In this document: positions 1 to 64,000 of the stretch, piece by piece | How positions within the stretch are numbered: position 1 is the stretch's first letter | Layout: each line of letters opens with the position of its first letter | Assembly: GCA_023245775.1 (NCBI GenBank) | Contig: JAHFJR010000002.1 | Coordinates: forward strand, 1,902-65,901 | Length of the DNA: 64,000 bases | Origin: Candidatus Peribacteria bacterium | Lineage (GTDB): Bacteria; Patescibacteriota; Gracilibacteria; Peribacterales; Peribacteraceae | Direction of reading: 5' to 3' | The notes under the pieces: generated by a model | What the model was told of the DNA's origin: nothing | Databases searched by the model: none | The model's input: the letters and a program-made list of their open reading frames with translations, nothing else | Position numbers and translations under genes: made by a program

Positions 1-79
1 TGGTGCCGCTGGGGGTCTGGCGGAGGGTGATGGGCTGGGTCTGGTAGCCGATGATGTCGACCTTATTGAGAGAGAACAT
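1..79 (-). CDS. ssb: single-stranded DNA-binding protein, first 26 codons only (gene runs off the left edge)
   Basis: Reverse complement of 1-79 reads ATG then MFSLNKVDIIGYQTQPITLRQTPSGT. This matches the conserved SSB OB-fold N-terminus (NKVxLIG...LRxTPSGT). It is too short to appear in the ORF track. Confidence 0.55.
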   Translation of the reverse strand, partial: MFSLNKVDIIGYQTQPITLRQTPSGT

Positions 80-306
80 CTCTGAGGGGGGAATGGAAGT
101 AGAGGAGGCCGCGGGGCCGAGTCCGGAAAGTCCGAACGTGAACGAACGTACACCTTCTCTTTTCTCCCTGCAAGAGAAACAGATTGAAGAAAATATTTTT
201 TGTTTTCCACTCCTACTTTTTTTGCGGTCTGTCGAGGCAGAGAAGATCGCTTCGCAGTACACTTTCACGTAACTCCGCGCTCAGAATTTTTTTCGCGCAG
301 CGATTC

Positions 307-3300
307 ATGATCAAGCGTCTCCTTCTCCTTCCTCTGGCCCTCGCCTCTCTCACCGTTGCCGTGACTGCGAGTGCAGACAATTTTCGTCCGAAGATGAGCC
401 GCCCCGAGAGCTATAAGGACATACTCTATGGGGTGGATGAGGTGCACAGAAACCTTGATTCGGTGCAGTGCGGCGGGTGGGTGGCGGGAGAACAGCAGGT
501 GGATGGAACGAGTGTGACGGGGGATGTGCCGCGGCCAAACAACGGAGACATCATCGATCTCCCAGGCCACCAGAACCCCGATCCTCTTGGCAATGCGAAG
601 ACCGGAGTTGGGGTCCGTGGAGAGTTCGCATTCCCCGACAGTGCGCGTGGGTACGATTCCGCATGTGATATCCATGAAGACCAGATCCAGGATCCAGACC
701 TCCAGAGACTCGGGATCGACCTGCAAATTCATGAAGACGGGAGTGTGGAAGCCGTTGCCGGCGACGGTCACATCGACATCAATCCCTTCCACTGGTGCCT
801 TCTCGATGATCGAGCCGACAAGGCGACGCCCATGTACTGCAAGAGACTCTTCGAAGCATGGAAGCAGATGTCAGAACTTGGAGATTTCTGTCGCGACATG
901 GAAGTGTGTCCCGGCCCCGTCTGCGAAGATCAAGAGATCTGTGATGATGAAGGATGTCACACCGAGAGTGTCTGCACGGACCAACCGTGTCGCACCGAGA
1001 ATATCTGTACCTCCATTCATCCTCCTATTCAGAGTACGTGTGACTGCGAAGCATTCGCTCCAGAGGAACGTGATTACTGTCCACCTCGTCCCGAGAAGAG
1101 GTACTGCTTCGATCCACAGTACACCTTCGTCTGCGAAGGGAGCAGTGCGGTGCAGGAGCCGGTGCACAGCATCCTCCAGCAGGATGAGTCCAATGATGTA
1201 ATTTCCACGACCGATCTGCCACCGCAACCACTCACGTGTCGCACGCCGTGGAAACCGAAGATCGATAACAAGATGACCGAGTGCCACTTCAATAAGATTT
1301 GCGAACCGGATATCTGTCACGATGAAACAATCTGTGGAGACGAGTGTCATACCGAGGAGAAATGTGAAGACGTGTGCCATGAGGAAGAGAAATGTGAAAA
1401 CGAGTGTCATACCGAGGAGAAATGTGAAGACGTGTGCCATGAGGAAGAAATCTGCGATGAGGATGGATGTCGTACCGAAGAAATCTGTGAACCTGAATGC
1501 CATGATGAAGAAATCTGTGAGGATGGATGTCGTACCGAAGAAATCTGTGAACCTGAATGTCATGATGAAGAAATTTGTGAGGAGGCGTGCCACGATGAGC
1601 AGTTCTGTACTCCTGGTCCCTGCTTCTACCAGGAAGTGACTGATGAAGAAGGAAGGCATGATGCGATCACTGCTTCGTACTACCGTCACTACGCGGGGGA
1701 TTTTTCGGACCTCGGTGTCTCTGTGAGGGCAGAGAGCGGGACAGGGACAGTGAAAACATGGAATCTCCGTGCCGAATGTTATGAGTATTACAAAGGTTCA
1801 GTGACGGATGAGGACACTGGTAACGGGAGCGGAGATTTCGATCCGAAGGACACGATCACGGGGGGGATGGATGACGCGCAGAATCACGAGCAGTGTGAGA
1901 TCGTCCTCGATGGTGCAGACCAAGAGCACCCCGAGAATCTCCAGTGGCCGGATGGCGATGGGCACGCACAGAAGGAGAATGTTCCAGCACACACCCAAAC
2001 GGGATCCGTGCGTGACGAACGGGTCGCACCCGATCCGTGGGTGACCGATAGCAGCACGAATCTCGCACTAACAGGGACCAAGAAAGACCGACATACGAGA
2101 TTCTATGATACGGACCTTGCGGGACTCTTTGGGTCCATCATTCCCGTCAAGCAGCGCGCGAGCGAGACGGTTGCCGATCACGCGCGAACAGATACCTTCG
2201 ACGATACCGATCACCGTGGGCTTGCGGGATACTGGGAAGCGCAGCAGAAGATCCTTCTGCAGATGGTTCGCGACCCCACTGTGCGCCTGATCATGCCTGC
2301 GCGGTTCCTCACCGGACTCGATGATAAGAACCCGCTCTACCAGTACGTACGCGGCATCGTTTCCAGATCTGATGGTATCGTGGAGCTCACGCTGCGCGGA
2401 GGTCCCGACGACCTCGGGAATGCGCTCGCCGCACTGCGCAGTAGCTACGTCTTACCGATCACCGAAGTGCCTATTCCGATTCTCCTTCCGCTCGTCTCCA
2501 TCGAGGATCTCGATCGATTGATCTTCCAGTGGCAGCAGTGGCAGGCTCAGGAAGAGAAGCAGGGCTCTGAGTTCGCTTCGCAGGCCGACCCACTCATCGA
2601 GAAGCTCCGTCACTACAAGGACATCATTCTCTCGGAGCGGAAGTTGCGTGGTGCTCTCAATAAGGAGGTGACGACACTCTTCGAGCCGATCCGCGTGTTC
2701 GATGAATTCATGGCGAAGTGGTACAAGGACAACACGGAGAAGATCAAGGAAGCTGCCGTACAGTCGAATCAGCGGAAACAGCTGAAGCGTATCTGGCGCC
2801 ATCTCCAGAACTCGATGCTGCAGGCGGACACATGCCAGTTGCAGTGGTGCTCGAATATGCGGTACTCGGTTCCGATCTACTCGCTCCTCGATGGCTGGTG
2901 GCAAGAGGAGGAGGCTGCTGCTGGGGACGCAAGGAATCTGGATTACGTTCCGCCAGACGATCTTCGCACTATCGAGTTCACGCCTCCGAAAGATCAACTG
3001 TACGATTTCTCATTCCTCGATCTTCCGAGAGGGCAGTTCAGGATCCCCGTCCTCTCTCCCACACAGGTGAAAGTGAACCTTCCTCTGCCACCCCAGTCGC
3101 GTTCTCCGGTCCAAAATCCTGAGGATTTCCCCGATCTCCCCTCCCTCCCCGATGCGTCGGTCTTCGATGGCTTCCCCGTGCCTGAGGTGCACCTTCCAGA
3201 GGAGAGAGTGCTCGAGGTAGAGGTAGAGGCGTCAGATCTCGGGCCCGTCAAGGAGGTGCTTCGTGCGTTCCGCCAAATCATCGACGGCACATCGATCGAT

Positions 3301-3864
3301 GATCAGATTGCGCAGGAGGAGAGCGAAGACAGCAACGGAGGGATCCTCGAAGACGAAGGTCCGTACGAACCTCCGTACGATCGCACCAGCATGCGCGGTG
3401 CGTACTGCCGCTTCGTACGCAGCATCTTGATTTCGCCCGATGCCAACGAAGAGAACCCCGGTGATGATCAGCATGGGGACCCCGAGAAGATCGTGCACGT
3501 CGAAGGGGACCTCAAGGAGCGTGTCGCACGCCTCTTCTCTCGGTGGATGCCGATCCTCCCAGAGGACCGGGCTGGCAGAACGGCCCGTCTGAACGAAGAA
3601 TTTCCAGATCCAGATGTCCCGCCCACCTGCAAGGAGGATGTGATCTGCGCCTTCCTCCTCGGCGAACGAACCACGATGGTACCGTGGAAACTCTTCTTCC
3701 CTGATCAGACCACGGACTTCACCGCCCTCCGCGAGAACATGAAGTCACAGACACTTCCTCAGACGGACGATGAGAATCCGTATCTCCATGCCCCCGTGTC
3801 TCTGCTCAAGCGCCTCTTCCCATCTATCGATCTCCCGATCACGATCGATCTCACGGTCCAATGA
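307..3864 (+). CDS. orphan exported protein, 1185 aa, with an acidic Cys/His-rich repeat region
   Basis: Long ORF. The internal ATG at 307 gives a signal peptide MIKRLLLLPLALASLTVAVTASA. There are dozens of Cys in an acidic context and no family I recognise. First gene of an overlapping operon. Confidence 0.8.
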   Translation: MIKRLLLLPLALASLTVAVTASADNFRPKMSRPESYKDILYGVDEVHRNLDSVQCGGWVAGEQQVDGTSVTGDVPRPNNGDIIDLPGHQNPDPLGNAKTGVGVRGEFAFPDSARGYDSACDIHEDQIQDPDLQRLGIDLQIHEDGSVEAVAGDGHIDINPFHWCLLDDRADKATPMYCKRLFEAWKQMSELGDFCRDMEVCPGPVCEDQEICDDEGCHTESVCTDQPCRTENICTSIHPPIQSTCDCEAFAPEERDYCPPRPEKRYCFDPQYTFVCEGSSAVQEPVHSILQQDESNDVISTTDLPPQPLTCRTPWKPKIDNKMTECHFNKICEPDICHDETICGDECHTEEKCEDVCHEEEKCENECHTEEKCEDVCHEEEICDEDGCRTEEICEPECHDEEICEDGCRTEEICEPECHDEEICEEACHDEQFCTPGPCFYQEVTDEEGRHDAITASYYRHYAGDFSDLGVSVRAESGTGTVKTWNLRAECYEYYKGSVTDEDTGNGSGDFDPKDTITGGMDDAQNHEQCEIVLDGADQEHPENLQWPDGDGHAQKENVPAHTQTGSVRDERVAPDPWVTDSSTNLALTGTKKDRHTRFYDTDLAGLFGSIIPVKQRASETVADHARTDTFDDTDHRGLAGYWEAQQKILLQMVRDPTVRLIMPARFLTGLDDKNPLYQYVRGIVSRSDGIVELTLRGGPDDLGNALAALRSSYVLPITEVPIPILLPLVSIEDLDRLIFQWQQWQAQEEKQGSEFASQADPLIEKLRHYKDIILSERKLRGALNKEVTTLFEPIRVFDEFMAKWYKDNTEKIKEAAVQSNQRKQLKRIWRHLQNSMLQADTCQLQWCSNMRYSVPIYSLLDGWWQEEEAAAGDARNLDYVPPDDLRTIEFTPPKDQLYDFSFLDLPRGQFRIPVLSPTQVKVNLPLPPQSRSPVQNPEDFPDLPSLPDASVFDGFPVPEVHLPEERVLEVEVEASDLGPVKEVLRAFRQIIDGTSIDDQIAQEESEDSNGGILEDEGPYEPPYDRTSMRGAYCRFVRSILISPDANEENPGDDQHGDPEKIVHVEGDLKERVARLFSRWMPILPEDRAGRTARLNEEFPDPDVPPTCKEDVICAFLLGERTTMVPWKLFFPDQTTDFTALRENMKSQTLPQTDDENPYLHAPVSLLKRLFPSIDLPITIDLTVQ
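1315..1607 (+). repeat. in-frame tandem array, 30-nt / 10-aa period (C-H/R-x-E-E-x-C-E-x-x), about 9-10 units
   Basis: 1341-1380 is identical to 1401-1440 (40/40). 1461-1499 is identical to 1521-1559 (39/39). Translation: CHTEEKCEDVCHEEEKCENECHTEEKCEDVCHEEEICDEDGCRTEEICEPECHDEEICEDGCRTEEICEPECHDEEICEEACHDEQFC. Confidence 0.9.
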
Positions 3865-4604
3865 AACTCTCTCGTCTCTCCATCGGCCTCCTCGCGAGCC
3901 TAGGCATCGTGATTACCTTCTTCACATCGAATGCGCGAGTCTCTAGCCAGACTTCGGCCTCGCCAGAACTCTGTCGAGCTCGGTTCATCGAGGAATTGGG
4001 AAAAGTACACGATACGTATCGTGCACACGTCTTCGGCGCGAGAGAAGGTGGAGACGACGGACTGGGTGTGTTGCTCTCCGGAGGTTCTGTATCAGGGGAT
4101 GCCATCGGCAAGGGCATCTTCGAGACGAAGGGTCGACTGAGCTCGGAACTCATCGAACCGATCGTCGAGAGCTATCGCGTCCTTCGTTGCCGGAGTATCG
4201 CGATCTGTAATGCGATGAAAGCGTCGAACAAGCAGGACGGTGAGACTCCGTTGACCATCGATACGCTCGGGTGTGCAGCGGAGACGATCGACAGATACGC
4301 AGAGTGCAGGAAGACGAAGGAGGACCTCACGATGGACATTCCACATCTCGTGCTCGAGTGTGGGCGCACCGTCGCTCGTTCGCTTGCAGCTGAGCGTGCG
4401 ACTCTTCGTCTCGCACTCTCCTACGACAGTGGGTACCGCGCTTCACTGCAGCTTGGGGGCATGATCGATTGGATGCAGGAGGATGCGCCAACAGCGGTGC
4501 TCGCTCCCCTGCAATCGATGGTCAACATGCTCGGGAAACTCCATGAGATCCCCTGTTTCATTGGTCAGTGTGATGACCCACGTCCTTCCACAATATCAGA
4601 ATGA
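3861..4604 (+). CDS. orphan exported/membrane-anchored protein, 247 aa
   Basis: The ATG overlaps the upstream stop (ATGA at 3861-3864). N-terminal hydrophobic segment LSIGLLASLGIVITFF. Confidence 0.7.
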   Translation: MKLSRLSIGLLASLGIVITFFTSNARVSSQTSASPELCRARFIEELGKVHDTYRAHVFGAREGGDDGLGVLLSGGSVSGDAIGKGIFETKGRLSSELIEPIVESYRVLRCRSIAICNAMKASNKQDGETPLTIDTLGCAAETIDRYAECRKTKEDLTMDIPHLVLECGRTVARSLAAERATLRLALSYDSGYRASLQLGGMIDWMQEDAPTAVLAPLQSMVNMLGKLHEIPCFIGQCDDPRPSTISE

Positions 4605-5470
4605 CACCGAAGCATCTTCCCACGGGCGCTACACGGCATCTCTGGTCCGTGTGGCAGCGGCATCAAGGACTGATCGTCGTGCTCACAGGTCTCAGTATTC
4701 TTGCTGGGTCTTCGCACTATTTTCTCTCAGCAGCTCTCCTTGATGGCTCTCCTGACGCAGGCTCGGGTTCGATGAGTAGCAGCGAAGAACTGCGCATCTG
4801 TGCATCACAAGGCACGATGTTCGATGGGATCACGAACCTCTCGACGGTTCTGGAGACGTTTCGACAGCGTGTGAGTGCGATCGTAGAGGAGCGTGAGGGG
4901 TACCTGCGTAACAGTGCACGGTGGACCTGCCTCCCTCTTGATGGACAGCAGGGAGCCAATGACGCACCGGCGCCGGCGATCCTCCGTGCGCTCGCTGATG
5001 AACTCCCCGGCTGGAGTGTGCGGACTCCCGATGGCAGTACGATGCCTCGCCCCGTCACGTTCGCGTCCTTCGCATCGATCCTGAGTGAATTCGAACGTGA
5101 GTACGAATGCAAATTATCCGAATTCAAAGAGGATGCCTTCCTCATTGTCTATGCCGATCAAGACCAAGCGACTCCCACGGGGATCAAGGCGATTCAGGCC
5201 GACTTCATCGCTCGAGCACCGGCGTTTCGGAGCTTGCAGGACATCGAACGACAACGTGCACGCATCGCCGTCGAACGGACGATCCAGGACGTGCGTTCCT
5301 ACGAGCTCAGTTACACCTATGCCAAGCAGCTCGTGTGTTTCCAGCGTGCGTCGCTCGACCTCAAGAATGAACTGAGTCTTCTGGCCGATACCGTCAGTTG
5401 CATGCCGAAGGTGTGGGATGCGCTCACGTCGCTCCATGACCCTCTCTCCTCCTCCAGCTCGTCCGAATGA
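4601..5470 (+). CDS. orphan membrane-anchored protein, 289 aa
   Basis: ATGA overlap at 4601-4604. One N-terminal TM segment (LIVVLTGLSILAGSSHYFLSAALL). Ser-rich C-terminus. Confidence 0.7.
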   Translation: MTPKHLPTGATRHLWSVWQRHQGLIVVLTGLSILAGSSHYFLSAALLDGSPDAGSGSMSSSEELRICASQGTMFDGITNLSTVLETFRQRVSAIVEEREGYLRNSARWTCLPLDGQQGANDAPAPAILRALADELPGWSVRTPDGSTMPRPVTFASFASILSEFEREYECKLSEFKEDAFLIVYADQDQATPTGIKAIQADFIARAPAFRSLQDIERQRARIAVERTIQDVRSYELSYTYAKQLVCFQRASLDLKNELSLLADTVSCMPKVWDALTSLHDPLSSSSSSE

Positions 5471-7305
5471 GACGACTCTCCCTCCGTACATCGGGCATGC
5501 TCCTCCTGCTCTCACCGCAGGTTGTCTTCGCTGCATCGACGTTCGATCTCTTCTGGGATGAGTCGAAATTCTCTCGTCCATCGGTGATACCCACACACCA
5601 GGTGATGCAGTTTGTGATCAATGAGATGCGACACTGGGAAGGCAGAGGGATCGTCATCGGTGAGGATGATATCAAAGCGGCGATGCAGATGGACCTTGGT
5701 ACGCTCTGCTTGAACAAAGTCGATGTGTCCGATCAGCCGCTGACGCATCTGCAGGAGATGGGGACTGAGGACACGGGATGCCTTGCCCTGCGCAAGGCGA
5801 TCCTCTCACTCCTCTTTAGTGAAAAAGAGGCCATGGAACTTGGAAATGATCTCCTGTCTGCTGCGAACGGTTCCGAACTCTCGATTGCCGACGAACCTCA
5901 CCGACTCCTGCGAGTCGGAGCACTCAGTCTGATCCTGAAGGAGATCTGGTCCGGCAAGGCTCTCGGGCTGATCCCGTGGGATACAGGCCCCGATCTCCAG
6001 AGGAAGGTGGATGATCTCGATGACAGCCTTCTCGCACTCACGAGCGAGGAACTTGACGCCGTGATTCTCCGTTTCCATTACGGCTACTTCCGTGATCAGA
6101 GAGAGCAGGATCCACGCTTTTCAATGGTCGGACTTCCCGTAGTCGATGCGCTGCAGCATCTCGCTGATGAGCTCGGTATCACTGGGGATCCGAAGGCGAT
6201 CGGCGAATTTACAACTCCGGGCCCTGGTGCTGGAATGAGGACTCCGAATGTCGCTCTCTGGGCGCGCAAGGATGACATCGGATTGGGATGGATCCACCCA
6301 CCACATTTCTCGCGTCTTCAGATCAGAGAGGCGGATCAGTATCCGGTGCTTGCCGACGAACCGGGAGCCACGACGCTCGCGTACCCATTCAACTACGGTG
6401 GATCGACCCCTTCGTCTCCTCCCGTGAAGTCACCGCTCTGTAGTCGTACCGTTGCACGATATGGGTATCTCTGCCGACGTGTTCCAGTGTCTCATTCAGA
6501 GTGCCAGAATGATGAAGAAGGCAAAATTTCCCTCGTCGAATGCACCGATGAAGAGGAGGTGACCGAGACGAAGCAAGGCCCCAGCATCTGTCTGGGGCTC
6601 GACAACCTGTACATCGATGACGGCACTCCTCTCGTCGAAGACGAGAATCCTGGGCAACTCCATCCAGACTTGACGCCTGCCGACACTGCACATCTCTGTT
6701 CGCCAGAGACGAAGATTCTGTATCAGGACGACATCAGCGCGCATGCGTGTTACATCGGGCTCTGTCTCCTCCAGTCGATGAGCGGCCACACGTTGATCCC
6801 GAATCGCAATCCTGTCCTCACGAATGAGACGACGTCTCCGTACGCCTCGTGTGTTCGTGCCGATCCACAGTTGGGTCTGTACAGTGAGGCTGCGCACGAT
6901 TCCCCCTATCCTCTCCCCGACTACATCGGGCATCAGCTCGTGCAGGAGTTCGATCGCGAGTACTGCCAGAAGACGGGAGACGCTCCGCGTCCGGTGCTCG
7001 GAGACTGTGCCTTCTTCAGTAACCAAGTCACCGCTCAGCCGAGCTACTTGCAGCACACGGTCACGAATACCCTGGTGAACGAGGCCGCATCTGTAGCGAG
7101 GAATCAGGAGAATTTCCTCTCACTCGCCACCGCCATCGGGCAGCGTGTCTCCATCGATCAGACGGTCGTTCTCGAGAGAAAACTCTTCGCGGGTCTTGCG
7201 GCGTTCATGCAGCAGATGGCCGACCTCCTCTCGGAACTGAAGCGTGCACCGATCACAACGACCGCCTGTCCGTGGACGGGCCCTTTCCAAGTGTTCGGAT
7301 CCTAA
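5467..7305 (+). CDS. orphan exported protein, 612 aa
   Basis: ATGA overlap at 5467-5470. Signal-peptide-like N-terminus MRRLSLRTSGMLLLLSPQVVFAAS. Contains an acidic Cys-containing segment. Confidence 0.7.
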   Translation: MRRLSLRTSGMLLLLSPQVVFAASTFDLFWDESKFSRPSVIPTHQVMQFVINEMRHWEGRGIVIGEDDIKAAMQMDLGTLCLNKVDVSDQPLTHLQEMGTEDTGCLALRKAILSLLFSEKEAMELGNDLLSAANGSELSIADEPHRLLRVGALSLILKEIWSGKALGLIPWDTGPDLQRKVDDLDDSLLALTSEELDAVILRFHYGYFRDQREQDPRFSMVGLPVVDALQHLADELGITGDPKAIGEFTTPGPGAGMRTPNVALWARKDDIGLGWIHPPHFSRLQIREADQYPVLADEPGATTLAYPFNYGGSTPSSPPVKSPLCSRTVARYGYLCRRVPVSHSECQNDEEGKISLVECTDEEEVTETKQGPSICLGLDNLYIDDGTPLVEDENPGQLHPDLTPADTAHLCSPETKILYQDDISAHACYIGLCLLQSMSGHTLIPNRNPVLTNETTSPYASCVRADPQLGLYSEAAHDSPYPLPDYIGHQLVQEFDREYCQKTGDAPRPVLGDCAFFSNQVTAQPSYLQHTVTNTLVNEAASVARNQENFLSLATAIGQRVSIDQTVVLERKLFAGLAAFMQQMADLLSELKRAPITTTACPWTGPFQVFGS

Positions 7306-7307
7306 CC

Positions 7308-9098
7308 ATGCGTCGTTTCCTCCCTCTCCTCATTGGCTGTTCACTCTTTCTGCCTCAGACAGTGTCTGCGGAGGCTCTCTCTGCGTGGGTCCAGCGTGTG
7401 CTCGACCGCACAGATCAGGCGCTCTCACTCGCAGAGGGGCTCCCTGGCTCCGACCCTGTCCCTACGGTGATCGATCAGATCAAGAACAATCTCTCGGTGG
7501 TGCGAGATGCGAAGAGCGCCGTGTGGGATTTCGCATTGGAAGGGGAGTTCCTGAAGGAACGGACGATCTGTTTTCAGAGTGATCGGTTCCTCTTCCTCGA
7601 TAAGATTCATACAGTCGAGGATGCGCTGACAACTGCTATCCAAGCAGACAAGACAGCATCTGCCTCCAGACTCCTGGATATCTATACCTTCCTCCTCGAG
7701 GCGTACCGTTCCTTCCTGCGTGGGTCCATCGATCCTTCCTTTGCAGATTCTCGCTTACGGTTCACCTACAGTTTCGAGCTTCCACTCGGAGACGCCAGCG
7801 CTCCCGATCGAGAAGAAGAGACGGATTCCGATGAACCACTGTGTCCATACACGACGGATTACGGTCCACATTCCATCGCCTACATCCCGCTTGCGAACGG
7901 CGAAGGGTCCGTCGAGGGCAGCTCGCTGTTCGATGTGAAGAGTTACGGTTGTGACAGGGACAAGGTCCAGCAGATCCTCGATCACCTGCCTGACCCCATT
8001 CCTTCCGATGCGTCGGAGGAGACGAGAGCACAGATCGATGCGATCCATGCAGAGGCGTCAGATCTGATCGACTTTCTGGACACATCGAATGCACTCGCGT
8101 CGGATCTGTACACACTCGTACGTGATGCCCTCTTCAATATCGAGAGTACGATTGCCATCATCACCGGCAAACCCGCGCCGACGGCATCGGAGGATCCTGT
8201 TGCTGCCCCATCGCACGATGCGAGGGAAGGATGCCTCCGTCCACCTGCCCCTGATTCCAGTCGCGGAGACTCTGGGGATATCGAGAGTATTCTCGCCTCA
8301 TTCCCCGACTACTTTGATGCGAAGAATCTGCACATGGATCCGCTCACGCTCTCCCTCACCTTCGATCCCCCTTCAGACCTGACACTTCCGATCGGTGTGC
8401 TCTTTCGTTCCACGGACGATTTCTTTTCAGTGATGCCGAGTGCGCAGGGCTTGAGTCGTTCATTTTCGGAGCGAAAAGGGACGACAGGGTTCGACCGACC
8501 CTTCGAGCGTGCCCTCACGGATCATCCCCAAAATGACCTGATGATCAGTTGGATCTGGCGGTGGATCCAGCGAGGCGTACTCGGTTCTGTCTCGGCGGGT
8601 ATCGATCGCGAGACGAGTTTCATCGAGTCGATCAGTCGCGATGCCTACGAGCGTACGCTGGAAGCAGTGCGGCCGCTTGAGAATGCAGCACAGGCACTGA
8701 GTGATGTGACCACAGAGGAGTTGCCGAAGAAGTACATTCCATCGCTCGTGTACTTCCTTCGACGGTCATGCATCGATGGCCACTGTCGTGAGACGCTCGA
8801 CGCTGTAGGAAAACGCATCTTCAATCCCTACTGCCATCCGTACGTGTCGGGTCTGTATGCCAATAACCGCGTTGCGGAGAAGTGCTTCTGTCAGCCGAAG
8901 GATGATGACCATCAAGATGGCCTCGACCTTGCAGGATGTGATGTCAACGAGGACGATCCGAATTCTGGGAATGAGGATTGCCAATTCTTCAAGAAGTTTT
9001 GCTCGGAACACTTCAACGCCGACGATTATAGGAGTCTTGATGAGCAAGAGGGCGCACCGATTCTGTGCGGAGAGACGTCGTCTGCCTCTTCCGAATAG
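7308..9098 (+). CDS. orphan exported protein, 596 aa
   Basis: The ATG at 7308 lies 2 nt after the upstream TAA. Signal peptide MRRFLPLLIGCSLFLPQTVSAEA. Acidic Cys-rich C-terminus. Confidence 0.7.
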   Translation: MRRFLPLLIGCSLFLPQTVSAEALSAWVQRVLDRTDQALSLAEGLPGSDPVPTVIDQIKNNLSVVRDAKSAVWDFALEGEFLKERTICFQSDRFLFLDKIHTVEDALTTAIQADKTASASRLLDIYTFLLEAYRSFLRGSIDPSFADSRLRFTYSFELPLGDASAPDREEETDSDEPLCPYTTDYGPHSIAYIPLANGEGSVEGSSLFDVKSYGCDRDKVQQILDHLPDPIPSDASEETRAQIDAIHAEASDLIDFLDTSNALASDLYTLVRDALFNIESTIAIITGKPAPTASEDPVAAPSHDAREGCLRPPAPDSSRGDSGDIESILASFPDYFDAKNLHMDPLTLSLTFDPPSDLTLPIGVLFRSTDDFFSVMPSAQGLSRSFSERKGTTGFDRPFERALTDHPQNDLMISWIWRWIQRGVLGSVSAGIDRETSFIESISRDAYERTLEAVRPLENAAQALSDVTTEELPKKYIPSLVYFLRRSCIDGHCRETLDAVGKRIFNPYCHPYVSGLYANNRVAEKCFCQPKDDDHQDGLDLAGCDVNEDDPNSGNEDCQFFKKFCSEHFNADDYRSLDEQEGAPILCGETSSASSE

Positions 9099-9112
9099 GA
9101 TAAGCTGTTGCT

Positions 9113-12100
9113 GTGAAATCCTCCGACTTCGTCCATCTCCACTGTCACAGTACCTTCTCGCTCCTCGAGGCGGTGCCTTCCCCCGAAGAGATCATTCTCC
9201 GTGCCAAAGAACTTGGCCAGACTGCGGTGGCGCTTTCGGACAAGGGCTATACGTACGGCCTCATCGAGTTCTATAAAGCAGCGAAGGATCATGGCCTGAA
9301 GGCGATTCTCGGACTCGAGACCTACGTCGCCGCTCGCACGAGACATGACAAAGAGAGCTCCAGCGATACCCGTCGCTCTCCATTGGTCCTCCTCGCAGAG
9401 ACCGAAGAAGGGTACCACAACCTCCTCCAGCTCGCGACGAAAGCTGCGCTCGAGGGCATGTACTACAAGCCGCGTGTCGATACCGAACTTCTGAAACAGT
9501 ACGGCAAGGGGCTCATCGCCCTCACGGGGCCGTTGAGTGGTGCGATCCCGCAAGCGGCACTCGCCGGAGATGATCAGCGAGTGAAGATGCTCCTTGAGCA
9601 GTATCGATCTTTCTTTGGTTCTGAGAATGTCTACTTCGAGCTGAATGATCTACCGAATGTGCCAGGACAATCCGAAACCAATCAGCAACTCATCCGCTAT
9701 GCGAAAGAATTCTCGGTGCCGCTCGTGGCCACGTGCAACAGTCACTACTGCAGACCGGAAGACAGCGAAGCGCACGATGTCCTCCTGTGTATCCAGAAGA
9801 ACGCAAGCGTCACCGACACGAGTCGATTTTCGATGATGGGGAGCGATTTCTCGATGCGTCCGTTCGAGGAGATGGAGACAGCATTTGCCCACGTACCCGA
9901 GGCACTGGAGAATACGCGGGTCATCGCGGATCGGTGCAGCGTGAAGATTCCCTTCGGTCAGTACAAGATCCCCAGTTTCCCCGTGCAGGAAGGGCAAACG
10001 GAAGAGTCGCTCCTGAAGAGTCTGTGTGACACAGGTCTCGAGCGGCGGTATGGGGCGATCCTGAAAAAAAGCCCCGAGCGCACACAGGAAATTCAGTCTC
10101 GTCTTGCCTACGAACTCGAGGTCATCAAGAAAATGGGATTCTCTGGATACTTCCTCATCGTTGCTGACTTCATCTGCGAAGCGAAGAAGCGCGGCATCAC
10201 CGTCGGTCCAGGGCGCGGATCGGCAGCGGGATCCATCGTGAGTTACGTGCTCGATATCACCACACTTGATCCGCTAGAGCACGGTCTTCTCTTCGAGAGA
10301 TTCCTCAACCCCGAGCGTATCAGCATGCCGGATATCGATATCGACTTCGCTGACACACGTCGAGATGAAGTCCTCGAATACGTACGTGGGAAGTACGGTG
10401 CCGATCGCGTCATCCAGATCTGCACGTTCGGGACGCTCGCGGCACGCGCTGCCGTGAAAGATGTTGGCCGTGCATTCGGCGTGTCCTTCGCCGAGATGAA
10501 TGCGCTTGCAAAATTGATTCCAGATCGCCCCGGTACGACCCTCGAGGAGGCTCTCAGCACCGACGAACTGCAGCAGGAAATTGGTAGCAACGAGACCTAC
10601 CGCAAGATTCTGGAGATTGCACTGAAGCTCGAAGGCAAGGCGCGTCACGTGTCGGTCCATGCATGTGGTGTCGTCATCACACCCGAACCGGCAGTGCAGT
10701 ACACCGCGCTCCAGCGTGCGCCGAAGGATGAGAACACCATCATCACCCAGTACGACGCGAAGCCGCTCGAATCGCTCGGCCTTCTGAAGATGGACTTCCT
10801 CGGCCTCAAGAACCTGACGATCATCCAGACGGCTCTCCTCATCATCGAGCGTATGCACAGCGTGAAGATCGACATGGCAACGATCCCAACGAACGACAGA
10901 AAGACGTTCGAACTCCTCTCGCGCGGCGAAACGACGGGGGTGTTTCAACTCGAGTCCGCTGGGATGCGGCGGTATCTGAAGCAACTGAAGCCTACTGCCT
11001 TCGACGACATCACCGCCATGGTCTCGCTCTATCGGCCTGGTCCGATGGACAAGATCCCCGACTACATCAAGTGCAAGAATGGCCAGAAGGATGTCTCGTA
11101 CCTGCATCCCGATCTCGAGTCGATCCTGAAGCCGACGTACGGAGTGGGCATCTATCAGGAGCAGATTCTGGAGATGGCGCGCGTCTTTGCGGGTTTCTCC
11201 CTCGGGGAAGCCGACTTGCTGCGTCGGGCCATCGGCAAGAAGATCAAGAAGGAACTGAATGCACAACGTGAGAAATTCATCCGCGGAGCGGTCGCTCGTG
11301 GATACAAGGAGAAACTCGTGACGACGATGTTCGACGACGTCATCACACCGTTCGCGGGATACGGGTTCAACAAATCACACGGAGCGTGTTATGCGCGCAT
11401 CGCGTACGAAACAGCGTACCTGAAGGCGCACTATCCGACGGATTTCATGGCCGCACTCCTCAGTAGTGAGGACGGTGACACCGACCGCATCAGCATCGAG
11501 ATCGAAGAGGCGCGCGCGATGGGGATCGCGGTGCTGCCGCCGGATATCAACGAATCCCTCGCGCACTTCACGTCGCTCGAGGGCGGCAAGATCCGCTTCG
11601 GCCTCCTCGGCATCAAGGGAGTGGGCGAGAGTTCCATCCGTCAGATCCTGGCCATTCGCGACGGAGTAGATGGGAAACATCGGGCACCTTTTACGAGCAT
11701 CGAAGATCTCGCCATGCGCGTGCCGAGTAAACTGCTCAACAAGAAATTGCTGGAGTCTCTGGCGAAGTCAGGAGCCTTCGACTCACTCGGAGAACGAGCG
11801 ATGCTTGTCTCCCAGTATGACAAGATCGCCGACTGCAGCAAATCCACGTGTGACAGAGGCGCTTCGCAGGCCGATCTCTTCGAGTCTCTTGGGGGTGGCT
11901 CTGCGAATGCTTCCATCGCCTTCGATCCTACGGATCCCGCAAGTCCCCACCAGAAATTGATGTGGGAGAAGGAGACGCTGGGGCTCTATGTCAGCAGCCA
12001 TCCGCTTGCAGGACTCAGGAAGTACATCAGCAAGAAGGCGAGACTCATCGAGACACTCACGGGTGATGACATCAACAGGAAGGTGACGGTGGCTGGCATC

Positions 12101-12937
12101 AGAGAGCAGATGAAACTGATCCATACGAAGAAGGGGGACACGATGGCGATCATCACGATCGAAGATCCCACCGGTCGCATGGAGGTGACGCTGTTCCCGC
12201 GAGTCTATGCCCAGTTCAAAGATCTCCTCGAGAAGCCAGATTCCTTCCTCGTACTCGCAGGCATGCTCGATATGCGTATGGGGCAGCCACAGTTGAAAGC
12301 GGAGGCGATCAAACGTGTCTCCCTCGAGACGATGGTGCAGAAGGCCAAGCAGGAAGGCATGTTCCATGAAGAGGAGACGAAGAACTGGAGTAGTGCCGGC
12401 AGTCGTCGCCATGGAGAAGAGGAGATCCCAGCAACGGTAGAGACGGGCGCGGATGAAGAGATCGCTCCCACCATCGTTCCAAGGTCTCCTGTCATGGCAT
12501 CCCCCTCAGAGAGCCCTCTCGGCCCGCTCGCGGCGTGGATTCAGAGCGGCATGCAGACAGAAGAATCCCTGAAGAAGGTCGGGCTGGAAGGATATGTAGT
12601 GAAAGACGGAAAGTTGAAAGTGCCTGCCTGCCGGACAGGCAGGGAAAGTGAGGATGGAACTGTCAACCTTCCACTGTCCCCGTCCGACCGCATCCGGGCG
12701 GGCACTGTCCACAAGCAGTTTTCCATTTCCATCCACACCATCACACTCCCATCCCGCGCACCGAAACAACTCCTCCTCGATGTGAAGTCGATCTTCGAGA
12801 CATTCCCCGGCTCCGAGAAGGTGCAGCTGAAGATCGGAGAGAAAGATGTGCCGGTGGGACTCACGATCACCATGTCTCCCTTGCTTGAAAAACGCATCGA
12901 AGAGGCGGTGAAGAAGTACGGAGAAGTGGAGAGTTGA
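9113..12937 (+). CDS. dnaE: DNA polymerase III alpha subunit (1274 aa)
   Basis: PHP-domain N-terminus FVHLHCHSTFSLLEA. Conserved pol III alpha blocks (GPGRGSAAGS, PDIDIDF, LKMDFLGL, GYGFNKSH). OB fold near the C-terminus. GTG start 14 nt after the upstream stop. Confidence 0.95.
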   Translation: MKSSDFVHLHCHSTFSLLEAVPSPEEIILRAKELGQTAVALSDKGYTYGLIEFYKAAKDHGLKAILGLETYVAARTRHDKESSSDTRRSPLVLLAETEEGYHNLLQLATKAALEGMYYKPRVDTELLKQYGKGLIALTGPLSGAIPQAALAGDDQRVKMLLEQYRSFFGSENVYFELNDLPNVPGQSETNQQLIRYAKEFSVPLVATCNSHYCRPEDSEAHDVLLCIQKNASVTDTSRFSMMGSDFSMRPFEEMETAFAHVPEALENTRVIADRCSVKIPFGQYKIPSFPVQEGQTEESLLKSLCDTGLERRYGAILKKSPERTQEIQSRLAYELEVIKKMGFSGYFLIVADFICEAKKRGITVGPGRGSAAGSIVSYVLDITTLDPLEHGLLFERFLNPERISMPDIDIDFADTRRDEVLEYVRGKYGADRVIQICTFGTLAARAAVKDVGRAFGVSFAEMNALAKLIPDRPGTTLEEALSTDELQQEIGSNETYRKILEIALKLEGKARHVSVHACGVVITPEPAVQYTALQRAPKDENTIITQYDAKPLESLGLLKMDFLGLKNLTIIQTALLIIERMHSVKIDMATIPTNDRKTFELLSRGETTGVFQLESAGMRRYLKQLKPTAFDDITAMVSLYRPGPMDKIPDYIKCKNGQKDVSYLHPDLESILKPTYGVGIYQEQILEMARVFAGFSLGEADLLRRAIGKKIKKELNAQREKFIRGAVARGYKEKLVTTMFDDVITPFAGYGFNKSHGACYARIAYETAYLKAHYPTDFMAALLSSEDGDTDRISIEIEEARAMGIAVLPPDINESLAHFTSLEGGKIRFGLLGIKGVGESSIRQILAIRDGVDGKHRAPFTSIEDLAMRVPSKLLNKKLLESLAKSGAFDSLGERAMLVSQYDKIADCSKSTCDRGASQADLFESLGGGSANASIAFDPTDPASPHQKLMWEKETLGLYVSSHPLAGLRKYISKKARLIETLTGDDINRKVTVAGIREQMKLIHTKKGDTMAIITIEDPTGRMEVTLFPRVYAQFKDLLEKPDSFLVLAGMLDMRMGQPQLKAEAIKRVSLETMVQKAKQEGMFHEEETKNWSSAGSRRHGEEEIPATVETGADEEIAPTIVPRSPVMASPSESPLGPLAAWIQSGMQTEESLKKVGLEGYVVKDGKLKVPACRTGRESEDGTVNLPLSPSDRIRAGTVHKQFSISIHTITLPSRAPKQLLLDVKSIFETFPGSEKVQLKIGEKDVPVGLTITMSPLLEKRIEEAVKKYGEVES
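12623..12703 (+). repeat. palindromic repeat modules embedded in frame in the dnaE 3' region
   Basis: cctgcctgccggacaggcaggg (12623-12644) is followed by a ccttccact motif. The 27-nt string tccccgtccgaccgcatccgggcgggc (12677-12703) recurs identically at 13394-13420. Confidence 0.8.
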
Positions 12938-12993
12938 GTTCTGCAGCGCGCCCAGAAAGGGCGCTCCAAAATACAGTGATAGAGAGATAAAAT

Positions 12994-13016
12994 GGAGCGG
13001 GCATTCTTGCCCGCGT
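12994..13016. terminator. GC hairpin (gcgggc-attctt-gcccgc) with flanking T/A runs; likely dnaE terminator
   Basis: The 23-nt string ggagcgggcattcttgcccgcgt is identical to 48072-48094. It is followed by cgttcgattttt on the plus strand. Confidence 0.45.
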
Positions 13017-13041
13017 CGTTCGATTTTTCCTTTTCTTCGTT

Positions 13042-13047
13042 CATACT
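13042..13047 (+). promoter_or_regulatory. -10-like hexamer CATACT, 6 nt upstream of the tsaC ATG
   Basis: Part of the recurrent TAnnnT-N6/7-ATG arrangement. No Shine-Dalgarno motif. Confidence 0.4.
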
Positions 13048-13053
13048 GCAGTC

Positions 13054-13755
13054 ATGCACATTCTCCCCGAATCTCCGGAAGCCATTGATGCTGCTCTGAC
13101 CGTCCTGCAGTCGGGCGGCATCGTCATCCATGCGACGGAAACCTGCTACGGCATTGCGTGTGACCTTACGAATCCAAAAGCCGTTGAGAAATTATTCAGG
13201 GTGAAGAAACGACCACCCGATCAGCCCGTCAGCGCGTTATTCCCATCGATGTCCAAGGCTGAGGAGTATGTCGACTTCTCTCCGCGAGCCCTAGAGTTAG
13301 CCAAAAAGTATCTGCCGGGTCCACTGACGATCGTGCTTCCAAGCAAAGCAGATTCCCCCAACCTCTTCGTCATGCCCTCTCCCCCTGCCCCTCTCCCCGT
13401 CCGACCGCATCCGGGCGGGCCGTTCCGGGAGAGGGGTGACTCGTTCCCCTCTCCCCGAAGGGGGGAGGAGTTAGGGGTGGGGGCGACGATCGGCATTCGC
13501 ATTTCCTCCTTCCCTCTCGCGCAGATTCTGGCTTCGCGTTTTGGAAAACCGATGGCGACGACCTCAGCCAATCTTCATGGGCTGCCGAATCCTTACAGTG
13601 TTGCCGATATCCAGTTGCAGTTAGCAGACCAACAGCATCTTCCGGATCTCTTCATCGATAGCGGATCGCTCCCGATCGCTCCTCCATCGACCGTGATCGA
13701 AGTCATCGGTCAAGAGCTTAGAGTCCTGCGAAAAGGGGAAATTGCTATATATTAG
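13054..13755 (+). CDS. tsaC: L-threonylcarbamoyladenylate synthase, Sua5/YrdC/YwlC family (233 aa) with an internal repeat-derived insertion
   Basis: IHATETCYGIACD, KKRPPDQPVS, LPGPLTIVL and TSANLHG are YrdC-domain motifs. Confidence 0.85.
   Translation: MHILPESPEAIDAALTVLQSGGIVIHATETCYGIACDLTNPKAVEKLFRVKKRPPDQPVSALFPSMSKAEEYVDFSPRALELAKKYLPGPLTIVLPSKADSPNLFVMPSPPAPLPVRPHPGGPFRERGDSFPSPRRGEELGVGATIGIRISSFPLAQILASRFGKPMATTSANLHGLPNPYSVADIQLQLADQQHLPDLFIDSGSLPIAPPSTVIEVIGQELRVLRKGEIAIY
13373..13485 (+). repeat. composite palindromic repeat insertion in frame inside tsaC (about 37 codons)
   Basis: It lies between LPGPLTIVL... and ...IGIRISSFP and encodes PSPPAPLPVRPHPGGPFRERGDSFPSPRRGEELGVG. 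It contains the 27-nt string shared with dnaE and the hairpin cccctctcccc-gaa-ggggggagg followed by ttaggggtgg. Confidence 0.8.
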
Positions 13756-13770
13756 AAATAATGTTATAAT
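13742..13770 (+). promoter_or_regulatory. sigma70-type promoter TTGCTA-17-(TGt)TATAAT, 7 nt upstream of ATG 13778
   Basis: -35 at 13742-13747, extended -10 TGt at 13762-13764, TATAAT at 13765-13770. It overlaps the tsaC stop. Confidence 0.6.
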
Positions 13771-13777
13771 AGTAAAT

Positions 13778-14656
13778 ATGATGTCATATGAAGGGAATCT
13801 GGCTCGTCAGGAGGCTGCAGATAAGGCGGCACAGGAGATTGCCGGTTCTTTCCACGCCATTGAACCTATCCGTGAGGAGACGGGAGGCGAGATCTTCGCC
13901 CTGATGAGTGACAACAGGGATCAGCAGGCAATCATAGAAAAAGCGACCGCACTGAGAGTTCTGTTTAAGAGCCTGTCGTATGGCGATTACTGTATCCTGG
14001 AGAGTGCTCTTCAACGTGCCGATAAACATACTGATTTCTCTCTGGAGAGAGCCGATGGAACTCCGGCCCTTCAGCAAATCTATGATCTCCTAGGAGATCT
14101 CCAATCCAACGTACGTTCGGAAAGGTTTCTGAATGACGCACTCCTTCTCCTCCGCATATCGTTCCCGCTTGGCAAGAATGTCGTGAATGCATCGATGCAA
14201 GAGGACCCGCAACATCCCCTCAGTCTGGATGCTGGGAGACCTTGCAGTGTACAACATGCGACCATGAACGTGCAGCTTTCTCCGGAAGGCGATGACACCA
14301 CACGCATTACCGTTTCTTCGGAATCTCCCGATACGCGTTCCTGTCTTCTCTCCGAAGGGCAGACGATCATTCTCGGGCGCAAACTCGTGATGAATAGCTG
14401 TTTTGGTGTCAACATGGGCGACGGAATAACCATGCTGGTCTCGTTGCCCGTATCGGACAAGTTCGTATCGCGTGGCGCGGTGCTGATCGGTCGTCACCAC
14501 GGGAGGATCTTCATCTTCGATCGTGGCGCGCGTAACAGTATCAGCGCAACACAGCAGGACCTCAGAGTCGAGTATGACCCGAATGCCGAGAACCCGAATG
14601 GCAGTCTCGGTCAGAGCATCGTCAGCTACGGGTCAGATGCGGCATTTGGTGTATGA
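13778..14656 (+). CDS. hypothetical protein (292 aa) with a possible C-terminal FHA-like domain
   Basis: ORF with an AT-rich canonical promoter. The C-terminal pattern ILGRK...VSRGAVLIGRHHGRIFIFDRGARNSI resembles the FHA GR...SR...D.G..N signature. Confidence 0.55.
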   Translation: MMSYEGNLARQEAADKAAQEIAGSFHAIEPIREETGGEIFALMSDNRDQQAIIEKATALRVLFKSLSYGDYCILESALQRADKHTDFSLERADGTPALQQIYDLLGDLQSNVRSERFLNDALLLLRISFPLGKNVVNASMQEDPQHPLSLDAGRPCSVQHATMNVQLSPEGDDTTRITVSSESPDTRSCLLSEGQTIILGRKLVMNSCFGVNMGDGITMLVSLPVSDKFVSRGAVLIGRHHGRIFIFDRGARNSISATQQDLRVEYDPNAENPNGSLGQSIVSYGSDAAFGV

Positions 14657-14669
14657 TTCGCCCAATCTC

Positions 14670-15116
14670 ATGCGCTGCCCCCGCTGCAAATCCGAAGACA
14701 CCGCCGTGATCGACTCCCGTCTTGCAGAAGACGGGCGCGCCATCAGACGTCGGCGCGAGTGTGGCAAGTGTGAGCATCGTTTCACGACGTTCGAGCGTCA
14801 GGAATTGGCGTCACTCATTGTTGTCAAGCGGGACGGCACGCGTGAGCCCTACAGCCGCACCAAGTTGGAGCGCGGCATCTGGATCGCCTGCACGAAGCGG
14901 CCGGTGTCCCAGAAGGACATCGACAAGATGCTCAGTGATCTCGAGGAGAAATGGGGCAAGAATAAAGAAGAAGTGGAAAGTTCCACAATCGGAAGCGACG
15001 TGATGAATGCACTCGCGAAGCTCGACAAGGTGGCCTACATCCGCTTCGCCTCGGTGCATCGCGAATTCAAGGATGTCGCCGAGTTCAAGGAGGAGCTTGG
15101 GAGATTGTTTAAGTAG
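14670..15116 (+). CDS. nrdR: transcriptional repressor NrdR (148 aa)
   Basis: MRCPRCKSEDTAVIDSR...RRRRECGKCEHRFTTFE zinc ribbon followed by an ATP-cone. Confidence 0.9.
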   Translation: MRCPRCKSEDTAVIDSRLAEDGRAIRRRRECGKCEHRFTTFERQELASLIVVKRDGTREPYSRTKLERGIWIACTKRPVSQKDIDKMLSDLEEKWGKNKEEVESSTIGSDVMNALAKLDKVAYIRFASVHREFKDVAEFKEELGRLFK

Positions 15117-15119
15117 AGC

Positions 15120-15257
15120 AGCCCTCACTCCGGCGCTGATGCGCCACCTCTCTCCATAAAAATGGAGAGAGGATGTCTAGGAATGAACTCGTATTGTTAT
15201 GGAACGCGGGCCCCCTCCTCTCCATTTTTATGGAGAGGAGGTTGGGAGGTGAGGGCT
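15120..15257. mobile_element. MITE-like palindromic element, copy 1 (138 bp)
   Basis: Terminal inverted repeats agccctcactcc / ggaggtgagggct. Internal hairpins ctctccataaaaatggagag and ctctccatttttatggagag. A near-identical copy is at 42525-42649. Confidence 0.8.
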
Positions 15258-15309
15258 GTACCAGAAATTTTCTGTCAACTTCTGTTCTTTCTTCCGCTAT
15301 CCTCCTCCC

Positions 15310-17073
15310 ATGCTCCGTACCCATACTTGCGGCGAACTCACGGCAGAACACGTTGGCAAAGAGGCGACGGTCTGTGGCTGGGTGAATACACGCAGAGACC
15401 ACGGCGGGCTCATTTTCCTCGATGTGCGCGATCGCTACGGGCTCACGCAGGTCGTGTTCCATCCCGAGACGGACGAGACAGTCTTCGCCCTCGCTGAATC
15501 CGTGCGACCCGAGTGGGTTCTTCAGTTGAGCGGTATCGTCTCCAAGCGTCTCAAGGGAACGGAGAACCTCAGGATGCCGACCGGGGAGATCGAGCTGGTC
15601 GTCTCGAAACTCGAAGTGCTGAGTCGAGCGAAGACCCCTCCGTTTGAGATTGATTCGCAGAAGCCTGTCAACGAAGAATTGCGTTTGCAATATCGTTATC
15701 TGGACCTTCGGAGGGCTCAGATGCAACGAAATATTACATTGCGTTCTCGGGTGTTCCAGATCATCAGGAAATATTTCACGGAGCAGAACTGTCTCGAGAT
15801 CGACACCCCGTGCCTCATCAAGGGTACGCCGGAAGGTGCTCGCGAATACATCGTCCCGTCGCGCGTGTATCCCGGCACGTTCTTCGTTCTCCCGCAGAGT
15901 CCCCAGCAACTCAAGCAACTCTGCATGGTCGGCGGGCTGGATAGGTACTTCCAGATCGCACGCTGTTTCCGCGACGAAGACCTGCGTGGTGATCGGCAGC
16001 CCGAGTTCCTCCAGCTCGACTTCGAGATGAGTTTCTGTGAGCAGGCGGATGTGCAGAAGATCGTGCAGGGGTCGATCGAGCAGATCATCGCTCAGTGCAG
16101 CAGCAAGAAACTGAAGTGGGGAAAAGTCGGCAGCTTCACATGGCAATTCGTGACGGATACGTACGGTTCCGATAAGCCCGATCTGCGGTACGATCTGCCG
16201 ATCGTCGATGTCTCGGAGATCGCGGCAGGTTGCGGTTTCAAGGTGTTCGAGGAAGCACTGAAACTCAAGAATGGGGTCGTCAGGGCTCTTCGCGTTCCGG
16301 GAGGAGCCGTGCTTGCTCGCAGCGAGATCGACACGTGGACGGAGCTTGCGAAGGAGCTCAAGGCTAGGGGACTTGCCTACATTCTCTTCAAGGAAGATGG
16401 ACCCCAGTCCCCGCTTCTCAAATTCTTCAAGGACGGGTTCCTAGGTCAGCTCATCCAGAGAACCGGAGCGAAGACGGGTGATGCACTGTTCTTCGGCGCC
16501 GATACGGTGAAGATTGTCTGCGCCGCCCTCGGTCGGATTCGAAGCGAGTCCGCAAAGCGATTCACTCTCATCGACGAGAAGACGCACGCACTCTTCTGGG
16601 TGACGGACTTCCCGATGTTCGAAGAGAACGATGACGGTTCGCTCACGTTCTCACATCACCCGTTCACCAGTCCGAACGTCGATGAGTGGAAGCATCGGAA
16701 GGAGGAACCCCTCAAGGTGCACTCCGTCTGTTACGACCTCGTGCTCGATGGGTACGAACTCGGTTCCGGTTCCATCCGTATCCACGATCCTGTGCTGCAG
16801 TCTCAGGTCTTCGACATGCTCGGCATTTCCCCAGAAGATCAGCAGAAACGCTTCGGCCATATGCTGAATGCATTCGAGTACGGCGCGCCTCCCCACGGCG
16901 GCTTTGCGTATGGCATCGATCGCGTCGTGATGATCCTCGCTGGTGAGCCGAACATTCGCGAAGTGACGCCGTTTCCAAAGGACCAGAAGGCAAAAGATCT
17001 GATGCTCGGAGCTCCGGCTCCCGTGCCTGCAGAGCAGTTGAAAGAACTACAGCTTTCCCTCGATCAGGAGTAG
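15310..17073 (+). CDS. aspS: aspartate--tRNA ligase (587 aa)
   Basis: MLRTHTCGEL..., class II aaRS motifs (FRDEDLRGDRQPEF, GGFAYGIDR), OB-fold N-domain. Confidence 0.95.
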   Translation: MLRTHTCGELTAEHVGKEATVCGWVNTRRDHGGLIFLDVRDRYGLTQVVFHPETDETVFALAESVRPEWVLQLSGIVSKRLKGTENLRMPTGEIELVVSKLEVLSRAKTPPFEIDSQKPVNEELRLQYRYLDLRRAQMQRNITLRSRVFQIIRKYFTEQNCLEIDTPCLIKGTPEGAREYIVPSRVYPGTFFVLPQSPQQLKQLCMVGGLDRYFQIARCFRDEDLRGDRQPEFLQLDFEMSFCEQADVQKIVQGSIEQIIAQCSSKKLKWGKVGSFTWQFVTDTYGSDKPDLRYDLPIVDVSEIAAGCGFKVFEEALKLKNGVVRALRVPGGAVLARSEIDTWTELAKELKARGLAYILFKEDGPQSPLLKFFKDGFLGQLIQRTGAKTGDALFFGADTVKIVCAALGRIRSESAKRFTLIDEKTHALFWVTDFPMFEENDDGSLTFSHHPFTSPNVDEWKHRKEEPLKVHSVCYDLVLDGYELGSGSIRIHDPVLQSQVFDMLGISPEDQQKRFGHMLNAFEYGAPPHGGFAYGIDRVVMILAGEPNIREVTPFPKDQKAKDLMLGAPAPVPAEQLKELQLSLDQE

Positions 17074-17090
17074 GGAAAATGGCAAGGGTA

Positions 17091-17099
17091 TGCTATACT
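17091..17099 (+). promoter_or_regulatory. extended -10 TGcTATACT, 6 nt upstream of ATG 17106
   Basis: TG at 17091-17092, TATACT at 17094-17099. Confidence 0.4.
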
Positions 17100-17105
17100 A
17101 CGAGG

Positions 17106-18038
17106 ATGTCTACGAATCCTCCTCCATCGACGGTCGGTACGGCGGGGGCTCCATCGGATGGTGGGCGTGAAGCCGCTCGAGTCGCTCGTCTGGGGAAGGA
17201 ACGTGCGGAGAGGGAAGCGAAGCTCCAGCAGCATTTGCGGGAGCAGCATGCAGAGGAGCAGCATAGAGCACAACGGGCGCTGGAACAGCGCTCGTTCGAT
17301 GCGTCCGATCACAAGAGAGCGCAGGAGGGATATCGCATCGAGATGCACGCTCGCCAGAGTGAAATGGAAGATCGGAAGCTTGCACAGGAGAAGGAGGAGA
17401 AGAGAGGTGTGGAGCAGAAGCATCGACGCGAAGAAGAGGTGAAGCGAGAGAAGAAGTACATGAGCAAGCTTCGTGAGTCAGGGGAACTGAAGATGGTTGA
17501 GCAACATCGTCAGAGCATGGTGAAGCGTGACTATGAAGCTGGCCGGCAGAATGCGATGATCAAATTGCAGGCCAAGTTGCAGATGGCGAAGCAGGCGGAG
17601 TCTGCCCACCTCGAGGAGATCGAACGTGAAGTGCGTGCACGCAAGGTTGTGATCGAAGGCGAGACCCACGCGGAGCTCTATCATCTGGAGGGCACGTATC
17701 GCATGCGGATCCATACACTGGAGAGTGAACTTGCTCGCGATACGGTGGGAGCACGAACAGGGAGTCTTCGTGAACAACAGCAGAAGCGCTCTGTTCTCGA
17801 AGCCGAAGTCCGCACCAAGCGTCAACGTGTTGACAGAGAAATCGAAGAGCAGAAACAGCAGATCGCGATGCACGATCGCACGAAGAAAAATTCCATCGAT
17901 TCCGATGCGCAGGTGAAGCGGATCGAGATCGCCGCCGAACACCAGCGTGCCAATCGTCTAGCGGAGCAGTGGTATGGTGACTGCCTCAACGAACTCAAGA
18001 GGGCGTACGATGAGCAGCACTCCAAACGAGGAGCATAA
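17106..18038 (+). CDS. hypothetical highly charged coiled-coil-type protein (310 aa)
   Basis: Long ORF with a K/E/R/Q-rich sequence. The start was chosen from the -10-N6-ATG pattern; ATG 17079 is an alternative. Confidence 0.55.
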   Translation: MSTNPPPSTVGTAGAPSDGGREAARVARLGKERAEREAKLQQHLREQHAEEQHRAQRALEQRSFDASDHKRAQEGYRIEMHARQSEMEDRKLAQEKEEKRGVEQKHRREEEVKREKKYMSKLRESGELKMVEQHRQSMVKRDYEAGRQNAMIKLQAKLQMAKQAESAHLEEIEREVRARKVVIEGETHAELYHLEGTYRMRIHTLESELARDTVGARTGSLREQQQKRSVLEAEVRTKRQRVDREIEEQKQQIAMHDRTKKNSIDSDAQVKRIEIAAEHQRANRLAEQWYGDCLNELKRAYDEQHSKRGA

Positions 18039-18057
18039 CGCAGTACAATGATTGTAT

Positions 18058-18118
18058 GCCCAGGTGGCGAACCTGCCTCCCGGAGGGAGGATGGCAGACC
18101 TGCCTACCGGCAGGCGCG
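18058..18118 (+). pseudogene. degenerate copy of the tRNA-Leu 5' part, interrupted by two palindromic modules
   Basis: gcccaggtggcgaa + [cctgcctcccggagggagg] + atggcagac + [ctgcctaccggcagg]. With the bracketed palindromes removed it matches the tRNA-Leu 5' end gccggggtggcgaaatggcagac (18373-18395) at 21/23 positions. Confidence 0.65.
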
Positions 18119-18141
18119 TCTTCCTTCCCTATTTCTCTTCT

Positions 18142-18408
18142 ATGTTTACAGTCTATGTGCTTCGTAGCCAAAAGCGAGAATATTGGTATGTAGGACTCAC
18201 TGCCAATCTTGAGCGTCGTGTTACTGAGCATCAGGATGGCAGAGAGCGTACGACAAAACCTTATCGTCCGTTTGATCTTGTACACACTGAAAATTTTACA
18301 ACTCGACCTGAAGCTCGAAAGAGAGAAAAATACTTAAAGTCAGGCTCTGGAAAAGAATGGTTAAAAACCCCTGCCGGGGTGGCGAAATGGCAGACGCATC
18401 AGCCTTAG
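18142..18408 (+). CDS. small GIY-YIG nuclease superfamily protein (88 aa)
   Basis: FTVYVLRSQKREYWYVGLTANLERRVTEHQ...ARKREKYLKSGSGKEW is a GIY-YIG (UPF0213-like) pattern. The 3' end overlaps tRNA-Leu. Confidence 0.75.
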   Translation: MFTVYVLRSQKREYWYVGLTANLERRVTEHQDGRERTTKPYRPFDLVHTENFTTRPEARKREKYLKSGSGKEWLKTPAGVAKWQTHQP

Positions 18409-18458
18409 GAGCTGACGGGAGCAATCCCATGGAGGTTCAAGTCCTCTCCCCGGCACCA
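18373..18458 (+). tRNA. tRNA-Leu (anticodon TAG), long variable arm, CCA encoded
   Basis: Manual cloverleaf. Acceptor GCCGGGG/CCCCGGC. Anticodon stem TCAGC/GCTGA with loop CTTAGGA. Variable arm cgggagcaatcccatg. T-arm GGAGG-TTCAAGT-CCTCT. Confidence 0.85.
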
Positions 18459-18497
18459 CCGATTGTCGCGTTCTCCCGCCTCGCCTATGCTAGGCGT

Positions 18498-19847
18498 ATG
18501 AAGAGAGCGATAGGATCAAGACGTGCTGTCATCGCATGGGTAGGTGCTGTGGTGCTCATCCTCGTCTCCCTTCTCACGTATCAATCTTTCCGGCAGGGAT
18601 ACAACATTCCCGTCTGGCAGGTCGACCACTTTGACCATGCTGATTTTCGTTACGTTGCAGAGATCTTCTGGGGAGAACCTCATGACCTTCGTACCTATCA
18701 ACCAGATTTCTCGGAGGATTGGGGTCGCTACTTGGACGCCGTCCCCTTCCGGGGCATCGGTGTTGGGACGTACTACCTGACACTCCGTGCGTTGATCGGC
18801 TTCGTGAATCCTGGGGTCGCAGCGGACCCCATACGCTTAGGTGTGTTCATCGCTTGGTCGATGAAGCTTCTGCTCGCTTCTGCATACGCGATCTTCTTTG
18901 GGGTCTGCCGTCGTCGCGTTGGCACGCGCCTCGCTCTCCTCTGTCTCGCTCTCCTTCTGTTTCCTTGGAAAACGTGGATCCTCATCGAAGAGATGCTCGT
19001 CGAGCCGCTCGTCCGGATTCTCTTCGTCCTAGCGATGAGCGTCCTTCTCTCCATCCACGAGTCTCGTGGACGGCTTCGCCTTGGCGCTGCGCTCTTCCTC
19101 TTCCCCTTCCTCCTCGCTGCACACCTCAAAGCTCCGTGGATGTTCTATCCCCTCCTCATTCTTCCGGCGATCGTCCTTCGTCTGCATGCGGAGAAGCTCT
19201 CCCTCAGGCATGCACTCCCAGCAGTCGCTCTGACCCTCTGCGTGCCGCTTACGCTCCTCCTCGTCAATGTTCTTTGGTGGCAGGATCTCACACTCTCTCC
19301 TGGGGCGGGACTCCATGCACAGTTCAAGACGGGGGAGTACACCTCTTCGCTCTGCAGATCCCCCACTCCTCTGGTGACTGTTTTCTGTAACAGAACGACT
19401 AAGCTCAACAGTTGGTGGAACGTGTACATGGGGCCGGATGCACTTCCCGAAAATTACCGCGCACTCGATCGTGGTGTTCTTCCCTACATCCTCCATACAC
19501 CACAGCGGATGATCACCGATGCCTTCGATGGACTTCGGGTTGCGAGCAATGTCCCCGAAGGCGCTATGGATATTCTCCCGTATGGGGCTTCGCTCGTGAT
19601 CCTGCTTCTGGATATTTCTACATGGATTCTTCTTCTCGTTGGACTCTTCCAAAAAGAAACCATCCTCCTCTCAGCCGCAGGTCTTGGCCTCTGGATCATC
19701 CCAGCAATCGGTGCAATCTTCGCATTGTACGATCCACGCTATCATCGACCGATGGCTGGCATTCCTCTGATTCTTGCGATTCTGATCGCAGTGAAGCTGT
19801 ATGGAATATGGAAGAAGAATGGAAAGCAGCAGAAAAAATCGCTGTAG
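18498..19847 (+). CDS. polytopic integral membrane protein (449 aa), possible GT-C-type glycosyltransferase
   Basis: Many hydrophobic segments. The ATG at 18498 lies after the tRNA and is preceded by TATGCT-N6. The family assignment is tentative. Confidence 0.6.
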   Translation: MKRAIGSRRAVIAWVGAVVLILVSLLTYQSFRQGYNIPVWQVDHFDHADFRYVAEIFWGEPHDLRTYQPDFSEDWGRYLDAVPFRGIGVGTYYLTLRALIGFVNPGVAADPIRLGVFIAWSMKLLLASAYAIFFGVCRRRVGTRLALLCLALLLFPWKTWILIEEMLVEPLVRILFVLAMSVLLSIHESRGRLRLGAALFLFPFLLAAHLKAPWMFYPLLILPAIVLRLHAEKLSLRHALPAVALTLCVPLTLLLVNVLWWQDLTLSPGAGLHAQFKTGEYTSSLCRSPTPLVTVFCNRTTKLNSWWNVYMGPDALPENYRALDRGVLPYILHTPQRMITDAFDGLRVASNVPEGAMDILPYGASLVILLLDISTWILLLVGLFQKETILLSAAGLGLWIIPAIGAIFALYDPRYHRPMAGIPLILAILIAVKLYGIWKKNGKQQKKSL

Positions 19848-19898
19848 GTTTTAACCACTCCATATTCCGAAGAATCTATCTTGTGATTCTTTAATCAC

Positions 19899-21998
19899 TC
19901 ACTTCGCAGAAGTTTTTTGCAATTCCTCAACTCTCCTCCCGACTGCGATCTTGAAAAAAGAAAGAATTTGTCTCCTGTGAATAATCCGATAGAACTGATC
20001 TCTTTGCTTCTGAGGAATGGGGGCTTGTTCTGCTTGCGACATCAATAAGTTCACCGCGATACTGTTGTCAGTTTCTGTGAAAATTTTAGAAAGATCTTCG
20101 CTCGTTTTCTTGAGCGCAGACAGATTATTCTTATCCAATCCTCGTACAACAAGGATACACTTTTGTATCAACGTGTTGACACTTTTTACTATATCCACCA
20201 TAGCGGTATTGAAGGTGGGTGTTGTATCGGTATATTCCGTCATCGTTGTTACAATGTTCATTTGGGCCTCAAAAGGCAGTTTCTTGAATGCAGATGTATC
20301 AAAACTCTCGAATGTCTTTGGATTTTTTTCTTCTTGGAAAGTTGGGGGTCCATTCTCCTCTTTTTGCGCTTCACCTGATTTCTTTTCCTCACTCTTTTTC
20401 TTTCCTATCACGTTCCAGCGGCTTTCCTCCTCCTCCTTCTTCTTCAGATCTTCTAGTTTCTTTTCCAACACTTTTCGTGCAGTAACCAGTTCCTTCAGCT
20501 TCGTTTCCAGCTCCGCGAGTTTCAACTGATACGCCTCGGTCTTTTCAGAGTCTCCAGCATCCCTCCTCATGGATTCCTTCAACTCGTCAATGTTTTTCTG
20601 CAGACCTTTCTCCGTTCCATTCGACAGGGAGATCTGTGTCTCCAGTGACTTCTTCTCCTTCAAAAATTCCTCCTGCGTCTTCTCCTTCGTTGCTGCTTCA
20701 GCGGCCTTGTCTTTCGTCTGCTTGATCGCCTTCACATCCTTCCCCTTCAGGCTCGTGCTGTCTCCGAGTGCACTCACGATCTGGAGGAGCCCCATGAGAA
20801 TACCAAACAGACGTTCCATGCTGTCTTTCGGATGCATCTGAATGTTGCTTGGATCAAAGTTTGTCGATTCGATATCAACTCCCATCATGCGCATCGTTCC
20901 TTCCGCCATCGAGCGCTCATACTCATTCTTGGCAGTGCGATAGCGATTGATGAGCGAGGTGATGGTCCTACGAGCGCGCTCGGTGAGCGGTGCACCCTGT
21001 TCGTAGGAGAGACGACTTTCATTTCCGATGCGATCGAGGACGTTCCTCTGCTCTGGTGTCAGTGTTTGCAGGAACTGCTCGGCTTCTGGCGATGGTCCTC
21101 CTTGTGCGGTTCCGAGGAGGACGCCGCAGACGCTCTGTTGTACTCCTTGCGGGAGCGCCGTGAACCCTTGCATGACACCCATGAGCATCTGCTGAGCCCC
21201 TATGGGGAGTGTCTCGTAGACGCGCACGACCGGTCCCTGCAGTTGCTGCGGCAGTGTCTGGATCTGTTTCGCTGCTTCCGGTGGCTGGATGCGCTGGAGT
21301 CGCTCGTTGAGGTCGAAGCGCATCTGTTCGCCCTGCTTCGCAAAGCGTGGGTCGTCGGGCCGTGGGATGCCTGGGGACTGCGGCGCTGAAGGTGCGGAAG
21401 CAGGTTGTGCAGTGGGAACGAGATAATCTATTTCCCGCTGGATACTGTTGATCTCTTTTTCTATCTTCAGGATTCGTCCTGCGATGATCATGTTGCGACC
21501 GTGGCTCATTTTCGAGAGAGCAGCGATCATCGACTTCTTCTCTCTAATGGTATCGGTCAGGAATCTCCGTCTGCGTTCAATTCGCTGTGCTTCCTGAGCG
21601 GGGTTCTTCCTCGGGTGGATGGAAATAAAATCTGATTCCCTGCTGATCGACCACGGCGCGTTTTGCCCTTTCAGATGTGCATTACGTCTCGTGACATAGT
21701 CTTCGATCTCTTTTGGTGATTTCCCTCCGACGAAGTGCGAGAACATACACTGCTCCATCTGCTTGACTTGATCCCATTGCTTGTTCGCTTCTGCGGTTGC
21801 TTGCATCAGCTGCGGTGATTGCATCAGATGGTTGAACACGTCCTGAGGATTTTCCCCATAGAGCGAGAGAACGGGAACCTTCTGGACTTCTGGAACCTTT
21901 GCAGCGTTCTGCTCCTCAGGTGTTCCTCCTGCAAACGCAAGGAGACGCATCTCTCTCGAGGACCAGTCTCTGCCGACGGAGAGGGAGACTGGAAACAT
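19899..21998 (-). CDS. orphan protein (699 aa) with a long K/E-rich coiled-coil segment
   Basis: Long ORF with no signal peptide. The start is immediately adjacent to the upstream stop (TAAATG). Confidence 0.65.
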   Translation of the reverse strand: MFPVSLSVGRDWSSREMRLLAFAGGTPEEQNAAKVPEVQKVPVLSLYGENPQDVFNHLMQSPQLMQATAEANKQWDQVKQMEQCMFSHFVGGKSPKEIEDYVTRRNAHLKGQNAPWSISRESDFISIHPRKNPAQEAQRIERRRRFLTDTIREKKSMIAALSKMSHGRNMIIAGRILKIEKEINSIQREIDYLVPTAQPASAPSAPQSPGIPRPDDPRFAKQGEQMRFDLNERLQRIQPPEAAKQIQTLPQQLQGPVVRVYETLPIGAQQMLMGVMQGFTALPQGVQQSVCGVLLGTAQGGPSPEAEQFLQTLTPEQRNVLDRIGNESRLSYEQGAPLTERARRTITSLINRYRTAKNEYERSMAEGTMRMMGVDIESTNFDPSNIQMHPKDSMERLFGILMGLLQIVSALGDSTSLKGKDVKAIKQTKDKAAEAATKEKTQEEFLKEKKSLETQISLSNGTEKGLQKNIDELKESMRRDAGDSEKTEAYQLKLAELETKLKELVTARKVLEKKLEDLKKKEEEESRWNVIGKKKSEEKKSGEAQKEENGPPTFQEEKNPKTFESFDTSAFKKLPFEAQMNIVTTMTEYTDTTPTFNTAMVDIVKSVNTLIQKCILVVRGLDKNNLSALKKTSEDLSKIFTETDNSIAVNLLMSQAEQAPIPQKQRDQFYRIIHRRQILSFFKIAVGRRVEELQKTSAK

Positions 21999-22352
21999 TT
22001 AGATGGAGAGAGTGGAGGACATCTGCGATGTAATCGATTGCAGCTGGATTTCGTCTTCTCCGGAAAGTTCCTGTTCCAGCGACTGCATCGCGGTGCGTTT
22101 GTAGGTGTGAAATTCTTGCATCCATCGATGCATGAATTCCTCGGATCTTTGGTCATATTCCGCGTACGCTGCATGGAAGCGCGCAGCCAGCTCTTCTCTC
22201 TCTTCAGGGCTCGCTGTGGTAGCCTCACGTTTCGTCCGCTCAAGATTTTCAGTGAGCAGTGCCGGCTCGATGTCGATCATGATGGAGTCATACAGCTCAG
22301 GGCCCGTCAGGAGCGGCAGGTCCAGCGTGGAGAAGGCAGGGGGGGTCGGCAT
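21999..22352 (-). CDS. hypothetical protein (117 aa)
   Basis: ORF directly abutting the 699-aa gene. The start at MPTPPAF was chosen because a TATAAT (22378-22383, minus strand) lies inside the longer version. Confidence 0.5.
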   Translation of the reverse strand: MPTPPAFSTLDLPLLTGPELYDSIMIDIEPALLTENLERTKREATTASPEEREELAARFHAAYAEYDQRSEEFMHRWMQEFHTYKRTAMQSLEQELSGEDEIQLQSITSQMSSTLSI

Positions 22353-22436
22353 GGGAGTGAGATGAATTTTTCTAAGTATTATAGCAGAGAACGAAGTTTC
22401 GTACAAGAATCCCCGTGCAGCACTCTTCTGGATGTT

Positions 22437-22445
22437 TGGTACGAT
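22437..22445 (+). promoter_or_regulatory. extended -10 TGgTACGAT, 6 nt upstream of ATG 22452
   Basis: TG at 22437-22438, TACGAT at 22440-22445. Confidence 0.4.
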
Positions 22446-22451
22446 GCGCTC

Positions 22452-24116
22452 ATGCGTGTGACCCTTCCACTTCTCTCGCTGCTCGTTCTCCCCCTCACAG
22501 CGTTCGCTCTCACGATCCAGCCTGCGACGCTCTTCCTCGATGTTCGTTCATCGAGTCCCGAAGCGGCGGGGATTCATCTGCTTGCCGCCGATGGCATCGT
22601 GAATGGCTACAGCGACGGGCGTTTCGGTCCCACAAGACAGATCAATCGTGCGGAGTTTCTGAAGATCGCGATGAAGAGTGCCTCGACGATCTCGTCGGAA
22701 TTCGCACCCGAAACGTGCTTCCCGGATGTCAAGAGTGACGACTGGTTCAGCCTGTTCGTCTGCACAGCAAAGGCGAAGGGGGTCGTGCGTGGCCGTCCCG
22801 ATGGTCTCTTCCACCCCGAACAACCGGTGCAGTACGACGAAGCGCTGAAGATACTCACACTCGTTTTCGACTACACGATTCCCGCCCTCACGAGTGGCGA
22901 TTGGGCCGAGCCGTACTACCGTGCGGCGGCCACGAAGTCCGTTGATCTTCCGATCACGATCCGGTTCGATACACCCCTCACACGCGGCCTCGCCGCGCGC
23001 CTCGCCGCCGCATTCCTCGCTGAGTCCGCTGGGCAACTCCCCGCACTTCGCCTCGCGGAGGCAGGACAGTATTCTAGGTCATCAGAAACATCCTCATCGA
23101 GCTCATCTTCCTCTGAAGCATCGCTCGCACCTACCGCACCTACCGTCCTTGCCCAACCTCCTCCACCTTCTTCAGCATCACTCTTCACGCTCCCGTCCGT
23201 CAGTCATTTCCTCGTGCTCGGACAGAGATCGGATGCCATTGCCAATCTCTCGATCACCAGTCGTGGCGAGACGGCTCGTCTTGTCTCCGCACAGGTGAAA
23301 CTTTTTTCAGAGGTCACAGCTCTCGATACGCTCGAGCTCGTGAATGCCCTCGATGGGACGGTTGTGATGACCCTTCCACGCAGGACCACAACGGATCTGT
23401 CCGACTACAAGATGACGTACGAAGCGCAGATCGATCTCGCTGATCAACTGAGAATTCCTGCAGACAAACCTCTCCAGCTCGTGCTCCGTGCGAAGATCCG
23501 TAGCATCGACAACAATGGTGCATCCGAGCAGTTCCTCCAGGTGCGCACATTCTCCGTGACGACCTACGGTGAGACAACGCAGAACACCATCAATCATCCA
23601 GCCGTCGCTCCGTTCCCTGCTCACCAAACATCATTCGGTCGAATCGTAGGCGTGCAGAGAGTGTCACCGGAACGTTCGACGATTCTCTCTGGGACCGGAA
23701 GCAGTGTGAGTACATTCTCGTTCAGTGGCAGTGTGCTTGCGGGGAAATCATTGACCATCGAGCACGTGGCGTTTCAGATGCTCAAGACTGGTGGCGTGAC
23801 GGTGAGCAATTGGCGGATTCGTCCACAGGGATCGCAGATGTCCATTCCCTGCACGGTGAGCCAGACGGACGGCTCGGTACTCACGTGTACGAATCTAGGT
23901 TCCATCGGAACCCTCGGGGCGTCATCTCTGGTTCTCGAGGTCCTCGCGGACATCGCTGTTTTCCCGAGCACGACTTCTGCAAGCCTCGAGATTGATCTCG
24001 CTTCGGGTGGTTCACCCTCGTCGTTTGGCAGTGTTCAGTGGACGGATCAGTCGGGACATTTCCGCTGGATCGAAGGACCATCGCCCCCTACGAAGGGGAC
24101 GAAATGGCAACCTTAG
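22452..24116 (+). CDS. SLH-domain cell-surface (S-layer-like) protein (554 aa)
   Basis: Signal peptide MRVTLPLLSLLVLPLTAFA. SLH motifs (GIVNGYSDGRFGPTRQINRAEFLKI; GVVRGRPDGLFHPEQPVQYDEALKIL). Ser-rich linker and a beta-rich C-terminal part. Confidence 0.75.
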   Translation: MRVTLPLLSLLVLPLTAFALTIQPATLFLDVRSSSPEAAGIHLLAADGIVNGYSDGRFGPTRQINRAEFLKIAMKSASTISSEFAPETCFPDVKSDDWFSLFVCTAKAKGVVRGRPDGLFHPEQPVQYDEALKILTLVFDYTIPALTSGDWAEPYYRAAATKSVDLPITIRFDTPLTRGLAARLAAAFLAESAGQLPALRLAEAGQYSRSSETSSSSSSSSEASLAPTAPTVLAQPPPPSSASLFTLPSVSHFLVLGQRSDAIANLSITSRGETARLVSAQVKLFSEVTALDTLELVNALDGTVVMTLPRRTTTDLSDYKMTYEAQIDLADQLRIPADKPLQLVLRAKIRSIDNNGASEQFLQVRTFSVTTYGETTQNTINHPAVAPFPAHQTSFGRIVGVQRVSPERSTILSGTGSSVSTFSFSGSVLAGKSLTIEHVAFQMLKTGGVTVSNWRIRPQGSQMSIPCTVSQTDGSVLTCTNLGSIGTLGASSLVLEVLADIAVFPSTTSASLEIDLASGGSPSSFGSVQWTDQSGHFRWIEGPSPPTKGTKWQP

Positions 24117-24264
24117 AAGTTGGCTGAGATCACGAGCAGGAAGGCTCCTGCGAAGGTCGTGTAGAGCGTTGCGAGAACGCACAACTTCTCGTAGTGACTC
24201 TGTTCATGAGGCAACATATGGATGTGTGTAAAGAAGTAATGTTACTATTATACAATACTTCTAT

Positions 24265-25110
24265 CTATTTAGCAAGTACCCTCTTGAGCTCTCTAGCCAT
24301 GCCTTCCACAGCCTTTGAGGCCTCTTTCTGCCAGTCGGAACCCTTGGAAGCGTAGAGAATGCCACGGGAGGAGTTCACGATGGCTCCGGTTCCGTCTGCA
24401 AGAAAGCCTGTGCGGCAATCTTCCGCTGTTCCCCCCTGCGCCCCATAGCCGGGAATGAGGAATGGAACATGCGGCATGAGGGTCCGGAGGTACGTGAGTT
24501 CTTCGGGGTAGGTCGCGCCGATGACAGCGCCGATGCAGCTGAGATTGCTCTGTTGTCCAAGTCCAGCGGTTGCCCAACTTTCGACCAGCTGTGCGAGGTG
24601 TTCGTGCACGACTTCGTCGCCGATCGGAAGATCCTGCAGCTCACCGGAGCTCGGATTACTCGTTTTTACGAGGATGTAGATACCACGATCATTCTTTGTA
24701 CACGCATCGACAAATGGCTTGATCCCATCCGAGCCAAGGTATGGTGACACCGTCAGCGCATCGATCGGCTTGTCTTCTCCTAGGTACGCTTCAGCGTACG
24801 CATCGCACGTTGAACCAATATCGTTGCGCTTGCCATCCGCGATGACGATCAACCCTTTCTTCTGCGCGTAGCCGCAAACCTCGAAGAAGACTTTCATTCC
24901 TTCCCACCCGAGTAGCTCGAAGTACGCGAGTTGCGGCTTCACCGCACATGCGATATCGCTGACTGCATCGATGATTCCCTTGCAGAATTTCTCGACACCC
25001 GCTGGAGATTTTTCGATGCCTTCGGGCAGTTGCTGCAGGATCGGATCAAGACCGACACACACGGGTGATGTTTTTTTGATGCGCAGAGCGAGACGATCGG
25101 CGTAGTGCAT
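24265..25110 (-). CDS. pyrF: orotidine 5'-phosphate decarboxylase, type 2 (281 aa)
   Basis: VCVGLDP, ADGKRNDIGST and LIPGYGAQGG motifs. Confidence 0.85.
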   Translation of the reverse strand: MHYADRLALRIKKTSPVCVGLDPILQQLPEGIEKSPAGVEKFCKGIIDAVSDIACAVKPQLAYFELLGWEGMKVFFEVCGYAQKKGLIVIADGKRNDIGSTCDAYAEAYLGEDKPIDALTVSPYLGSDGIKPFVDACTKNDRGIYILVKTSNPSSGELQDLPIGDEVVHEHLAQLVESWATAGLGQQSNLSCIGAVIGATYPEELTYLRTLMPHVPFLIPGYGAQGGTAEDCRTGFLADGTGAIVNSSRGILYASKGSDWQKEASKAVEGMARELKRVLAK

Positions 25111-25177
25111 ACGACCCTGATTCTAGACTTCTTTGCAGTATTTGACAAACATACTTGTAATATGTTTTATTATCTCT

Positions 25178-26113
25178 ATGCAGAGCAACCTTCGAACCCT
25201 CAATCCACTGCCGTCTGATGATCCTGCGGTCGACTGGAGCGAGCCTGCAACATGGGTATATAGGAGTGCGGATGCTGGAAAAGCAATCGAAGAAGCGAAG
25301 AGCATACGAGGTGCAGTCGCTGCATCCTATGGTCTTCGTACGGCACTGCATGGTTCCCCTATTCTCCATTCCGGATTCTCGCTGGAAAGTATTGACCCCA
25401 TGCATCTCGCCTCACTGAAGACGGGGATAGAGGAGGAATTTCCGCGATCAGTCAATCCCGGACTCCATGAACATCTGGATCTTGCCGGGGTAACAGCACG
25501 GACAATTGTAGAGCAATTGCGTGGCAGAGTTCCTGGGGTTCTTCCTCCTGTTGCAGCCGAGACGGCAAGCTATCTCAACGACATCGGGAAGCTTTCAGGT
25601 GTCTTCCGTTATTTTCTCAATGATGTGCTTGGTGATGCGATGCTCAGTCGCATCGGCGTCCGTTCCGACATCACCGCGGCATTCCAACCGCTCCAGTCCT
25701 ACATCGGCCCTTTCACGAATGCTGAGTATCGGAAGAAGAACGAGACAAACGCTGCTCAGGGGATCCGCCAGTATGCGGATCGTGTTCTCTCTGTACTCAC
25801 TCCCCCGCAGAAGATTTGGATTCTTTCAGATGTGTTAGGCAGGAGGAGCAAGGAAGTAGCAGGTGCATTGACCACCTTCGACGAGATGCTTGCGTATCAC
25901 AGTAAGACGCGCAGTTCGCCTGATGCCTATGAAGATCTCATCAAGGAGAAGGCGCTCTGGCCTGCCGAGATTTATGCCTACAATCATATGGCCGGATGGA
26001 GCGAGGGATGGGCGCACATCTACAGAACCATTCGAGACGATATAGAGACTATCGGGATTGATCTTGGTGATATTCGTTCGCGTGTCGCCGATCACTATCC
26101 GCTCGAGAAATAG
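25178..26113 (+). CDS. hypothetical protein (311 aa)
   Basis: ORF. TTGACA (25142-25147)-17-TTTTAT lies 7 nt before ATG 25178. The TTG at 25133 would place that promoter inside the gene. Confidence 0.5.
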   Translation: MQSNLRTLNPLPSDDPAVDWSEPATWVYRSADAGKAIEEAKSIRGAVAASYGLRTALHGSPILHSGFSLESIDPMHLASLKTGIEEEFPRSVNPGLHEHLDLAGVTARTIVEQLRGRVPGVLPPVAAETASYLNDIGKLSGVFRYFLNDVLGDAMLSRIGVRSDITAAFQPLQSYIGPFTNAEYRKKNETNAAQGIRQYADRVLSVLTPPQKIWILSDVLGRRSKEVAGALTTFDEMLAYHSKTRSSPDAYEDLIKEKALWPAEIYAYNHMAGWSEGWAHIYRTIRDDIETIGIDLGDIRSRVADHYPLEK

Positions 26114-26120
26114 GTAACAC

Positions 26121-27617
26121 TTACACCCCCACTGATTGTCGATACTGCAGCGCCTCCGCGATGTGTACGACGTCGATCCCTTCGCTGCCGGCCAAGTCTG
26201 CGATCGTGCGTGCGACTTTGATGGTGCGGTGGTAGGTGCGTGCCGAGAACTGCAGACGCTCGGCGGCTTGTCGAAGGAGCGTCTCGCTCTTCTTGTCGAG
26301 CGGGCAGAGAGATTCCAGATCCTTCACGCTCATCTCTTTATTCGTGGAAATACTGCGGCCCTTGAAACGTGCGATCTGACGTGCGCGTGCGCCTGCAACG
26401 CGGGAACGGATGACCGCACTCGTCTCTGCTGAAGGATTCTTCTTCCCCTGCAGATCCGCGATCTCGACTGGCTGCACATCGATCGTCAGGTCGATGCGGT
26501 CCAGCAGCGGTGCGGAGATTCTCCGCTTCATCGATGCCGCTGATGCGGCAGAAAACTTCGGTGGGTTCATCGCGGCCACAAGGATGAAATCAGAGGGAAA
26601 GGTGACGGTGCCCTGTGCTCGGTTGATCGTGATCCGCCGATCCTCCATCGGTTGCCTCAGCACCTCGAGGACCTGCGGTGGGAACTCCGCAAGTTCATCG
26701 AGAAACAGGACTCCTCTGTGTGCGAGCGAGATTTCTCCGGGAGAGGGATGTTGTCCGCCACCGACGATGGCGATGCCACTCGCGGTGTGGTGCACCGTGC
26801 GAAGCGGACGCTCTTCGATCAGTGGCGTGGAGCTAGGGAGGAGATTTGCAACCGAATAGATGCCGGTGACCTCGAGCGATTCATCTCGTGTCAGTGGAGG
26901 CAGGATGCCGCGCAGTGCATTCGCGAGGAGCGTTTTCCCAGAGCCCGGTGTCCCAGAGAGCAGCACGTTGTGGCCTCCAGAAGCGGCGATCTCCAGTGCG
27001 CGTTTCGCCTGCGCCTGTCCTCGAACATCGGAGAAGTCGACGATGGGAAACGTACTTGGTGCACAGGCGGGGGTACTGATCACGGGAGCCTGCATCTCGC
27101 CGCGAAGACAGGCGATGACATCCGTGAGCTTAGCGAGCGCGAGGATCTTCATGCCAGGGACGAGCGCCGCTTCACTTCCATTCATCTCCGGAACGACGAC
27201 TGTTTTGAGTCCCATCTCGCGTGCTGCGAGGACGCAACTCAGGACCCCCGTGACATGTCGCAGGGATCCGTCGAAGGCGAGTTCGCCGAGGAAGGCAGTC
27301 TCTTTCAGTGCGGTGGTCGGGAGCTCGATGATGTCATTGCTCGCAAGGACGCCAAGTGCGATAGCGAGGTCGAACCGTGAGCCTGTTTTGCGGATGTGTG
27401 CGGGAGCGAGGTTCACATTGGTCGTGCGCCCCATGGCGGTCCGGTATCCAGAGGATTTGATGGCCATGATGACGCGGTGCTTGCTCTCTTGAATCGCCGT
27501 ATCTCCGAGGCCTCCGATGAAGAAATGCGCTTCGGAGGAAGGAGTGACACCGATCTCCACTTGGACAGGGAGGGCCGTGAGTCCGAAGGTAGTGAATGAG
27601 GTGAGTTGTGTGAGCAT
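26121..27617 (-). CDS. comM: Mg-chelatase-like AAA+ protein, YifB/ComM family (498 aa)
   Basis: N-terminal Lon-like domain (MLTQLTSFTTFGL...), Walker A GTPGSGKT, ChlI-type C-terminus. Confidence 0.9.
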   Translation of the reverse strand: MLTQLTSFTTFGLTALPVQVEIGVTPSSEAHFFIGGLGDTAIQESKHRVIMAIKSSGYRTAMGRTTNVNLAPAHIRKTGSRFDLAIALGVLASNDIIELPTTALKETAFLGELAFDGSLRHVTGVLSCVLAAREMGLKTVVVPEMNGSEAALVPGMKILALAKLTDVIACLRGEMQAPVISTPACAPSTFPIVDFSDVRGQAQAKRALEIAASGGHNVLLSGTPGSGKTLLANALRGILPPLTRDESLEVTGIYSVANLLPSSTPLIEERPLRTVHHTASGIAIVGGGQHPSPGEISLAHRGVLFLDELAEFPPQVLEVLRQPMEDRRITINRAQGTVTFPSDFILVAAMNPPKFSAASAASMKRRISAPLLDRIDLTIDVQPVEIADLQGKKNPSAETSAVIRSRVAGARARQIARFKGRSISTNKEMSVKDLESLCPLDKKSETLLRQAAERLQFSARTYHRTIKVARTIADLAGSEGIDVVHIAEALQYRQSVGV

Positions 27618-27742
27618 GGGAGACCGCTGAGGAGGAGATAGAAAACGGTGAGGTAGCCCTATGGTGTACTTACGTACACCTTTCTGCAATACTGTGATGC
27701 AGACAGGAAGTAGAAGTATGTTCTTATCCTTTCCCCTCCACC

Positions 27743-28105
27743 ATGCTCACCACCAGAGAAACAGGAATCCTCGGCGAAGAAACGGCTGCACAGTCTCTCG
27801 AGAAGAGCGGCTACATTGTTCGTGAGCGCAACGTCCGGTTCGGAAAATTTGAGATTGATATCGTGGCCTTTGACCCTGTGCAGAAGATGATTGTCTTCGT
27901 CGAGGTGAAGACGAGGACGCAGTATTCGGATGCGTATCCGATTCACTCCGCGATGCATTACCGGAAACGTCGTTCGATGAGGAAGGCCATCGCACGCTGG
28001 GTCATGGAACATCAGTACGACGGCCCCGCTCGCACCGATGTGATTTCTGTGTCAAGCGGCAGAGTCGTGGAACATCTGAAAGATCTTGGATCGGAGTTCT
28101 ATTAA
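27743..28105 (+). CDS. yraN: YraN-family (UPF0102) endonuclease-like protein (120 aa)
   Basis: GILGEETAAQSLEKSGY...EIDIVAFD...VFVEVKTRT pattern. Confidence 0.8.
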   Translation: MLTTRETGILGEETAAQSLEKSGYIVRERNVRFGKFEIDIVAFDPVQKMIVFVEVKTRTQYSDAYPIHSAMHYRKRRSMRKAIARWVMEHQYDGPARTDVISVSSGRVVEHLKDLGSEFY

Positions 28106-28120
28106 TACATCAGTAGCACC

Positions 28121-28507
28121 CTAGTACTTTGACACTTCATGCTCGACTACTTGTGGCACAGCATCTCTCTCGAGGGTTTTCTCTTGCCTCCATTTCCTGA
28201 TTTCTTCCATGGGATTTCGGAAGACAGAGACGACCGCCAGCATTCCAGCAAGAGCCAAACCTGCAACGGTAGCAATCCTCCGTTGTTCAGTTGGAAGATC
28301 TAACTCTGATTTTCTAGATTCCAGAGGAGGCGTATGAGATTTTTCATCGTCCCAATCGAGAGGATGACCCAGACGGAAGACGTTCGGGGTAGGATGATTT
28401 TCATCGCTGGGGCCGTGGTCATAGCGCACGAATCTCCCAAAGTCAGTTGGCATAAAGATATATAGGAAAACATTAGTAATTATTGTCCATATTCGCCGTG
28501 GAGTCAA
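28121..28507 (-). CDS. hypothetical membrane protein (128 aa; start uncertain)
   Basis: ORF with a TM segment [16 protein letters not shown]. It has a TTG start; the alternative ATG gives MPTDF. Confidence 0.4.
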
Positions 28508-28517
28508 GAGACGACTT

Positions 28518-30326
28518 TTGTGCTACAATAAGAGGATTTCCTCTCAACCAATACCTAGACACTCTCACCCTCGGCGACAGTTCGCGACTCTGAGCGGGGC
28601 GCTCGCCATCGCGATCGTTGTGCTCACCGTTCTCTTCGGTCGGTTGAGTCTTGCCGATGGCGTCTGTGGAGATGGCGCGATCGATAGTCCGGAACAGTGT
28701 GACGACGGCAATCTGAAGAATGGTGATGGATGCACGAGCATCTGTATGGTCGAGCAGTGCGGCAATGGTACGCTCGATACCAAAGAGCAGTGCGATGACG
28801 GAAGTACGACGGATGGCGACGGATGCAGTCACTCGTGCCTGATCGAATTCTGTGGAGATGGCGGGGTGGATGCTGGCCGTGGAGAGACGTGTGATGATGG
28901 CAACGGAGTCAGTGGTGACGGTTGCGATGCTTCGTGCAGAACAGAGGGATCTGATGTTCATGCGAAGCAGAAGGAACTCGACCTCGTCATCGAGGCGCCT
29001 CTCCCAGAGGTGCTCCACCAGAGTGCTGGTGAGCAGACGGTAGTGGTGACATCAGATGCATCGCAGACTGCGGTTGCGGCGGAGAGCATTGCCCCCACGC
29101 CGACGACTCCCCTGCAGGCCACTCAGGCCAAGAAATTTCTTGCGAGTCCGGAGAGTGACGAGCTCAGGTCGCACCTCACTGCGGAGCAAGATAGTCAGCT
29201 TGGGCAGATCCTCTCGGCTCTCAGTAGTGGCGAACCACTGACTCCCCAGGAGCGCGTGTGGGCGGGGGAGCTCCGTGATGCCATTGCAGAGGCGCAGGCA
29301 GCCGAACGTGAACGGTACACGAATCTCCTCCGAGCATTCATCACGCCCATCAGTGCGCAGGTGATGGATGAGAAACACCTCGATGCCTCTCGTCTCGTCG
29401 ACGTTGCTCTCCCTCTGGCGGTCACCGAACTCCAGCAGGCAGTCGAGGTCATTCAGCGCGGAGAGCTGAAACAGCAGGTGCTCTCCGACAGCGCAAAACT
29501 CAAGCGTCTCGGCATCGACATCGAGAGTGCAGTCCCCAGAGACACACTCGAAAAACTCGATAGCCATCACTCGATCGCTGTCTTCGAAGCCATCAAGGAT
29601 CTGAAGGAGGCGGCCGAAGAGCATGCGACCACCAACCTTCCTGCCTCCCTAGGCAGTATCCAGAGTGAAGCGGAGACACTCCGACAGGCACTGCCCATCC
29701 TCGAGCGTGAGTACGGACTCCGTCACGATGAAGCCGATAAACTCCTTGCGGATATTACGAGCATTGCAACGCAGACGAATGCGCAGAGTACGGATCGGCT
29801 CGTCAATAGCGTTCACCGTTTTCTTGGCTTCCTCGAACGCAAGAATGTGTTGACGAGCGCCGATCTCGCGTCGGGTGCAGAGACGCTCCATCCTGCGGCA
29901 GACGTCACGCGCATTGCGGCGGAAGCGGGTGATGATCCTCCGACGGTCGACATCCGCTCGTTCGTTGACGGCATGGCTGCCAAGGCACCCGATGCCTACA
30001 AGGCAGCCTTCGTCAGTGGCACGCTTGCGGAGCAACGGAGTGCTCTCCTCCAATTGCTTACGGAGAATGATCGCGTCTCTGCTCTTCTCGAAGAGCTGAA
30101 CAATGCCGGTCGCACGGAGATCGATGCGCGTTTTGCAGCCCTCAAGAAAGATATTGCGAATGCGGGAGAAGGAACAGACACAGACTCTCTGTGCGATGAC
30201 TCCATCCAACGTGCCCTCGAGTGCACAACTCAGTTCCTGAAGGATCTCGAGGAGGCTGGACGTTCGAAGAATGCACTCTCCCAGATCATCGGTTCTCTCC
30301 AAGATTATTTCGGCATCGGCCAATGA
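28518..30326 (+). CDS. membrane-anchored protein with Myxococcus-type cysteine-rich repeats (CxxGDG...EQCDDGN) and a long helical C-terminal region (602 aa)
   Basis: Four repeats: [23 protein letters not shown] / [23 protein letters not shown] / [26 protein letters not shown]-terminal TM segment. The TTG start is uncertain. Confidence 0.7.
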
Positions 30327-31429
30327 GCGATTTCCTCCCGCCAACCACCGGCGTCGAAACGAGTATGGCTCCCGCCTTGCCCGCGGTCATGCCTGCACTC
30401 GCGCCGGAGCGCAAAGGGATCGATCTCGCGGTCATCAAGAAGGGCGCGAAGGACTTCCTCGACTTCATGGACAGTTCGAAAGAGGTCTTCTACGGCTACC
30501 TCTACCATCGTACGGGGTCTGAGGCATTGGCTCGCACTCTCATGACCGAGATCTACATGGTGCTCCTCAGTCGCGCACTGTCCTTCTGGTGGTTTGGGAC
30601 ACTCAGCCTTTCGCTCCTTCTGGAGCATGCCGATAAGGCTCTCTCGCAGCAGTCGCTCGGAGAGGCGGATCTCGATCGTGTGTATCTTCCCACACTTGTG
30701 TGGCTCTCGGAGGCGGAACGCGCATCAGTCGGGACGCTCCATGATGCACTCTGGACACTTCCAGCTCCGGCACAACACCTGCTCATCCTCTCCCTCTTCG
30801 TTGGTCTCTCGGACGCGCGAATCGCAGAGCTTCTGACACTGAAACCTGAGGACGTGACGGCTCAATTGCTGACAGCCAGAGAACTCCTCATGGCGCGTTG
30901 GCAACCGATCCCCGAGATGGCTGGAAAGTTGCAGTCACTCGTCTTCGTTCCCTCGCTCGATCTCGCGAGTGAGTCGACGTTGCGTTTTGCCATCGTCGAG
31001 AAGTACAACGCGCTCCGCTTCCGCAGGTATCAGTGGGTGATCATCGGTGGGCTCTTTGCGGTCATGAGCAATGTGATCGTCGCGGGGGTCCTTGCCTTCG
31101 CGGTCATCACGCAGCCGCCGACGTCACTGCGTGGTGCGAGTGCGCAGGTGGCATCGCTCGATGCGGTGCTCCTCAAGCGTCAGATGGAACTCGCAGATGC
31201 CAAGAAGGCGATGGGCGCCGTGTTCCAAGAGACTCAGCGTGTCGCTGCGTACGGTGCCGCGCGCGATCTGACGGCGCTCGGTCTTGGCTCTGCTCTGGAG
31301 TCCCTGCAACAGCAGCAGCATCACGACGTGGATGCCAATCGTCTGATGAAGTTGATGGAGAGGGCGAGGACAGCGATGGTACGAGAGATTGCCTTCTTGG
31401 TGCGGGAGTACATTCTGCATCTGCTCTGA
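30323..31429 (+). CDS. ECF-like sigma factor fused to a TM segment and a C-terminal extracytoplasmic domain (368 aa)
   Basis: ATGA overlap with the upstream gene. Region-2-like [26 protein letters not shown]. Region-4-like [46 protein letters not shown] segment [25 protein letters not shown]. Confidence 0.6.
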
Positions 31430-31430
31430 T

Positions 31431-32129
31431 CTAGCGCTCGATCACGAGTGCTGTCTTCGCGCCCTGTTCGATGTTCTCCTTCACACCTGTCCAATCGTGC
31501 ATGGCTCGCATCAGAACATCTGTCGCATAGAAATATTTTTCTCCCCTCTTGGTGCCTGTGTCATTCGTGATGAATCCGTCCTGTGTGTATCCCGTGACGA
31601 CGAGCATGTGGTACCAGGGACCTGCTCCACTGTAGTAGGGATTGTGGAGGAGCCGACCTGCTGCCGGAACGATCACCGGAGTACCTTTTGAGAGTTCGTC
31701 TTGCAGGAGTGGAGCAGTGGGGTCACTCAAGAGTCGCCAGTGATAGCCGTAGAACTTCGATGCGATCTCCCCGAGTTGCAGTGCCGTCACATCATCACCG
31801 TATCCGTGCTCGTGCTCCCAAGCGATCATCTCCTGCACTTCCTGCTCCGCCTGCTCGGGACTCAGAGGCGTCTGCTCAAGGTAGTGATGTACCAGAATGA
31901 GTGACATCTCTTCGCAGGCTTCCTCGTGGAGCGAATCCCAGTTGGCGAAGGGTGCCTGTGGGGAGAAAGGCACCGTGATCAGAACGCTTGGAGCCCTGAT
32001 ACTTGAGGAAAACGCATGCATCGGCGGATGCTCGATGACGACAGATGGGGGATCGAATACGGGTTTCTGCGTGCAGCCGACAAGGAGCAAGAAAGTGACG
32101 ACAGAGGAGGGAAGGTGGAGACGTACCAT
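31431..32129 (-). CDS. peptidase C39-like domain lipoprotein (232 aa)
   Basis: Lipobox LLLVGC. PFSPQAPFANWDSLHEEACEEMS and WYHMLVVTGY...ITNDTGT resemble the C39-like (YvpB-type) family. Confidence 0.55.
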   Translation of the reverse strand: MVRLHLPSSVVTFLLLVGCTQKPVFDPPSVVIEHPPMHAFSSSIRAPSVLITVPFSPQAPFANWDSLHEEACEEMSLILVHHYLEQTPLSPEQAEQEVQEMIAWEHEHGYGDDVTALQLGEIASKFYGYHWRLLSDPTAPLLQDELSKGTPVIVPAAGRLLHNPYYSGAGPWYHMLVVTGYTQDGFITNDTGTKRGEKYFYATDVLMRAMHDWTGVKENIEQGAKTALVIER

Positions 32130-32162
32130 GGGCGGCGAGTCTATCAGAGACATGGAGAATGG

Positions 32163-33068
32163 ATGGAGATGACCTACACTTCCACCATGGGCTCTCCTTC
32201 CTCTTTTTCCTACGAATCCATGGGGACATCGTGGAAGATCACGATCTGGGATGTCTTGGAAGACGGAGAGTTGGCAGAGCTGCAAGGAGAGATCACGTTC
32301 CAGAGCGCAGCATTCTCTTCGCTCTACTCGCGGTTCGATTCCTCCTCTCTCGTCTGGTCGCTTTCGAGGAAGCGCGGAGTGGTTGATGTTCCAGAAGATC
32401 TCATCACAATGCTTCGGATCTATGAGCGTCTCGAGCCCTTCTCTCAGGGAAAATTCACGCCATGCATCGGCTTCACGCTCTCGGATCTCGGGTACGACAG
32501 CGAGTACTCACTCAAGGAGAAAGAGCACATTCGCCCTGTTCCGAAATTTTCAGAAACACTCAACATCATCGATGACACACATCTCGAACTCTGTGATGCC
32601 GTCCTCCTCGATCTCGGTGCGGTCGGCAAAGGATTCTTCGTCGATAAGATTGCGGCATTCCTCAGGAGTCGCGGATACAAACGTTTCCTCGTCGATGGAA
32701 GCGGAGATACCCTCTATGAGGGCGATGGTCAGCCGATCCGTTGCGGTCTCGAAGATCCTTCGGATGCCGCGAAAGCGATCGGCGTCCTCACGATGACAGG
32801 AGGCGCGTTCTGCTCATCGGGAAACAATCGTCGTCGGTGGAGTGGCCACCATCACATTCTCGATCCGCACTCGCTTCGTTCACCTGAGCACATCGTTGCG
32901 ACCTGGGTGCAGGCTCCGACGGCGGCGATGGCCGATGCACTCGCGACGTGTATTTTCCTTGCAGAGCCTGAGAATTTTTCATCGACTCCATTCGAGTACT
33001 GCATCCTGAACCAGGAGTACAAGGTCAAGAAGTCGGCGGGGTTTTCTGCAGAGCTGTTTCGTGGTTAG
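32163..33068 (+). CDS. apbE: FAD:protein FMN transferase, ApbE family (301 aa)
   Basis: MGTSWKITIWD, DLGAVGKGFFVDKIA and FCSSGNNRR...HHILDP motifs. No signal peptide is evident. Confidence 0.8.
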   Translation: MEMTYTSTMGSPSSFSYESMGTSWKITIWDVLEDGELAELQGEITFQSAAFSSLYSRFDSSSLVWSLSRKRGVVDVPEDLITMLRIYERLEPFSQGKFTPCIGFTLSDLGYDSEYSLKEKEHIRPVPKFSETLNIIDDTHLELCDAVLLDLGAVGKGFFVDKIAAFLRSRGYKRFLVDGSGDTLYEGDGQPIRCGLEDPSDAAKAIGVLTMTGGAFCSSGNNRRRWSGHHHILDPHSLRSPEHIVATWVQAPTAAMADALATCIFLAEPENFSSTPFEYCILNQEYKVKKSAGFSAELFRG

Positions 33069-33302
33069 TGATTAGGGAACCTCTGAACAATGCCTTCTGC
33101 TTCGTCATCTGCGCCACTCTTTCCTTGTTCGGGAGCGCCATACCTGCCTGCCTTCCGACAGGCTTGGCGCGGGAAGCATCCCGCTCCCAATCAAATTTTG
33201 GCTTGCTTCCTCGCATAAGAAAATATTGTACATTCTATTGTAAGAATAATTTCATAACAGCAGCGCCCCTCCGCGGGCGCGGCGAACGTTGGACCGTCGC
33301 AG

Positions 33303-33911
33303 TTACGACGCGCTTGCCTCCGCCTGAATCTTCTTCACTGCGTCCATGAACCCCATCGGTGTGAGCGAGCTGCCATTCACGACATCGAGTGACAGTGCAT
33401 CGATCGATTTCCCGATGACGAGTTGCTTGTAGCCCTCACCGAAGGCCTCTTGCATGCTCTTACTCTTCGGTTGGGTTGCTGTGCCTTCGTATGTTGCAGT
33501 AGCAATGATGCCGCTTTTCAGCGTCAGAGAGACATGGATCTCTTCGCCTCCTGCGGGAGAACGATAGATGCCTGCAGCCGAGAAGGTTCCGTCGGCGTAC
33601 TTCTGTTGTTGGAGAGGAGCTAGGTCCGCCTCGGGCCTCATCGCAGCCGCGCTGCTCGGTTGCATCATCGCCGCTGCACTCGATCGTGTTCTCGCGGCCT
33701 TGCTTGTTTGCATCATGGCTGCACTCGATGCCGGTGGCAGAACCGCAGCCTCACTGCTCTCCATCGCTTCGCTTGTCGGCACATCACTCAGTGTTGTATC
33801 GATGCTGGTCGTCTGGTCAACCGTTGTCGGAGGAGGACTGTCCGTGCTGTCTCCTGCGCAACCTGCAAGGAGTGTCGAGAGAATGACAGCACCTGTGAGA
33901 GACTCTTTCAT
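33303..33911 (-). CDS. FMN-binding-domain lipoprotein (202 aa)
   Basis: Lipobox LLAGCAG. S/A/M-rich linker. C-terminal FMN_bind-like region YADGTFSAAGIYRSPAGGEEIHVSLTLKSGII...DVVNGSSLT. Confidence 0.65.
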   Translation of the reverse strand: MKESLTGAVILSTLLAGCAGDSTDSPPPTTVDQTTSIDTTLSDVPTSEAMESSEAAVLPPASSAAMMQTSKAARTRSSAAAMMQPSSAAAMRPEADLAPLQQQKYADGTFSAAGIYRSPAGGEEIHVSLTLKSGIIATATYEGTATQPKSKSMQEAFGEGYKQLVIGKSIDALSLDVVNGSSLTPMGFMDAVKKIQAEASAS

Positions 33912-34224
33912 CTTCAGATTGATCTCCCGATTGGCCTTGTACGAGAGCGGAGCGAAGAACGGCTGCGGTTGCGTCATGAGACAGGGGGAAAATCGGAGGG
34001 ATGGTACGTGAAAATATACTTCAGCGTATAGTGTGGTTCGTACACCAAACAATCATTCTGCGGTTTCTGGCTGCGATTGACAATACAGAATGATAAAAGG
34101 ACAATGAAGATGTTGCAGATTGCTGCAGCTCGTACAGGTTGTTTGTGACATCGTTTTTGATTTGGAGCCTATCAGCCTAGGCTGATGGTTAGATCCCTCA
34201 CATCATCGTCAAAACTATAATCGT

Positions 34225-34301
34225 GGAGCCATAGCTCAGCTGGTTAGAGCGCTTCCCTGTCACGGAAGAGGTCGCGGGTTCGAATCCCGTTGGCTCCGCC
34301 A
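34225..34301 (+). tRNA. tRNA-Asp (anticodon GTC), CCA encoded
   Basis: Manual cloverleaf. GGAGCCA/TGGCTCC acceptor, GCTC..GAGC D-stem, CTTCC-CTGTCAC-GGAAG anticodon arm, GCGGG-TTCGAAT-CCCGT T-arm. Confidence 0.9.
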
Positions 34302-34311
34302 CGTCGTTCGC

Positions 34312-34393
34312 GAACGACGTGGCTCCGCCACCAACTACTCGAACGACGTGGCTCCGCCACCAACTACTCGAACGACGTGGCTCCGCCACCAAC
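34312..34393 (+). repeat. 2.8 tandem copies of a 29-bp unit carrying a copy of the tRNA-Asp 3' end
   Basis: Unit gaacgacgtggctccgccaccaactactc at 34312-34340 and 34341-34369, partial from 34370. gtggctccgcca compares with the tRNA 3' end ttggctccgcca. Confidence 0.9.
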
Positions 34394-34398
34394 CACGC

Positions 34399-34404
34399 TA
34401 CAAT
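34399..34404 (+). promoter_or_regulatory. -10 hexamer TACAAT, 6 nt upstream of ATG 34411
   Basis: Fits the TAnnnT-N6-ATG pattern. Confidence 0.4.
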
Positions 34405-34410
34405 GATTCC

Positions 34411-34668
34411 ATGTGGTACTTTTATGTGCTTCAAAGCATTAAACAGTCGGATTATTTTTACAAAGGATCAACCAATGATCTTCGAAGAAGATTCAGCCAA
34501 CACAACACTGGCGCAGTGACTTCGACCAAGCCATATCACCCTATGCGATTGGTGTATTACGAGGCATATGTCTCCGAGCATGGTGCGAGAATAAGAGAAG
34601 CTTCAGTGAAGAAAAGTGGCAGTGTGCTTGTATCATTGCTCAAGCGTATTCGAGAAAGTCTTGAGTAG
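34411..34668 (+). CDS. small GIY-YIG nuclease superfamily protein (85 aa)
   Basis: WYFYVLQSIKQSDYFYKGSTNDLRRRFSQHN...REASVKKSGS is a GIY-YIG pattern. The longer ORF-track version starts inside the tandem repeat. Confidence 0.75.
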   Translation: MWYFYVLQSIKQSDYFYKGSTNDLRRRFSQHNTGAVTSTKPYHPMRLVYYEAYVSEHGARIREASVKKSGSVLVSLLKRIRESLE

Positions 34669-34670
34669 CT

Positions 34671-34720
34671 CGCGGGGGTTGGCTCCGCCACGTCGCTCGC
34701 GAGCGACGTTGCTCCGCCAC
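34671..34720 (+). repeat. second copy of the tRNA-Asp 3' end plus a 20-nt palindrome, downstream of the GIY-YIG gene
   Basis: cgcgggggttggctccgcca + acgtcgctcgcgagcgacgt + tgctccgccac. Compare the tRNA 3' end + acgtcgttcgcgaacgacgt at 34291-34320. Confidence 0.85.
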
Positions 34721-34748
34721 ATCAAAAAATATTTCCTTTCTACGATTC

Positions 34749-35903
34749 TTATCGAAAGAATCTTTTAAAAGCAGCCACCATTGGAGCGAAGAGTGATACG
34801 GCACTTTTTGCCGTCAGCTCTTGTTCCGATATTACAAATTGGGCATCGATGTCTGCTAAAAGTTGGGTGAGAGTTGTTTCAAATACTTCATAACTAATCT
34901 CTCCATTTCTCAAGCGCTGAGAAACTTCGAGAGCTTCTTTTTGTTTCTGTGCCATTCCTTGCACTAGTTTCCGTCTCTCTTGATCTGGAAGAGGATTGCC
35001 ATCGAGCTGCTCAATCCGATACATGTTCATAACGAATGCATCGAAAGGACCATCGAGGCGTTCGTAAGCACCCGATAAGGATTTACTCGGCTGATGCTTA
35101 AAGGGTGAAAGTGCGACCTTCATATGAATTCTCATCCCTGCATCCGCATCAAGCACGCGCAAAATCTCACTATAGAAATTCGTCACCAGACAGGTCACCG
35201 GAGAAAAGCGTGGATGCGGACGGTTCTCTACTGCATAGAATGCACGTGCTACAGCTCGCAACGCCTCCTTACTTTCCTGATCAGAAAAAACTGGACTCAG
35301 TGCTATGGTGAAGAGTCCGCCTCCCCGAGAAGACATAGGAACTGTCTCTGGATCAAGATCTAGGCGTTGCAGTACAGCTTCGCGTATGTGCTGAGGAGTT
35401 TCAGGATGGCTCGATCCTTTCCATTGATCTTTGCCCAGCAGATAAGCAACAACCTGTTCGGCAGCGAGTCCTTGGAGGCCAGCACTCTCGTCGGTATCGT
35501 ACTGTTCGCTTTCGAAAATATGAATCACCGCATTACGATTTGTGGCGAGGAGTTCACTGGCAGCTTGTTCAACTGCATCTCCCCGCAACTCCAATTCTTC
35601 AAGAAATGTAGCCGTCATGAGATCTGTCGTAATATCGGCATGTTGCTCGGCAAGCTCTTCGTACTCTCTTGGCTCATTGGAAGGAACGATGACAAGACCT
35701 CCGGTTTGTTTTTCAAGAAAAGTTCTTAGTCCTCTCCGGATCTTCTCAAATCGATCCTCATTGGAGGAATCCGTGCCAAGTTCCACAACAGTAAGTTGCT
35801 GTTCACGAGCTTGCTGAGATCCGATGTCACAAACATAACCTTTATCACCAATGAATTGTAAAAGTTGCTGCGAGCGTTCCGAAGATTGTTGAGCACTATT
35901 CAT
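34749..35903 (-). CDS. hypothetical protein (384 aa)
   Basis: ORF, AT-richer by eye. A canonical promoter lies directly upstream of ATG 35903. Confidence 0.6.
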   Translation of the reverse strand: MNSAQQSSERSQQLLQFIGDKGYVCDIGSQQAREQQLTVVELGTDSSNEDRFEKIRRGLRTFLEKQTGGLVIVPSNEPREYEELAEQHADITTDLMTATFLEELELRGDAVEQAASELLATNRNAVIHIFESEQYDTDESAGLQGLAAEQVVAYLLGKDQWKGSSHPETPQHIREAVLQRLDLDPETVPMSSRGGGLFTIALSPVFSDQESKEALRAVARAFYAVENRPHPRFSPVTCLVTNFYSEILRVLDADAGMRIHMKVALSPFKHQPSKSLSGAYERLDGPFDAFVMNMYRIEQLDGNPLPDQERRKLVQGMAQKQKEALEVSQRLRNGEISYEVFETTLTQLLADIDAQFVISEQELTAKSAVSLFAPMVAAFKRFFR

Positions 35904-35910
35904 TAGTAGT

Positions 35911-35938
35911 ATAATACTAAATTTACTATTTATGTCAA
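35911..35938 (-). promoter_or_regulatory. sigma70-type promoter TTGACA-16-TATTAT, 7 nt upstream of ATG 35903
   Basis: Minus strand: TTGACA = 35938-35933, TATTAT = 35916-35911. Confidence 0.6.
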
Positions 35939-36038
35939 ATTTCTTTGACCACGAACTGAAGAGAAAAAACGAACCATATTCAGGATGTCCGGCCACTCTT
36001 CACGATCACCTAAAGCATTAGGTGTGTTCTTGATGAAC

Positions 36039-36719
36039 TCACGCCAATCTCTTTCCCTCGGCATATGGTGCGATCACAACTGCTGATACGCCCAAGCAGA
36101 AATACCAGACAATTTCTGTGACTGGAACGCCGCCAAGAACCGTATGCCCGAGGGGTGTACCCCACAAGAACCAGTAATGCTTGAGGTATTCGGTCGTGTC
36201 ACCAAGGAGCATCACGTAGATGACGATTGCGAACGCTGCGAGGAGGGCTCCGCTTCCAATGGAGAGCAAGAGCATCGTCGGACGACGAAGAAGAATACCG
36301 ATTGCCCACAGGACCATGACGAGTGATGCGGTGATGATCGAGTTGATACCGATCGCATCGGTGAGCAGAAGAAATGCGACAAAGAATGATGTGATGAAAA
36401 GCGGCAACATCATAGGACGCGGCTTTTCGGTTGCGATAAAACGAATCCCTCTGATGACTGGAAGTGCCGCAAAAGCAACGCCGAATATGGCAAATCCGAA
36501 GAGTACATCTTCCGGTGAGAGGACGCCTTGCCCGACGATGGTCGGTGGCGACCAGTAGTCACGAAAGTACCAAATTTCAGACAGTGGGCCTGAGATGGCT
36601 CCGGCTAGGGAAAACTTGAGCATCATCGATCTCAGATCAGCACGCAGTACAAAGCAGATGGTCCACAGTACGAAGAAAAAGAGTCCGAGACACAGGTAGG
36701 CGTACAGATCGAGGCTCAT
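36039..36719 (-). CDS. polytopic membrane protein (226 aa), function unknown
   Basis: About 7 hydrophobic segments. Start at MSLDLYAYL. Confidence 0.55.
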   Translation of the reverse strand: MSLDLYAYLCLGLFFFVLWTICFVLRADLRSMMLKFSLAGAISGPLSEIWYFRDYWSPPTIVGQGVLSPEDVLFGFAIFGVAFAALPVIRGIRFIATEKPRPMMLPLFITSFFVAFLLLTDAIGINSIITASLVMVLWAIGILLRRPTMLLLSIGSGALLAAFAIVIYVMLLGDTTEYLKHYWFLWGTPLGHTVLGGVPVTEIVWYFCLGVSAVVIAPYAEGKRLA

Positions 36720-36812
36720 AGGTGGAAGTGTACAAAAAAATCCTAGTGACGTCACATCAGCGTCCCGTAGGTGAAGACTCTAGCCACGCTGCAAATATAC
36801 TCTCTCCTCCCC

Positions 36813-36818
36813 TATACT
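36813..36818 (+). promoter_or_regulatory. -10 hexamer TATACT, 6 nt upstream of ATG 36825
   Basis: Fits the TAnnnT-N6-ATG pattern. Confidence 0.4.
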
Positions 36819-36824
36819 CTCCCC

Positions 36825-38321
36825 ATGATCGATCCGCGCATCTTCCGTGCCTACGACATTCGTGGCAAAGCCCATGAGCAGCTCACTGAGGAGGCGTGCC
36901 TGCTGATCGGCAGAGCGTTCGGGGAGATTCTGCAGGAGAAATATGGGAAAGAGAACAAGCACCCGGCGGTCGTTGTTGGGCGCGATGCACGGCTACATAG
37001 TCCTGTGTTTGAAGAAAAAATTGTCGAAGGGTTACTCTTGGCAGGTTGTCAGGTTTTTCGCATCGGCCAGACACCGAGTCCCATTAACTACTTCACGATC
37101 TGTACCAAGAAATTCGACGCCGGCGTGCAGGTCACGGCGAGTCATAACCCGAAGGAAGATAATGGTCTGAAGCTTCAGATTCGTGATGCAGAAGCGTTCT
37201 CTGGAGAGGATTTGCAAGATCTTCGTAGGCGCATTGAACGCTCACTACAAGATTCCCCTCTCCCTTCGGGAGAGGGGCTAGGGGTGAGGGAAGGGCAGGC
37301 AGGGGTGAGTGCCGAAAACTTCGATGCAATCACCCCTTACACCTCTTTTCTGACGCAACTTTTCCCCAACGTCGGCCAGGGCAAGAAAATCGTCGTCGAT
37401 GCCGGCAACGGGGTCGCGGGGCCCGTGTACTGCGAGGTGCTGAGGAAGGTCGGCTGTGAGGTGATCGAGATGTACACCGAACCGGATGGGAATTTCCCTA
37501 ATCACGCGGCGGACCCGAGCAAACATGCGACCCTCAGAGAACTGCAAAAACGAGTGGTGGATGAGAAAGCCGATTGCGGATTTGCATTCGACGGTGACGG
37601 AGATCGCATTGGGCTCATCGATGAGAGGGGCGCGATCGTGACGGCCGATTCAACCTTACTCCTCCTCGCGAAGGATCATCTATCGCGTCATCCGAAAGCG
37701 CCGATCATCTTCACCGTGAGTAACTCGAGCCTGCTCGAGAGCGAGGTGAAGGCGTGGGGCGGAGTCCCCGTAATGTGCAAGGTCGGCCACTCGTTCGTGG
37801 AGCATGCGATGCGAGAGCACGGAGCCAAACTCGGCGGCGAGCAGTCGGGACATTTCTTCTGTGGAGAGGATTATTTCGGATTTGATGACGCGCTGGTTGC
37901 GGGACTCAGGATGTTGGCGATTCTTGGATCAACGTGGGCCGAACGCCCGCTCCCTTTGATGGAATCTACAACACAGAAGAAACGGAGCGCCCGTTCGGGG
38001 CGCGTTGACTCGAGAGTATCCGTTTTGATCTCAGCTTTCCCTCGCACCTACCAAACCCCCGAATTCCGTCCACACTGCGCAGATGAGAAAAAATCCGAGG
38101 TCGTTCGTCTTGCCACAGCGCACTTTGCAAAAAAATACCCCGTCGTCACTCTCGACGGCGCACGCATCGATTTTGGTGATGGCGCATGGGCGGGGATACG
38201 AATAAGCAATACGAGTCCGTGCCTGAGCATCTGCATCGAGGCGCGGAGTCCGAAAAAGTTGAAACACGTGGAATCGGAGGTTTTGGAACACTTGAAGACC
38301 TATCCGGAGGTCGAGTTGTAG
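36825..38321 (+). CDS. phosphomannomutase/phosphoglucomutase family protein (498 aa) with repeat-derived insertions
   Basis: IFRAYDIRG, the active-site block TASHNPKEDNG, GFAFDGDGDR and GGEQSGH are alpha-D-phosphohexomutase motifs. Confidence 0.9.
   Translation: MIDPRIFRAYDIRGKAHEQLTEEACLLIGRAFGEILQEKYGKENKHPAVVVGRDARLHSPVFEEKIVEGLLLAGCQVFRIGQTPSPINYFTICTKKFDAGVQVTASHNPKEDNGLKLQIRDAEAFSGEDLQDLRRRIERSLQDSPLPSGEGLGVREGQAGVSAENFDAITPYTSFLTQLFPNVGQGKKIVVDAGNGVAGPVYCEVLRKVGCEVIEMYTEPDGNFPNHAADPSKHATLRELQKRVVDEKADCGFAFDGDGDRIGLIDERGAIVTADSTLLLLAKDHLSRHPKAPIIFTVSNSSLLESEVKAWGGVPVMCKVGHSFVEHAMREHGAKLGGEQSGHFFCGEDYFGFDDALVAGLRMLAILGSTWAERPLPLMESTTQKKRSARSGRVDSRVSVLISAFPRTYQTPEFRPHCADEKKSEVVRLATAHFAKKYPVVTLDGARIDFGDGAWAGIRISNTSPCLSICIEARSPKKLKHVESEVLEHLKTYPEVEL
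37255..37309 (+). repeat. palindromic repeat module in frame inside the PMM/PGM gene
   Basis: cccctctccc-ttcg-ggagagggg followed by ctaggggtgagggaagggcaggcaggggtgag. It encodes SPLPSGEGLGVREGQAGVS. The same module type occurs at 13441-13483 and 51375-51446. Confidence 0.8.
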
Positions 38322-38333
38322 AAGAAAAAACGA

Positions 38334-38339
38334 TAGAGT
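38334..38339 (+). promoter_or_regulatory. -10-like hexamer TAGAGT, 7 nt upstream of ATG 38347
   Basis: Fits the TAnnnT-N7-ATG pattern. Confidence 0.35.
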
Positions 38340-38346
38340 GTGTGCC

Positions 38347-39993
38347 ATGAGAGCTCCTCTTTCGATGACCGGCAAGCGTTGGCATCTGAAGAATGCGGAG
38401 ATGCCGAAGGATCTCGTGGAATTCCTGAAAAAATCGCGCGGGATTTCCGATGATCCGACTGCGAAACTTTCGGATCCGTTTCTGTTTCCCGAAATGGAGA
38501 AAGCGGTCGCGCGTATCGAGAAAGCGATGCAGAAGAAAGAAACCATTGCGATTTTTGGCGATTACGATGCCGACGGCGTCACGGCTACCGCGCAGCTCGT
38601 GCGGTTCTTCCGCCGTCACGGGGTCGAGCCGGTCGTGTATCTGCCAGATCGATTGAAGGAGGGGTACGGCATGAGGAGGAAGAGTATCGATGAGTTGAAA
38701 GCAAAAAATGTTTCACTCATCATCACCGTTGATACGGGCATCTCGGCGAATGACGAAATTCTGCATGCATCAGGGCTCGGGATCGATACCATCGTGACCG
38801 ATCATCACCGAGCACAGCACGGTCGGCCTCCGGCGTTCGCGGTGATTCATCCGACCGTTCCCAGAAAATTTCCGAATCCGCATCTCTGCGGTGCGGGGGT
38901 TGCGTTCATGTTCGTACGTGCATTGGAACACGGGATCCCTTGGCAAGGCATCGAGGAAGACATCGTCCTCGCGACGATCGGTACGATCGGTGATCTCGTT
39001 CCACTCACGGGTGAAAATAGAACGCTCGTGATCCATGGCCTGCACATGATTGCAAAACTTCGGGAGGGCCCGCTCCATGATCTGATCGAGAGTGTGACAA
39101 ACGGGAAACAGATCACGAGCAGTGACATCGCTTTCCGCATTGTCCCGCGCATCAATGCTGCAGGGCGTATGCAGCATCCGGTCCTCGCCCTCGATGCGCT
39201 CCTTGAAGGCGGAGAAGCGATCGAAGTCTTGCATCGGCTGAATGGCGAGAGACAATTGGCGATCGAAGAGGCGCTCGTTCTGTTGCGACCAGACATTGAT
39301 GTCGCGGAACCATTCATCCTGGGCATCTCCCCCCACATCACCTCCGGTATTGTGGGTCTTGCTGCTGGTCGACTGACCGAAGAATATGGTCGTCCGAGTT
39401 TGATCGCGAGCGTGCAAGGAGAACACTGCGTCGCTTCACTCCGTTCGATTGAGAGTATCGATGTGATGTCCTGCCTCGAGCATCCAAGAGTTCGCCCTTT
39501 CCTTCTGGCCTTCGGTGGACATGCACAGGCTGCAGGGTGCACGTTTTTGGCTTCCAAGAGGGCTCCGTTGCAAGCCGCTCTCTCACAGTCCATTCGGGAT
39601 CTTGGTTTTTCCGATGAGGCATTGCTTCCAGTGATTGCGATTGATCATGAACTTTCTCCAGACAGTGCGCATCTGATGCTCGCAAAAAAATTACAATCTC
39701 TGGAGCCCTTTGGTGCAGGGAACGAACAGCCGGTTTTTCTCATGAAACATCTTCGTCTTGAGAGCATGAAAACAGTCGGCGCCGATGCAGCACATCTCCA
39801 GCTTGGTTTCGGTGCGCTTCAGGGAATCGCGTTCAAGATGGGCGGGCTTACTGAGTACCTGTCCATCGGAGCACCGCTTGATCTCGCCTGTTCTCTGTCC
39901 GTGAATTCGTGGAATGGACGCGAGAGTCTCCAGTTGATGGTCGAAGACATGCGAACGAGTGATCATACTGGTACCAACCCTCCCTCCATCTGA
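38347..39993 (+). CDS. recJ: single-stranded-DNA-specific exonuclease RecJ (548 aa)
   Basis: DHH family motifs: IAIFGDYDADGVTA, ITVDTGI, VTDHH. DHHA1-like GGHAQAAG. Confidence 0.9.
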   Translation: MRAPLSMTGKRWHLKNAEMPKDLVEFLKKSRGISDDPTAKLSDPFLFPEMEKAVARIEKAMQKKETIAIFGDYDADGVTATAQLVRFFRRHGVEPVVYLPDRLKEGYGMRRKSIDELKAKNVSLIITVDTGISANDEILHASGLGIDTIVTDHHRAQHGRPPAFAVIHPTVPRKFPNPHLCGAGVAFMFVRALEHGIPWQGIEEDIVLATIGTIGDLVPLTGENRTLVIHGLHMIAKLREGPLHDLIESVTNGKQITSSDIAFRIVPRINAAGRMQHPVLALDALLEGGEAIEVLHRLNGERQLAIEEALVLLRPDIDVAEPFILGISPHITSGIVGLAAGRLTEEYGRPSLIASVQGEHCVASLRSIESIDVMSCLEHPRVRPFLLAFGGHAQAAGCTFLASKRAPLQAALSQSIRDLGFSDEALLPVIAIDHELSPDSAHLMLAKKLQSLEPFGAGNEQPVFLMKHLRLESMKTVGADAAHLQLGFGALQGIAFKMGGLTEYLSIGAPLDLACSLSVNSWNGRESLQLMVEDMRTSDHTGTNPPSI

Positions 39994-40184
39994 AACACAT
40001 CGGTGACGGGCGATTGCAGTGCCATGGCGACTTTGTAGGCGAGCAGAACGGACGGATTCGTCGCACCACGCTCAATACTCATGATCGTCTGACGGCTAAC
40101 GCCTACCCTGAGTGCAAGCTCTTCCTGTGTCATGCCTCGCTCGAAGCGGAGACGACGGATGGTATTGTGGAGACTGGCTGGCAT
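39963..40184 (-). CDS. XRE-family helix-turn-helix transcriptional regulator (73 aa)
   Basis: IRRLRFERGMTQEELALRVGVSRQTIMSIERGATNPSVLLAYKVAMAL is a classic HTH_3 pattern. Its 3' end overlaps the recJ 3' end (convergent). Confidence 0.8.
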   Translation of the reverse strand: MPASLHNTIRRLRFERGMTQEELALRVGVSRQTIMSIERGATNPSVLLAYKVAMALQSPVTDVFQMEGGLVPV

Positions 40185-40248
40185 GAGACGAAGGAGAAGA
40201 GAGAATCGATACTTCGTACGTAGTGTCCGAACTCTGTGTGAGTAGACG

Positions 40249-40280
40249 CATTGTCCATTGTCAATTATCCATTGTCAATT
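40249..40280. promoter_or_regulatory. direct repeats (ccattgtcaatt x2 plus an extra cattgtc) in the XRE/hsp20 divergent intergenic region; candidate operator
   Basis: ccattgtcaatt at 40255-40266 and 40269-40280. cattgtc also at 40249-40255. Confidence 0.4.
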
Positions 40281-40325
40281 CGCGATATTACCTCATACCT
40301 ACCCCCTATCCGCTACACGGTCTTT

Positions 40326-40355
40326 TTGCTTAGAAGCAAGCGGGAGTTGTATAGT
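40326..40355 (+). promoter_or_regulatory. promoter TTGCTT-18-TATAGT, 7 nt upstream of the hsp20 ATG 40363
   Basis: -35 at 40326-40331. -10 at 40350-40355. Confidence 0.45.
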
Positions 40356-40362
40356 AGCAAGA

Positions 40363-40854
40363 ATGATACCTTCCCCATTCCACGGCATCTTTTCTTCTTC
40401 CGTGCACTCGCAGGAGGGAGAGACTGCTCATCAAGCGAAGGCAGTCCCTTCTCCACACAAGCATGTCAGTGCACCCCTGTCAGCTGTTCCTCTGCATCCT
40501 GCGGGAGTCGGGCAGGCCCGCCCGCCAAGCGTCGGGCAGGTGGCGCTCGATATTTTCGAGTACGACAACTACTACATCATCAAAGCGCCGATTGCTGGAG
40601 TGCGTCTCTCGGATCTCGACATCGAAGTCTCGGACAATGTCCTCACCATCCGCGGGGTCCGACGCCAAACGGATACGATTGCGGAGGATCAGTACTATTT
40701 GAAGGAGTGTTTCTGGGGTGAATTTCAGCGATCCGTCACTCTACCCTGCTCCATCGATCCTCGCAAGATCAAAGCCACGTTCAACAAGGATTCTATCCTC
40801 AAGGTCATTGTCCCCAAGCAGGAGGGAATTAAGATTGTGAGGATCAACGACTGA
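40363..40854 (+). CDS. Hsp20/alpha-crystallin family small heat-shock protein (163 aa)
   Basis: ALDIFEYDNYYIIKAPIAGVRLSDLDIEVSDNVLTIRGVR...FQRSVTLPCSIDPRKIKATFNKDSILKVIVPK is an ACD pattern. Confidence 0.85.
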   Translation: MIPSPFHGIFSSSVHSQEGETAHQAKAVPSPHKHVSAPLSAVPLHPAGVGQARPPSVGQVALDIFEYDNYYIIKAPIAGVRLSDLDIEVSDNVLTIRGVRRQTDTIAEDQYYLKECFWGEFQRSVTLPCSIDPRKIKATFNKDSILKVIVPKQEGIKIVRIND

Positions 40855-40948
40855 GTCGTGGAAAGTGAAGAGTGGAACGTTGGAAGGACGATCGATGTTG
40901 GATCACATCATTCTTTGCTGGAGCAGTATTTTGGATGCCTCATTCCTG

Positions 40949-41083
40949 TCCTCACCCCTGCCTGCCGGCAGGCAGGTCCCGTCCTCCTCTCCACTGATGT
41001 GGAGAGGAGGTGGCCTGTGTTTCACTAAAAACAGTGCGCCCTTCTCCAGCCCTCAGGCAGGAGAAGGGTCGGGGATGAGGACC
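40949..41083. mobile_element. 135-bp nested palindromic element related to the MITE-like family
   Basis: Ends gtcctcacccc / ggggatgaggac. Serial hairpins: cctgcctgccggcaggcagg (perfect 20-nt palindrome, 40957-40976), cctcctctcca-ctgatg-tggagaggagg, cccttctcc..ggagaaggg. Confidence 0.7.
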
Positions 41084-41272
41084 GTCAAGGCTGAAGCAGA
41101 GAACAGTAGACGCATTGCTCATGTCTGCAGCTTCTGTGTACTCCACCAAAGAATGATGGGATCCGATGTTCCGCCATCCTCGTTTATCGTAGATGCTTCA
41201 CAGCATCTGGAGAAGAGAGTACCGTCACCTTCCACCTTCCACTTTCCGCTTTCAACGTTCCACCCTATTTTT

Positions 41273-41926
41273 ATGAAGATCAATGTTCTCGCACTTGCCT
41301 CCTGTTTTCTCCTCGTCGCCTGCTCTGGTGATATCGCACGGGGACGAGCCGAGTATGATCGTGCGGTGCAGTACTTGCAGGGGGTGGGGAGGGAGAAGGA
41401 TGAAACGAAGGGGATTGCGCTCCTCGAGAGTGCGAGCGATGCAGGAAATGCGGATGCGCAGATACGACTTGGGTACCTGTATCTGAGAGGCAAGAGCATC
41501 GCCAAGGATGATGTGAAAGCACTCCTCCTCTTCAAGCGTGCGGCGTTGCAGGGGAATGCAGATGCGCAGTACAACGTTGGACTGGCGTACGTCAAAGGGA
41601 TTGCGACAGTGGAAAATCTGAAGGAAGCATTCGCGTGGTTTCTGAGGGCTGCCCTTCAAGGCGATGCAGGATCACAGTACAACCTCGGTGTGATGTACAT
41701 GAATGGGGAGGGCGTGGTGCGCGATCCGCTTGCTGCGTACGTGTGGTTCAAAGAGGCCACGGACAACGGGTATGAGGGTGCGAAACAGGCCCTCGAGAGT
41801 GCCAGAAGTCTCCTTTCGAGTGATCAAGTGAAGGCGCTCCGTGATGAAGTAGAGAAGATCGAACACCGTATCAAGAAGCCGAGACCCACCCCGCAGGCCG
41901 TGGAGGTCCAGACACAACCGTTGTAG
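41273..41926 (+). CDS. Sel1-repeat (TPR-like) lipoprotein (217 aa)
   Basis: Lipobox FLLVACSG. Repeated GNADAQxxLGxxYxxG Sel1 motifs. Confidence 0.8.
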   Translation: MKINVLALASCFLLVACSGDIARGRAEYDRAVQYLQGVGREKDETKGIALLESASDAGNADAQIRLGYLYLRGKSIAKDDVKALLLFKRAALQGNADAQYNVGLAYVKGIATVENLKEAFAWFLRAALQGDAGSQYNLGVMYMNGEGVVRDPLAAYVWFKEATDNGYEGAKQALESARSLLSSDQVKALRDEVEKIEHRIKKPRPTPQAVEVQTQPL

Positions 41927-41935
41927 GCTCGTTCC

Positions 41936-42562
41936 ATGCGTGTCCTCCTCCTCGACAACGACGATTCGTTCACGTGGAACCTATGGCAGCTCATCCGTTC
42001 ACTCGGTGCCGACTGCGACGTGGTCCATCATCGTGAGACATCGATCGCGGAGATCAAACAATACAAACCTGATCGTATCGTGATCTCGCCAGGTCCGGGA
42101 GGCCCTGCAGAAGCCCTTCTTGCGTGTGAGGTGATCAGGAAATTTGGTCGAAAAATTCCCATCCTTGGAGTTTGCCTTGGACATCAGTGTCTGGCGCATG
42201 TTTTCGGAGGGAGGAATTCGGTGATGCGTGCGCCGAGTGTCATGCATGGGAAGACGAGCAAGGTGTTGCATGGCGGCACCAGTATTTTTTCTGGAGTACC
42301 TTCGCCCTTGAAAGTCGCTCGGTACCATTCACTGATCGTGCAGTCATTGCCGGAGGGGTTTGAGTTGCTGTGTTGGACTCAGGAGCGCGATGCTTCGCGC
42401 GGAACACAAGAAACATTGATCATGGCCATGCGGCACAAGACGTTGCCACTGTTTGGCGTGCAGTTTCATCCGGAATCTTTTTTGACGGAGTATGGAGAGG
42501 AGTTGATGAGGAATTTTCTGTACCAGCCCTCACTCCGGCCTGTGGGCCACCTCTCTCCATAA
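41936..42562 (+). CDS. pabA: glutamine amidotransferase component II of aminodeoxychorismate/anthranilate synthase (208 aa)
   Basis: ILGVCLGHQ with the catalytic Cys, FGVQFHPES. The last 12 codons and the stop lie inside the MITE-like element. Confidence 0.85.
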   Translation: MRVLLLDNDDSFTWNLWQLIRSLGADCDVVHHRETSIAEIKQYKPDRIVISPGPGGPAEALLACEVIRKFGRKIPILGVCLGHQCLAHVFGGRNSVMRAPSVMHGKTSKVLHGGTSIFSGVPSPLKVARYHSLIVQSLPEGFELLCWTQERDASRGTQETLIMAMRHKTLPLFGVQFHPESFLTEYGEELMRNFLYQPSLRPVGHLSP

Positions 42563-42649
42563 AAATGGAGAGAGGATGCCTAAAAATGAGAGAAGGGAGA
42601 GGCCCCCTCCTCTCCATTTTTATGGAGAGGAGGCTGGGAGGTGAGGGCT
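42525..42649. mobile_element. MITE-like palindromic element, copy 2 (125 bp)
   Basis: Same termini and hairpins as 15120-15257; only the central about 20-30 bp differ. Confidence 0.8.
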
Positions 42650-42657
42650 GTTACAAT
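42649..42657 (+). promoter_or_regulatory. extended -10 TGtTACAAT, 7 nt upstream of the pabB ATG 42665
   Basis: The TG lies at the last bases of the MITE-like element. TACAAT at 42652-42657. Confidence 0.45.
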
Positions 42658-42664
42658 CTTAGCA

Positions 42665-43957
42665 ATGAAGATCACGAAGCTTCATCTTCAGGCCTTCTCC
42701 CCCACCAACTTCCTCACGAAGCTCTCCGCCCACGAAACATTTCCCGTCCTCATGCGTACGGGCGAGTGGACAATTCTCAGTTGGAATCCTGTGAAGCGAT
42801 ACGAGTGGACGAGTGCGAAGAAGGCGCAGAAGGATTTGAAAAAGTTGCATGCGGCGAGACATGTGCGCTCCGCAGAGTCACTTCCGTTTGTCGGTGGCAT
42901 CATCGGATCAGTCAGCTCGGACGCTGGGTACGAATTGCTTGATCTGAAGCCAAAAGCGAAGGATCGATGGCGATTGCCAGTCGTACAGGCGGGCGTGTAT
43001 GAAGAAGCATTGCTTTGGAATGGGAAAGAGATTTTTGTCATCGGCTCAAAAAAATTTGCAGCGGAAGTTTTCAAGATTCACGGTCGCAGAGTTTCTGACA
43101 AGAAAGTTCCCACTTTAAAATTCCATTCGAGCATTCCCGAGAAAAAATATGCGGCAGATTTCAAGAAGATTCAACGGCACATTCTCGCAGGTGACGTATA
43201 TCAACTGAATCTCACGTACACGCTTGACGCGTCTTCTCCTTGTGAAGATCGCATGCTCTTTCAGAAGCTCTTTCAGAAGAATCTGGCACCCTGCGCTGCG
43301 TATCTCGATGCAGGTTCACATCGTCTGCTCTCGTTCTCCCCCGAGAGGTTTATCAAGATCGAAAAGGGCAGTATCGAAACCTGTCCCATCAAAGGCACGC
43401 GACCGCGTGGGATTGGTCCACGAGCAGATACCCGCTTCAGACAGGAATTGCTCGGAAGTGCAAAAGAACAGGCGGAGCTCTCGATGATCACAGATTTGCT
43501 CCGGAATGACATCGGACGCATCGCGACGATTGGCTCAGTGCGTGTTGCAGAGAAACGCCTTGTAAAAGGGCTCGTTGCGGTATGGCATACCAGTTCAAGA
43601 ATCGTCGCAGAACTTGATCCGAGGCTCTCGCCGATCGATGCGCTGTTCTCTATGCTCCCAGCGGGTTCGGTCACCGGCTGCCCGAAGCGACGTGCATTCG
43701 AGCTGATCGATGCGATCGAAAAAGTGCGGCGCGGTCCGTACACGGGGGTGCTGTTTTCCCTTAGCGATCACGGCGTGCTCGATAGTTCCATCGTGATTCG
43801 GACGCTCGTACGAAAAGGCAGAACACTCTCTCTCGGTGTTGGTGGCGGGATTGTCGCAGATTCCGATGTACGTTCGGAGTGGGAAGAAACGAAGCACAAA
43901 GCGAAACCATTTATCCTTGCTCCAGCAGCGCCCCTCCGTGGGCGCGGTGGTATTTGA
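42665..43957 (+). CDS. pabB: chorismate-utilising enzyme, aminodeoxychorismate synthase component I-like (430 aa)
   Basis: GDVYQLNLT, PIKGTRPRG, ITDLLRNDIGRI and GGGIVADS motifs. The length fits short PabB rather than TrpE. Confidence 0.75.
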   Translation: MKITKLHLQAFSPTNFLTKLSAHETFPVLMRTGEWTILSWNPVKRYEWTSAKKAQKDLKKLHAARHVRSAESLPFVGGIIGSVSSDAGYELLDLKPKAKDRWRLPVVQAGVYEEALLWNGKEIFVIGSKKFAAEVFKIHGRRVSDKKVPTLKFHSSIPEKKYAADFKKIQRHILAGDVYQLNLTYTLDASSPCEDRMLFQKLFQKNLAPCAAYLDAGSHRLLSFSPERFIKIEKGSIETCPIKGTRPRGIGPRADTRFRQELLGSAKEQAELSMITDLLRNDIGRIATIGSVRVAEKRLVKGLVAVWHTSSRIVAELDPRLSPIDALFSMLPAGSVTGCPKRRAFELIDAIEKVRRGPYTGVLFSLSDHGVLDSSIVIRTLVRKGRTLSLGVGGGIVADSDVRSEWEETKHKAKPFILAPAAPLRGRGGI

Positions 43958-43979
43958 GTATGTTACAATCCAGCCGCTC

Positions 43980-44810
43980 ATGAAGCTCACCCAAGCCATC
44001 CTCCCCGTTGCGGGCTTCGGCACGCGGTTCCTCCCGTGGACGAAGGTCGTGCCAAAAGAGTTATTGCCGATTGGGAATAAGCCCATCATCGCGCTTTTGG
44101 TCGACGAATGTATGAGTGTGGGGATCCACGACATCTGTTTCGTGATCAGTAAAGGAAAAGAGTCGATCCCGCAGTTCTTCTATGCTCAGCCGCAGCTGGA
44201 ACATCACCTCGAGAAGCGCGGGAAACTGCACCTCCTTGAAGAGCTCACGAAGTATCATTCCGTCAGGTTCCATGTCGCCTATCAGGATGAGATGAAGGGT
44301 GACGGTCATGCGATCCTGCAGGCCAAGAATTGGGTGGATTCGGAGCAAATCGCCATTCTCTACGGTGATGATCTGATCAAAGGGGACCAGAACGGTTTGC
44401 AACAACTCGTGAGCGCTTTCGATGCATTGGAATCGAAGAAAGATGCAGCAATGCTCTGTCTGCAGGACGTTGAGAGGAAACTCGTCTCAAAATACGGCAT
44501 TGTGGACATCAAGCCCGACAAGCATAAGAGTCGCACGAAGAAAATTCTAGGTTTGGTGGAGAAACCGAAGCCCGAAGAGGCGCCGTCCACACTCAGTATC
44601 GTCGGCAAGTACCTCATCCCCCGTTCGACGATTGCCGAGCTCGAGAAGGTCGAGAGTGGACACCATGACAAGGAGATCCGTCTCATCGATGCGCTGAAGG
44701 CGCAACTACATAACAAAAAAATCTCCGTCTACGGATACGAATTCGAAGGCCGAAGATTTGATACGGGGACGCCGGAAGGATACAAGGAGGCGGTGAAGGA
44801 GCTAGGATAA
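43980..44810 (+). CDS. galU: UTP--glucose-1-phosphate uridylyltransferase (276 aa)
   Basis: AILPVAGFGTRFLPWTKVVPKELLPI, VEKP and GRRFDTGTPEGY motifs. Confidence 0.9.
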   Translation: MKLTQAILPVAGFGTRFLPWTKVVPKELLPIGNKPIIALLVDECMSVGIHDICFVISKGKESIPQFFYAQPQLEHHLEKRGKLHLLEELTKYHSVRFHVAYQDEMKGDGHAILQAKNWVDSEQIAILYGDDLIKGDQNGLQQLVSAFDALESKKDAAMLCLQDVERKLVSKYGIVDIKPDKHKSRTKKILGLVEKPKPEEAPSTLSIVGKYLIPRSTIAELEKVESGHHDKEIRLIDALKAQLHNKKISVYGYEFEGRRFDTGTPEGYKEAVKELG

Positions 44811-44993
44811 TTCGTGAAAGAAAACCTTGTCAGTTTTCTCTCACGGGCTCTCTTTCCCTTTAAGGTGCGCTCCAGCAGCGGGGCCCACGCCTGCGTGCCG
44901 TAACGCCGGCATTTGCAGTGCATAAAAACGGCACTCCGGTGTGCAGGCACGAGACCCGCTGCTTCGCGGCCTTTTACAATTTTTGTTGTGTAT

Positions 44994-45021
44994 AGAAAAA
45001 CGGGAGCGGGTGGCTACCCGC
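44994..45021 (-). terminator. intrinsic terminator for the minus-strand toxin-antitoxin operon
   Basis: Minus strand: gcgggt-agcc-acccgc followed by tcccgttttt. The hairpin overlaps the toxin stop codon. Confidence 0.5.
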
Positions 45022-45256
45022 GTTTATAAATCTTGTCCCTGTAATCTGCATCAACGACGATCCATGATCCCATTTCGTTTTTTGTGAAGACGATGCGTAT
45101 GTCTCCGATACGGCATCGATAGGTGTTTCTCTTGCCGGACAACGGTTTTAAATCAAGGTCATCCCAGCGGCCGTTTAGAAATTGATCCACAGCACCAATG
45201 ATTCGTCGTTGAATCTTCGGTTGCTGCCTTCGGAGAAACTTTTCAAAGTGATTCAT
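45014..45256 (-). CDS. type II toxin, RelE/ParE superfamily (80 aa)
   Basis: KPLSGKRNTYRCRIGDIRIVFTKNE...VVDADYRDKIY matches the RelE/ParE pattern. It overlaps the upstream antitoxin gene by 14 nt. Confidence 0.7.
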   Translation of the reverse strand: MNHFEKFLRRQQPKIQRRIIGAVDQFLNGRWDDLDLKPLSGKRNTYRCRIGDIRIVFTKNEMGSWIVVDADYRDKIYKRG

Positions 45257-45536
45257 GGAGCGTACGTCGTTTTCTTTTAGCCATTTCTTTTCTTCTTAGC
45301 GACTTCTCCGCCATTTTCAAGCGTGCCAAAAACTCATGCCCCTCCATCCCTCTCGGGAAATGCAGCCCTATTCTGCTGTTCTTTTCATAATAAACGACAT
45401 CTTCCAGTGGTTTGATGACAAGGTTCCCTCCCGCATCCTCCTCGGCAAGAAAATTCTTCGTCTGGAAACGGTCGCGCCATTTCTTTGGGAGCGTGACGGC
45501 TCCCTTGCCCCAGAGACTGAGTGTGGTGGAAATCAT
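45243..45536 (-). CDS. AbrB/MazE (SpoVT-AbrB)-type antitoxin (97 aa)
   Basis: LWGKGAVTLPKKWRDRF...GGNLVIKPLE is a looped-hinge-helix pattern. Basic C-terminal tail. Confidence 0.65.
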   Translation of the reverse strand: MISTTLSLWGKGAVTLPKKWRDRFQTKNFLAEEDAGGNLVIKPLEDVVYYEKNSRIGLHFPRGMEGHEFLARLKMAEKSLRRKEMAKRKRRTLHESL

Positions 45537-45621
45537 AGGAATACTAGGAAAGCTAGTAATACTAGTATATTCTTTTTCGAGAACAGTTGCAAGCAACCCT
45601 TGTCATTTCTTTCCGAATTTG

Positions 45622-45627
45622 TACAAT
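45622..45627 (+). promoter_or_regulatory. -10 hexamer TACAAT, 6 nt upstream of ATG 45634
   Basis: Fits the TAnnnT-N6-ATG pattern. Confidence 0.4.
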
Positions 45628-45633
45628 CATCCT

Positions 45634-45963
45634 ATGAGAGCCTTCACTCCTGAGCATCTCGGCGAGACAAAGATTATTTCTTTTCTAGGTACAGACGATA
45701 ACAAAGTGCGACTAGTGACCGCTGTGCAGGATAGTGGAGATGGCATTATGACTGGTGTGCGAATGAATAAGAACGGAGAACTTATTTTTGGCTGGGAAGC
45801 TTATACGGGCGAAAGCCGAGAAGTGTATCAACCTCCGATTGCTGTGATGATCGAATTGCAAAATCGACTTCGCAGTGTCGTTCAGCCCTATGTTTCAGGG
45901 AACACATTTGATCGCGAAGGATTGATTGATGCCATAGGGTTTGGAGGGCATCACGGCGGATGA
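45634..45963 (+). CDS. hypothetical protein (109 aa)
   Basis: ORF. The start is supported by the -10-N6-ATG arrangement. Confidence 0.45.
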   Translation: MRAFTPEHLGETKIISFLGTDDNKVRLVTAVQDSGDGIMTGVRMNKNGELIFGWEAYTGESREVYQPPIAVMIELQNRLRSVVQPYVSGNTFDREGLIDAIGFGGHHGG

Positions 45964-45966
45964 TCA

Positions 45967-47970
45967 TTACACCTCTCGCCTCAGCAGTTCTATTTCATCT
46001 CTCAAATCCGCAGCCTTTTCAAATTCCTCATTCTTCGCTGCGAGCTCCATCTGCTCGGTGAGCTCTTCGATGAGGCGCTTCTTCTCGTCCTTCGGGATCT
46101 TGTGATGGTCGTACTTCTTGCGTGTCATCTTCAGCTTCGTGTGCTCCTCCGCGATGTCTTGGATCGCCTTAATGATCGTCTGCGGCGTGATGCCATGCTT
46201 CGTATTGTATTCCTCCTGAATCTTCCTGCGACGATTCGTCTCGTTGATGGCGGCCTGCATCGCATCGGTCATTCGATCGGCATACAGCACGACGTGACCG
46301 TTGATGTTTCTGGCAGCGCGACCGATCGTCTGAATCAGTGCATCGCGTGAGCGGAGAAAGCCTTGCTGATCGGCGTCTAAGATCGCGATGAAGCTGACCT
46401 CCGGGAGATCCAAGCCCTCACGCAGCAGGTTGATGCCCACGAGAATATCGATGATCCCTGAGCGTAGTTGCCGGAGGATTTCGATGCGCTCCATTGTCTC
46501 GATGTCGCTGTGCAGATAGCGGACATTGTAGTCGACATTCCGGTAGTACTCCGCGAGGTCCTCGGCGCTCTTCTTCGTGAGGGCTGTGATCAGCACACGC
46601 TCACCGCGCGCGATCGTCTCATTGATCTCCTTCGTGATGTGGTCGATCTGATTCTTCTTCGGATGCACCGTCACAACGGGGTCGAGAAGCCCCGTCGGGC
46701 GGATGATTTGCTCTGCAATGAGATCTTTTTTGGCTTGCCCGATCGGTGACGGGCGGGTGTTCTTGTACTCGTACGGACCCGGAGTCGCCGACACGTACAC
46801 GGCTTGCTTGACTCTCTCCTCGAATTCCGAGAACTTCAGCGGTCTATTATCCATTGCACTCGGCAATCTGAAGCCGTAATCGATGAGGGTCTTCTTCCGC
46901 TGTAAATTTCCCTCGTGCATGCCGCCGATCTGCGGGATAGAAATATGCGACTCGTCGATGAACATCAGGAAATCATCGGGGAAGTAATCGAGCAGCGTCT
47001 CGGGTGGCGAGCCTGCTTCGCGGTTCGAGAAGAACCGCACGTAGTTCTCGATGCCCGTGCAGTAGCCGGTTTCCTTCAGCATCTCGATGTCATACTCCGT
47101 GCGCTGCCGAATACGCTCTGCCTTCGCGATCTCTCCGGCTTTCAGGAGTTCCTTCTCGCGAAGATCCAATTCCGCTTTGATGCCGTCGATCGCTCCATCG
47201 ATCTTCTCCTTGGTCGTGACGTTATGAGCAGCGGGGAAGATCTTGAACTCGTTCATCTCGCCGATGAGTTCGCCGGTGAAACTGTCAACTTCTTGAATCG
47301 TTTCGATTTCATCGAAGGGCATCTCAACTCGAATCACCGTGTCGCCGCTCGGCGGGAAGATCTCGACGGTGTCCCCAAGAACATGGAACATCCCCTGTTT
47401 GAAGCTCATGGAACTGCGCTTGTACTGGATGTCCGTGAGGAGTCGGAGGAATCTCTGACGCTGGAACGGCTGGCCGCGCTTGATCGTGAATGCGAGTGAC
47501 TGATAGTCCGCGACACTCCCGAGTCCGTAGATGCACGAGACGGAAGAGACGATGAGCGTATCGCGCCGCGTGAGGAGATTATTCGTTGCGGCGTGGCGAA
47601 ACTTTGCGATCTCCTCGTTGATGCTCGCATCTTTCTCGATGTACGTATCCGTCGTCGGCAAGTACGCCTCGGGTTGGTAGTAGTCGTAGTACGAGACGAA
47701 GTAACTCACTGCATTGTCCGGAAAGTACATCTGGAACTCGCTGCAGAGCTGTGCTGCGAGCGTCTTGTTGTGCGCAAGCACGAGGGTCGGGCGATTGTGC
47801 TTCGCAATGAGGTTCGCCATCGTGAATGTTTTTCCGGTGCCGGTCGCTCCAAGCAGCGTCTGGTGTCTCTCGCCCGCATCGATTCCTGCATTCAGTTTTG
47901 CAATTGCCGTCGGCTGATCGCCGGTGGGCTGGTAGCTGGAGACGAGGCGGAAGGGAATTGGAGCATCCAT
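45967..47970 (-). CDS. uvrB: excinuclease ABC subunit B (667 aa)
   Basis: QPTGDQPTAI, Walker A GATGTGKT, helicase motifs, C-terminal UVR domain (EFEKAADLRDEI). Confidence 0.95.
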   Translation of the reverse strand: MDAPIPFRLVSSYQPTGDQPTAIAKLNAGIDAGERHQTLLGATGTGKTFTMANLIAKHNRPTLVLAHNKTLAAQLCSEFQMYFPDNAVSYFVSYYDYYQPEAYLPTTDTYIEKDASINEEIAKFRHAATNNLLTRRDTLIVSSVSCIYGLGSVADYQSLAFTIKRGQPFQRQRFLRLLTDIQYKRSSMSFKQGMFHVLGDTVEIFPPSGDTVIRVEMPFDEIETIQEVDSFTGELIGEMNEFKIFPAAHNVTTKEKIDGAIDGIKAELDLREKELLKAGEIAKAERIRQRTEYDIEMLKETGYCTGIENYVRFFSNREAGSPPETLLDYFPDDFLMFIDESHISIPQIGGMHEGNLQRKKTLIDYGFRLPSAMDNRPLKFSEFEERVKQAVYVSATPGPYEYKNTRPSPIGQAKKDLIAEQIIRPTGLLDPVVTVHPKKNQIDHITKEINETIARGERVLITALTKKSAEDLAEYYRNVDYNVRYLHSDIETMERIEILRQLRSGIIDILVGINLLREGLDLPEVSFIAILDADQQGFLRSRDALIQTIGRAARNINGHVVLYADRMTDAMQAAINETNRRRKIQEEYNTKHGITPQTIIKAIQDIAEEHTKLKMTRKKYDHHKIPKDEKKRLIEELTEQMELAAKNEEFEKAADLRDEIELLRREV

Positions 47971-48071
47971 AAGACGAGGGAGTGTACAGGAAGGCAGGGG
48001 AGATTCAAAGAGTCCTCCGTTCGCTGCCGATGTACATCGACAGCGAACTCAATAAAAAACCAAGATCAAAA

Positions 48072-48094
48072 GGAGCGGGCATTCTTGCCCGCGT
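48072..48094 (-). terminator. intrinsic terminator downstream of the yafQ-like toxin (same 23-nt hairpin as 12994-13016)
   Basis: Minus strand: gcgggc-aagaat-gcccgc followed by tccttttgatcttggtttttt. Confidence 0.5.
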
Positions 48095-48110
48095 AGATCT
48101 TGTGAATCGT

Positions 48111-48380
48111 TTAGCCGATTCCCACCGATGCGTGCGTGCCAGTTCTGAGAAGTTCGATGGTGTCAGTATCAAGGTATCGGAAGAGGACGACCCAATTGTG
48201 AGCGAGATGAGCATCCCATGTGCCGGCGAAAGAGCCCTTGAGTGGATGTGTTCTATATTTTTCTGGCAACTTCGGTGATTCCAAATGATGCAGGAACTCT
48301 TTGAAGGGGCGCATCGAACATCCCGAATGCTTCAGTCGCTCCAGATCCTTCTTGCAGAGTCTGTGCAGGCGAAACTTCAT
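48111..48380 (-). CDS. yafQ: type II toxin, YafQ-family mRNA interferase (89 aa)
   Basis: KKDLERLKHSG...HPLKGSFAGTWDAHLAHNWVVLFRY...LLRTGTHA matches the YafQ pattern. It overlaps the antitoxin stop by 4 nt. Confidence 0.7.
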   Translation of the reverse strand: MKFRLHRLCKKDLERLKHSGCSMRPFKEFLHHLESPKLPEKYRTHPLKGSFAGTWDAHLAHNWVVLFRYLDTDTIELLRTGTHASVGIG

Positions 48381-48649
48381 AGTGCATCGATGTAGTCTGA
48401 TGCTTCTTTCGCAGAGTCAAATGAGGCGACGATGTCCGGATACTTGATCTGCTGAAGGAGAGCCTTCTCAGCTTTCGCAGTCAATCCGTTTTCCGTGAGC
48501 CATGGCAGGGGAATGGTTTGCCTACGCACCATGTGCGTGAAGAAAATGCGAACAGCCGTTGCGAGATCGAGCCCGTTGGTTTCCGCGATTTTCTGTGCCT
48601 TCTTCTTGAGAGCGATAGGCATGCGAACATGGAAGGTTGTTGTAGTCAT
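48377..48649 (-). CDS. dinJ: RelB/DinJ-family antitoxin (90 aa)
   Basis: FHVRMPIALKKKAQKIAETNGLDLATAVRIFFTHMV is a ribbon-helix-helix DinJ pattern. Confidence 0.7.
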   Translation of the reverse strand: MTTTTFHVRMPIALKKKAQKIAETNGLDLATAVRIFFTHMVRRQTIPLPWLTENGLTAKAEKALLQQIKYPDIVASFDSAKEASDYIDAL

Positions 48650-48655
48650 ATCACA

Positions 48656-48685
48656 ATTGTATCTTATTGTATCTTTTTGTGTCAA
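48656..48685 (-). promoter_or_regulatory. sigma70-type promoter TTGACA-18-TACAAT, 6 nt upstream of the dinJ ATG 48649
   Basis: Minus strand: TTGACA = 48685-48680, TACAAT = 48661-48656. Confidence 0.6.
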
Positions 48686-48742
48686 ATCGAAATCTTCAAT
48701 GCACCAAGCGCAAACGAATTTGCAGTACCTCGGCATTCATTC

Positions 48743-48967
48743 TTAGAGACAGGCATGTTGCAATTTTTCATGTTGTTCTCGCCTGATGTCATCTGCTGTC
48801 ATCACTGAACCGTCAGGATTCCTACGTGGCGTAGGCACGTCATACGGAGCAACCACCCCTCTTCTACCAAGGCTTGGGTGAATATCGGATTCCGGCGTAA
48901 AACTGAGCCTTTGTATGTGCTGGAGTGTGTCGACCATAGAAATCAGGGAAGAATCATACCATGACAT
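48743..48967 (-). CDS. hypothetical small protein (74 aa)
   Basis: ORF only, no recognisable motif. Its start overlaps the serS promoter. Confidence 0.25.
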   Translation of the reverse strand: MSWYDSSLISMVDTLQHIQRLSFTPESDIHPSLGRRGVVAPYDVPTPRRNPDGSVMTADDIRREQHEKLQHACL

Positions 48968-48989
48968 ACTTTCGGTCCATCACTATACT
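48961..48989 (+). promoter_or_regulatory. promoter ATGACA-17-TATACT, 6 nt upstream of the serS ATG 48996
   Basis: -35 at 48961-48966. -10 at 48984-48989. Confidence 0.55.
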
Positions 48990-48995
48990 CCTCGC

Positions 48996-50363
48996 ATGAT
49001 CGACCTCGCTCTCGTCCGCAAAGATCCCGTTGCATACCAAGACGCGTGCAAGAAGAAGAATATCAAGCTCAATATTGCCGCGTTTCTGAAACTCGACGAA
49101 GAACGACGAATGCTCATGGCTGAGACGCAGACGATGCAGGCTGAGCGCAATGCCGTGAGCAAGAAAGTGCCGACGATCAAAGAGAAGACTGAGAAAGAAA
49201 AAGTGATCGGAGAAATGAAATCACTCGGCGAGAAGCTCAAGGCAGGTGAAGAGGAACTCATCGAACTCGACAAACAGTGGATGGCCTTGCAGTTGCAACT
49301 TCCATCCATTCCCCTGCCGTCTGTTCCCGTTGGGAAAGATGACACGGAGAACAGAGAACAGAGGAAGTGGGCCCCGAACCAGTCGTCCGCTTCGGCGGAC
49401 TCCGGTACAGGGCAAGACGGTCTTCCTATCTTCGATTTCGAACCGAAGGATCACGTCGCGCTCGGAACAGCTCTGGATATCATCGACATTCCCCGCGGTG
49501 TGAAGATCGGTGGATCGCGAAGCTATTTTCTGAAGGGTGACGGTGCGAGACTCGAGCTTGCGATCCTCCAGTTCACGATCGATCTTCTGACCAAGCGCGG
49601 CTTCACGCTGTTTACGCCTCCGCTCATGGCCAATTACGCAGCGATGATGGGTACAAGCTATTTTCCTGGAGGTGAAGAGCAGGCGTATGCGATCGGTGTC
49701 GACCGCACGCCGGAACTTGGCTTAGACGGAAAAGATGCGAAACAGATCGAATCCGATCGCCTGTACCTCATCGGCACCTCGGAAGTCGCGGTCGCGAGTT
49801 ATCACTCAGGCGAAACGTTTAAGCAAAGCGAACTTCCGAAGCGTTACGCGGGCCTCAGTAACTGTTTCCGTCGCGAAGCGGGCACGTATGGCAAAGACAC
49901 GCACGGGCTGTACCGTATTCATCAGTTTCAGAAAGTTGAGCAGGTGGTTCTCTGCGAGAATGATGAAAAAACGAGTGCCGCACTGCATCAGGAAATTCTT
50001 GGCAATGCCGAAGCGGTGTTGCAGGCTCTTGAACTTCCGTACCGCGTTGTCGATGTCTGCACGGGTGACATGGGCCGCGGACAGATCTTCAAGAACGACA
50101 TCGAGACGTGGATGCCAAGCCGCAAGGGCTATGGCGAAACGCACAGCTGTTCGACGTTTGGAGAATTCCAGGCACGCCGACTTGGCATCAAGTACGAGAC
50201 CGAGTCAGGCGAGAAGAAGTACGTCCACACACTGAATAACACCTGCATCGCCTCCCCGCGCATCCTCATCCCGATTCTCGAGATCTACCAAAACAAGGAC
50301 GGTTCTGTGGCTATTCCAAGCGTTCTGCGACCGTACATGGGAGGGCAGGAGGTTATCAGATAG
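48996..50363 (+). CDS. serS: serine--tRNA ligase (455 aa)
   Basis: N-terminal coiled-coil arm. Class II motifs (FRREAGTYGKDTHGLYRIHQF, TLNNTCIASPR). Confidence 0.95.
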   Translation: MIDLALVRKDPVAYQDACKKKNIKLNIAAFLKLDEERRMLMAETQTMQAERNAVSKKVPTIKEKTEKEKVIGEMKSLGEKLKAGEEELIELDKQWMALQLQLPSIPLPSVPVGKDDTENREQRKWAPNQSSASADSGTGQDGLPIFDFEPKDHVALGTALDIIDIPRGVKIGGSRSYFLKGDGARLELAILQFTIDLLTKRGFTLFTPPLMANYAAMMGTSYFPGGEEQAYAIGVDRTPELGLDGKDAKQIESDRLYLIGTSEVAVASYHSGETFKQSELPKRYAGLSNCFRREAGTYGKDTHGLYRIHQFQKVEQVVLCENDEKTSAALHQEILGNAEAVLQALELPYRVVDVCTGDMGRGQIFKNDIETWMPSRKGYGETHSCSTFGEFQARRLGIKYETESGEKKYVHTLNNTCIASPRILIPILEIYQNKDGSVAIPSVLRPYMGGQEVIR

Positions 50364-50385
50364 AAAGAAGTACTATAAAATCTAT

Positions 50386-50414
50386 TTGACATTAAGTCAA
50401 TAATATATTATAAT
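50386..50414 (+). promoter_or_regulatory. consensus sigma70 promoter TTGACA-17-TATAAT, 6 nt upstream of ATG 50421
   Basis: TTGACA at 50386-50391, exact 17-nt spacer, TATAAT at 50409-50414. Confidence 0.65.
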
Positions 50415-50420
50415 ATGAGT

Positions 50421-50762
50421 ATGAGTACAGCATTACGTCATACAGACTTCAGTGGTATCCCAGCGGGGGATTTTGTTGTTGTCGGGAAGACACAGGAATT
50501 TCCTCGTCTCAGGATTCAGCCAGAGGACCCGTTGGAAAATGGCCATTCCATTGATAAAGATGAGAGGGATGTTGATGATTTTTTCGCGGCGTCCGATAAT
50601 GTGGCTAAATTACTAGAAGCAACGAGGGGGGAGATAGAGGAGGTGCTGCCGCCCACTCAGTCAAAACCACAGCCAAGATTCTTTGCCTATCAACCAAAGA
50701 CCTATACAGAGAAGCCGCTTCCGACGCAGTTTTCCGGAATAGAAGAGCTCCCTCGGAGGTGA
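50421..50762 (+). CDS. hypothetical protein (113 aa)
   Basis: ORF. ATG 50415 directly abuts the -10 hexamer, so ATG 50421 is the likelier start. Confidence 0.45.
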   Translation: MSTALRHTDFSGIPAGDFVVVGKTQEFPRLRIQPEDPLENGHSIDKDERDVDDFFAASDNVAKLLEATRGEIEEVLPPTQSKPQPRFFAYQPKTYTEKPLPTQFSGIEELPRR

Positions 50763-50806
50763 GACATGACGAATGACTTCCTCTTTTGAGTTATGCTGTT
50801 TTCTGC

Positions 50807-51991
50807 ATGCGCATCCTCTTCACCCGTTTCCCTCTCGAGAGCGCCGACGGCGGCAGCGAGAATCAGACGATCTGGCTGATGGAGGGGCTAAGGGCTCGCG
50901 GGCATGAGGTGAGTTTTCTCGGAAGTTGTGATGTTCTCTTGCGTCGCACAAAAGAATTGGGAATGAAGAATGATGAATTAAGAATAGGGATTCCTCCTGT
51001 AACGAAATGGGGAGCGATCAGTTTTCTCTGGCGAAGAAAAAAAATGCAACAAACTCTGATTGCAGAAGTGCAGAAACTTTCCACTTTCCCTACCTGTCCG
51101 GTAGGCAGGCACTTTCCACCTTCCACTCTTATCATGCTCAGCCTCAGCGAGAAGCTCCTCCTCACTCCTTGGGCAGTCTCGCAGGGCATGAGAGTGATCT
51201 GGATCGAGCACGACCGCATCGGAGCATGGCTTCGATGGAATCCTTGGCTGCCGATGCTTCGACGTCTCTCGAAGCTCGTGACGATCGTCTGTGTGTCTGA
51301 ACTGAGCAGGAAGATGTATGAAGAGATTGGGTTTGAGAAGAGCAATCTTATCGCTATTCCGAATGGGATTCCTTCCCCTCTCCCTTCGGCCCGCCCGAAC
51401 GTACCCATTCGGTACGGGCGGGGAGAGGGGTCAGGGGTGAGGGAGGAAAAACAACTCCGTCTCGGTTGTCTCTCCCGCCTGAGTCCCGAAAAGGGTGTGG
51501 ATGTGCTCATACAATCTCTCGAATCCCTGCCGGAAGTGTCTCTGAGCATCGTCGGAAAGGGGCGTGATGAGGCGTACCTTCGTCAGTTGATCTTGGATGA
51601 CACGCAGCGCATGGGGGGAGAGCGGATCACTCTGACATCCTCCGTCGAGGATCTCGATGCGTTCTATCGTTCACTCGATGTGCTCGTCCTTCCCTCCTCC
51701 GACCATGATCCATTTGGGTTGGTTGCGGCAGAGGCGATGATGCGCGGTCTCCCCGTCATTATCACCGATGCATGCGGTATCGCAGGGTACATGGAACACG
51801 ATGAGGATGCCCTGATCGTTCCTGCAGGATCGCCGCGAGCCCTTACAGATGCCATTCAGCATCTTCTTGAGCCTCGGGCACGAGAACGGCTGGGTGCGAG
51901 GGGACAGACGAAGGCAGAAGAGCGCTTCAGTTTGAGCAGAATGATTGATGCCTATGAGGAATTGTTGCTCGGGGAGAGAAAATGTGTTTAG
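50807..51991 (+). CDS. glycosyltransferase family 4 (GT-B, group 1) (394 aa) with two repeat-derived insertions
   Basis: MRILFTRFPLESADGGSE N-domain. The C-domain SRLSPEKGVDVLI...VLPSSDHDPFGLVAAEAMMRGLPVI is an EX7E-type motif. Confidence 0.85.
   Translation: MRILFTRFPLESADGGSENQTIWLMEGLRARGHEVSFLGSCDVLLRRTKELGMKNDELRIGIPPVTKWGAISFLWRRKKMQQTLIAEVQKLSTFPTCPVGRHFPPSTLIMLSLSEKLLLTPWAVSQGMRVIWIEHDRIGAWLRWNPWLPMLRRLSKLVTIVCVSELSRKMYEEIGFEKSNLIAIPNGIPSPLPSARPNVPIRYGRGEGSGVREEKQLRLGCLSRLSPEKGVDVLIQSLESLPEVSLSIVGKGRDEAYLRQLILDDTQRMGGERITLTSSVEDLDAFYRSLDVLVLPSSDHDPFGLVAAEAMMRGLPVIITDACGIAGYMEHDEDALIVPAGSPRALTDAIQHLLEPRARERLGARGQTKAEERFSLSRMIDAYEELLLGERKCV
51077..51128 (+). repeat. ttccac-flanked palindromic module in frame in the GT4 gene
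   Basis: ctttccactttccc + tacctgtccggtaggcagg + cactttccaccttccactc, encoding STFPTCPVGRHFPPSTL. The same architecture occurs at 53998-54061. Confidence 0.8.
51375..51446 (+). repeat. nested palindromic module in frame in the GT4 gene
   Basis: cccctctcccttcgg [cccgcccgaacgtacccattcggtacgggcgg] ggagaggggtcaggggtgagggagg, encoding SPLPSARPNVPIRYGRGEGSGVRE. Confidence 0.8.
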
Positions 51992-52018
51992 AATGCACCC
52001 TTTCTCTTTCTCACTGAT

Positions 52019-52315
52019 ATGTCTGAAGAAAGCCCCAGAGACGTACAGGCCTCACAGATCCTTCTCCTGAGCGATGGAGAGAAAACAGTCCTGTCTCAGC
52101 TGACAGGTATTCGCGGTACACTGAAGGCACTGAGACTGGACCTCTGCTCCGTGGGTGGATCCTATTTCCTAGATCTCCCTTCGGATCTCACACACCTCAT
52201 TCCAAATGGGACGGTCGATCACTTGGCCGAATCTCTTCGCCGTATATTCAACATCGTCTGTACACCAATTGCCAGTACCTGCTATGTGTCGTCTCAGTCT
52301 GCTCAGGTACGATGA
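52019..52315 (+). CDS. hypothetical protein (98 aa)
   Basis: ORF filling the gap between the GT4 and amidase genes. No motif recognised. Confidence 0.35.
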   Translation: MSEESPRDVQASQILLLSDGEKTVLSQLTGIRGTLKALRLDLCSVGGSYFLDLPSDLTHLIPNGTVDHLAESLRRIFNIVCTPIASTCYVSSQSAQVR

Positions 52316-52322
52316 GACCCTC

Positions 52323-54884
52323 ATGCGGCGCCGAGGACTCACTTCATTCCTGCTGACGATCTTCTTGCTCCTGCAGAGTGTTCCCGCATTTGCGGCTCCT
52401 TGGGCTGCTCTCGCATCTATCGTGACCCTAGACTTTCGCACAGAGATCGATGCCTTCAGTGTGCGTTTGCCTCTCTCAGGATCAGAGGTTCGCTATTCGT
52501 ATGTGCAAGGAAAAAAGTGGTCGCCTTGGATCGTCTTCGACAATGACGGAGATAGCAGCAGAGGAGAGGAGAGCGAGCTCGTGATGCTTCCTTCTTCTGT
52601 GCGCTCTCTCCGGGTACAGGGCGTTGCCTCACGGGAGGATGTCCATCCGATCCATGTATCGAAGGATCCTGTCTCTGTACGTGTCGCATCCAAGACAGCT
52701 GGAATGAATCCAAGCATCATCCGTCGTCGTGAGTGGGGTGCAGATGAATCCTACCTCTTCGATCTGCCGACGAGAGAAGAGACGATGCCCTCCGCTGGAG
52801 ATATCGCGAAGGGAGACACGGTGGTCACCGATTCTGTGCAGAGTGGGAATCGCATCAAGGACTGCCTCGAGGCGCAGCAGAAGTACGGAAGCGAATTCAA
52901 GATTGCGTCGACCCTTTCGAAAGACTCCTCAGGCAAGAGCTATCGTTGGCCCTTGCAGTACAGCTCCGCCGTGAAATTGTTGGTGGTGCACCACTCGGCG
53001 CTCAACGTGAATGGAGACCCACGTCCACCCATTGAACGGATCCGCGCACTCTACAAGTACCATGCTCTCACGAAGGGCTGGGGCGACATCGGCTACCACT
53101 TCGTCGTTGACGAGAACGGTCAGGTCTACGAGGGGAGAGAGGGTGGAACATCCGTTGTTGGAGGTCATGCCTACTGCAACAACGTCGGGACCATTGGCAT
53201 TGTCCTGATGGGGAATTTCGAACTCGAGCAGCCTAGTCAAGTGCAAGTGAAAGGGCTCCAGCGACTCTTGAGTGATCTCAGTCACGAGTATGGGATCGAT
53301 GTCACACGGAGTGTGCAGTTCCACGGGAAGACATTCGCTTCGCCCGTCGTCGGGCATCGGGATCTCCTCTCTACTCTCTGTCCCGGCTACTCGCTCTTCG
53401 GAGTGCTCTCGCAGATCGTCGCGCATCTGAAGTCCGGAGAACTCGATGCTTCGGTACAATTTCCTCCGCCTCGTTCGAGTTCTTCTTCGTCAGCATTCTC
53501 TTCATCTGCGAATGGCGGATTTCTGGGGCTTGCCGAAGGCATTTCGTTCATCGGTCGCACCGCGATCGATATGAACCCGAGTGGGAAGCAGCGTCTGAGT
53601 TTTGCGTACACGGCGGGGGAGGCAGGAGCGTACGAGGGCAAGAAGATCGGCGACGTGCGTCTGTCATCGCCCAGCATCACGCTGATGCAAGATGACGGTA
53701 TCCATCACATTCCAGTGAGAAAAGGCATTCTTCTTCAGACGGATCTTCCGGCGGGTGAATCCGTCACGATCCAACTGATCGTCCAGGCACCACCCGATGC
53801 GGGGAGCTATTCGATGGAGATCGCAGGACTCCGTTTTACGCTCTCCGTTGCGGGTCGTCGTGCTCGCGCGGGAGAGTTCATCAATCCCTTTGCAGGCAAC
53901 CCTGTGCACATCGTGCATCCGACGGAGATCAAACGAGATGCTGCACTGACCGTGCGTTCTGTTTCTCTGAGACGATCTCGTCAGATTTCTTCCTCATCAC
54001 CTTCCACTTTCCCTGCCTTGCCGGCAGGCAGGCACCTTCCACCTTCCACTTTAAACTTTCCGCCTTCCGCCCCTTCTTCCATCCGTATTCGTCTGAGCGC
54101 GTCCCCTTCTCCGACCATCACCTTCCAAGCCGCAGGGAGGATCAATGACACGGTGGTTCCTGCGGGGACATCGGTGCATCTGTTCGCGCGTGGATCCGAG
54201 TGCTTTGCAGCAATAGCCGGAACCCTCTCTGTTCGTGATCGTGTTCTGCGTTTGCAATCACAGCAGTCCGAATTCCTCACGATTGATGCTGTGAGATCGA
54301 ACGTTGGTGCGTACAAGGGCGTCCTCGAGTGCCGTGTCCTTGAGGGGTCTCTCGTGCTCATCAACGAACTGCCGCTTGAAGACTACATGGCTGGGCTCGC
54401 TGAAGAGCCGGATAGTGAGCCGTACGAGAAACAACGTGCGTTCGCGATCGCCGCTCGCACGTATGGCGCGTACTACATGCAATCTTCACAGCGTAAATTT
54501 CCGAGCATGCCCTACGATGGCAGCGACAGTCCTGCGGAATTTCAGTTCTATCTGGGGTTGAACTTTGGAGAGAAGAATCCGCAGTGGCTTCGCGCTGTTT
54601 CGAGTACTGCACACCAAGTTCTTCGTTCTTCGGGGCAGCTCATCAAGTCGCCGTACTTCAGTAGTGACGACGGACGTACGAGAAGCCCCGCAGAAGCTGG
54701 CTGGAAAAATTTTCCGTTTGCAGAAATATTTGCAAGCAAGCGTGACCCGTGGTGTGCAGGCCTTCCTCTCAGCGGTCATGGAGTCGGCATGTCGGGCTGC
54801 GGAGCCCGAGGGCAAGCCATTGCCGGTAGTAGTGCTGAGCAGATTCTGCAGTACTACTATCCTGGGGTGCGGATTCAGGAGTAG
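52323..54884 (+). CDS. exported bifunctional cell-wall enzyme: N-acetylmuramoyl-L-alanine amidase (Amidase_2/PGRP) domain plus C-terminal SpoIID/LytB domain (853 aa)
   Basis: Signal peptide MRRRGLTSFLLTIFLLLQSVPAFA. Amidase_2 block LVVHHSAL...GWGDIGYHFVVDENGQVYEGREG...GHAYCNNVGTIGIVLMGNF...GHRDL..TLCPG. SpoIID-like block EDYMAGLAEEP...RAFAIAARTYGAYY...SPYFSSDDGRT...GHGVGMSGCGA. Confidence 0.8.
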   Translation: MRRRGLTSFLLTIFLLLQSVPAFAAPWAALASIVTLDFRTEIDAFSVRLPLSGSEVRYSYVQGKKWSPWIVFDNDGDSSRGEESELVMLPSSVRSLRVQGVASREDVHPIHVSKDPVSVRVASKTAGMNPSIIRRREWGADESYLFDLPTREETMPSAGDIAKGDTVVTDSVQSGNRIKDCLEAQQKYGSEFKIASTLSKDSSGKSYRWPLQYSSAVKLLVVHHSALNVNGDPRPPIERIRALYKYHALTKGWGDIGYHFVVDENGQVYEGREGGTSVVGGHAYCNNVGTIGIVLMGNFELEQPSQVQVKGLQRLLSDLSHEYGIDVTRSVQFHGKTFASPVVGHRDLLSTLCPGYSLFGVLSQIVAHLKSGELDASVQFPPPRSSSSSSAFSSSANGGFLGLAEGISFIGRTAIDMNPSGKQRLSFAYTAGEAGAYEGKKIGDVRLSSPSITLMQDDGIHHIPVRKGILLQTDLPAGESVTIQLIVQAPPDAGSYSMEIAGLRFTLSVAGRRARAGEFINPFAGNPVHIVHPTEIKRDAALTVRSVSLRRSRQISSSSPSTFPALPAGRHLPPSTLNFPPSAPSSIRIRLSASPSPTITFQAAGRINDTVVPAGTSVHLFARGSECFAAIAGTLSVRDRVLRLQSQQSEFLTIDAVRSNVGAYKGVLECRVLEGSLVLINELPLEDYMAGLAEEPDSEPYEKQRAFAIAARTYGAYYMQSSQRKFPSMPYDGSDSPAEFQFYLGLNFGEKNPQWLRAVSSTAHQVLRSSGQLIKSPYFSSDDGRTRSPAEAGWKNFPFAEIFASKRDPWCAGLPLSGHGVGMSGCGARGQAIAGSSAEQILQYYYPGVRIQE
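53998..54061 (+). repeat. ttccac-flanked palindromic module in frame in the amidase gene
   Basis: caccttccactttcc + ctgccttgccggcaggcagg + caccttccaccttccactttaaactttcc, encoding PSTFPALPAGRHLPPSTLNFP. Confidence 0.8.
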
Positions 54885-54923
54885 AGACACATGGTTTCCC
54901 ATGTCTCTCTGTAGAACATCTTC

Positions 54924-55238
54924 TTAACTTGAATGTTCACAGGACTCATGCATCCCTCCATAGAGGAGCTTCTTGCAAGCGTGGCGGGTTCCTTGGCTCC
55001 TCCTGCATGCGTCCATTCTTCTGGCAAGAAAAAGATTCTGTCCAAGAGCGCGTACGTTATCTTGTTCGAGAGCGATGCGTAATCGCAGTTCTCTTGTCGC
55101 AGCTTCTTGATCGGTGGGCGACAGAGTCTCAAGTTCGAAGAAGTGCTGAAAGGATTCAAGATGTGCAGGCGTGAGGAGACCAATTTCTCCATCCATATTT
55201 GCCACGCCTGAAGGGACGAGTAACATGAGTGCGATCAT
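54924..55238 (-). CDS. hypothetical small protein (104 aa; start uncertain)
   Basis: ORF downstream of metK. Weak signal-peptide-like N-terminus MIALMLLVPSGVA. Confidence 0.3.
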   Translation of the reverse strand: MIALMLLVPSGVANMDGEIGLLTPAHLESFQHFFELETLSPTDQEAATRELRLRIALEQDNVRALGQNLFLARRMDACRRSQGTRHACKKLLYGGMHESCEHSS

Positions 55239-55374
55239 GAAGTATCGTATTTTTTTGTCAAATTTTGTTAGCAGGAGCGACGACTCTCCGCATTTCAATG
55301 GACAAAAATCTGTTCCCCAGATGGAGTAGAGACGCCCCGCTGCGCTGGGCATCTCTACAACATCAGAACATTAC

Positions 55375-56532
55375 TTACCTTACCGCTTTGATCAGCGCAT
55401 CCAGCCGATCACACTTCTCCCACTTCACATCGAGGTCTTCGCGGCCCATGTGACCGTACGAGGCGACTTTCTGGTACTGAGGACGGAGCAGATCGAGGTC
55501 CTTAATGATCGCTGCAGGGCGGAGATCGAAGACCAGAGAAATGGCTTTCTCTAGGGCTCGGTCACTCACCTTCCCCGTGCCGAAGGTATCAACCCGGAGT
55601 GAGACTGGAGCAGCGATACCGATGGCGTAGGCTACTTGCACCTCGCACTTCTTCGCGAGGCCAGATTTGACGACGTGCTTGGCAACCCAGCGTGCGGCGT
55701 ACGCGGCACTCCGATCGACCTTGCTCGGGTCCTTGCCCGAGAAGGCACCACCACCGTGACGGCTGTAGCCACCGTACGTGTCGACGATGATCTTGCGGCC
55801 CGTGAGTCCGCAGTCGCCTGGGGGGCCACCGATGACGAAGCGTCCGGTCGGATTGATGAAGTACTTCGTACTGGCATCGAGGTACGGTCCACAGACGGGC
55901 TCGATGATATGCTTCTTGATGTCCTTGCAGATCTGTTCGTGGCTGACCGTATCGGCGTGCTGCGTCGAGATGACGACCGTCTGTGCGCGCGTCGGCTTTC
56001 CTTCATCGTCGTATTCGATCGTCACCTGACTCTTCCCGTCGGGACGGAGGTAGGTGAGTCCTTTGGACTTGCGCACTTCTGCAAGCTTGCGTGTCAGCTT
56101 GTGCGCGAGTGAAATCGGCAGTGGCATCAGCTCCGGCGTCTCATCGCACGCGAAGCCGAACATCAATCCTTGATCTCCTGCCCCCTGTTCCTTCGTCGTG
56201 GTCTTTGCGGCAGTGACCCCTTGGTCGATATCTGCACTCTGTTCGCCGACACAGACCATGACGGCACAGGCCTTGTGGTCGAAACCGAAGATGCCGTCGT
56301 CGTAGCCAATGTTCTTGATCGTGTCGCGCGCGACTTGTGCCATCGGGATGTAGGTATTCGTCGTGATCTCACCCGCAACGACGACGAGGCCGGTCGTGGC
56401 GAGGCACTCACAGGCGACATGCGAAGCGGGATCCTTGCTGAGCGCGTAGTCGAGCACCGCATCGGAAATCTGATCGCAGAGTTTATCGGGGTGGCCCTCG
56501 GTAACACTTTCTGAAGTAAAGAAGCTTGGCAT
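55375..56532 (-). CDS. metK: S-adenosylmethionine synthase (385 aa)
   Basis: [46 protein letters not shown] and the rest are MAT signatures. Confidence 0.95.
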
Positions 56533-56721
56533 ATGATGGAGAGAATAATAAATAAAAAGTTACCCTGAGCGAGCCGTCAGGCGAGTCGAAGGGTCACAGA
56601 CTCGGAGGTGAAGAGAGAGGACATACGTAGAGGTGGGGAAGGTAAGGAAGGTGAGGTACGTGTGGTAGGTTTGGTAGGTAGGTGGGCAAAAATTCAATGC
56701 GGCTCTACCGACCCGCGGATC

Positions 56722-56750
56722 AGACAAAAAGAACTTTCCCTGAGGAAAGC
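56722..56750 (-). terminator. short intrinsic terminator forming the riboswitch expression platform
   Basis: Minus strand: ctttcc-tcag-ggaaag followed by ttcttttt. The 5' arm could alternatively pair with the ggaaag at the 3' end of the aptamer (antiterminator logic). Confidence 0.45.
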
Positions 56751-56758
56751 TAGTGAAA

Positions 56759-56880
56759 TGCTATCTTTCCCCTGACGGGGCCGAAGGTACCACCGTTTCC
56801 TCTCGAGGAAGGTTGGCGGACGCGTATTGGGTCGGTTACCCTGCCTACCGGCAGGCAGGCACGCGTCACTCTTGATAGGC
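56759..56880 (-). promoter_or_regulatory. SAM-I-type riboswitch aptamer upstream of metK
   Basis: Minus strand: CUAUCAAGAG...CGCCAACC-UUCCUCGAGAGGAAA-CGGUGGUACC...GGGGAAAGAUAG. P1 CUAUC/GAUAG. The conserved AAGAG, GCCAACC, GGUG and GAAAGAU elements appear in SAM-I order. Confidence 0.7.
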
Positions 56881-57003
56881 GATGGTGTGAGAAGGAGTCT
56901 ATGGAAAAGATACTGTGGTTGCATCAGAAAGAAATTTACAATTTTATAATAATATGGTATTATTATACTGATCTACACAAAGACTCGTATCACTCAACAT
57001 TGT

Positions 57004-60000
57004 ATGAATCTATCCGAAGATCATGAGCAGGATGCACACCCAGATATCGAAGATATGGGTGAGAGGAGGGTATCCCAAGCCGCCACTCTTCTTGGTCTTC
57101 TCGATAAGAGAGAAGAGGTGGAAAGAATCATTGCATCGGAGGGAAGGACCGTTCAAGATCTTTGTAGATCTCTGGGAATCTCAGCTCGAGAGAGTCATGA
57201 TGAAGTGAGAGAGAAGACGATAGATCACCCTGAGGATAGAGCACGTGCAATGGAGGAGGAACTTTCTCGTTTGGTAGATCCTACGATTGATGAAATTTCG
57301 AGAGTGATCATAACGTCAGGGTTAGCCGCTGAAGAGATTCGTACATGGTTGAGAGTGAACAACATGGACATTCAATGTCTTGTATCGCAAAGAGGACATT
57401 TGGGAATCAAAAGTTCTGAAGTATCAGAGCAGCTTGCAGGCCATCGGAAGAGAAATTTTTGGCAAAAACTTTTCCATCCAAAAGAAAGAGAGAAGATCGT
57501 GCAAGGGGTACGAGAAGTCTCCAGCGCTCTTGCACGTCTGGATGGAGAGCTTGCAACAAGGCGGCCTCGTTTTGATCACATCACATTGGCAATGCAAAGA
57601 CTCTCTCAGAGACGAGAGGATCTTGTCACTAGCGCAGTTAATCAGTTCTTTGAGCATATTGAAGAGAAATACAGAGGACTTCAGGCAGCATTCGTGACAC
57701 CTCAAGTCAAGGAGGGACTCAATACTGTGTTGATTGCAGAGAACGTACTACCCAAATTGAATGAGCTCAAAGCGGATGGCAGAATGAGTGAGGCAGATTC
57801 GGTGGAGTATCTTGGTCTGCTCCGAGCCAAGTTGGCTGAAGGCTATCTCGATTGGAGCGCTGCAGTAGAAAAGAAAGAAGCGGCGGAGAAAAGGAGAAAG
57901 CGATTAGAGTGTCTCCATCGACAATCACGGCACAGTTTGGAGGGAATAAGTAGCGTCATCGAGAGTAAGGGGAATGAGGCGGCTGACGTTTATTACGATA
58001 GGATCTTTGAGGTATTGCTGCGGGAAGCTGCAAAAGAAGAGATCGAGCGATGGCGAGATGCCTTGTGTACTTTGGTAGGTCCCGACTTGCAGGGGGCCAT
58101 TGCCCAAAGCAGTAAGCAGAGTGTGTATCCGGCAAGGAGTGATTGGGGCGGGGGACATGAGACAGAAAAAGATATTCTGGATCTCAGGGAAGTTCCCATT
58201 GGGGATGTGAACAAGCTCAATGGATTGGTGCGATGGCCGGTGGTCAAGCGTTTTGCAGAACAGTCAGGCCTGATACCAGAAAATATTTTTTTGCGTGTCG
58301 AGCGTATCATTATTGAAAGATTATTTCACGAACAACTATTCCCAGGTGGACGCGAGTCATGGGAGGGTACCGCTGCGAGTTACAAGATAGGTGCGCTACA
58401 GAATCCTGAGGCTTTGCCCCTTTTGCTGAAGCAGATTGAGGCATTCGGGACTGGCCATACGAATGATGCCGTTGTCTATGCTATGGAGAGCCTGCTCTCA
58501 GAGAGTAATCCTGATCACCTCCAACAGGTGCTCCAATCTTTGCCAGAAAACAAAAGAATTTTACTAGAGACTCTTGCGAATGAGCACTCGTATATGACTC
58601 GGTTTGGCAGATGCAATGCTCGGTATGTTACGTGCGTGCTCTTGAAGGATGGTGATTTCACTCTCGCGAAGGAGCAGTTGACAAGAATTTTGGAAAATGG
58701 AGGAAGCTTTGGGGATCAGCAGTTGAAGGATTTTTATCTAGGAAGCAGAGAGTTCGGACCTGAGGCATCGGCAGAACTTCTACAAAAAAGGGAAGAGGTG
58801 GAACAGGTCATCATCCAGAGCAAATTATCTTTCTGGACTCAGGCTGCTGATAAACTGTTGGCAGCACTGGTCCATCCAGGGAACGGAGACAGCGTCGCAT
58901 TCCCCAAAAGAATCGCGAAGGAAGGTCTCGGTGTTTCCGACGAAGCAATGATCGGTGTACTCGACCAGATTTTTTCCACAAAGACGTTCAAGGGAAGCGG
59001 TTTTGAGAGAGAGGCATTCCTCGATGGTCTCCTTGTGCTCAATGCAAAAGAAGACGGGGCAGCTGTCCTAGAAACACTGCTCGGTGTGTATCGAAGTGCG
59101 AAGAATGATCCCTCGAGGATGAGGCGCATCTTCCAGCTTCTCTCTACGCTCGATGCCTTTGGAGAATATGCTTTCGTCGTACCGAGCTCACAGCATGTGG
59201 ATCAGATTCGTTCGGATATTGCTGGTCTGGAGGAACAGCTTCCGCAAACGAAGGAGAAGAGTGGACGGAAGAAGACGAAGGATGCGATAGAAACGCTCAA
59301 AGTCGAACTGCAGAATGTGACCGGACTGAAGGGTATCGAGGATGCTATGACAAAAAAAGTCGTCGAGGTTGCGTGTAGACGGCTGGAATTACCGCAGAAA
59401 TTTCATGAGAAGATCGAGGGAAATTTGGAAGAATTTCTTAGAAGCGGACTGTTCGAAATCGTTCCAACACTTGCAGGAAAATATGACAAGGAGAACAGAA
59501 CCGATGTGAGCAATCTTCTGAGGACGGTCACGGAGCACATTATTGAGGGGGATTTCAATGCATGGCGCTACACGCACGAGCAGACGGCGATACAACTCGC
59601 TGGTCTGACGGAAGAGCAGAAAAAGTTTTGGAGAGAAACGCTGGAACCGATAACGATCGACATCTCACTCTCGGATGATGAAGAGAGCAGGCGAGCGGAT
59701 GAATTGAGAGCCACCAAGGACATTCTTAGAAATGCGAAGGAACACATTCTTGTTGAACAGCCGCATTTTGATTTTTCTAGAGACAGGGCTCGTATGCTTT
59801 CGATACAGGTTGATGGATTGACCGAAAGAATAAAATCTTGCACGTCCGATGATGAAAAGAGATCACTCGTCGTAGAGAAGCGGAGGGTGCAAGCGGAGAC
59901 AACACTCCTCTCTGGATTCTTGGAGATTGAAGAGGCAACAACCGCATCCTTTACACGCGACAGAATCTGTGCGCAGGCACGTGCATTGTGCAATTGTCTT

Positions 60001-60666
60001 ACGACTCTCACCTTACCTTTGGCGGAATTGGACATACAACAGATTGAAAAAATCTTCACGGTCGGTGACATACGCGCTATCAGCGCTTACGAGTCGGATG
60101 ACCCGATGACTCTGCTCAAGGTTGGAGTGGAGCCGCAGGAAACGTGCCAATCTTGGAGAAATGGTGGATACAACCATTGTCTGTTGGCGTATGTGGCCGA
60201 TAGCAATAAAAAAGTGCTGAATGTTGCTGACGGAGAAGGCCGTATTGTGGCAAGAAGCATGATCAAACTGACAAAACAACGTGATCTGCATGACTTTTCT
60301 TCAGAGACAGAGAGGAGAACGTTGCTCATTGAAAAGCCCTATTCCCTCCTTCCGAATGCCGAAGTCTATCGAGCATTCATACGTGTGCTCTTGAAGAAGG
60401 CACAAGGTCTTGATGCTTCGATTACCTTCAGAGGAGATGGGATGGACCCTCAGACGTTGGAGATCTTTGAAGAAGAGGCGGCAACATGTGGCTATGGAAG
60501 GAGAGAAGGTACGTTCGAGCTTTTCATACCGCAGAGCTTGAATAGGTTCGAATATAGCGATGCTCTCGGTGGGGAAATAACATCCTTCGATCGATATCAG
60601 GAACTTCCTGGTGTCACGTTTGAAAGATTGAAAACAGAATCCGGACTCTTGCATGGAGAGGAATGA
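57004..60666 (+). CDS. large orphan cytoplasmic protein (1220 aa)
   Basis: Single uninterrupted ORF, AT-richer by eye, no signal peptide or TM segment, helical-repeat-like sequence. An AT-rich promoter region lies upstream (TTTACA 56935-56940, 17-nt spacer, TATTAT 56958-56963). Confidence 0.7.
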   Translation: MNLSEDHEQDAHPDIEDMGERRVSQAATLLGLLDKREEVERIIASEGRTVQDLCRSLGISARESHDEVREKTIDHPEDRARAMEEELSRLVDPTIDEISRVIITSGLAAEEIRTWLRVNNMDIQCLVSQRGHLGIKSSEVSEQLAGHRKRNFWQKLFHPKEREKIVQGVREVSSALARLDGELATRRPRFDHITLAMQRLSQRREDLVTSAVNQFFEHIEEKYRGLQAAFVTPQVKEGLNTVLIAENVLPKLNELKADGRMSEADSVEYLGLLRAKLAEGYLDWSAAVEKKEAAEKRRKRLECLHRQSRHSLEGISSVIESKGNEAADVYYDRIFEVLLREAAKEEIERWRDALCTLVGPDLQGAIAQSSKQSVYPARSDWGGGHETEKDILDLREVPIGDVNKLNGLVRWPVVKRFAEQSGLIPENIFLRVERIIIERLFHEQLFPGGRESWEGTAASYKIGALQNPEALPLLLKQIEAFGTGHTNDAVVYAMESLLSESNPDHLQQVLQSLPENKRILLETLANEHSYMTRFGRCNARYVTCVLLKDGDFTLAKEQLTRILENGGSFGDQQLKDFYLGSREFGPEASAELLQKREEVEQVIIQSKLSFWTQAADKLLAALVHPGNGDSVAFPKRIAKEGLGVSDEAMIGVLDQIFSTKTFKGSGFEREAFLDGLLVLNAKEDGAAVLETLLGVYRSAKNDPSRMRRIFQLLSTLDAFGEYAFVVPSSQHVDQIRSDIAGLEEQLPQTKEKSGRKKTKDAIETLKVELQNVTGLKGIEDAMTKKVVEVACRRLELPQKFHEKIEGNLEEFLRSGLFEIVPTLAGKYDKENRTDVSNLLRTVTEHIIEGDFNAWRYTHEQTAIQLAGLTEEQKKFWRETLEPITIDISLSDDEESRRADELRATKDILRNAKEHILVEQPHFDFSRDRARMLSIQVDGLTERIKSCTSDDEKRSLVVEKRRVQAETTLLSGFLEIEEATTASFTRDRICAQARALCNCLTTLTLPLAELDIQQIEKIFTVGDIRAISAYESDDPMTLLKVGVEPQETCQSWRNGGYNHCLLAYVADSNKKVLNVADGEGRIVARSMIKLTKQRDLHDFSSETERRTLLIEKPYSLLPNAEVYRAFIRVLLKKAQGLDASITFRGDGMDPQTLEIFEEEAATCGYGRREGTFELFIPQSLNRFEYSDALGGEITSFDRYQELPGVTFERLKTESGLLHGEE

Positions 60667-60750
60667 ACGCTGAAGTTAGATACCCCTCGTCTCCTCTGCT
60701 ACAGTGCCGTACTGTTGATTTCGGAGTCCCCTGCTCCCGTTCTCCACTCT

Positions 60751-63201
60751 ATGCATTTGCTCCTGAGATTGGCACGATCGCCTCTGCTACGGAGAGGCGA
60801 CTGGCAACTGTTTCTGATCGTTCACTGCGCATTCGTCGCTATCGGCATGGCCCCGCTCCTCCTTCGGACACATCTGCTCTCGGGATTGGAGTTCACGTAT
60901 CCGCTGTTTCAGCTGTACACGCCACGTGCGTTGCTGTCGGGGAATGCCTTCTTCAATGCGCTGAATCTCAACGGCTTCCCGACGTTCATCGGCACGGATT
61001 ATTACTCGATGAATCCGTTCACGTATCTCTTCACCGCGCTGCTTCCTCCCTTCGATAGTCTGAATGCTTTCGTCTTCGCGAACATGGTTGCTGGTGGGTT
61101 CTTCTGCTCACTTCTGATCAGGAGACTCGGCTTCTCCCGCGCTGCGGCGATCATCGGAGGTGCAAGTTATGTCACGGGGAGCTGGCTCCTGATCGTGACC
61201 TCCCAATTCGTCGCATTCCTACCGATCCCCCCACTGATGATCTCGATCCTCCTGGCAAGCCGCCAGCATCCTCTGAGGGCATGCCTAGCCGGCACGCTCC
61301 TGTGCACGTACCTGTGGTGGGCGGTGTTCCTCCAGATCACACTGATGATCTTCGCGCTCTCAGCTGCTGCAGCTGTGATTCTGGCTTGGAAGCTGCGTTC
61401 CAACGGGAGGATTGCCAGATCTCCGCTGATTGTCTTCGTCGTGAGTGTCGTCATCAGCACGTTGACGGTTCTGCCAAAGCTCCTCATCACCAAGGTCTAT
61501 GGAGATCTCTCTTGGCGAGCTGCCGGTGTGCCGAGTGCCGAAGCGACATCGCAGGGCATCAGCGCGCTCTCCCCACTACGCTACCTCTTTCCGTACGCCC
61601 AATTCCCGTTCCTCAACTTCGGCGGTGACATCCTCATGCTGTACGTGGGCACATTCGGTTTCCTCTTCCTGCTGACCGGGATCTTCGTCCAGCTTCCGAG
61701 AGCATCGGTGCCGCGCGTGCGTTGGTGGATCACGGGGTACGTGTTGCTCCTGCTCATGGCGATCAATCATTCACCCTTAGCGGCGATCGTTCATTCTTTT
61801 CCACCATTTTCGTACTTCCGTGGGGCTGGACGGTGGATGCTCCTTGGTACGTTCGTGGCAGCTCCGATCATCGCAGCTGGGGTGGATGCACTCGTAGCGG
61901 GGGAGGCGGAAAAACTACGGAGGATGTTCGCAGCTGTGCTCGGCAGTGCCGTCTTCGTACTGTGTGCTTGGCTAGCTGCTATGCAATCGGTGCTCACGCT
62001 GCTGCCGCGATGGCCGATCGCTCTGTTTCAGCGCTACTTTGCTACGGTCCACGAGACACTCGGTTTGCAGCCGCCGCTCACGTACTACGAAACATTCGTG
62101 GAGCGGCGCATTGCCGATCTTGGAGCACATCCCTTGTTCCTAGAACCGCGAACGCTGTTCCCGCTGCTCTCCCTCTTCGTCCTTGCAATCGTGCTCCAAG
62201 ACAGAGTCTGGCGGAGTGTGCGACGGACTCCATGGATCCTGGTTGCCTGCACGCTGCTCACTTCGATGTCCGTGCTGTTTTGGTACAACGAATACATTCC
62301 ACGCGATGCGATTCCCGTGGCGATTCACACGGTTGAATTTCTGAAGGCGCACCCCAGTCTAGCCATCGGCGTCCTCTCGGAACAAGCTTCGATCGCTGCA
62401 TTCAGAGAGAAACCGTCCGAGAGAGACCGCATCGAATGGTCCCTAGAATACCTCGTGCCGAATACGAACTTGTATAACGACATTCCCATCCTCGATACCT
62501 TCGACAATCTTCCCTCGCGGCGTCCGACGGCCTTGGCAAGTTGGGTCGGCGCTCACTGGGCCGGTGAACACTGGATCCTCGGCTCCGACCCGTACCGGAT
62601 CGCGGCGGTGCCAGGATCGTTGCACGACAAATTGGTCGCCTATGCGAAACGCAAAGACATGATGGACGTGATGGGACTTCGATACATCGTGAGCGCCTTC
62701 CCGATCGCGGATACGCGTTTCCGAAAGGTCTTCGAAGCCATCATCACATCGAAGCGGCTTCCTATTGCGATCTATGAGAACCCCGACGCGCGGCCCAAGG
62801 CGTATTTCGCCGATGCCATAGAAACGGTGACAGAGAACGAAGCAGAGACGATCCATCGGATGCTCAGTGGCACATGGCCACGTAGGAAATCACTGATCGA
62901 ATGCGAACCCGAATGCACTCCACTCAAGCCAAGCGGTATGGGAGACGTGACGATCGTGCGTGATGAAGGTCACGCGCTGACGATCCGAACATCTTCGCCA
63001 ACACCGCAGTGGCTCGTGTTGAACGTCAACCGACTGCCGGGATGGATCGTCACGATCGACAGCGCGACAGCGCGAACGGTCTATGCGAATGGCACATTCT
63101 TTGGAGTACAAGTGCCGGGGGGAAACCATACGATCGCATGGAGGTTTTCGTTGATGCAGATTCTGCGGGAAGGCTTACATGGAGCGGTGGATCGTACGTG
63201 A
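60751..63201 (+). CDS. large polytopic membrane protein (816 aa), YfhO-like / GT-C-type candidate
   Basis: More than 10 hydrophobic segments in the N-terminal two thirds, then a soluble C-terminal domain. The family call is tentative. Confidence 0.6.
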   Translation: MHLLLRLARSPLLRRGDWQLFLIVHCAFVAIGMAPLLLRTHLLSGLEFTYPLFQLYTPRALLSGNAFFNALNLNGFPTFIGTDYYSMNPFTYLFTALLPPFDSLNAFVFANMVAGGFFCSLLIRRLGFSRAAAIIGGASYVTGSWLLIVTSQFVAFLPIPPLMISILLASRQHPLRACLAGTLLCTYLWWAVFLQITLMIFALSAAAAVILAWKLRSNGRIARSPLIVFVVSVVISTLTVLPKLLITKVYGDLSWRAAGVPSAEATSQGISALSPLRYLFPYAQFPFLNFGGDILMLYVGTFGFLFLLTGIFVQLPRASVPRVRWWITGYVLLLLMAINHSPLAAIVHSFPPFSYFRGAGRWMLLGTFVAAPIIAAGVDALVAGEAEKLRRMFAAVLGSAVFVLCAWLAAMQSVLTLLPRWPIALFQRYFATVHETLGLQPPLTYYETFVERRIADLGAHPLFLEPRTLFPLLSLFVLAIVLQDRVWRSVRRTPWILVACTLLTSMSVLFWYNEYIPRDAIPVAIHTVEFLKAHPSLAIGVLSEQASIAAFREKPSERDRIEWSLEYLVPNTNLYNDIPILDTFDNLPSRRPTALASWVGAHWAGEHWILGSDPYRIAAVPGSLHDKLVAYAKRKDMMDVMGLRYIVSAFPIADTRFRKVFEAIITSKRLPIAIYENPDARPKAYFADAIETVTENEAETIHRMLSGTWPRRKSLIECEPECTPLKPSGMGDVTIVRDEGHALTIRTSSPTPQWLVLNVNRLPGWIVTIDSATARTVYANGTFFGVQVPGGNHTIAWRFSLMQILREGLHGAVDRT

Positions 63202-64000
63202 ATCGATCACCTTCTCTACCACTCGCGCAACCGCTTCAGCCGCGATCGTGTGCCCCAGAGCGTTCCAGTGTCCGTCGCAGGAGAAGTAGAAGTACGGATA
63301 CACGAGTGCACGTTTGCTCTGCTCGGCGAGGAAGACTGGGACGAGGTCGATGAATGGCACGCCATGATGCTCTGCAATCTTTGCAAAACGTGCGAAGGGA
63401 TAGGAGGGGGTGAATGCCTTCGGTGGATCTTGACCGTACTGCTTTCGAATCAATGCTGCGATATCGGGTGCGGTTTCTAGGAGCTCTGGAACCGAGAAGG
63501 CGATCAGCTGCTTGGGTGGCGATATCTGGCGCTTGAGGGACTGGATCGCCCGATCGACCCTCGCCCATCCCCGTTCGCGCTCGGGTGGTGCTGGCGCGTC
63601 GAACACGTGGTACTCACGCGGATACGGGGGGAAACCGCTGATACCCGAGGGCGATGCTGTCTCCTGTCTCGCGAAACGGTACAAAACATTAGCGAAGCGG
63701 TACAGGGCGCTGTGCATACGTAGCCAGTGGCGCGTGCCGTCGAACGGCGTCCTCTTGCGGAAAGACAGCAAGTTGCCGTCATCATCACGGTACGTGAGAC
63801 GCGTCGCGTGCAGAGGACCTCCCTCCATGTCTGGGTCGCTGTTCTCGACGTCATTGCTGTAGAAGGCCAGGAGGACAATATCCGGATCGAACGTGCTGAC
63901 CACGTTCTCGTACAGAATATCCTCCTGTTCAGTGCCGATGGAACTGAGACCAAAATTCAGCACTTCGACCTTGTCTTTCCCCAAGATCTTCTCCAGCTGC
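63175..64000 (-). CDS. SGNH/GDSL-type hydrolase-like protein, 5' end beyond the window
   Basis: The reading frame is open to the window edge. VLNFGLSSIGT (block II-like), LLAFYSNDV (block III-like) and FSCDGHWNALGH (block V DxxH-like). Confidence 0.6.
   Translation of the reverse strand, partial: QLEKILGKDKVEVLNFGLSSIGTEQEDILYENVVSTFDPDIVLLAFYSNDVENSDPDMEGGPLHATRLTYRDDDGNLLSFRKRTPFDGTRHWLRMHSALYRFANVLYRFARQETASPSGISGFPPYPREYHVFDAPAPPERERGWARVDRAIQSLKRQISPPKQLIAFSVPELLETAPDIAALIRKQYGQDPPKAFTPSYPFARFAKIAEHHGVPFIDLVPVFLAEQSKRALVYPYFYFSCDGHWNALGHTIAAEAVARVVEKVIDSRTIHRSM

Follow-up and report, generated by a model that had tools for sequence, protein, structure and literature searches.

A conserved five-gene cluster for predicted exported proteins between ssb and dnaE in Peregrinibacteria

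Gene Organization of the Cluster

Five consecutive genes on one strand, here called P1 to P5, lie between ssb and dnaE in the window, which is the whole stretch of 64,000 nucleotides analyzed and is part of a Candidatus Peribacteria (CPR) genome (Table 1). Together they span about 8.8 kb of this genome of about 1 Mb and form a module for exported products. The neighboring genes share ATGA overlaps at 3861-3864 (P1/P2), 4601-4604 (P2/P3) and 5467-5470 (P3/P4), the P4/P5 junction reads TAA-CC-ATG with a 2-nt gap (7306-7307), and a spacer of 14 nt (9099-9112) separates the P5 stop from dnaE. These junctions and the sizes of the ORFs were recomputed and agreed exactly with the original prediction, which had also described the five genes as one tight unit. 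The same tightness is found in relatives, where the median internal junction is -4 nt over 25 loci, 48 of 95 internal junctions are exactly -4 nt and 87 of 95 fall within 20 nt. The overlapping stop and start codons, seen here and kept in relatives (48/95 at -4 nt), suggest that P1-P5 are co-transcribed and translationally coupled. No SD-like motif was found ahead of any of the P1-P5 starts. Alternative starts were noted for P1 (a longer ORF with TTG at 184) and P5 (a GTG ORF from 7272), and the database copy of P4 starts 10 codons further in.

Upstream, the translation of positions 79 to 2 on the reverse strand, MFSLNKVDIIGYQTQPITLRQTPSGT, is near-identical to the SSB N-termini of three related loci (L001, L003 and L005), and an SSB gene (PF00436) lies upstream of the cluster on the opposite strand in all relatives. 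From its position, the divergent intergenic region may hold the promoter of the cluster; a scan for a sigma-70-like consensus site across 1-13300 found none. The GC content of the five genes (0.535-0.579) is inside the range for the remaining window, and P1-P5 have no paralogues within the window.

Table 1. Positions of the genes and sequence features at the locus.
Feature	Position	Strand	Description
ssb 5' end	1-79	-	Divergent from cluster; conserved upstream neighbor
Divergent intergenic region	80-306		227 nt; presumed operon promoter region
P1	307-3864	+	ATG start, 1185 aa
P1 tandem repeat	1333-1583	+	TRF; period 30 nt (10 aa, CExxCHxEEx)
P1 most conserved core	2215-3138	+	Residues 637-944; alpha/beta unit, then three long helices
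P2	3861-4604	+	247 aa
P3	4601-5470	+	289 aa
P4	5467-7305	+	612 aa
P4 insertion site	6580-6651	+	Residues ~372-395; inserts between profile positions ~370 and ~391
P5	7308-9098	+	596 aa
dnaE (DNA polymerase III alpha)	9113-12937	+	GTG start at 9113

Conservation and Selection

All 26 loci from species-representative genomes belong to Peribacteria or Peregrinibacteria (26/26), and every named homologue does likewise. Protein-level conservation of the ORFs extends over more than 30 genomes, and the mean pairwise identity is 39-46% for each of P1-P5. The order and strand of the five genes are identical in every sufficiently long locus, and the distant loci L033, L034, L036 and L037 share this order; orthologues are therefore syntenic and not scattered, a point on which the original prediction had asked for a comparison of related genomes. 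It had also called the proteins orphans, a label that has to be given up because the P1-P5 families span Peregrinibacteria and P4 alone has 67 word-indexed homologues and 227 representative clusters. Each fetched locus holds one copy of the cluster at a constant chromosomal site. In Candidatus Peribacter riflensis, genes _963-_967 correspond to P1-P5 in size and order and likewise sit between ssb and dnaE; their annotation there is just 'hypothetical' (PMC4736985, supplement 2). P2 is absent from one distant genome (L035), so a fixed five-part stoichiometry is not universal.

The dN/dS values of P1-P5 are 0.05-0.15, compared with 0.05-0.07 for dnaE (three genome pairs), and the five genes are under strong purifying selection. 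They have diverged about twice as far as dnaE. The distances of P1-P5 remain correlated with the dnaE distance controlled (partial r 0.68-0.82), values of r that rate saturation alone could yield.

Export Signals and Cysteines

The products were originally described as acidic and exported, with clustered cysteines. Acidity holds for all five, with pI values of 4.45, 5.68, 5.24, 4.75 and 4.46 for P1 to P5. Export signals were assessed with our own heuristic in the window copies and in 23-26 orthologues per protein. By this heuristic, the N-termini of P1, P2, P4 and P5 show a K/R n-region, a hydrophobic core from residue 4-11 in the window copies and a small-x-small site, with a Sec signal peptide at residues 1-23 of P1 and either a signal peptide or an N-terminal anchor in P2, and P3 has a hydrophobic segment from about residue 23 after a K/R-rich tail, which reads as a signal anchor. 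These patterns are unchanged in the 23-26 orthologues of each protein, which bears out an export signal on every product. A conserved lipobox ([LVI][ASTVI][GAS]C) was found in none of the families, each of which shows a lipobox-like string in no more than 1 of its 23-26 orthologues; the string 'LIGC' in P5 of the window is not kept in orthologues. A regular expression run on the first 40 residues of P1-P5 found no class III signal (type IV pilin, G|F/M-T-L-I-E). P1-P5 hold no LPxT[GASN] motif and no C-terminal hydrophobic window, and so are not of the sortase-anchored or Gram-positive-pilus type.

Cysteines number 48, 8, 5, 14 and 14 in P1 to P5, and 12, 8, 5, 12 and 10 of them are invariant, 47 in total. 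The cysteines are thus present as described, but their clustering in P1 lies mostly inside the tandem repeat, which is absent from 28 of 28 homologues. The class also encodes DsbB and two DsbA-like proteins.

P1, whose homologues (n = 29) are Peribacteria without exception, has a beta-rich N-terminal part, and its AF2 model (mean pLDDT 60.6) is confident at residues 110-280 and 640-1010, the latter stretch including helices at 732-849. Near-invariant residues across the tiers of homologues concentrate in the core at 637-944, where pLDDT is about 80-90. The tandem repeat consists of 60-nt super-units that are 93-96% identical and contains seven CX3CH motifs. Neither the repeat nor CX3CH occurs in any of 28 homologues, the alignment occupancy of residues 321-440 is 0.04-0.29, and the repeat is specific to the genome of the window. 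A c-type multihaem cytochrome was considered and rejected, as P1-P5 contain no CxxCH and the CX3CH motifs of P1 sit in this genome-specific repeat.

Among the smaller products, P2 has the C-terminal motif IPCFIGQCD among its invariant cysteines. P3 runs from the K/R-rich tail through the hydrophobic segment (residues ~21-47) and a Gly/Ser-rich linker to an exported domain, whose C-terminal end is SCMPKxWDxxTSxHD, and it is predicted to be a type II (N-in) membrane anchor. Most P3 orthologues contain a 6-Cys insert that the window copy lacks. The mature N-terminus of P5 is ALSxWVQ, and close to its C-terminus P5 carries the motifs RSCxDGHC and NPYCHPYVSG.

Searches for Known Families and Folds

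None of P1-P5 matched Pfam or NCBIfam at E<=1 and no curated cut-off was reached, the best matches under the cut-offs being ARPC4 (11.9 bits) and PRK01842 (13 bits). Single scans of 29 P1 and 52 P4 homologues returned only scattered lone matches at E>0.01. An hmmsearch of the PDB with profiles of all five families (alignments of 23-65 sequences) gave best E-values of 0.15-0.75, to coiled-coil proteins. Foldseek against the PDB gave best E-values of 5.4 for P4 and 2.4 for P1 with models of moderate quality (pLDDT 68 and 61), and the lack of a fold match for these two predicted structures is weak evidence. The earlier statement that no known family is recognizable has thus stood in Pfam, NCBIfam and PDB profile searches for all five proteins and in Foldseek for P1 and P4. 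The expression "categorically new" would here mean that no known family or system is matchable with the tools used, and makes no claim of a new mechanism. A phage, defence or mobile element was rejected, given that PHROGs and PADLOC have no match for any of P1-P5, BFVD has no fold match for P4, the GC content is within range and the chromosomal site is fixed. DUF4215 (PF13948) was found in none of P1-P5. A 'weak' precomputed DUF4215 match exists for one distant P5 (L036), and the window encodes a true DUF4215 protein at 28518-30326 and an SLH protein at 21819-24116.

The HExxH Domain of Longer P4 Relatives

P4 has a signal peptide (heuristic), an N-terminal domain that is all-alpha (residues ~40-290), a middle part rich in Cys and a C-terminal helix of 65 residues that terminates in ACPWTGPF. 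Its alignment (A1) comprises 52 sequences with the 12 invariant cysteines, and its AF2 model has a mean pLDDT of 67.9. Longer relatives carry a Cys-rich HExxH...E domain of about 150-250 aa at the insertion site. The motif hhxHE(L/V/M)xHAxQxC is found in 57 of 94 such inserts and is accompanied in 55 of those 57 by CCxxExx[AGSP], whose E lies at a median of 33 residues past the E of HExxH. This arrangement, HE(L/V/M)xHAxQxC followed by CCxxExxA, resembles that of Peptidase M76 (Atp23) and other gluzincins.

This likeness favors an extracellular zinc-protease system, in which the ancestral P4 would be an Atp23/M76-like gluzincin whose task is to process or degrade proteins of the envelope or of prey, the other four would be substrates, scaffolds or maturation factors, and the clade of the window would keep the scaffold only, with the catalytic domain deleted. 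When isolated inserts were compared with Pfam, Peptidase_M76 matched 3 of 10 (E 2e-4 to 0.024), and DUF6782, YgjP-like, M91 and eCIS core matches were likewise centered on the insert motif, but all were sub-threshold (15-21 bits vs the curated cut-off of 25.2). About 40% of the inserts (37 of 94) have a degraded motif, and the inserts have no match in the PDB. Furthermore, none of the 52 short-form P4 proteins, that of the window included, has the domain, and yet the operon there is still under purifying selection; the domain has been deleted in the whole clade of the window's P4. A zincin metallopeptidase was accordingly rejected for the window itself, since HExxH occurs in none of P1-P5. Atp23 is an enzyme of the mitochondrial intermembrane space, and we know of no multi-subunit operon context for it. 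A protease as the main function of the cluster is therefore rather improbable in our judgment. The HExxH domain of the longer relatives nevertheless gives a first biochemical handle on the cluster.

Proposed Envelope Complex

The reading that we favor, although we estimate the case for it as about evenly balanced, is a core operon of Peregrinibacteria that encodes a disulfide-stabilized, membrane-tethered envelope complex made of four Sec-secreted subunits and one anchored subunit. The operon lies between ssb and dnaE, appears to be vertically inherited and, as far as named members show, would be restricted to Peregrinibacteria. For the disulfides, assembly and function of P1-P5 we infer the following course. 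One transcript for all five genes would be initiated in the ssb-proximal intergenic region, and where stop and start codons overlap, termination-reinitiation would yield near-fixed protein ratios. Sec would export P1, P2, P4 and P5, whose signal peptides would be cleaved, and P3 would be held in the membrane by its N-terminal signal anchor, followed by the Gly/Ser linker. Beyond the cytoplasm, the invariant Cys frameworks could be oxidized by machinery of the DsbA/DsbB type, for which the class has genes. The long helices, which are visible in both AF2 models (P1 and P4), and probably those of other subunits too, would then pack into a membrane-tethered hetero-oligomer, on which the insertion-tolerant sites (P1 ~201-240, P1 ~325-440 and P4 ~375-395) are likely exposed. 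Such a complex would behave like a housekeeping part of the envelope, for instance a scaffold, surface structure or processing platform, and not like a strain-variable adhesin.

A bolder form of this reading, which is possible and which we put forward only tentatively, is an unrecognized extracytoplasmic machine of new folds that defines the Peregrinibacteria core, serves an envelope function or an obligate cell-cell association, and had an ancestral Atp23-like zinc-protease subunit that was repeatedly inactivated or lost. If true, the position and order of this machine would be as conserved as those of the adjoining replication genes, and it would perform an envelope task done elsewhere in bacteria by different proteins, or the cell-cell association suspected for the phylum. 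To our knowledge, Peregrinibacteria are uncultured and their envelope and lifestyle are without any experimental knowledge. Because the module is present in every relative examined and is constrained by selection nearly as tightly as DNA polymerase, it is among the clearest 'dark matter' targets of the phylum. It offers five new protein families to define and a taxonomic marker for the lineage, and P1-P5 are candidates for metaproteomics, cryo-ET and heterologous reconstitution.

Comparison With Known Systems and Other Explanations

Large Cys-rich exported proteins of Peribacteria have been described earlier; they are mostly 5-11% Cys with an average of 1655 aa, show weak Myxococcus Cys-repeat or pappalysin-like signals, vary between strains and mostly belong to one 14-gene cluster at a different genomic site (Anantharaman et al., 2016, PeerJ, PMC4736985). 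P1-P5 are like them in occurring in the same organisms, with signal peptides, raised Cys, a presumed extracellular location and no assigned function, and unlike them in having 1.7-4% Cys, no DUF4215 match and strong conservation. In line with them, P1-P5 could be a set of adhesins for host or cell attachment, a role that was proposed in that study for such proteins (PMC4736985). The recently expanded, genome-specific repeat in P1, the TSP_3 calcium-binding repeats in two P4 relatives and the divergence of about twice that of dnaE would fit. However, the attachment idea is weakened by dN/dS values near those of dnaE, and the single copy per fetched locus at a constant site, the limitation of variability to a few insertion sites and the absence of DUF4215, FG-GAP, SLH and LPxTG signatures from P1-P5 all tell against it, as does the absence of the cluster from the 20 Cys-rich genes of that study. 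We consider it as improbable as the protease system.

The csc clusters of the monoderm Lactobacillus plantarum, as outlined in PMC1534035, are likewise co-oriented genes for exported proteins without an assigned function in a lineage-conserved cluster with an inferred surface complex. To the extent of that outline, they differ in showing no sequence relationship to P1-P5, which are without LPxTG or sortase anchoring, and in forming many paralogous clusters, whereas P1-P5 occur once per fetched locus at a fixed site.

S-layer and SLH envelope proteins share with P1-P5 that they are acidic and exported. Unlike them, none of P1-P5 has an SLH domain, and P1-P5 hold 47 invariant cysteines; S-layer proteins are typically Cys-poor.

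A known envelope machine that has diverged past recognition, such as the periplasmic parts of the divisome or elongasome, a pilus-associated system or a secretion-system ring, seems quite unlikely. The proteins of CPR are often highly divergent, the AF2 models are of moderate quality, and murG and murB lie in the extended neighborhood; against this, profile searches of the PDB found nothing under E 0.1, Foldseek was negative for P1 and P4, the operon has no pilin-type signal, ATPase or polytopic membrane partner, and the oppositely oriented ssb separates murB from the cluster. Slightly more unlikely again are five functionally independent secreted proteins with only a promoter in common. The five are not paralogous to each other and P2 is dispensable in L035, but their order, overlaps and joint presence are kept down to about 30% identity and their rates are matched.

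A role in DNA replication or DNA uptake, suggested by the ssb and dnaE flanks found in most genomes, has next to no probability, given five products that all appear exported and a variable dnaE side. The close dnaE linkage of the original prediction proved weak; P5 and dnaE lie 4-3467 nt apart (median 90 nt), thus up to 3.5 kb, and the gap is <=20 nt in just 2 of 17 loci. The dnaE gene is displaced in L003, L010 and L024, and in L035 other genes stand in its place downstream of the cluster. The gene dnaE (66-81% identical between the window and relatives) is a frequent downstream neighbor outside the conserved coupled unit. The wider neighborhood of the cluster comprises gltX, murB, sua5, nrdR and aspS, a block that is simply a conserved housekeeping region.

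Organization of the Five-Gene Cluster

Five consecutive forward-strand open reading frames, whose products are referred to here as P1 to P5, lie upstream of dnaE. Their coordinates and lengths agree with the original prediction, as do the ATGA overlaps at 3861, 4601 and 5467, the 2-nt gap at 7306-7307 and the start of dnaE, 14 nt past the P5 stop. Neither a sigma-70-like site nor a convincing terminator was found inside the block, and no SD-like motif was detected at a distance of 21 nt or less from any of the five starts. Across 25 loci with a short-form P4 (about 600 aa, like the window copy), neighbouring genes overlap by a median of 4 nt (-4 nt) at the first three internal junctions, and the P4-P5 junction has a median of +1 nt; 48 of 95 junctions are exactly -4 nt, and 87 of 95 fall within 20 nt. 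The gap between P5 and dnaE has a median of 90 nt in the relatives, ranges from 4 to 3467 nt and stays within 20 nt in just 2 of 17 loci. Because the internal junctions are tight whereas this gap is variable, the five genes form a tight unit that dnaE adjoins but does not belong to. We infer that the five genes are co-transcribed and translationally coupled. The spacer before dnaE is unusually short in the window compared with the relatives, and operon read-through into dnaE may occur in this genome.

Positions of the features discussed (window coordinates unless another locus or a protein is named)
Feature	Position	Strand	Detail
ssb start	79..2	minus	upstream of the five genes
P1	307-3864	+	1185 aa
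P1 tandem repeat	1333-1583		P1 residues ~343-426
P2	3861-4604	+	247 aa
P2 Ser-rich tail	~4580-4601		…STISE
P3	4601-5470	+	289 aa
P3 site of 6-Cys insert	~5179		between residues 193 and 194
P3 Ser-rich tail	~5440-5467		…SSSSSSE
P4	5467-7305	+	612 aa
P4 site of long-form insert	~6580-6651		residues ~372-395
P5	7308-9098	+	596 aa
P5 Ser-rich tail	~9070-9095		…SSASSE
P5-to-dnaE spacer	9099-9112		14 nt
dnaE start	9113		GTG
ORF with tRNA-Leu inside	18357-19847
tRNA-Leu	18373-18458		anticodon TAG
SLH-domain protein	21819-24116
DUF4215 protein	28518-30326
First ORF of second unexplained block	57004-60666		1220 aa
Second ORF of second unexplained block	60715-63201		828 aa
C-x4-C pair	P1 C843-C848		CQLQWC
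C-x4-C pair	P2 C232-C237		CFIGQC
C-x4-C pair	P4 C428-C433		CYIGLC
C-x4-C pair	P5 C488-C493		CIDGHC
Long-form insert example	L033 ~11207-11783		P0118 residues ~402-594
LpxC-family gene	L033 1-871	-	PF03331
Four-gene variant without P2	L035 5860-14175		GCA_947085695.1

Taxonomic Range and Synteny

The products had been described as orphans, which is refuted by 67 full-length homologues of P4 (38-56% identity), 29 homologues of P1 and 26 loci recovered in a pattern scan limited to one genome per species. The database copy of the window's P4 begins at another start codon. All of these loci are titled Peribacteria, Peribacterales or Peregrinibacteria, and the named homologues of P1 and P4 are all Candidatus Peribacteria or Peribacteraceae. 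An exhaustive search of 1.84 billion cluster representatives with the P4 profile returned 227 clusters (E ≤ 1e-3), about 26 of them short-form (~600 aa) like that of the window and a much larger set of 780-900 aa; those of this second tier that carry a name likewise belong to Candidatus Peregrinibacteria or Peribacteraceae.

In tblastn searches of all fetched loci, the order and strand of P1-P2-P3-P4-P5 are constant wherever the contig is long enough, and the orthologues are syntenic, not scattered. Independent gene calls place ssb upstream on the opposite strand and usually dnaE downstream, with the five genes set in a wider block between murG-ppiase-gltX-x-murB-ssb and dnaE-sua5-nrdR-aspS. 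This layout is maintained in the second-tier loci L033, L034, L036 and L037, and HMMs of the five families hit their expected targets in L033 and L034. Another distant locus, L035, is a four-gene variant in which P2 is not detectable and a TPR gene takes the place of dnaE; a ferredoxin and an ABC ATPase are also encoded downstream there. A prophage or island origin was rejected, since the location is fixed, phage families are absent and the composition argues against it. The best-supported reading is that the cluster is a core operon whose named members are confined to Peregrinibacteria.

In the complete genome of Candidatus Peribacter riflensis, genes _963 to _967 (1030, 279, 263, 821 and 521 aa) are flanked by ssb (_962, minus strand) on one side and dnaE (_968) on the other, are annotated merely as hypothetical and are absent from the table of Cys-rich genes in that paper (PMC4736985). 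Their equation with P1-P5 rests on gene sizes, gene order and neighbours and not on sequence comparison. A full-text literature search found no prior description of the cluster.

Search for Known Families and Folds

No known family had been recognised in the five products, and this still holds in family libraries, PDB profiles and Foldseek searches of the P1 and P4 models. Pfam, NCBIfam, PHROGs and PADLOC gave no family for P1-P5, and neither did Pfam scans of every member of the P1 and P4 alignments. A sequence-profile search of the PDB with the five families yielded nothing below E 0.1, and the PDB profile searches including long-form P4 gave insignificant coiled-coil matches only (SNAP-25, keratin, EsxB, STIM1 and syntaxin). 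In the AF2 model of P4 (mean pLDDT 67.9), the N-domain is all-alpha and confidently predicted, and the C-terminus forms a helix of 65 residues. The AF2 model of P1 (mean pLDDT 60.6) is confident at residues 110-280 and 640-1010, the latter region including three long helices. Foldseek found no match for either model in the PDB, nor in BFVD for the P4 model, the sole one searched there. The cluster is matched by no known family or system searched, and remote homology may still emerge; conserved hypothetical operons are not rare in CPR genomes.

Paralogy among P1-P5 was rejected by hhalign of the ten pairs, of which the best, P4-P5, reached 40-51% probability over short stretches, and the window holds no additional copies. 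A lytic transglycosylase was considered for P4, whose N-domain (E..W...G...GLCQ) we take to resemble SLT motifs, and was dropped, with no SLT match in Pfam or the PDB and the residues not invariant.

Export Signals, Selection and Conserved Residues

All five products are acidic (pI 4.45-5.68), as predicted, and contain 48, 8, 5, 14 and 14 cysteines from P1 to P5. An N-terminal export signal on every product, likewise predicted, was borne out by a heuristic of hydrophobicity and charge applied to the window proteins and 23-26 orthologues of each. The N-termini of P1, P2, P4 and P5 each combine one to three K/R with a small-x-small site and a hydrophobic core, whose first residue is 4-11 in the window copies and has a median of 4-8 in the orthologues; by this heuristic, the pattern points to Sec signal peptides. 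In P3, the K/R-rich tail is longer (median 4.5 K/R) and is followed by a hydrophobic segment from near residue 23 and then a Gly/Ser-rich stretch, and the N-terminus is read heuristically as a putative N-in signal anchor. No conserved lipobox was found in P1-P5 or their orthologues, and no LPxTG, pilin-type leader or C-terminal hydrophobic segment in P1-P5. Ser-rich C-terminal tails occur in P2, P3 and P5 and in many orthologues, some of them as long runs of poly-Ser; they may serve as linkers or be O-glycosylated.

Over 17 genomes, each of P1-P5 has a mean pairwise identity of 39-46%, vs 76% for dnaE. The distance matrices of P1-P5 are correlated after dnaE distance is regressed out (partial r 0.68-0.82), to which saturation could contribute. 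In three closer genome pairs, with dS close to saturation in two of them, dN/dS is 0.05-0.15 for P1-P5 vs 0.05-0.07 for dnaE. Invariant Cys columns number 12, 8, 5, 12 and 10 in P1 to P5; the residues invariant in both tiers are mainly Cys, Pro, Trp and Gly and do not form any catalytic arrangement that could be recognised. Genes for DsbB and two DsbA-like proteins are present in the class, which makes extracytoplasmic disulfide formation plausible. In the best-supported reading, four of the products are secreted, one is anchored in the membrane, and together the five would assemble and function as a disulfide-stabilised envelope complex. Attachment mediated by the cluster products is possible, but it is weakened by selection almost as strict as on dnaE and by variability limited to a few insertion sites. 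A link of the cluster to replication is unsupported.

One invariant or near-invariant C-x4-C pair was seen in each of P1, P2, P4 and P5. The P2 sequence PCFIGQCD is similar to the long-form P4 consensus LCYxGQCxE, and the pairs may represent a shared structural or interaction motif.

The Long-Form P4 Insert

Longer relatives of P4, such as P0118 encoded in L033, carry a Cys-rich insert of 150-250 aa with 12-13 Cys. The motif hhxHE(L/V/M)xHAxQxC is found in 57 of 94 such inserts and is degraded in 37 of the 94. CCxxExx[AGSP] is also present in 55 of the 57 motif-bearing inserts, its E a median of 33 residues past the HExxH E, a spacing that is that of a gluzincin. Three of ten isolated inserts gave a sub-threshold Pfam match to Peptidase_M76/Atp23, centred on the motif, and single sub-threshold matches were to DUF6782, YgjP-like, M91 and eCIS core. 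From these motifs, the ancestral P4 may have been a zinc peptidase. The domain is absent from all 52 short-form P4 proteins, including the window's, so the function retained in the window's clade cannot depend on peptidase activity; the domain has been deleted in that clade.

Features Particular to the Window Genome and Other Observations

Two stretches of P1, residues ~201-240 and ~325-440, have no counterpart in any of 28 homologues. The latter corresponds to a 30-nt tandem repeat with 60-nt super-units that are 93-96% identical, CExxCHxEEx units and seven CX3CH motifs; it is a recent expansion and is probably variable between strains. The clustered cysteines predicted for P1 are there, but most stem from this genome-specific expansion. 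Haem binding via the repeat as a property of the system was rejected because the repeat is unique to the window genome; it could bind metal or be a disulfide-stacked spacer.

Most P3 orthologues have a 6-Cys insert (FCC...C...C...C...C), which is missing in the window copy, L003 and L029 and reduced to a two-Cys remnant in L013 and L025. P3 has 5 Cys in the window copy vs 11 elsewhere, an odd number in either form.

In L033, an LpxC-family gene precedes the five-gene cluster by a few kb, which is unexpected for a presumed monoderm CPR bacterium; the annotation table of Ca. Peribacter riflensis contains no lpxC and no bamA (PMC4736985). The window also encodes, elsewhere, a protein with an SLH (S-layer homology) domain and another with DUF4215 (Myxococcus Cys-rich repeat), envelope proteins of kinds already noted for Peribacteria. 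A further unexplained block, ~6.2 kb in size, consists of two large ORFs lacking a Pfam match, the first acidic and without an N-terminal signal, the second with hydrophobic segments at its start. A tRNA-Leu lies inside a mechanically called ORF, which is probably spurious at its 5' end.

What the first reader, a model, noticed from the sequence alone, without database searches (positions are those of the whole stretch)
12623..12703. Palindromic repeat modules read through in frame inside dnaE; 27 nt shared with tsaC in a different frame
- **Seen:** the dnaE segment between the OB-fold region and the conserved C-terminal tail contains cctgcctgccggacaggcaggg, a near-perfect palindrome translated PACRTGRE. 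It also contains a ccttccact motif and the 27-nt string tccccgtccgaccgcatccgggcgggc (12677-12703).
- **Seen:** that 27-mer recurs identically at 13394-13420 inside tsaC. In dnaE it is read as SPSDRIRAG; in tsaC it is read one frame over as PVRPHPGGP.
- **Inference:** identical nucleotides in two essential genes, read in different frames, argue that the DNA element is the conserved unit and has been inserted into coding sequence. This recalls Rickettsia palindromic elements.
Basis: partly seen in the sequence, partly recalled or inferred. Interest (0 to 1): 0.75.

Follow-up and report, generated by a model that had tools for sequence, protein, structure and literature searches.

The report
Tiny hairpin repeats translated inside genes
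The DnaE and TsaC genes of this uncultivated Peregrinibacteria (CPR) bacterium carry 20-35-base hairpin-forming repeat elements that are read through in frame as disordered loops. The same tiny sequences occur, letter for letter, in bacteria of many other phyla, which suggests an unusually small and widespread kind of mobile DNA.

Summary
The 27-mer is exact at 12677-12703 (dnaE) and 13394-13420 (tsaC), is read in different frames, and recurs in two independent assemblies.

- **What the 27-mer is.** It is a 24-nt hairpin element, "PAL2" (CCCGTCCG-ACCGCATC-CGGGCGGG). It also occurs complete, with unrelated flanks, in 10 low-GC metagenome contigs, three of them inside RecJ or HhH-GPD genes.
- **What the palindrome is.** It is a 21-nt variant of "PAL" (CCTGCCTRCCGGYAGGCAGG). 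PAL has at least 127 exact copies in genomes of many phyla (fewer than 10 expected) and occurs in 48 viral stretches.
- **How both sit in dnaE.** Both lie inside heptamer tandem repeats, in a linker that is 3 to about 45 aa long among orthologues. One relative has an empty site.
- **Predicted structure.** AlphaFold places the DnaE and TsaC inserts in low-confidence loops.
- **Extent in the window.** Five genes here carry such inserts.
- **Insertion mode.** Intact tRNA genes compared with their duplicated 5' parts show exact 20-nt PAL insertions with no target duplication.
- **Linked genes.** PAL often lies just upstream of small GIY-YIG cassettes. The G-rich hairpins flank DUF559 endonuclease cassettes.

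The closest known analogues are cyanobacterial SDRs, intragenic REPs and Rickettsia RPEs. The mobilising enzyme is not identified.

The parts
9113..12937 (+). dnaE (DNA polymerase III alpha, 1274 aa), the host gene. The insert lies after the OB fold (aa 991-1067) and before the conserved C-terminal alpha/beta domain (aa ~1206-1274).
   Evidence: Pfam PHP, DNA_pol3_alpha, finger, HHH_6 and OB domains. Orthologues are annotated Candidatus Peribacteria/Peribacteraceae. AlphaFold model of aa 960-1274.
12608..12650 (-). Composite repeat: a heptamer tandem tract (GAAAGTT GAAAGTG | GAAAGTG) with the PAL hairpin nested inside. It is in inverse orientation relative to the copies at 51079-51127 and 54002-54050.
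   Evidence: The copies are 43 nt long and 91% and 88% complementary to this one. Removing the 21 nt leaves a continuous heptamer tract, which the sequence shows directly.
12623..12643 (.). PAL, 21-nt variant (CCTGCCTGCCGGACAGGCAGG) of the 20-nt palindrome CCTGCCTRCCGGYAGGCAGG. It is translated PACRTGR.
   Evidence: The DNA hairpin folds at -8.9 kcal/mol, z = -3.8. The 20-nt form has at least 127 exact copies in 120 genome stretches from many phyla.
12667..12712 (+). Second heptamer-like tract (CCTTCCA CTGTCC ... CACTGTCCAC) enclosing PAL2. The 8-nt CACTGTCC lies directly on both sides of the hairpin.
   Evidence: CACTGTCC is at 12672-12679 and 12703-12710.
12679..12702 (+). PAL2, a 24-nt hairpin element (CCCGTCCG ACCGCATC CGGGCGGG).
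   Evidence: It folds as an 8-bp stem with an 8-nt loop. The same 24 nt, with unrelated flanks, occur in 10 low-GC metagenome contigs.
13054..13755 (+). tsaC (threonylcarbamoyl-AMP synthase, YrdC/Sua5 family, 233 aa), the host gene.
   Evidence: Pfam PF01300, matched in two stretches. PDB alignments split at aa ~100-141.
13375..13485 (+). Composite insertion in the TsaC loop (aa ~104-140). A first G-rich hairpin (CCCCTCTCCCC...GGGAGAGGGG, 13388-13436) carries PAL2 (13396-13419) in its loop. It is followed by a spacer and a second G-rich hairpin module (CCCCTCTCCCC GAA GGGGGGAGGAG TTA GGGGTGGGGG, 13446-13483).
   Evidence: The 116-nt segment as a whole folds as single-stranded DNA at -34.9 kcal/mol, z = -2.4; the minimum-energy structure pairs the arms differently from the scheme given here, which rests on sequence complementarity. 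The segment is absent from relatives L003 and L005 and from PDB homologues. pLDDT is 48-67 here against 90-98 elsewhere. A DUF559 cassette flanked by hairpin modules sits in the same loop, just before the conserved TIGIRI codons, in L183.
37255..37303 (+). G-rich hairpin module (CCCCTCTCCC TTCG GGAGAGGGG CTA GGGGTGAGGG) plus a half PAL (GGGCAGGCAGG), read in frame in phosphoglucomutase/phosphomannomutase between domains I and II.
   Evidence: About 14 extra residues relative to PDB 2h4l.
51079..51127 (+). Heptamer tract plus 21-nt PAL variant (CCTACCTGTCCGGTAGGCAGG, 51089-51109), read in frame (STFPTCPVGRHFPPST) in a GT4 glycosyltransferase.
51375..51443 (+). G-rich hairpin module with a 33-nt hairpin, 'PAL4' (51390-51422), nested in its loop. 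It is read in frame between the two GT4 domains.
   Evidence: It folds at -23.3 kcal/mol, z = -3.1. The reverse complement of PAL4 matches, with 1 mismatch, an insertion in a tRNA-Val copy of an unrelated MAG, L061.
53999..54072 (+). Heptamer tract plus 21-nt PAL variant (CCTGCCTTGCCGGCAGGCAGG, 54012-54032), read in frame (STFPALPAGRHLPPST) in the linker between the amidase and SpoIID domains.
40957..40976 (.). Non-coding perfect 20-nt PAL, immediately followed by another hairpin module (40983-41011). A PAL-free heptamer tract lies at 41226-41265.
56840..56859 (.). Non-coding 20-nt PAL (CCTGCCTACCGGCAGGCAGG), upstream of metK.
18058..18114 (+). Copy of the 5' part of tRNA-Leu, interrupted by two PAL-type palindromes (18072-18090 and 18099-18114). 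It lies just upstream of a small GIY-YIG gene (18142-18408) and the intact tRNA-Leu (18373-18458).
   Evidence: This is one of the filled-versus-empty comparisons.

Best explanation
The dnaE segment 12608-12712 and the tsaC segment 13375-13485 are mosaics of very small hairpin-forming repeat elements inserted into coding DNA.

- **The elements.** They are PAL (20/21 nt), PAL2 (24 nt), PAL4 (33 nt) and G-rich hairpin modules of about 35 nt.
- **How they sit.** They lie inside short heptamer tandem tracts or nested in each other's loops.
- **How they spread (inferred).** They propagate as DNA, or through a single-stranded intermediate, by an enzyme supplied in trans. They insert precisely, without a regular target-site duplication, and preferentially into loops of existing hairpins and into tandem repeats.
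- **What survives in genes.** In protein-coding genes the only copies that persist keep the reading frame, contain no stop codon and fall in tolerant surface loops or interdomain linkers. There they are simply transcribed and translated as disordered peptide.
- **The shared 27-mer.** It results from two independent insertions of the same element. It is not gene conversion and not a selected peptide.

**Shown:** the identity and repetition of the elements, their insertion status, their loop location, exact insertion without duplication, and their cross-phylum distribution.

**Inferred:** selfish mobility, the single-stranded hairpin intermediate, and the enzyme. The candidates are the small GIY-YIG cassettes for PAL, DUF559 endonuclease cassettes for the G-rich modules, or an IS200/RAYT-type Y1 transposase.
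For: **1. The repeats are real.**
- The 27-mer is exact twice, with 0 matches in any of 100 shuffles.
- Independent assemblies are identical across both copies.

**2. They are insertions.**
- The DnaE linker ranges from 3 aa (L007, an empty site) to about 45 aa among orthologues.
- The TsaC loop is 31 aa between the alignment anchors in the shortest orthologue and 65 aa here. PDB homologues lack about 30 aa at this place.
- PGM has about 14 extra aa relative to 2h4l.

**3. The DNA, not the peptide, is the conserved unit.**
- PAL2 is read in different frames in dnaE and tsaC.
- Relative L003 carries PAL at the same DnaE linker in another frame (SLPTGQAGK) and with different flanks. Its nearest relatives lack it, so that insertion was independent.

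**4. Filled-versus-empty comparisons.** Duplicated tRNA 5' parts compared with the intact tRNA downstream show exact 20-nt PAL insertions with no duplication in L059, L100 (two insertions), L032 and L226. The window copy at 18058-18114 carries two degenerate PAL-type palindromes (19 and 16 nt) in the same arrangement. L061 shows an insertion matching PAL4 in the same way.

**5. Flank statistics for 121 PAL sites.**

| Measure | Observed | Control means |
|---|---|---|
| Target duplication of 4 nt or more | 3 | 0.6-1.1 |
| Shared direct 7-mer within 20 nt | 18 | 1.6-3.3 |
| Inverted 6-mer within 20 nt | 26 | 5.7-8.8 |

PAL is also nested in the centre of another PAL in L027, L033, L039, L047 and L117.

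**6. Distribution.**
My estimate of the chance expectation is fewer than 10. They lie in Patescibacteria, Bacteroidota (including cultured isolates), Omnitrophota, Planctomycetota, Nitrospirota, Chloroflexi and Proteobacteria.
- 48 viral stretches carry PAL.
- PAL2 is complete in 10 low-GC contigs.

**7. In-frame copies elsewhere.**
- PAL lies within FtsK, a class I Trp/Tyr-tRNA synthetase, a histidine kinase and a PMT-type glycosyltransferase, mostly read as LPAGRQ.
- PAL2 lies within RecJ and HhH-GPD proteins. One of these reads PVRPHPGG, as in the window's TsaC.

**8. Depletion from coding DNA.** Only 19 of 129 exact 20-nt copies lie in long stop-free stretches.

**9. Structure.**
- DnaE insert pLDDT is 48-67, next to a domain at 96-98.
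- TsaC insert pLDDT is 48-67, against 90-98 elsewhere.

**10. Hairpins.** PAL, PAL4 and the G-rich module fold well below their shuffles (z -2.3 to -3.8). PAL2 folds as an 8-bp stem but is not distinguishable from shuffles (z -1.3).

**11. Candidate enzymes.**
- GIY-YIG is the most recurrent ORF family near PAL.
- PAL lies 20-100 nt upstream of it in six loci.
- DUF559 cassettes flanked by G-rich hairpins sit in frame in TsaC (L183) and in LeuRS (L041).
Against: - **No enzyme shown.** No transposase or other enzyme has been shown to move these elements. No Y1 transposase was found in the 64-kb window, and the one in relative L003 is flanked by a different hairpin.
- **GIY-YIG is a weak association.** It is adjacent to only about 4% of PAL sites. 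The link could simply reflect shared preference for neutral DNA next to tRNA genes.
- **Length problem.** The 20-nt length is not a multiple of three, so every coding copy needs an extra compensating change. I could show this directly only as the 21-nt variants here (3 of 5 such variants are in ORFs, a small sample).
- **Mixed flank pattern.** Some copies have 7-15-nt direct repeats on both sides: L003 15 nt, window 7-8 nt, L073 and L113 7 nt. The tRNA cases have none, so a single insertion mechanism does not explain all flanks.
- **Translation is inferred.** Read-through rests on intact frames only. There are no RNA or protein data.
- **Taxonomy rests on labels.** Cross-phylum identity relies on MAG record titles for most loci, although several are cultured isolates.
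Confidence: 0.8

Rival explanations
1. Local gene conversion or duplication between dnaE and tsaC, which lie 717 nt apart, copied a 27-37-nt patch from one gene to the other. No mobile element is involved.
For: The two copies are close together, in the same orientation and 100% identical over 27 nt, or 92% over 37 nt. The window holds only these two copies of PAL2.
Against: - The 24-nt core occurs complete, always with its CCCGT prefix, in 10 unrelated low-GC metagenome contigs with unrelated flanks. These include RecJ and HhH-GPD genes.
- PAL4, which has the same outer stem, lies in the GT4 gene 38 kb away and in a tRNA-Val copy of another organism.
- In tsaC the element sits in the loop of another repeat hairpin. 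In dnaE it sits in a heptamer tract, so the contexts are unrelated.
Confidence: 0.03
2. The repeats are a selected functional feature of the host, for example nucleic-acid-level signals such as RNA hairpins that control mRNA stability, translation pausing or replication, or useful flexible peptide linkers. On this view they are maintained by selection and not by selfish spread.
For: - PAL, PAL4 and the G-rich module form hairpins more stable than their shuffles; PAL2 does not clearly exceed them (z -1.3).
- Several sit between protein domains.
- PAL lies at a roughly constant 20-100 nt upstream of GIY-YIG ORFs in six loci, which could mean a cis-acting role for that cassette.
- A terminator-like hairpin repeat follows dnaE (12985-13021).
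Against: - Positions are not conserved among orthologues. The closest relatives have empty or differently filled sites.
- The same element occurs in coding, intergenic, dead tRNA-fragment and nested contexts, and in unrelated phyla.
- Frames differ between copies.
- Copies are strongly depleted from coding DNA.
Confidence: 0.1
3. The palindromes are technical artefacts: adaptor or linker sequence, or chimeric assembly junctions, incorporated into metagenome assemblies.
For: - PAL is a perfect 20-nt palindrome found at seemingly random places in MAGs from many studies. Junction adaptors can look like this.
- No paper in the searched library contains the string.
Against: - Independent assemblies of the same population reproduce both loci exactly.
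- Copies show evolutionary variation: A/G and C/T positions, 21-nt variants and truncated copies.
- Coding copies keep the frame open in real genes.
- Copies occur in genomes of cultured isolates such as Winogradskyella echinorum KCTC 22026, Olivibacter oleidegradans CCM 7765 and Flagellimonas yonaguniensis.
- Copies are nested and have non-random contexts.
Confidence: 0.02
4. The small hairpins are not independently mobile. They are leftovers (solo ends or footprints) of larger endonuclease-encoding cassettes that inserted at these sites and then lost their ORF by deletion. The cassettes would be DUF559 for the G-rich modules and GIY-YIG for PAL.
For: - In L183 the same TsaC loop holds a complete in-frame DUF559 ORF bounded by hairpin modules, and its right end lies just before the conserved TIGIRI codons, as in the window.
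- In L041 a DUF559 ORF with inverted G-rich hairpin ends sits in frame in LeuRS.
- The window's TsaC insert looks like a left hairpin, a 9-nt spacer and a right hairpin.
Against: - PAL and PAL2 are single symmetric hairpins with no second end.
- Exact 20-nt insertions into tRNA copies are not cassette footprints.
- Most DUF559 homologues are free-standing, and only some show G-rich-module peptides at their ends.
- The window contains no DUF559 gene.
- This account may hold for the G-rich modules without explaining PAL and PAL2, which are the subject of the finding.
Confidence: 0.25

Closest known systems
Small dispersed repeats (SDR1-8) of heterocyst-forming cyanobacteria (Elhai et al. 2008, Genome Res 18:1484; the reference is listed, and its content is recalled from memory because the paper is not held)
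   Same: - Size class: 21-27 nt there, 20-33 nt here.
- Predicted hairpin structure.
- Copies nested inside copies of themselves.
- Copies embedded in tandem heptamer repeats.
- Found in varied contexts.
- No associated transposase identified.
   Different: - SDRs were reported as essentially confined to one cyanobacterial subgroup. PAL is identical across many phyla and also occurs in viral contigs.
- In-frame translation within essential genes is prominent here.
- Sequence relatedness to SDR1-8 could not be tested.
- The links to GIY-YIG and DUF559 cassettes are, as far as I can tell, not part of the SDR description.
REPs / REPINs, including GTAG- and CGTC-tagged palindromic repeats (Di Nocera et al. 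2013, PMC3733652; Bertels & Rainey 2011, PMC3116915)
   Same: - GC-rich palindromes of 20-40 bp, and multiple families per genome.
- Some copies lie inside genes, often replication or repair genes. That paper reports a REP inside the DnaE gene of R. conorii.
- Insertion into other palindromes is described.
- Thought to be moved in trans by an HUH Y1 transposase (RAYT).
   Different: - PAL has no GTAG or CGTC tag. PAL2 contains CGTC, but inside the stem.
- No RAYT was found in the window.
- REP families are normally species- or genus-specific and mostly extragenic, whereas these are identical across phyla.
- The REPIN doublet organisation is not seen.
Rickettsia palindromic elements (RPE; Ogata et al. 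2000/2002, cited)
   Same: Palindromic repeats inserted in frame into functional protein-coding genes, including essential ones, and tolerated at permissive sites.
   Different: - RPE-1 is about 100-150 bp and restricted to Rickettsia (from memory). The elements here are 20-35 nt modules combined as mosaics.
- The host is a CPR bacterium.
- There is no sequence relationship that I could test.
Mobile GC clusters and palindromes of fungal mitochondria (yeast GC clusters, Neurospora PstI palindromes, double-hairpin elements; from memory, with related literature surfacing)
   Same: Short GC-rich palindromes that spread within a genome, insert into coding and RNA genes, and co-occur with homing-endonuclease genes of the GIY-YIG and LAGLIDADG types.
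   Different: Organellar and lineage-specific, with different sequences. Some generate short target duplications.

Membership tests
REP / REPIN (RAYT-associated repetitive extragenic palindromes) | Imperfect GC-rich palindrome of 20-40 bp present in many copies | tested here: met
   PAL is 20/21 nt, PAL2 24 nt and PAL4 33 nt. All three have self-complementary arms and fold as hairpins; PAL2's energy is within the range of its shuffles. The window holds 7 PAL-type copies, and at least 127 copies occur elsewhere.
REP / REPIN (RAYT-associated repetitive extragenic palindromes) | Conserved GTAG or CGTC tetranucleotide tag at one end of the palindrome | tested here: not met
   PAL (CCTGCCTRCCGGYAGGCAGG) has neither tag, and its flanks are not conserved. 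PAL2 contains CGTC at positions 3-6, but inside the stem, so that case is inconclusive.
REP / REPIN (RAYT-associated repetitive extragenic palindromes) | A cognate RAYT (Y1 HUH transposase) gene in the genome, flanked by the same REPs | tested here: inconclusive
   phmmer found no Y1_Tnp among the window's ORFs, but only 64 kb of the genome is available. Relative L003 has a Y1_Tnp gene flanked by a different hairpin.
REP / REPIN (RAYT-associated repetitive extragenic palindromes) | Inverted doublets (REPINs) as the replicative unit | tested here: not met
   PAL copies are mostly single. Only 6 of the 120 stretches hold two or three exact copies, and spacing is irregular.
Rickettsia palindromic elements (RPE) | In-frame insertion in functional ORFs at tolerated sites | tested here: met
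   dnaE, tsaC, pgm, GT4 (two sites) and the amidase/SpoIID gene all stay open through the elements. The DnaE and TsaC inserts fall in predicted disordered loops.
Rickettsia palindromic elements (RPE) | Element of about 100-150 bp, with family consensus shared among Rickettsia genomes | tested here: not met
   The units here are 20-35 nt, and the organism is a Peregrinibacteria/Peribacteria.
Cyanobacterial small dispersed repeats (SDR) | 21-27-nt dispersed repeat with conserved hairpin | tested here: met
Cyanobacterial small dispersed repeats (SDR) | Embedded in tandem heptamer repeats and nested within copies of themselves | tested here: met
   Heptamer tracts surround PAL at 12608-12650, 51079-51127, 53999-54072 and in L003. 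Flanks share direct 7-mers at 18 of 121 sites against about 2-3 expected. PAL lies within PAL in L027, L033, L039, L047 and L117.
Cyanobacterial small dispersed repeats (SDR) | Sequence identity to SDR1-8 and restriction to Nostocales-type cyanobacteria | not testable with these tools
   The SDR sequences are not held. The distribution found here clearly differs, covering many non-cyanobacterial phyla.
MITE (miniature inverted-repeat transposable element) | Terminal inverted repeats plus a fixed-length target-site duplication, size 70-300 bp | tested here: not met
   Only 3 of 121 PAL sites have flanking direct repeats of 4 nt or more. The exact 20-nt insertions show no duplication. The size is 20-33 nt.
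Intron / intein (removed from RNA or protein) | Ribozyme structure (group I or II) or intein splicing domain | tested here: not met
   Rfam gives no match in 12400-13700 even at E up to 1. Pfam finds no intein or Hint domain in DnaE or TsaC. The frames stay open through all the inserts. Removal at the RNA level itself was not testable.

The most novel reading that the evidence does not exclude
PAL, PAL2, PAL4 and the G-rich hairpins may belong to a previously undescribed, cross-phylum class of 'nano' mobile elements of 20-35 nt. Under this reading:

- they insert precisely, without target duplication, into hairpin loops, tandem repeats, tRNA-gene copies and protein-coding genes;
- they are the cis-acting partners (ends or recognition hairpins) of very small endonuclease cassettes, namely GIY-YIG cassettes that home next to or into tRNA genes and hsdS, and DUF559 cassettes that insert in frame into TsaC and LeuRS;
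- together they would form a widespread system that remodels essential proteins with translated 'LPAGRQ'- or 'GEGxGVR'-type loops and moves between phyla, possibly on phages.
Probability: 0.3. Interest if true: 0.85.

Novelty: new variant of a known kind. Interest (0 to 1): 0.68.

Why it matters
- **Coding sequence as a home for selfish DNA.** Even the replicative polymerase and a universal tRNA-modification enzyme of a reduced CPR genome serve as landing pads for selfish DNA only 20-35 nt long. Part of the 'extra' sequence typical of CPR proteins may therefore be translated repeat DNA and not adaptive insertions.
- **Consequences for annotation.** Gene annotation, protein-family alignments and structure prediction for uncultivated bacteria are affected. 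Peptides such as LPAGRQ, PVRPHPGG and GEGxGVR mark repeat DNA, not homology.
- **A limit on element size.** If the identity of PAL across phyla reflects true mobility, these would be among the smallest mobile elements known, and far more widely spread than the cyanobacterial SDRs.
- **A route to the mechanism.** The filled and empty tRNA copies beside GIY-YIG cassettes, and the DUF559 cassettes with hairpin ends, offer concrete and testable handles on the enzyme that moves them. For SDR-like and CGTC-type repeats that enzyme has remained unidentified.

Tried and rejected
- **Chance.** Rejected: 0 matches in 100 shuffles.
- **Assembly artefact.** Rejected by independent assemblies.
- **Gene conversion between dnaE and tsaC.** Rejected once PAL2 turned up with unrelated flanks elsewhere. 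Note that 43 of the 55 hits of the 20-mer lack the CCCGT prefix and have no shared flanks, mostly in 61-78% GC DNA, and I take them as chance. Only contigs carrying the full CCCGT prefix count (10 with the exact 24-mer).
- **Known RNA family.** None found in 12400-13700. At gathering threshold the whole window yields only the two tRNAs.
- **Fixed target-site duplication, as in a MITE.** Not supported statistically, although a few copies have 7-15-nt flanking repeats.
- **RAYT or Y1 transposase in the window.** Not found. The one in L003 has a different hairpin.
- **Lineage-specific modules.** The window's heptamer tract, the 28-nt AT-loop hairpin, the terminator-like hairpin and the 22-nt PAL2 core were not found in the 851 kb of PAL-bearing loci from other taxa. 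Those modules are probably lineage-specific.
- **PAL2 and PAL4 in viral contigs.** No hits.
- **Literature.** The PAL string appears in no held paper. A Peregrinibacteria-plus-palindrome search gave nothing relevant. Elhai 2008 could not be opened.
- **20 versus 21 nt by fuzzy matching.** The first attempt was flawed because it absorbed a flanking base. It was redone properly, but the 21-nt sample is small (n = 5 in genomes).
- **DNA for P0166.** This second TsaC with a DUF559 insert could not be fetched.


Full report
**1. Observation**

- The window comes from a Peregrinibacteria (Candidatus Peribacteria/Peribacteraceae, CPR) genome. All close DnaE homologues carry that annotation, and the best is 81% identical.
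- The ORF at 9113-12937 is a complete dnaE, with PHP, polymerase, finger, HhH and OB domains. The ORF at 13054-13755 is a YrdC/Sua5-type tsaC.
  - the near-palindrome at 12623-12644, read PACRTGRE;
  - CCTTCCACT at 12667-12675;
  - the 27-mer at 12677-12703, recurring identically at 13394-13420 in a frame shifted by one base.
- None of 100 shuffles of the window gave a match to the 27-mer, even with up to three mismatches allowed.
- Two independently assembled contigs from other ENA samples are 99.98% and 100% identical to the window across both copies, so the repeats are not assembly artefacts.

**2. Anatomy of the dnaE segment**

The segment is a mosaic. It begins with a heptamer tandem tract (GAAAGTT GAAAGTG ... 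GAAAGTG), interrupted by a 21-nt hairpin that I call PAL. A short spacer follows. A second heptamer-like tract (..CCACTGTCC ... CACTGTCCAC) is interrupted by a 24-nt hairpin, CCCGTCCG-ACCGCATC-CGGGCGGG, which I call PAL2 and which is the core of the 27-mer.

The PAL-plus-heptamer composite recurs, in opposite orientation, at 51079-51127 and 54002-54050, at 88-91% identity over 43 nt. Both small elements fold as hairpins when taken as single strands, although only PAL folds clearly better than its shuffles (z -3.8; PAL2 z -1.3).

**3. These are insertions into permissive protein sites**

*DnaE.*
- Among 120 Peribacteria DnaE orthologues, the stretch between the conserved 'KKVGL' helix and the conserved 'SISIHT...' C-terminal domain ranges from 3 residues (P0006, locus L007, 'DRP') to about 45. 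The window has 42.
- An AlphaFold model of DnaE residues 960-1274 gives pLDDT 48-67 for the insert (aa 1163-1204). The adjoining C-terminal domain scores 96-98 and the OB fold 93-98.

*TsaC.*
- Solved YrdC/Sua5 structures and close relatives lack about 30 residues between the 'PGPLTIVLP' strand and the 'IGIRI' strand.
- Across 120 orthologues this loop spans 31 to 65 residues between the alignment anchors. The window has the longest apart from two cassette-bearing proteins.
- The TsaC model has mean pLDDT 90, with only the insert at 48-67.

*Other genes in the window.* The same kinds of module are read in frame in three more genes:
- phosphoglucomutase (37255-37303, about 14 extra residues relative to PDB 2h4l);
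- a GT4 glycosyltransferase, at two sites (51079-51127 and 51375-51443);
- an amidase/SpoIID protein (53999-54072, in the interdomain linker).

No gene in the window appears to be split by a module.

**4. The DNA, not the peptide, is the unit**

- PAL2 is read in different frames in dnaE and tsaC.
- Relative L003 (DnaE 79% identical) has PAL in the same linker, but in another frame (SLPTGQAGK) and between different heptamers (a 15-nt direct repeat, CAAAAACCAAATTCC). Its nearest relatives P0004, P0005, P0006 and P0011 lack it, so this is an independent insertion into the same permissive linker.
- The TsaC loop of other Peribacteria contains other translated repeat modules. One example is 'LPVRQAG' in P0148, the reading expected of a 21-nt PAL variant (inferred from the peptide; its DNA was not fetched).

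**5. The elements are not confined to this genome**

*PAL.*
I estimate that chance would give fewer than 10, even allowing for GC-rich genomes.
- The hits come from Patescibacteria (Saccharibacteria, WWE3, Uhr-, Wolfe-, Doudna- and Daviesbacteria), Bacteroidota, Omnitrophota, Planctomycetota, Nitrospirota, Chloroflexi, Bdellovibrionales and Proteobacteria. The Bacteroidota include cultured Winogradskyella, Olivibacter and Flagellimonas strains.
- The flanks are unrelated between loci.
- 48 IMG/VR viral stretches also carry PAL, some with several copies.

*PAL2.* A metagenome scan for a 20-mer of PAL2 returned 55 hits.
- 43 of them lack the prefix and share no flanks, mostly in 61-78% GC DNA; I take these as chance.
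- 12 lie in contigs of 38-58% GC, and all 12 are preceded by CCGT. Ten carry the exact 24-mer, again with unrelated flanks.

*PAL4.* The reverse complement of PAL4 (window 51390-51422) matches, with one mismatch, an insertion in a MAG labelled Gammaproteobacteria (L061).

*G-rich hairpin module.* The module (CCCCTCTCC-loop-GGAGAGGGG-NNN-GGGGTGAGG) occurs in Bacteroidota and deltaproteobacterial loci.

*Lineage-specific modules.* The particular heptamers and an AT-loop hairpin were not found in those loci.

**6. How they insert**

Small GIY-YIG genes next to tRNA genes provide natural filled-versus-empty pairs. Upstream of the cassette lies a duplicated 5' part of the tRNA, and downstream lies the intact tRNA.

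- Comparing the two copies shows PAL as an exact 20-nt insertion with no duplicated target. The cases are L059 (WWE3, tRNA-Lys), L100 (two PALs, tRNA-Leu), L032 (Bacteroidetes, tRNA-Arg) and L226 (viral contig).
- The window itself shows the same arrangement at 18058-18114, against tRNA-Leu at 18373-18458.
- An insertion matching PAL4 is seen the same way in L061.

Flank statistics over 121 PAL sites:

| Measure | Observed | Control means |
|---|---|---|
| Flanking direct repeat of 4 nt or more | 3 | 0.6-1.1 |
| Shared direct 7-mer within 20 nt | 18 | 1.6-3.3 |
| Inverted 6-mer within 20 nt | 26 | 5.7-8.8 |

PAL is therefore preferentially embedded in local tandem repeats and in the loops or centres of other palindromes. 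It sits in the centre of another PAL in L027, L033, L039, L047 and L117, and in the loop of a terminator-like hairpin in L118. In the window, PAL2 and PAL4 sit in the loops of G-rich hairpins. A preference for hairpin loops with no target duplication suggests, but does not prove, a single-stranded hairpin intermediate.

**7. Selection in coding DNA**

- Only 19 of 129 exact 20-nt PAL copies lie in long stop-free stretches. My expectation from typical bacterial coding density would be 85-90%.
- The real coding copies are mostly read as LPAGRQ. They occur in FtsK (within the motor domain), a class I Trp/Tyr-tRNA synthetase, a histidine kinase ATPase domain and a PMT-type glycosyltransferase.
- PAL2 lies within RecJ and two HhH-GPD glycosylases. 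One reads PVRPHPGG, as in the window's TsaC.
- Twenty nucleotides is not a multiple of three. The coding copies in the window and in L003 are all 21-nt variants, which fits frame selection, but the sample is small.

**8. Candidate partners (inferred)**

*GIY-YIG.*
- GIY-YIG is the most recurrent ORF family within 1.5 kb of PAL: 6 loci plus the window.
- PAL lies 20-100 nt upstream of the GIY-YIG ORF or domain in six loci. In one of these, L096, the cassette is in frame inside a type I R-M specificity gene.

*DUF559.*
- In another Peribacteria (L183), the same TsaC loop contains a complete DUF559 (PD-(D/E)xK, Vsr-like) ORF in frame. It is bounded by hairpin modules, and its right end lies just before the conserved TIGIRI codons, as does the window's G-rich module.
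- In a Chitinophagaceae (L041), a DUF559 ORF flanked by inverted G-rich hairpin modules sits in frame in leucyl-tRNA synthetase.
- The window's TsaC insert therefore looks like the two ends of such a cassette without the ORF, with PAL2 nested in one end.

*Limits.*
- The association is suggestive only. Most DUF559 homologues are free-standing, and only some show module-derived termini.
- No Y1 transposase was found in the window. The Y1 transposase in L003 has its own, different hairpin.

**9. Comparison with what is known**

- In-frame palindromic repeats in genes are known. Rickettsia RPEs are one case. [quoted passage not shown]
- The closest description of the anatomy seen here is the cyanobacterial SDR families of Elhai et al. 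2008: 21-27-nt hairpins, nested in themselves and embedded in tandem heptamers. The reference appears, and its content is from my memory because the paper was not readable.
- What differs here:
  - the host is a CPR bacterium;
  - the same 20-33-nt sequences are identical across many phyla and occur in viral contigs;
  - exact insertion without duplication is demonstrated;
  - the elements are linked to GIY-YIG and DUF559 cassettes.
- No paper in the searchable library contains the PAL string. This shows absence from that library only.

**10. Verdict**

I class it as a new variant of a known kind (REP/RPE/SDR-like tiny palindromic repeats translated within genes). It has an unexpected breadth of distribution, and its mobilising mechanism is unidentified.

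Noticed in passing
window 18058-18458: A small GIY-YIG gene (18142-18408, 88 aa) lies between a palindrome-disrupted copy of the 5' part of tRNA-Leu (18058-18125) and the intact tRNA-Leu(TAG) (18373-18458); the ORF's last codons overlap the tRNA. The same architecture (tRNA 5' copy with PAL, then GIY-YIG, then intact tRNA) occurs in WWE3 (L059), Bacteroidetes (L032), L100 and a viral contig (L226). It looks like a cassette that homes to tRNA genes.
   Followed up: partly
window 34225-34727: tRNA-Asp (34225-34301) is followed by several tandem copies of its 3' end (TGGCTCCGCCAC...), joined through an 18-24-nt palindrome (CGTCGTTCGCGAACGACG). A second small GIY-YIG gene follows (34408-34668), then one more copy of the tRNA end (34680-34727).
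   Followed up: partly
L183 6280-6760 (TsaC of another Peribacteria); L041 6920-7410 (LeuRS of a Chitinophagaceae): A complete DUF559 (PF04480/PF18741) endonuclease ORF is inserted in frame inside the host gene, bounded by G-rich hairpin modules. In L041 these form terminal inverted repeats. This may be a non-spliced, translated endonuclease cassette whose solo ends resemble the window's G-rich modules.
   Followed up: partly
window 15119-15259 and 42524-42651: Two copies (83% identity over 141 nt) of an intergenic element made of two AT-loop hairpins (CCTCTCTCCATAAAAATGGAGAGAGG and CCTCCTCTCCATTTTTATGGAGAGGAGG), bounded by inverted CAGCCCTCAC / GTGAGGGCTG ends. The layout is MITE-like. A third copy of one hairpin is at 40983-41011.
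   Followed up: no
window 12985-13021 and 48063-48099: A terminator-like hairpin repeat (GGAGCGGGCATTCTTGCCCGC, 89-94% identical over 32-37 nt). One copy lies just downstream of the dnaE stop codon.
   Followed up: no
window 1329-1607 (inside ORF 184-3864): A tandem 30-nt repeat (about nine units) encoding a Cys/His/Glu-rich decapeptide repeat (..CE.ECH.EE..) in a large protein with no Pfam match in its relatives.
   Followed up: no
L229 3915-4124 (IMG/VR contig IMGVR_UViG_3300025106_000007); L211/L220/L222 (IMGVR_UViG_3300037242_000417): One viral contig has a head-to-tail array of ten 21-nt PAL units (CCATGCCTACCGGCAGGCAGG). Another carries at least 6 dispersed exact PAL copies in 29 kb.
   Followed up: no
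P0022 and P0031 (DnaE orthologues), aa ~325-370: These orthologues carry a second lineage-specific insertion of about 35-40 aa in the polymerase N-terminal half. Its peptides look repeat-derived (e.g. SSDELTAHSSQLTAVQ), which suggests other permissive sites in DnaE.
   Followed up: no
L003 22452-22477 and 23365-23390, next to Y1_Tnp at 23400-23783(-): The IS200/RAYT-like Y1 transposase gene of the related genome is directly followed by a hairpin (TCCAGTGCGGCCTTCCAGGCCGCGAT), which recurs 0.9 kb away. This is a REP/RAYT-like pair unrelated in sequence to PAL.
   Followed up: partly
L105 ~1265-1320; L092 ~5700-5790; L024 ~3090-3170: PAL is found nested inside other widespread short palindromic motifs. 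In L105 it sits inside a G-rich module, giving 'FGEGQ-GLPAGRQ-GEVR' within a histidine-kinase ATPase domain. In L092 it sits inside a GTCATCCTGAG...GAAGGATC motif. Several cross-phylum tiny repeat families therefore co-occur and nest.
   Followed up: no

Follow-up and report, generated by a model that had tools for sequence, protein, structure and literature searches.

An in-frame hairpin insert in the TsaC gene of a Peribacteria bacterium, a probable ORF-less derivative of a DUF559 cassette

TsaC is an essential enzyme of t6A synthesis, and its gene in a Candidatus Peribacteria genome carries an insert which is probably an ORF-less, MITE-like derivative of a DUF559 cassette, accommodated in the enzyme as an in-frame surface loop. 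In the small selfish cassette that we propose, inverted units of ~35 nt would form the ends, and the cargo, where present, would be a DUF559 gene of ~330 nt for a Vsr-like PD-(D/E)XK endonuclease; the genome studied here has only both ends, 9 nt apart, with a separate mini-hairpin of 24-27 nt that has landed in the loop of the left one. Within the window, namely the whole stretch of 64,000 nt that was analysed, the gene and the parts of its insert are arranged as follows.

13054..13755, forward strand: gene for a TsaC/YrdC-family threonylcarbamoyl-AMP synthase, 233 aa, host of the insert, assigned by PF01300, PDB, Foldseek and invariant residues
13375..13485, forward strand: complete insert (residues 108-144; 37 codons, 111 nt), made up of two inverted hairpin-plus-tail units with outward tails and no ORF
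13375..13387, forward strand: left tail CCCTCTCCCCCTG, in the reverse-complement sense of the AGGGGTGAGGG-type tail, forming an inverted repeat with 51415-51443 in the GT4 gene (83% complementary)
13388..13436, forward strand: left hairpin with arms CCCCTCTCCC and GGGAGAGGGG, stem 10, loop 29 nt
13394..13420, forward strand: nested mini-hairpin element, an exact 27-mer in common with dnaE, with the core 24-mer at 13397-13420
13437..13445, forward strand: 9-nt spacer TGACTCGTT between the two units, at the position where L125 has a DUF559 ORF
13446..13468, forward strand: right hairpin CCCCTCTCCCC-GAA-GGGGGGAGG
13469..13485, forward strand: linker and right tail, AGTT-AGGGGTGGGGG-CG, directly adjoining the conserved IGIRISS strand

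The insert is read in frame 0 without a stop, encodes PSPPAPLPVRPHPGGPFRERGDSFPSPRRGEELGVGA and lies in the loop that separates LPGPLT from IGIRISS. The initial annotation had already described it as repeat-derived, a multiple of three in length and free of stops, which is borne out, and had put it between these same motifs, correctly as to position, with a start at 13373 that is 2 nt early; it had composed the insert of the 27-mer and a hairpin-plus-tail, which stands, while the architecture of two inverted CCCCTCTCCC-loop-GGGAGAGGGG units with AGGGGTGAGGG-like tails and a 24-nt mini-hairpin nested in the left loop had been missed. This architecture and its junctions match the Peribacteria locus L126 as well as both ends of the DUF559 cassette of L125, to whose right end, TC-AGGGGATGGGGG-CGAAAACC-ATCGGCAT, the right linker and tail of the TsaC insert can be aligned. 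In L126 the loop of the homologous hairpin is only the 3-nt GAA, therefore the 29-nt loop of the left hairpin in TsaC is a secondary insertion. No direct repeats of the kind left by target-site duplication were seen flanking the copies in the TsaC, PMM and GT4 genes; at the insert, 4-9 native loop residues of the empty-site orthologues appear from the sequences to be replaced, not duplicated. It was also observed that the string GGG-AGA-GGGG-CTA-GGGG-TGA-GGG fits a G4 pattern, which suggested a hairpin/G4 switch as an idea; the TsaC copy is degenerate for this pattern.

At the protein level, the profile of PF01300 is matched with E=6.9e-44 and 149.9 bits against a curated cut-off of 25.1, and the match is broken into two stretches because the insert interrupts it. 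The solved structures 1jcu and 9d3h align with residues 7-99 and 141-229 (2eqa was matched too), and the step from 99 to 141 takes only ~8-11 residues in 1jcu and 9d3h. Every residue that is invariant among 43 aligned orthologues is retained, including K51, R53, S171 and N173; the catalytic motifs KxR and SxN are present in this alignment, and the alpha/beta fold of YrdC is recovered by AF2 and Foldseek. The AF2 model has a mean pLDDT of 91.7, with a confident core and the insert as coil (pLDDT 50-60 at residues 121-140), and Foldseek places it with TsaC2/Sua5 structures at E ~1e-17 and TMq 0.72. According to the model, the insert would be a flexible surface loop of 37 residues between strands 91-97 and 145-149, with the YrdC fold and the catalytic residues intact, and such a loop is very probably tolerated by the enzyme, in agreement with what the initial annotation had presumed. 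That the insert is translated is suggested by the preservation of the frame, and the loop would play no role in t6A synthesis. A pseudogene in decay, or an insert produced by faulty assembly, is hardly conceivable, a reading for which the oddity of the insert alone speaks: the ORF is intact with all the invariant residues in place, the fold is predicted with confidence, the gene order dnaE-tsaC-nrdR-aspS is conserved in the synteny comparison, and identical insert-bearing DNA occurs in two further independent assemblies from the same population, so the insert is not an accident of assembly. A close relative without the insert was sought as well; the best TsaC orthologue is only ~57-62% identical, so that there is no before/after pair for the lineage.

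It might also be supposed that the insert is absent from the mature protein, being an intron, an intein or a segment over which the ribosome hops, in the manner of the programmed translational bypassing known from T4 gene 60 and the mitochondrial 'byp' elements. At the RNA level a single composite hairpin is predicted for the whole insert (-80.2 kcal/mol, z = -4.3), so very stable a hairpin within a coding region would suit such removal, bypass elements are themselves GC-rich hairpin inserts, and the gap of T4 gene 60 has been tied to a mobile element (preprint 10.1101/2022.08.31.505936). Against this, neither a group I nor a group II intron would fit into 111 nt, and the Rfam scan of the whole window at E<=1 returned two tRNAs only and no intron; a Hint/intein domain was not found by Pfam in the insert or in the full cassettes; the take-off and landing codons are unmatched (ATG before the insert, GCG at its end), no stop follows the take-off, and the length equals 3 x 37. 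Moreover, every verified intragenic copy of the unit keeps the frame and has no stop, as the insert does, which removal would not need. We regard removal as a remote prospect.

The same site was compared in other Peribacteria. Among 114 Peribacteria TsaC orthologues the loop between the two motifs ranges from 19 to 206 residues, 35 of them staying at the baseline of 19-24 aa, and it is conserved neither in sequence nor in length; the earlier description of the insert as splitting a fixed pair of conserved motifs is thus not upheld, the site being a loop of variable length. The site is polymorphic. It is empty in L128, with a loop of 87 nt; L126/P0093 has the hairpin pair with no ORF and L127/P0119 a single collapsed palindrome; and in L125/P0071 and in P0046 it is filled in the order inverted tail and hairpin, in-frame DUF559 ORF, hairpin and tail. 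Both P0071 and P0046 are one continuous ORF with the Pfam order PF01300 - PF04480/PF18741 - PF01300 and no other domain, their DUF559 domains are mutual best matches (53%) with a common indel, and the insert of P0071 matches PDB 3hrl with E=8e-12. The insert junctions agree within a few codons among these loci, and an alignment of the right ends, ~46 positions long, has 8 differences. Carriers are a handful of orthologues, sporadic and not each other's nearest relatives. Empty, full with a nuclease ORF, and degenerate states thus coexist at the site, and the window genome represents the degenerate one only. That units flank an in-frame DUF559 ORF at the TsaC site in related genomes is an observation which the initial annotation, with this DNA alone, could not make, and so it could not show the origin of the insert.

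Related repeats are found at three further places in the window.

12608..12716, forward strand: in-frame insertion of ~35 aa in dnaE, in the C-terminal linker, with a CCTGCCTG..CAGGCAGG hairpin at 12623-12643, GGAAAG-type flanks and a copy of the 27-mer at 12677-12703
37255..37291, forward strand: PMM/PGM gene, linker joining domains I and II, with a solo hairpin-plus-tail unit that is read as SPLPSGEGLGVRE
51375..51444, forward strand: GT4 gene, linker joining the two Rossmann domains (residues 197-221), with a solo hairpin-plus-tail unit in which inner hairpins are nested

The 24-mer CCGTCCGACCGCATCCGGGCGGGC has exact copies at 12680-12703 in dnaE and at 13397-13420, with 0 expected from 100 shuffles, and by adding the preceding TCC the exact match grows to the 27-mer (12677-12703 = 13394-13420) which had been reported as common to dnaE; the hairpin-plus-tail type that had been reported in the PMM and GT4 genes was likewise recovered. 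Of the DnaE orthologues compared, the closest two, L123 and L128, lack the insertion of dnaE, and the PMM site is empty in the orthologues P0129, P0133, P0148 and P0167, while other orthologues bear units of their own there. Allowing at most one mismatch, the tail AGGGGTGAGGG has 6 copies in the window against 0.93 expected, a number that none of 100 shuffles reaches. G+C-rich hairpins of any kind, 95 in the window against 64-81 in the shuffles, are uninformative, hence the specific repeat families were used.

Another supposition is that TsaC of the Peribacteria has had the insert since its ancestor as a functional loop specific to the lineage, e.g., for docking of TsaB/D/E or tRNA, the likeness of which to other loci is convergent low complexity. 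It could draw on the fact that the Peribacteria orthologues are all longer here than the solved TsaC/Sua5 structures. We hold it to be very improbable, considering the exact identity over 24/27 nt with dnaE and with 11 unrelated metagenome contigs, the identity of the unit with the PMM and GT4 copies and with at least 120 loci in other phyla, the lack of conservation of the loop with about a third of orthologues at the short baseline, and the predicted disorder of the insert. An ancestral loop without nucleotide similarity elsewhere, the case which the initial annotation had named as contrary to its account, is not what the orthologue alignment and the repeat matches reveal.

The repeat account of the initial annotation rested on copies in the window, which are real; they are by no means private to it, the unit and the 24-mer recurring base for base in many unrelated bacteria. 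The unit, ~35 nt long, consists of a G+C-rich hairpin of 10 bp (CCCCTCTCCC / GGGAGAGGGG) with a AGGGGTGAGGG-type tail of 11-13 nt. Exact matches occur at at least 120 genome loci and on 60 viral contigs, and the unit is identical in Chloroflexota, Acidobacteriota, Cyanobacteria, Proteobacteria, Planctomycetota and the Candidate Phyla Radiation (CPR); the nested 24-mer is identical in the 11 metagenome contigs, of 38-58% GC and with unrelated flanks. Units or cassettes lie in frame within genes verified by Pfam as Pkinase, PurL, MetRS, MetH, P-type ATPase, UvrC, amidohydrolase and aminotransferase. The unit is stop-free in up to 5 of the 6 frames, one of its strands coding for Pro/Ser/Leu and the opposite strand for Gly/Glu/Arg, and all five openable frames are found in use. 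Since stop codons are avoided in up to five frames, the ribosome would read through the unit and the insert would become a flexible loop.

Around these units, DUF559 is the only protein family that recurs beyond housekeeping ones. When the ORFs found up to 800 nt away from 136 genome-locus units (~200 including viral ones) were clustered in an unbiased manner, it came out as the sole recurrent non-housekeeping family, at 10 loci, and in unit-carrying loci 7 of 10 DUF559 matches have an exact unit no more than 150 nt away, where 9% would be expected. Twelve DUF559 matches from several phyla and from Peribacteria (L124, L125) were examined, most of them with inverted hairpin(+tail) units on both sides, where L058 was readable upstream only and in L124 hairpins were seen downstream only. 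The orientation of the flanks varies among loci, with tails inward or outward, therefore a simple terminal-inverted-repeat model does not account for them. Most exact units are solo, ~94% having no adjacent DUF559. DUF559 occurs at none of the 60 viral unit loci, so a phage vector is not supported. To our knowledge, no homing or transposition activity has been demonstrated for DUF559, which Pfam still lists as a domain of unknown function. It has been placed together with Vsr and the homing endonuclease I-Bth0305I, 3r3p being grouped there too (PMC3424549), and the Vsr-like EDxHD nuclease family has been described (PMC3239194).

The association may also be read the other way round, the hairpins being REP/REPIN- or TIR-type repeats moved in trans by a RAYT/TIRYT tyrosine (HUH) transposase, with DUF559 genes as secondary settlers that prefer hairpin pairs and the TsaC insert as a REPIN-like doublet that never had an ORF. 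The anatomy of the insert, two inverted palindromic units with a short spacer, is REPIN-like indeed, and the prevalence of solo units fits as well; REPs within genes are documented and the TIRs flanking TIRYT genes have a GGGGWSAS motif (PMC3733652), which the tail GGGGTGAG fits on our reading of the sequence, and the nested 24-mer has CGTC at positions 2-5 as in the CGTC-tagged REPs/RPEs of the same source. However, the main unit has neither a GTAG nor a CGTC tag, GTAG/CTAC being absent from the 111-nt insert and CGTC found only within the nested 24-mer. No transposase family, RAYT/TIRYT included, recurs within 800 nt of the 136 genome-locus units (~200 including viral ones) whereas DUF559 does, which is weak evidence as such genes are single-copy and act in trans; no Y1 transposase was found among 30 mid-size ORFs of the window. 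Besides, a REP family seldom extends beyond one species or genus, whereas the unit is identical across the phyla listed above. We consider this reading unlikely, though it deserves more weight than the other alternatives.

As for the derivation from a DUF559 cassette, its mobility is proposed to depend on a break made by the DUF559 nuclease and subsequent copying from the filled site, which is the weakest link of the proposal. Neither a DUF559 gene nor a transposase was found in the 64-kb window, so that any source of mobility in this genome is hypothetical. The ORF would have been lost in the window lineage after invasion, leaving the insert as the decayed stage in a homing-type cycle that also has empty and full sites. 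The events may have run in either direction, with loss of the ORF from a full cassette or with its entry into hairpins that were already paired there; the hairpins may also have been dispersed in some other way, DUF559 having just moved in between them. A wider proposition, to which we give slightly less than even chances, is that DUF559 genes flanked by inverted hairpin-plus-tail units constitute a pan-bacterial class of selfish cassettes inside essential genes without intron or intein, in which the terminal hairpins double as Pro/Gly-rich linkers and the host enzyme works on; decayed solo ends or pairs of ~35-110 nt would then be widespread, unrecognised lineage-specific loops in bacterial and CPR proteins, and the TsaC insert a scar at a recurrent homing site. 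No published description of the hairpin-flanked, in-frame DUF559 arrangement was found in the literature on DUF559 or EDxHD, and a literature search by the motif string of the unit gave unrelated eukaryotic work only. If true, unexplained Pro/Gly/Arg-rich loops in proteins of uncultivated bacteria would gain a concrete origin, DUF559, a very common domain of unknown function, would gain a role as a mobile-cassette nuclease, and harmless straight-through translation would be a third way into essential genes besides self-splicing introns and inteins. The units would mark permissive insertion sites (TsaC, PMM, GT4, DnaE, MetRS, MetH, kinases) useful for protein engineering, and in metagenome-assembled genomes they would time and again give rise to artefacts of gene calling and alignment. 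On the conservative reading alone, the insert is a clear non-Rickettsia case, from the Candidate Phyla Radiation, of an essential gene that contains coding palindromes.

Regarding known systems, compared here by their descriptions, the Rickettsia palindromic elements (RPEs), in the summaries of Ogata et al. 2000 and 2002 given in PMC10969869 and PMC3733652, are palindromes of ~100-150 nt in frame in unrelated housekeeping genes, translated, judged to be compatible with the fold of the host protein and without a transposase of their own. The TsaC insert is likewise a palindromic repeat in frame in a coding gene, its translation being suggested by the frame. RPEs, however, are confined to Rickettsia and tagged with CGTC, whereas the host here belongs to Peribacteria (CPR), the main unit is untagged, a 35-nt hairpin plus tail found in many phyla, and the units occur solo, in inverted pairs or nested and flank a nuclease ORF in the autonomous-looking copies; the insert works like an RPE but is not one. 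With the REP/REPIN-RAYT and TIR-TIRYT systems (PMC3116915, PMC3733652) it has in common short G+C-rich palindromes, often in inverted doublets, a protein gene flanked by the same repeats as in REPtrons and TIRtrons, some intragenic copies and the fit of the tail to the TIRYT motif. The flanked gene here, in contrast, is DUF559 (PD-(D/E)XK) and does not encode an HUH tyrosine transposase. A GTAG tag is absent, a large number of copies lie in frame within genes, and the sequence is conserved across phyla. MITEs such as QMITE1/2 of Coxiella (PMC5896051, PMC10969869) are similarly short and non-autonomous, with inverted ends and in-frame fusions or internal insertions, and the TsaC insert has terminal inverted repeats, its units 9 nt apart, and no ORF of its own. 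It differs in that no target-site duplication was seen, that the ends are themselves hairpins, and that its putative parent is no IS whose transposase is known: there are longer cassettes that have these ends and enclose a DUF559 ORF, but DUF559 is no established transposase. The Nostoc small dispersed repeats (SDRs) of Elhai et al. 2008, reportedly mobile repeats of ~21-27 nt that occur in hairpin contexts and nest in one another, resemble in this respect the 24-mer inside the left hairpin loop of TsaC, although they are said to be cyanobacterial and mostly outside genes. Finally, the EDxHD homing elements (I-Bth0305I; PMC3239194, PMC2677866, PMC3384342) offer a related nuclease fold and likewise occupy one set position in a conserved gene, being present in some lineages, absent from others and decayed in others again; while their known members reside in group I introns, inteins or the split-intein 'fractured genes', or are free-standing, the cassette here has neither intron nor intein and is predicted to be translated straight through, with Pro/Gly linkers encoded by its hairpins.

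The tsaC gene of the window codes for a YrdC/Sua5-family protein whose Pfam match comes in two stretches, and the solved relatives 1jcu and 9d3h cover query residues 7-99 and 141-229, with merely 8-11 residues of their own at the step from 99 to 141. Residues 108-144 (peptide PSPPAPLPVRPHPGGPFRERGDSFPSPRRGEELGVGA) are encoded by a repeat-built insert, in frame and free of stops as claimed by the initial annotation, whose DNA is the same in two further assemblies of the source population. Rather than a loose repeat mix, the insert is one unit, a G+C-rich 10-bp hairpin with a tail of 11-13 nt, present twice in inverted orientation with the tails outward:

13054-13755, + strand: tsaC ORF, YrdC/Sua5-family, 233 aa (PF01300, E=6.9e-44)
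13375-13485, + strand: insert, 111 nt = 37 codons
13375-13387: left tail CCCTCTCCCCCTG
13388-13436: left hairpin CCCCTCTCCC...GGGAGAGGGG
13437-13445: spacer, 9 nt
13446-13468: right hairpin CCCCTCTCCCC-GAA-GGGGGGAGG
13469-13485: linker AGTT and right tail AGGGGTGGGGG

The window has 6 copies of the tail motif against 0.93 expected, and the RNA of the entire insert folds as a single composite hairpin (-80.2 kcal/mol, z = -4.3). The 27-mer earlier reported as common to tsaC and dnaE is indeed so, being an exact 24-mer, CCGTCCGACCGCATCCGGGCGGGC (dnaE 12680-12703 and tsaC 13397-13420; 0 expected by chance), together with the three bases before it, and it sits in the 29-nt loop of the left tsaC hairpin. 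Since the corresponding loop in another Peribacteria genome (homologous element at locus L126) is GAA alone, the 24-mer in tsaC is a second, nested insertion. It recurs base for base in 11 metagenome contigs (L189-L199, GC 38-58%) with unrelated flanks, and would seem to be a hairpin element in its own right, very small and widely dispersed. Several copies lie between short direct repeats (ACTGTCC on both sides in dnaE, AACCCCC in L197), and CGTC stands near the 5'-end of the 24-mer.

Judged by its TsaC homologues, the window belongs to Peribacteria/Peregrinibacteria, within the Candidate Phyla Radiation (CPR); among TsaC orthologues the best is just 57-62% identical, and the gene order dnaE-tsaC-(x)-nrdR-aspS is kept among relatives. 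The insertion had been described as splitting conserved motifs, and it does lie between LPGPLT and IGIR, but these motifs are not rigidly spaced: the segment between them measures 19-206 residues in 114 TsaC orthologues, with a baseline of 19-24 residues in 35 of them, and the insert therefore occupies a permissive, length-variable loop. The same site is found in graded states, listed here by retrieved DNA locus (L) or orthologue protein (P), where a cassette means inverted units flanking an ORF for DUF559, a Vsr-like PD-(D/E)XK endonuclease domain:

L128: empty
L125 and P0046: full cassette, including the DUF559 ORF
L126 and the window: end pair, without the ORF
L127: one collapsed palindrome
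L123: a different hairpin family
L124: unrecognisable sequence

In P0071 (339 aa, encoded by L125) and P0046 (386 aa), DUF559 (PF04480, with PF18741) stands inside the same TsaC loop, giving the architecture PF01300 - DUF559 - PF01300 in one continuous ORF. The ends in L125, CCCTCCATCCCTTAAT-CCCTTCCTCC-GGG-GGAGGAAGGG upstream of the DUF559 ORF and CCCCTTCACCC-ATC-GGGGGAAGGGG-TC-AGGGGATGGGGG-CGAAAACC-ATCGGCAT downstream of it, are the tail'-hairpin and hairpin-tail ends of the window, and element and TsaC coding sequence join at the same point in both (window right end ...TTAGGGGTGGGGG-CGACG-ATCGGCAT). Carriers are scattered, the nearest TsaC relatives of each being without the element. The insert is probably an ORF-less remnant of a DUF559 cassette, with both end units and the nested mini-hairpin, which is read through as a flexible loop at a site filled in relatives as well; the initial interpretation was right in outline, but incomplete. 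DUF559 would mobilise the cassette, the ORF would have been lost from the tsaC site of the window rather than never there, and the loop would be functionally neutral. As a separate observation, in most TsaC loops of 27-30 residues (P0005, P0009, P0034, P0047, P0070, P0078, P0097, P0104 and others) a stretch of 3-5 residues is directly duplicated within the loop, such as KPVNQ..KPVNQ, AQSS..AQSS, PATS..PATS and LSP..LSP; hairpin elements since lost may have left such duplications as footprints or flanks.

The DUF559 domains carried by the two TsaC proteins match each other best (53%) and have an indel in common, and the free-standing Peribacteria DUF559 of L124 shows 38-43% identity to both. 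In the PDB, the DUF559 segment has the homologue 3hrl ('endonuclease-like protein', E=8e-12), and a survey of the PD-(D/E)XK group puts DUF559 together with Vsr and I-Bth0305I (PMC3424549), the latter being a group I intron homing endonuclease (PMC3239194). The domain is statistically linked to the unit: an exact unit is no more than 150 nt away from 7 of the 10 DUF559 matches in the listed unit-bearing loci, vs 9% expected, and the other 3 have variant units on their flanks. When every ORF up to 800 nt from a unit was clustered de novo, DUF559 was the largest cross-locus family (10 loci), while the remaining recurrent clusters were housekeeping or phage structural genes, with no transposase among them. 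This speaks, if weakly, against the main but rather unlikely alternative of a REPIN/TIR-type repeat moved by a tyrosine transposase, between whose copies DUF559 would have settled secondarily; the unit is also without the GTAG tag, although its tail fits GGGGWSAS, the motif given for TIRYT TIRs (PMC3733652), and solo units are the majority.

The unit of this probable DUF559 cassette remnant is spread across phyla. The search pattern GGGAGAGGGGNNAGGGGTGAGGG (21 specified bases) matches at least 120 loci in one-genome-per-species contigs, the matches listed including Chloroflexota, Acidobacteriota, Cyanobacteria, Alpha-, Beta- and Gammaproteobacteria, Planctomycetota, Gemmatimonadota, Bipolaricaulota, Gracilibacteria and Peribacteria; in nearly all listed loci an arm of the CCCCTCTCCC type, sometimes with one mismatch, stands 3-5 nt upstream. 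The unit is also present in 60 IMG/VR contigs. Among 136 unit copies in the listed genome loci, 37 lie within ORFs running at least 100 aa both ways; the copies make use of every one of the five unit frames, out of six, that can be open. Nine intragenic hosts of unit or cassette were verified by Pfam:

Ser/Thr kinase: unit between HRDLKPEN and DFG
PurL, P-type ATPase, amidohydrolase, aminotransferase: unit
UvrC of a Peribacteria genome: unit
MetRS, MetH, N6-methylase: whole DUF559 cassettes, in frame

Seven related IMG/VR contigs (L129, L132, L142, L153, L163, L167, L169) have the unit in or at the 5' part of a gene whose product, by its sequence, looks like a phage portal protein. In unrelated Proteobacteria-type genomes (L011, L051, L064, L027) it stands within a conserved multi-hairpin context, gcggaaatgg-N-ccatttccgc-actgtaca-[unit]-tcgagcggcgtaaagc..., which may represent either a structured RNA or a conserved element of larger size, and head-to-tail arrays with a 42-45-nt period occur in Anaerolineae and Caldilineales contigs (L029 2839-2945, L022 82-149).

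The TsaC protein keeps every residue invariant in a 43-sequence orthologue alignment, and its AF2 model (mean pLDDT 91.7) superposes on TsaC2/Sua5 structures (E about 1e-17, TMq 0.72), with residues 98-144 as coil and pLDDT of 50-60 over 121-140. Because the frame is kept here and in every verified copy, the sequences argue that the insert is translated rather than removed. Pfam gave no intein domain in the insert or the full cassettes, and Rfam no intron in the window. Bypass was rejected, as the insert has no bypass signature.

The hairpin-plus-tail type had likewise been reported from the PMM and GT4 genes, and both copies were recovered; these and the DnaE copy all lie in linkers or loops. 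Further repeats and nuclease genes accompany them:

37255-37291: PMM unit, encoding SPLPSGEGLGVRE, domain I-II linker
51375-51444: GT4 unit, between two Rossmann domains
12623-12643, 18098-18118, 33143-33166, 40957-40976, 51089-51109, 54012-54032, 56840-56863, and L123 10333-10353: hairpins CCTGCCTG(N2-8)CAGGCAGG
34348-34668: small GIY-YIG ORF directly 3' of a tRNA gene (34225-34298)
34291-34396, 34680-34727: 29-nt palindromic repeats bracketing this ORF
18052-18408: second small GIY-YIG ORF (hairpins 18075-18118; tRNA 18373-18455)

The PMM linker is cleanly empty in several orthologues and holds their own units in others, so this site is also polymorphic. A second hypervariable PMM site follows LRILxIL (window about 37900-38020, residues about 370-410, alignment columns 455-535), where the low-complexity inserts of the orthologues are unrelated to one another and 0 to about 60 residues long, some of them apparently hairpin-derived (PQPRRAAAGAK...RGRGE). 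The DnaE segment of about 35 aa, missing in the two closest orthologues compared, contains a CCTGCCTG..CAGGCAGG hairpin plus the 27-mer. This second hairpin family usually has direct CACYTTCC-type repeats on both flanks and is mostly intra-ORF (dnaE linker, GT4 N-domain, amidase/SpoIID linker, Sel1 protein N-terminus); it also fills the TsaC loop of L123, encoding LPVRQAG. The first GIY-YIG ORF, flanked by the palindrome GCCACGTCGTTCGCGAACGACGTGGC that overlaps the tRNA 3' end, is by its sequence another small nuclease gene between hairpins; the second bears CAGG-type hairpins at the 5' end, and its 3' end overlaps with a tRNA gene. An intergenic composite repeat of about 120 nt (15140-15260 and 42543-42651, copies 91-98% identical) consists of the A/T-looped hairpins CCTCTCTCCATAAAAATGGAGAGAGG and CCTCCTCTCCATTTTTATGGAGAGGAGG followed by TTGGGAGGTGAGGG, a tail resembling that of the TsaC unit, with a third variant at 40983-41010. 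At least four different hairpin repeats crowd upstream of the Sel1 repeats (40949-41265, N-terminal third of ORF 40865-41926), a region that may be a non-coding leader instead of protein. ORF 184-3864 (1226 aa) has at 1335-1607 a tandem 30-nt coding repeat, with at least 7-9 copies of a Cys/His/Glu-rich decapeptide (C-E-D-x-C-H-x-E-E-K type).

In the literature outside most subscription journals, no account was found of host genes in which a DUF559 cassette with hairpin-plus-tail ends is translated, an absence of evidence which does not prove novelty; what makes the find notable is the probable tie of the TsaC insert to a pan-bacterial cassette that would be translated through. Among known systems, Rickettsia palindromic elements (RPEs) and coding MITEs work in the same way as the TsaC insert (PMC10969869, PMC5896051, PMC3184786), but the element lies outside the genus and lacks the tag that define RPEs, and it is without the target-site duplication that defines MITEs. 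REPtrons and TIRtrons (PMC3733652, PMC3116915) resemble the DUF559 cassette in layout, whereas REPs are defined by a GTAG tag, which the TsaC element does not have, and by a RAYT gene, of which none recurs among the ORFs within reach of the sampled units. Finally, although it contains neither the intron nor the intein by which homing elements are defined, the TsaC element behaves at its site like homing-endonuclease elements (PMC3239194, PMC2677866).
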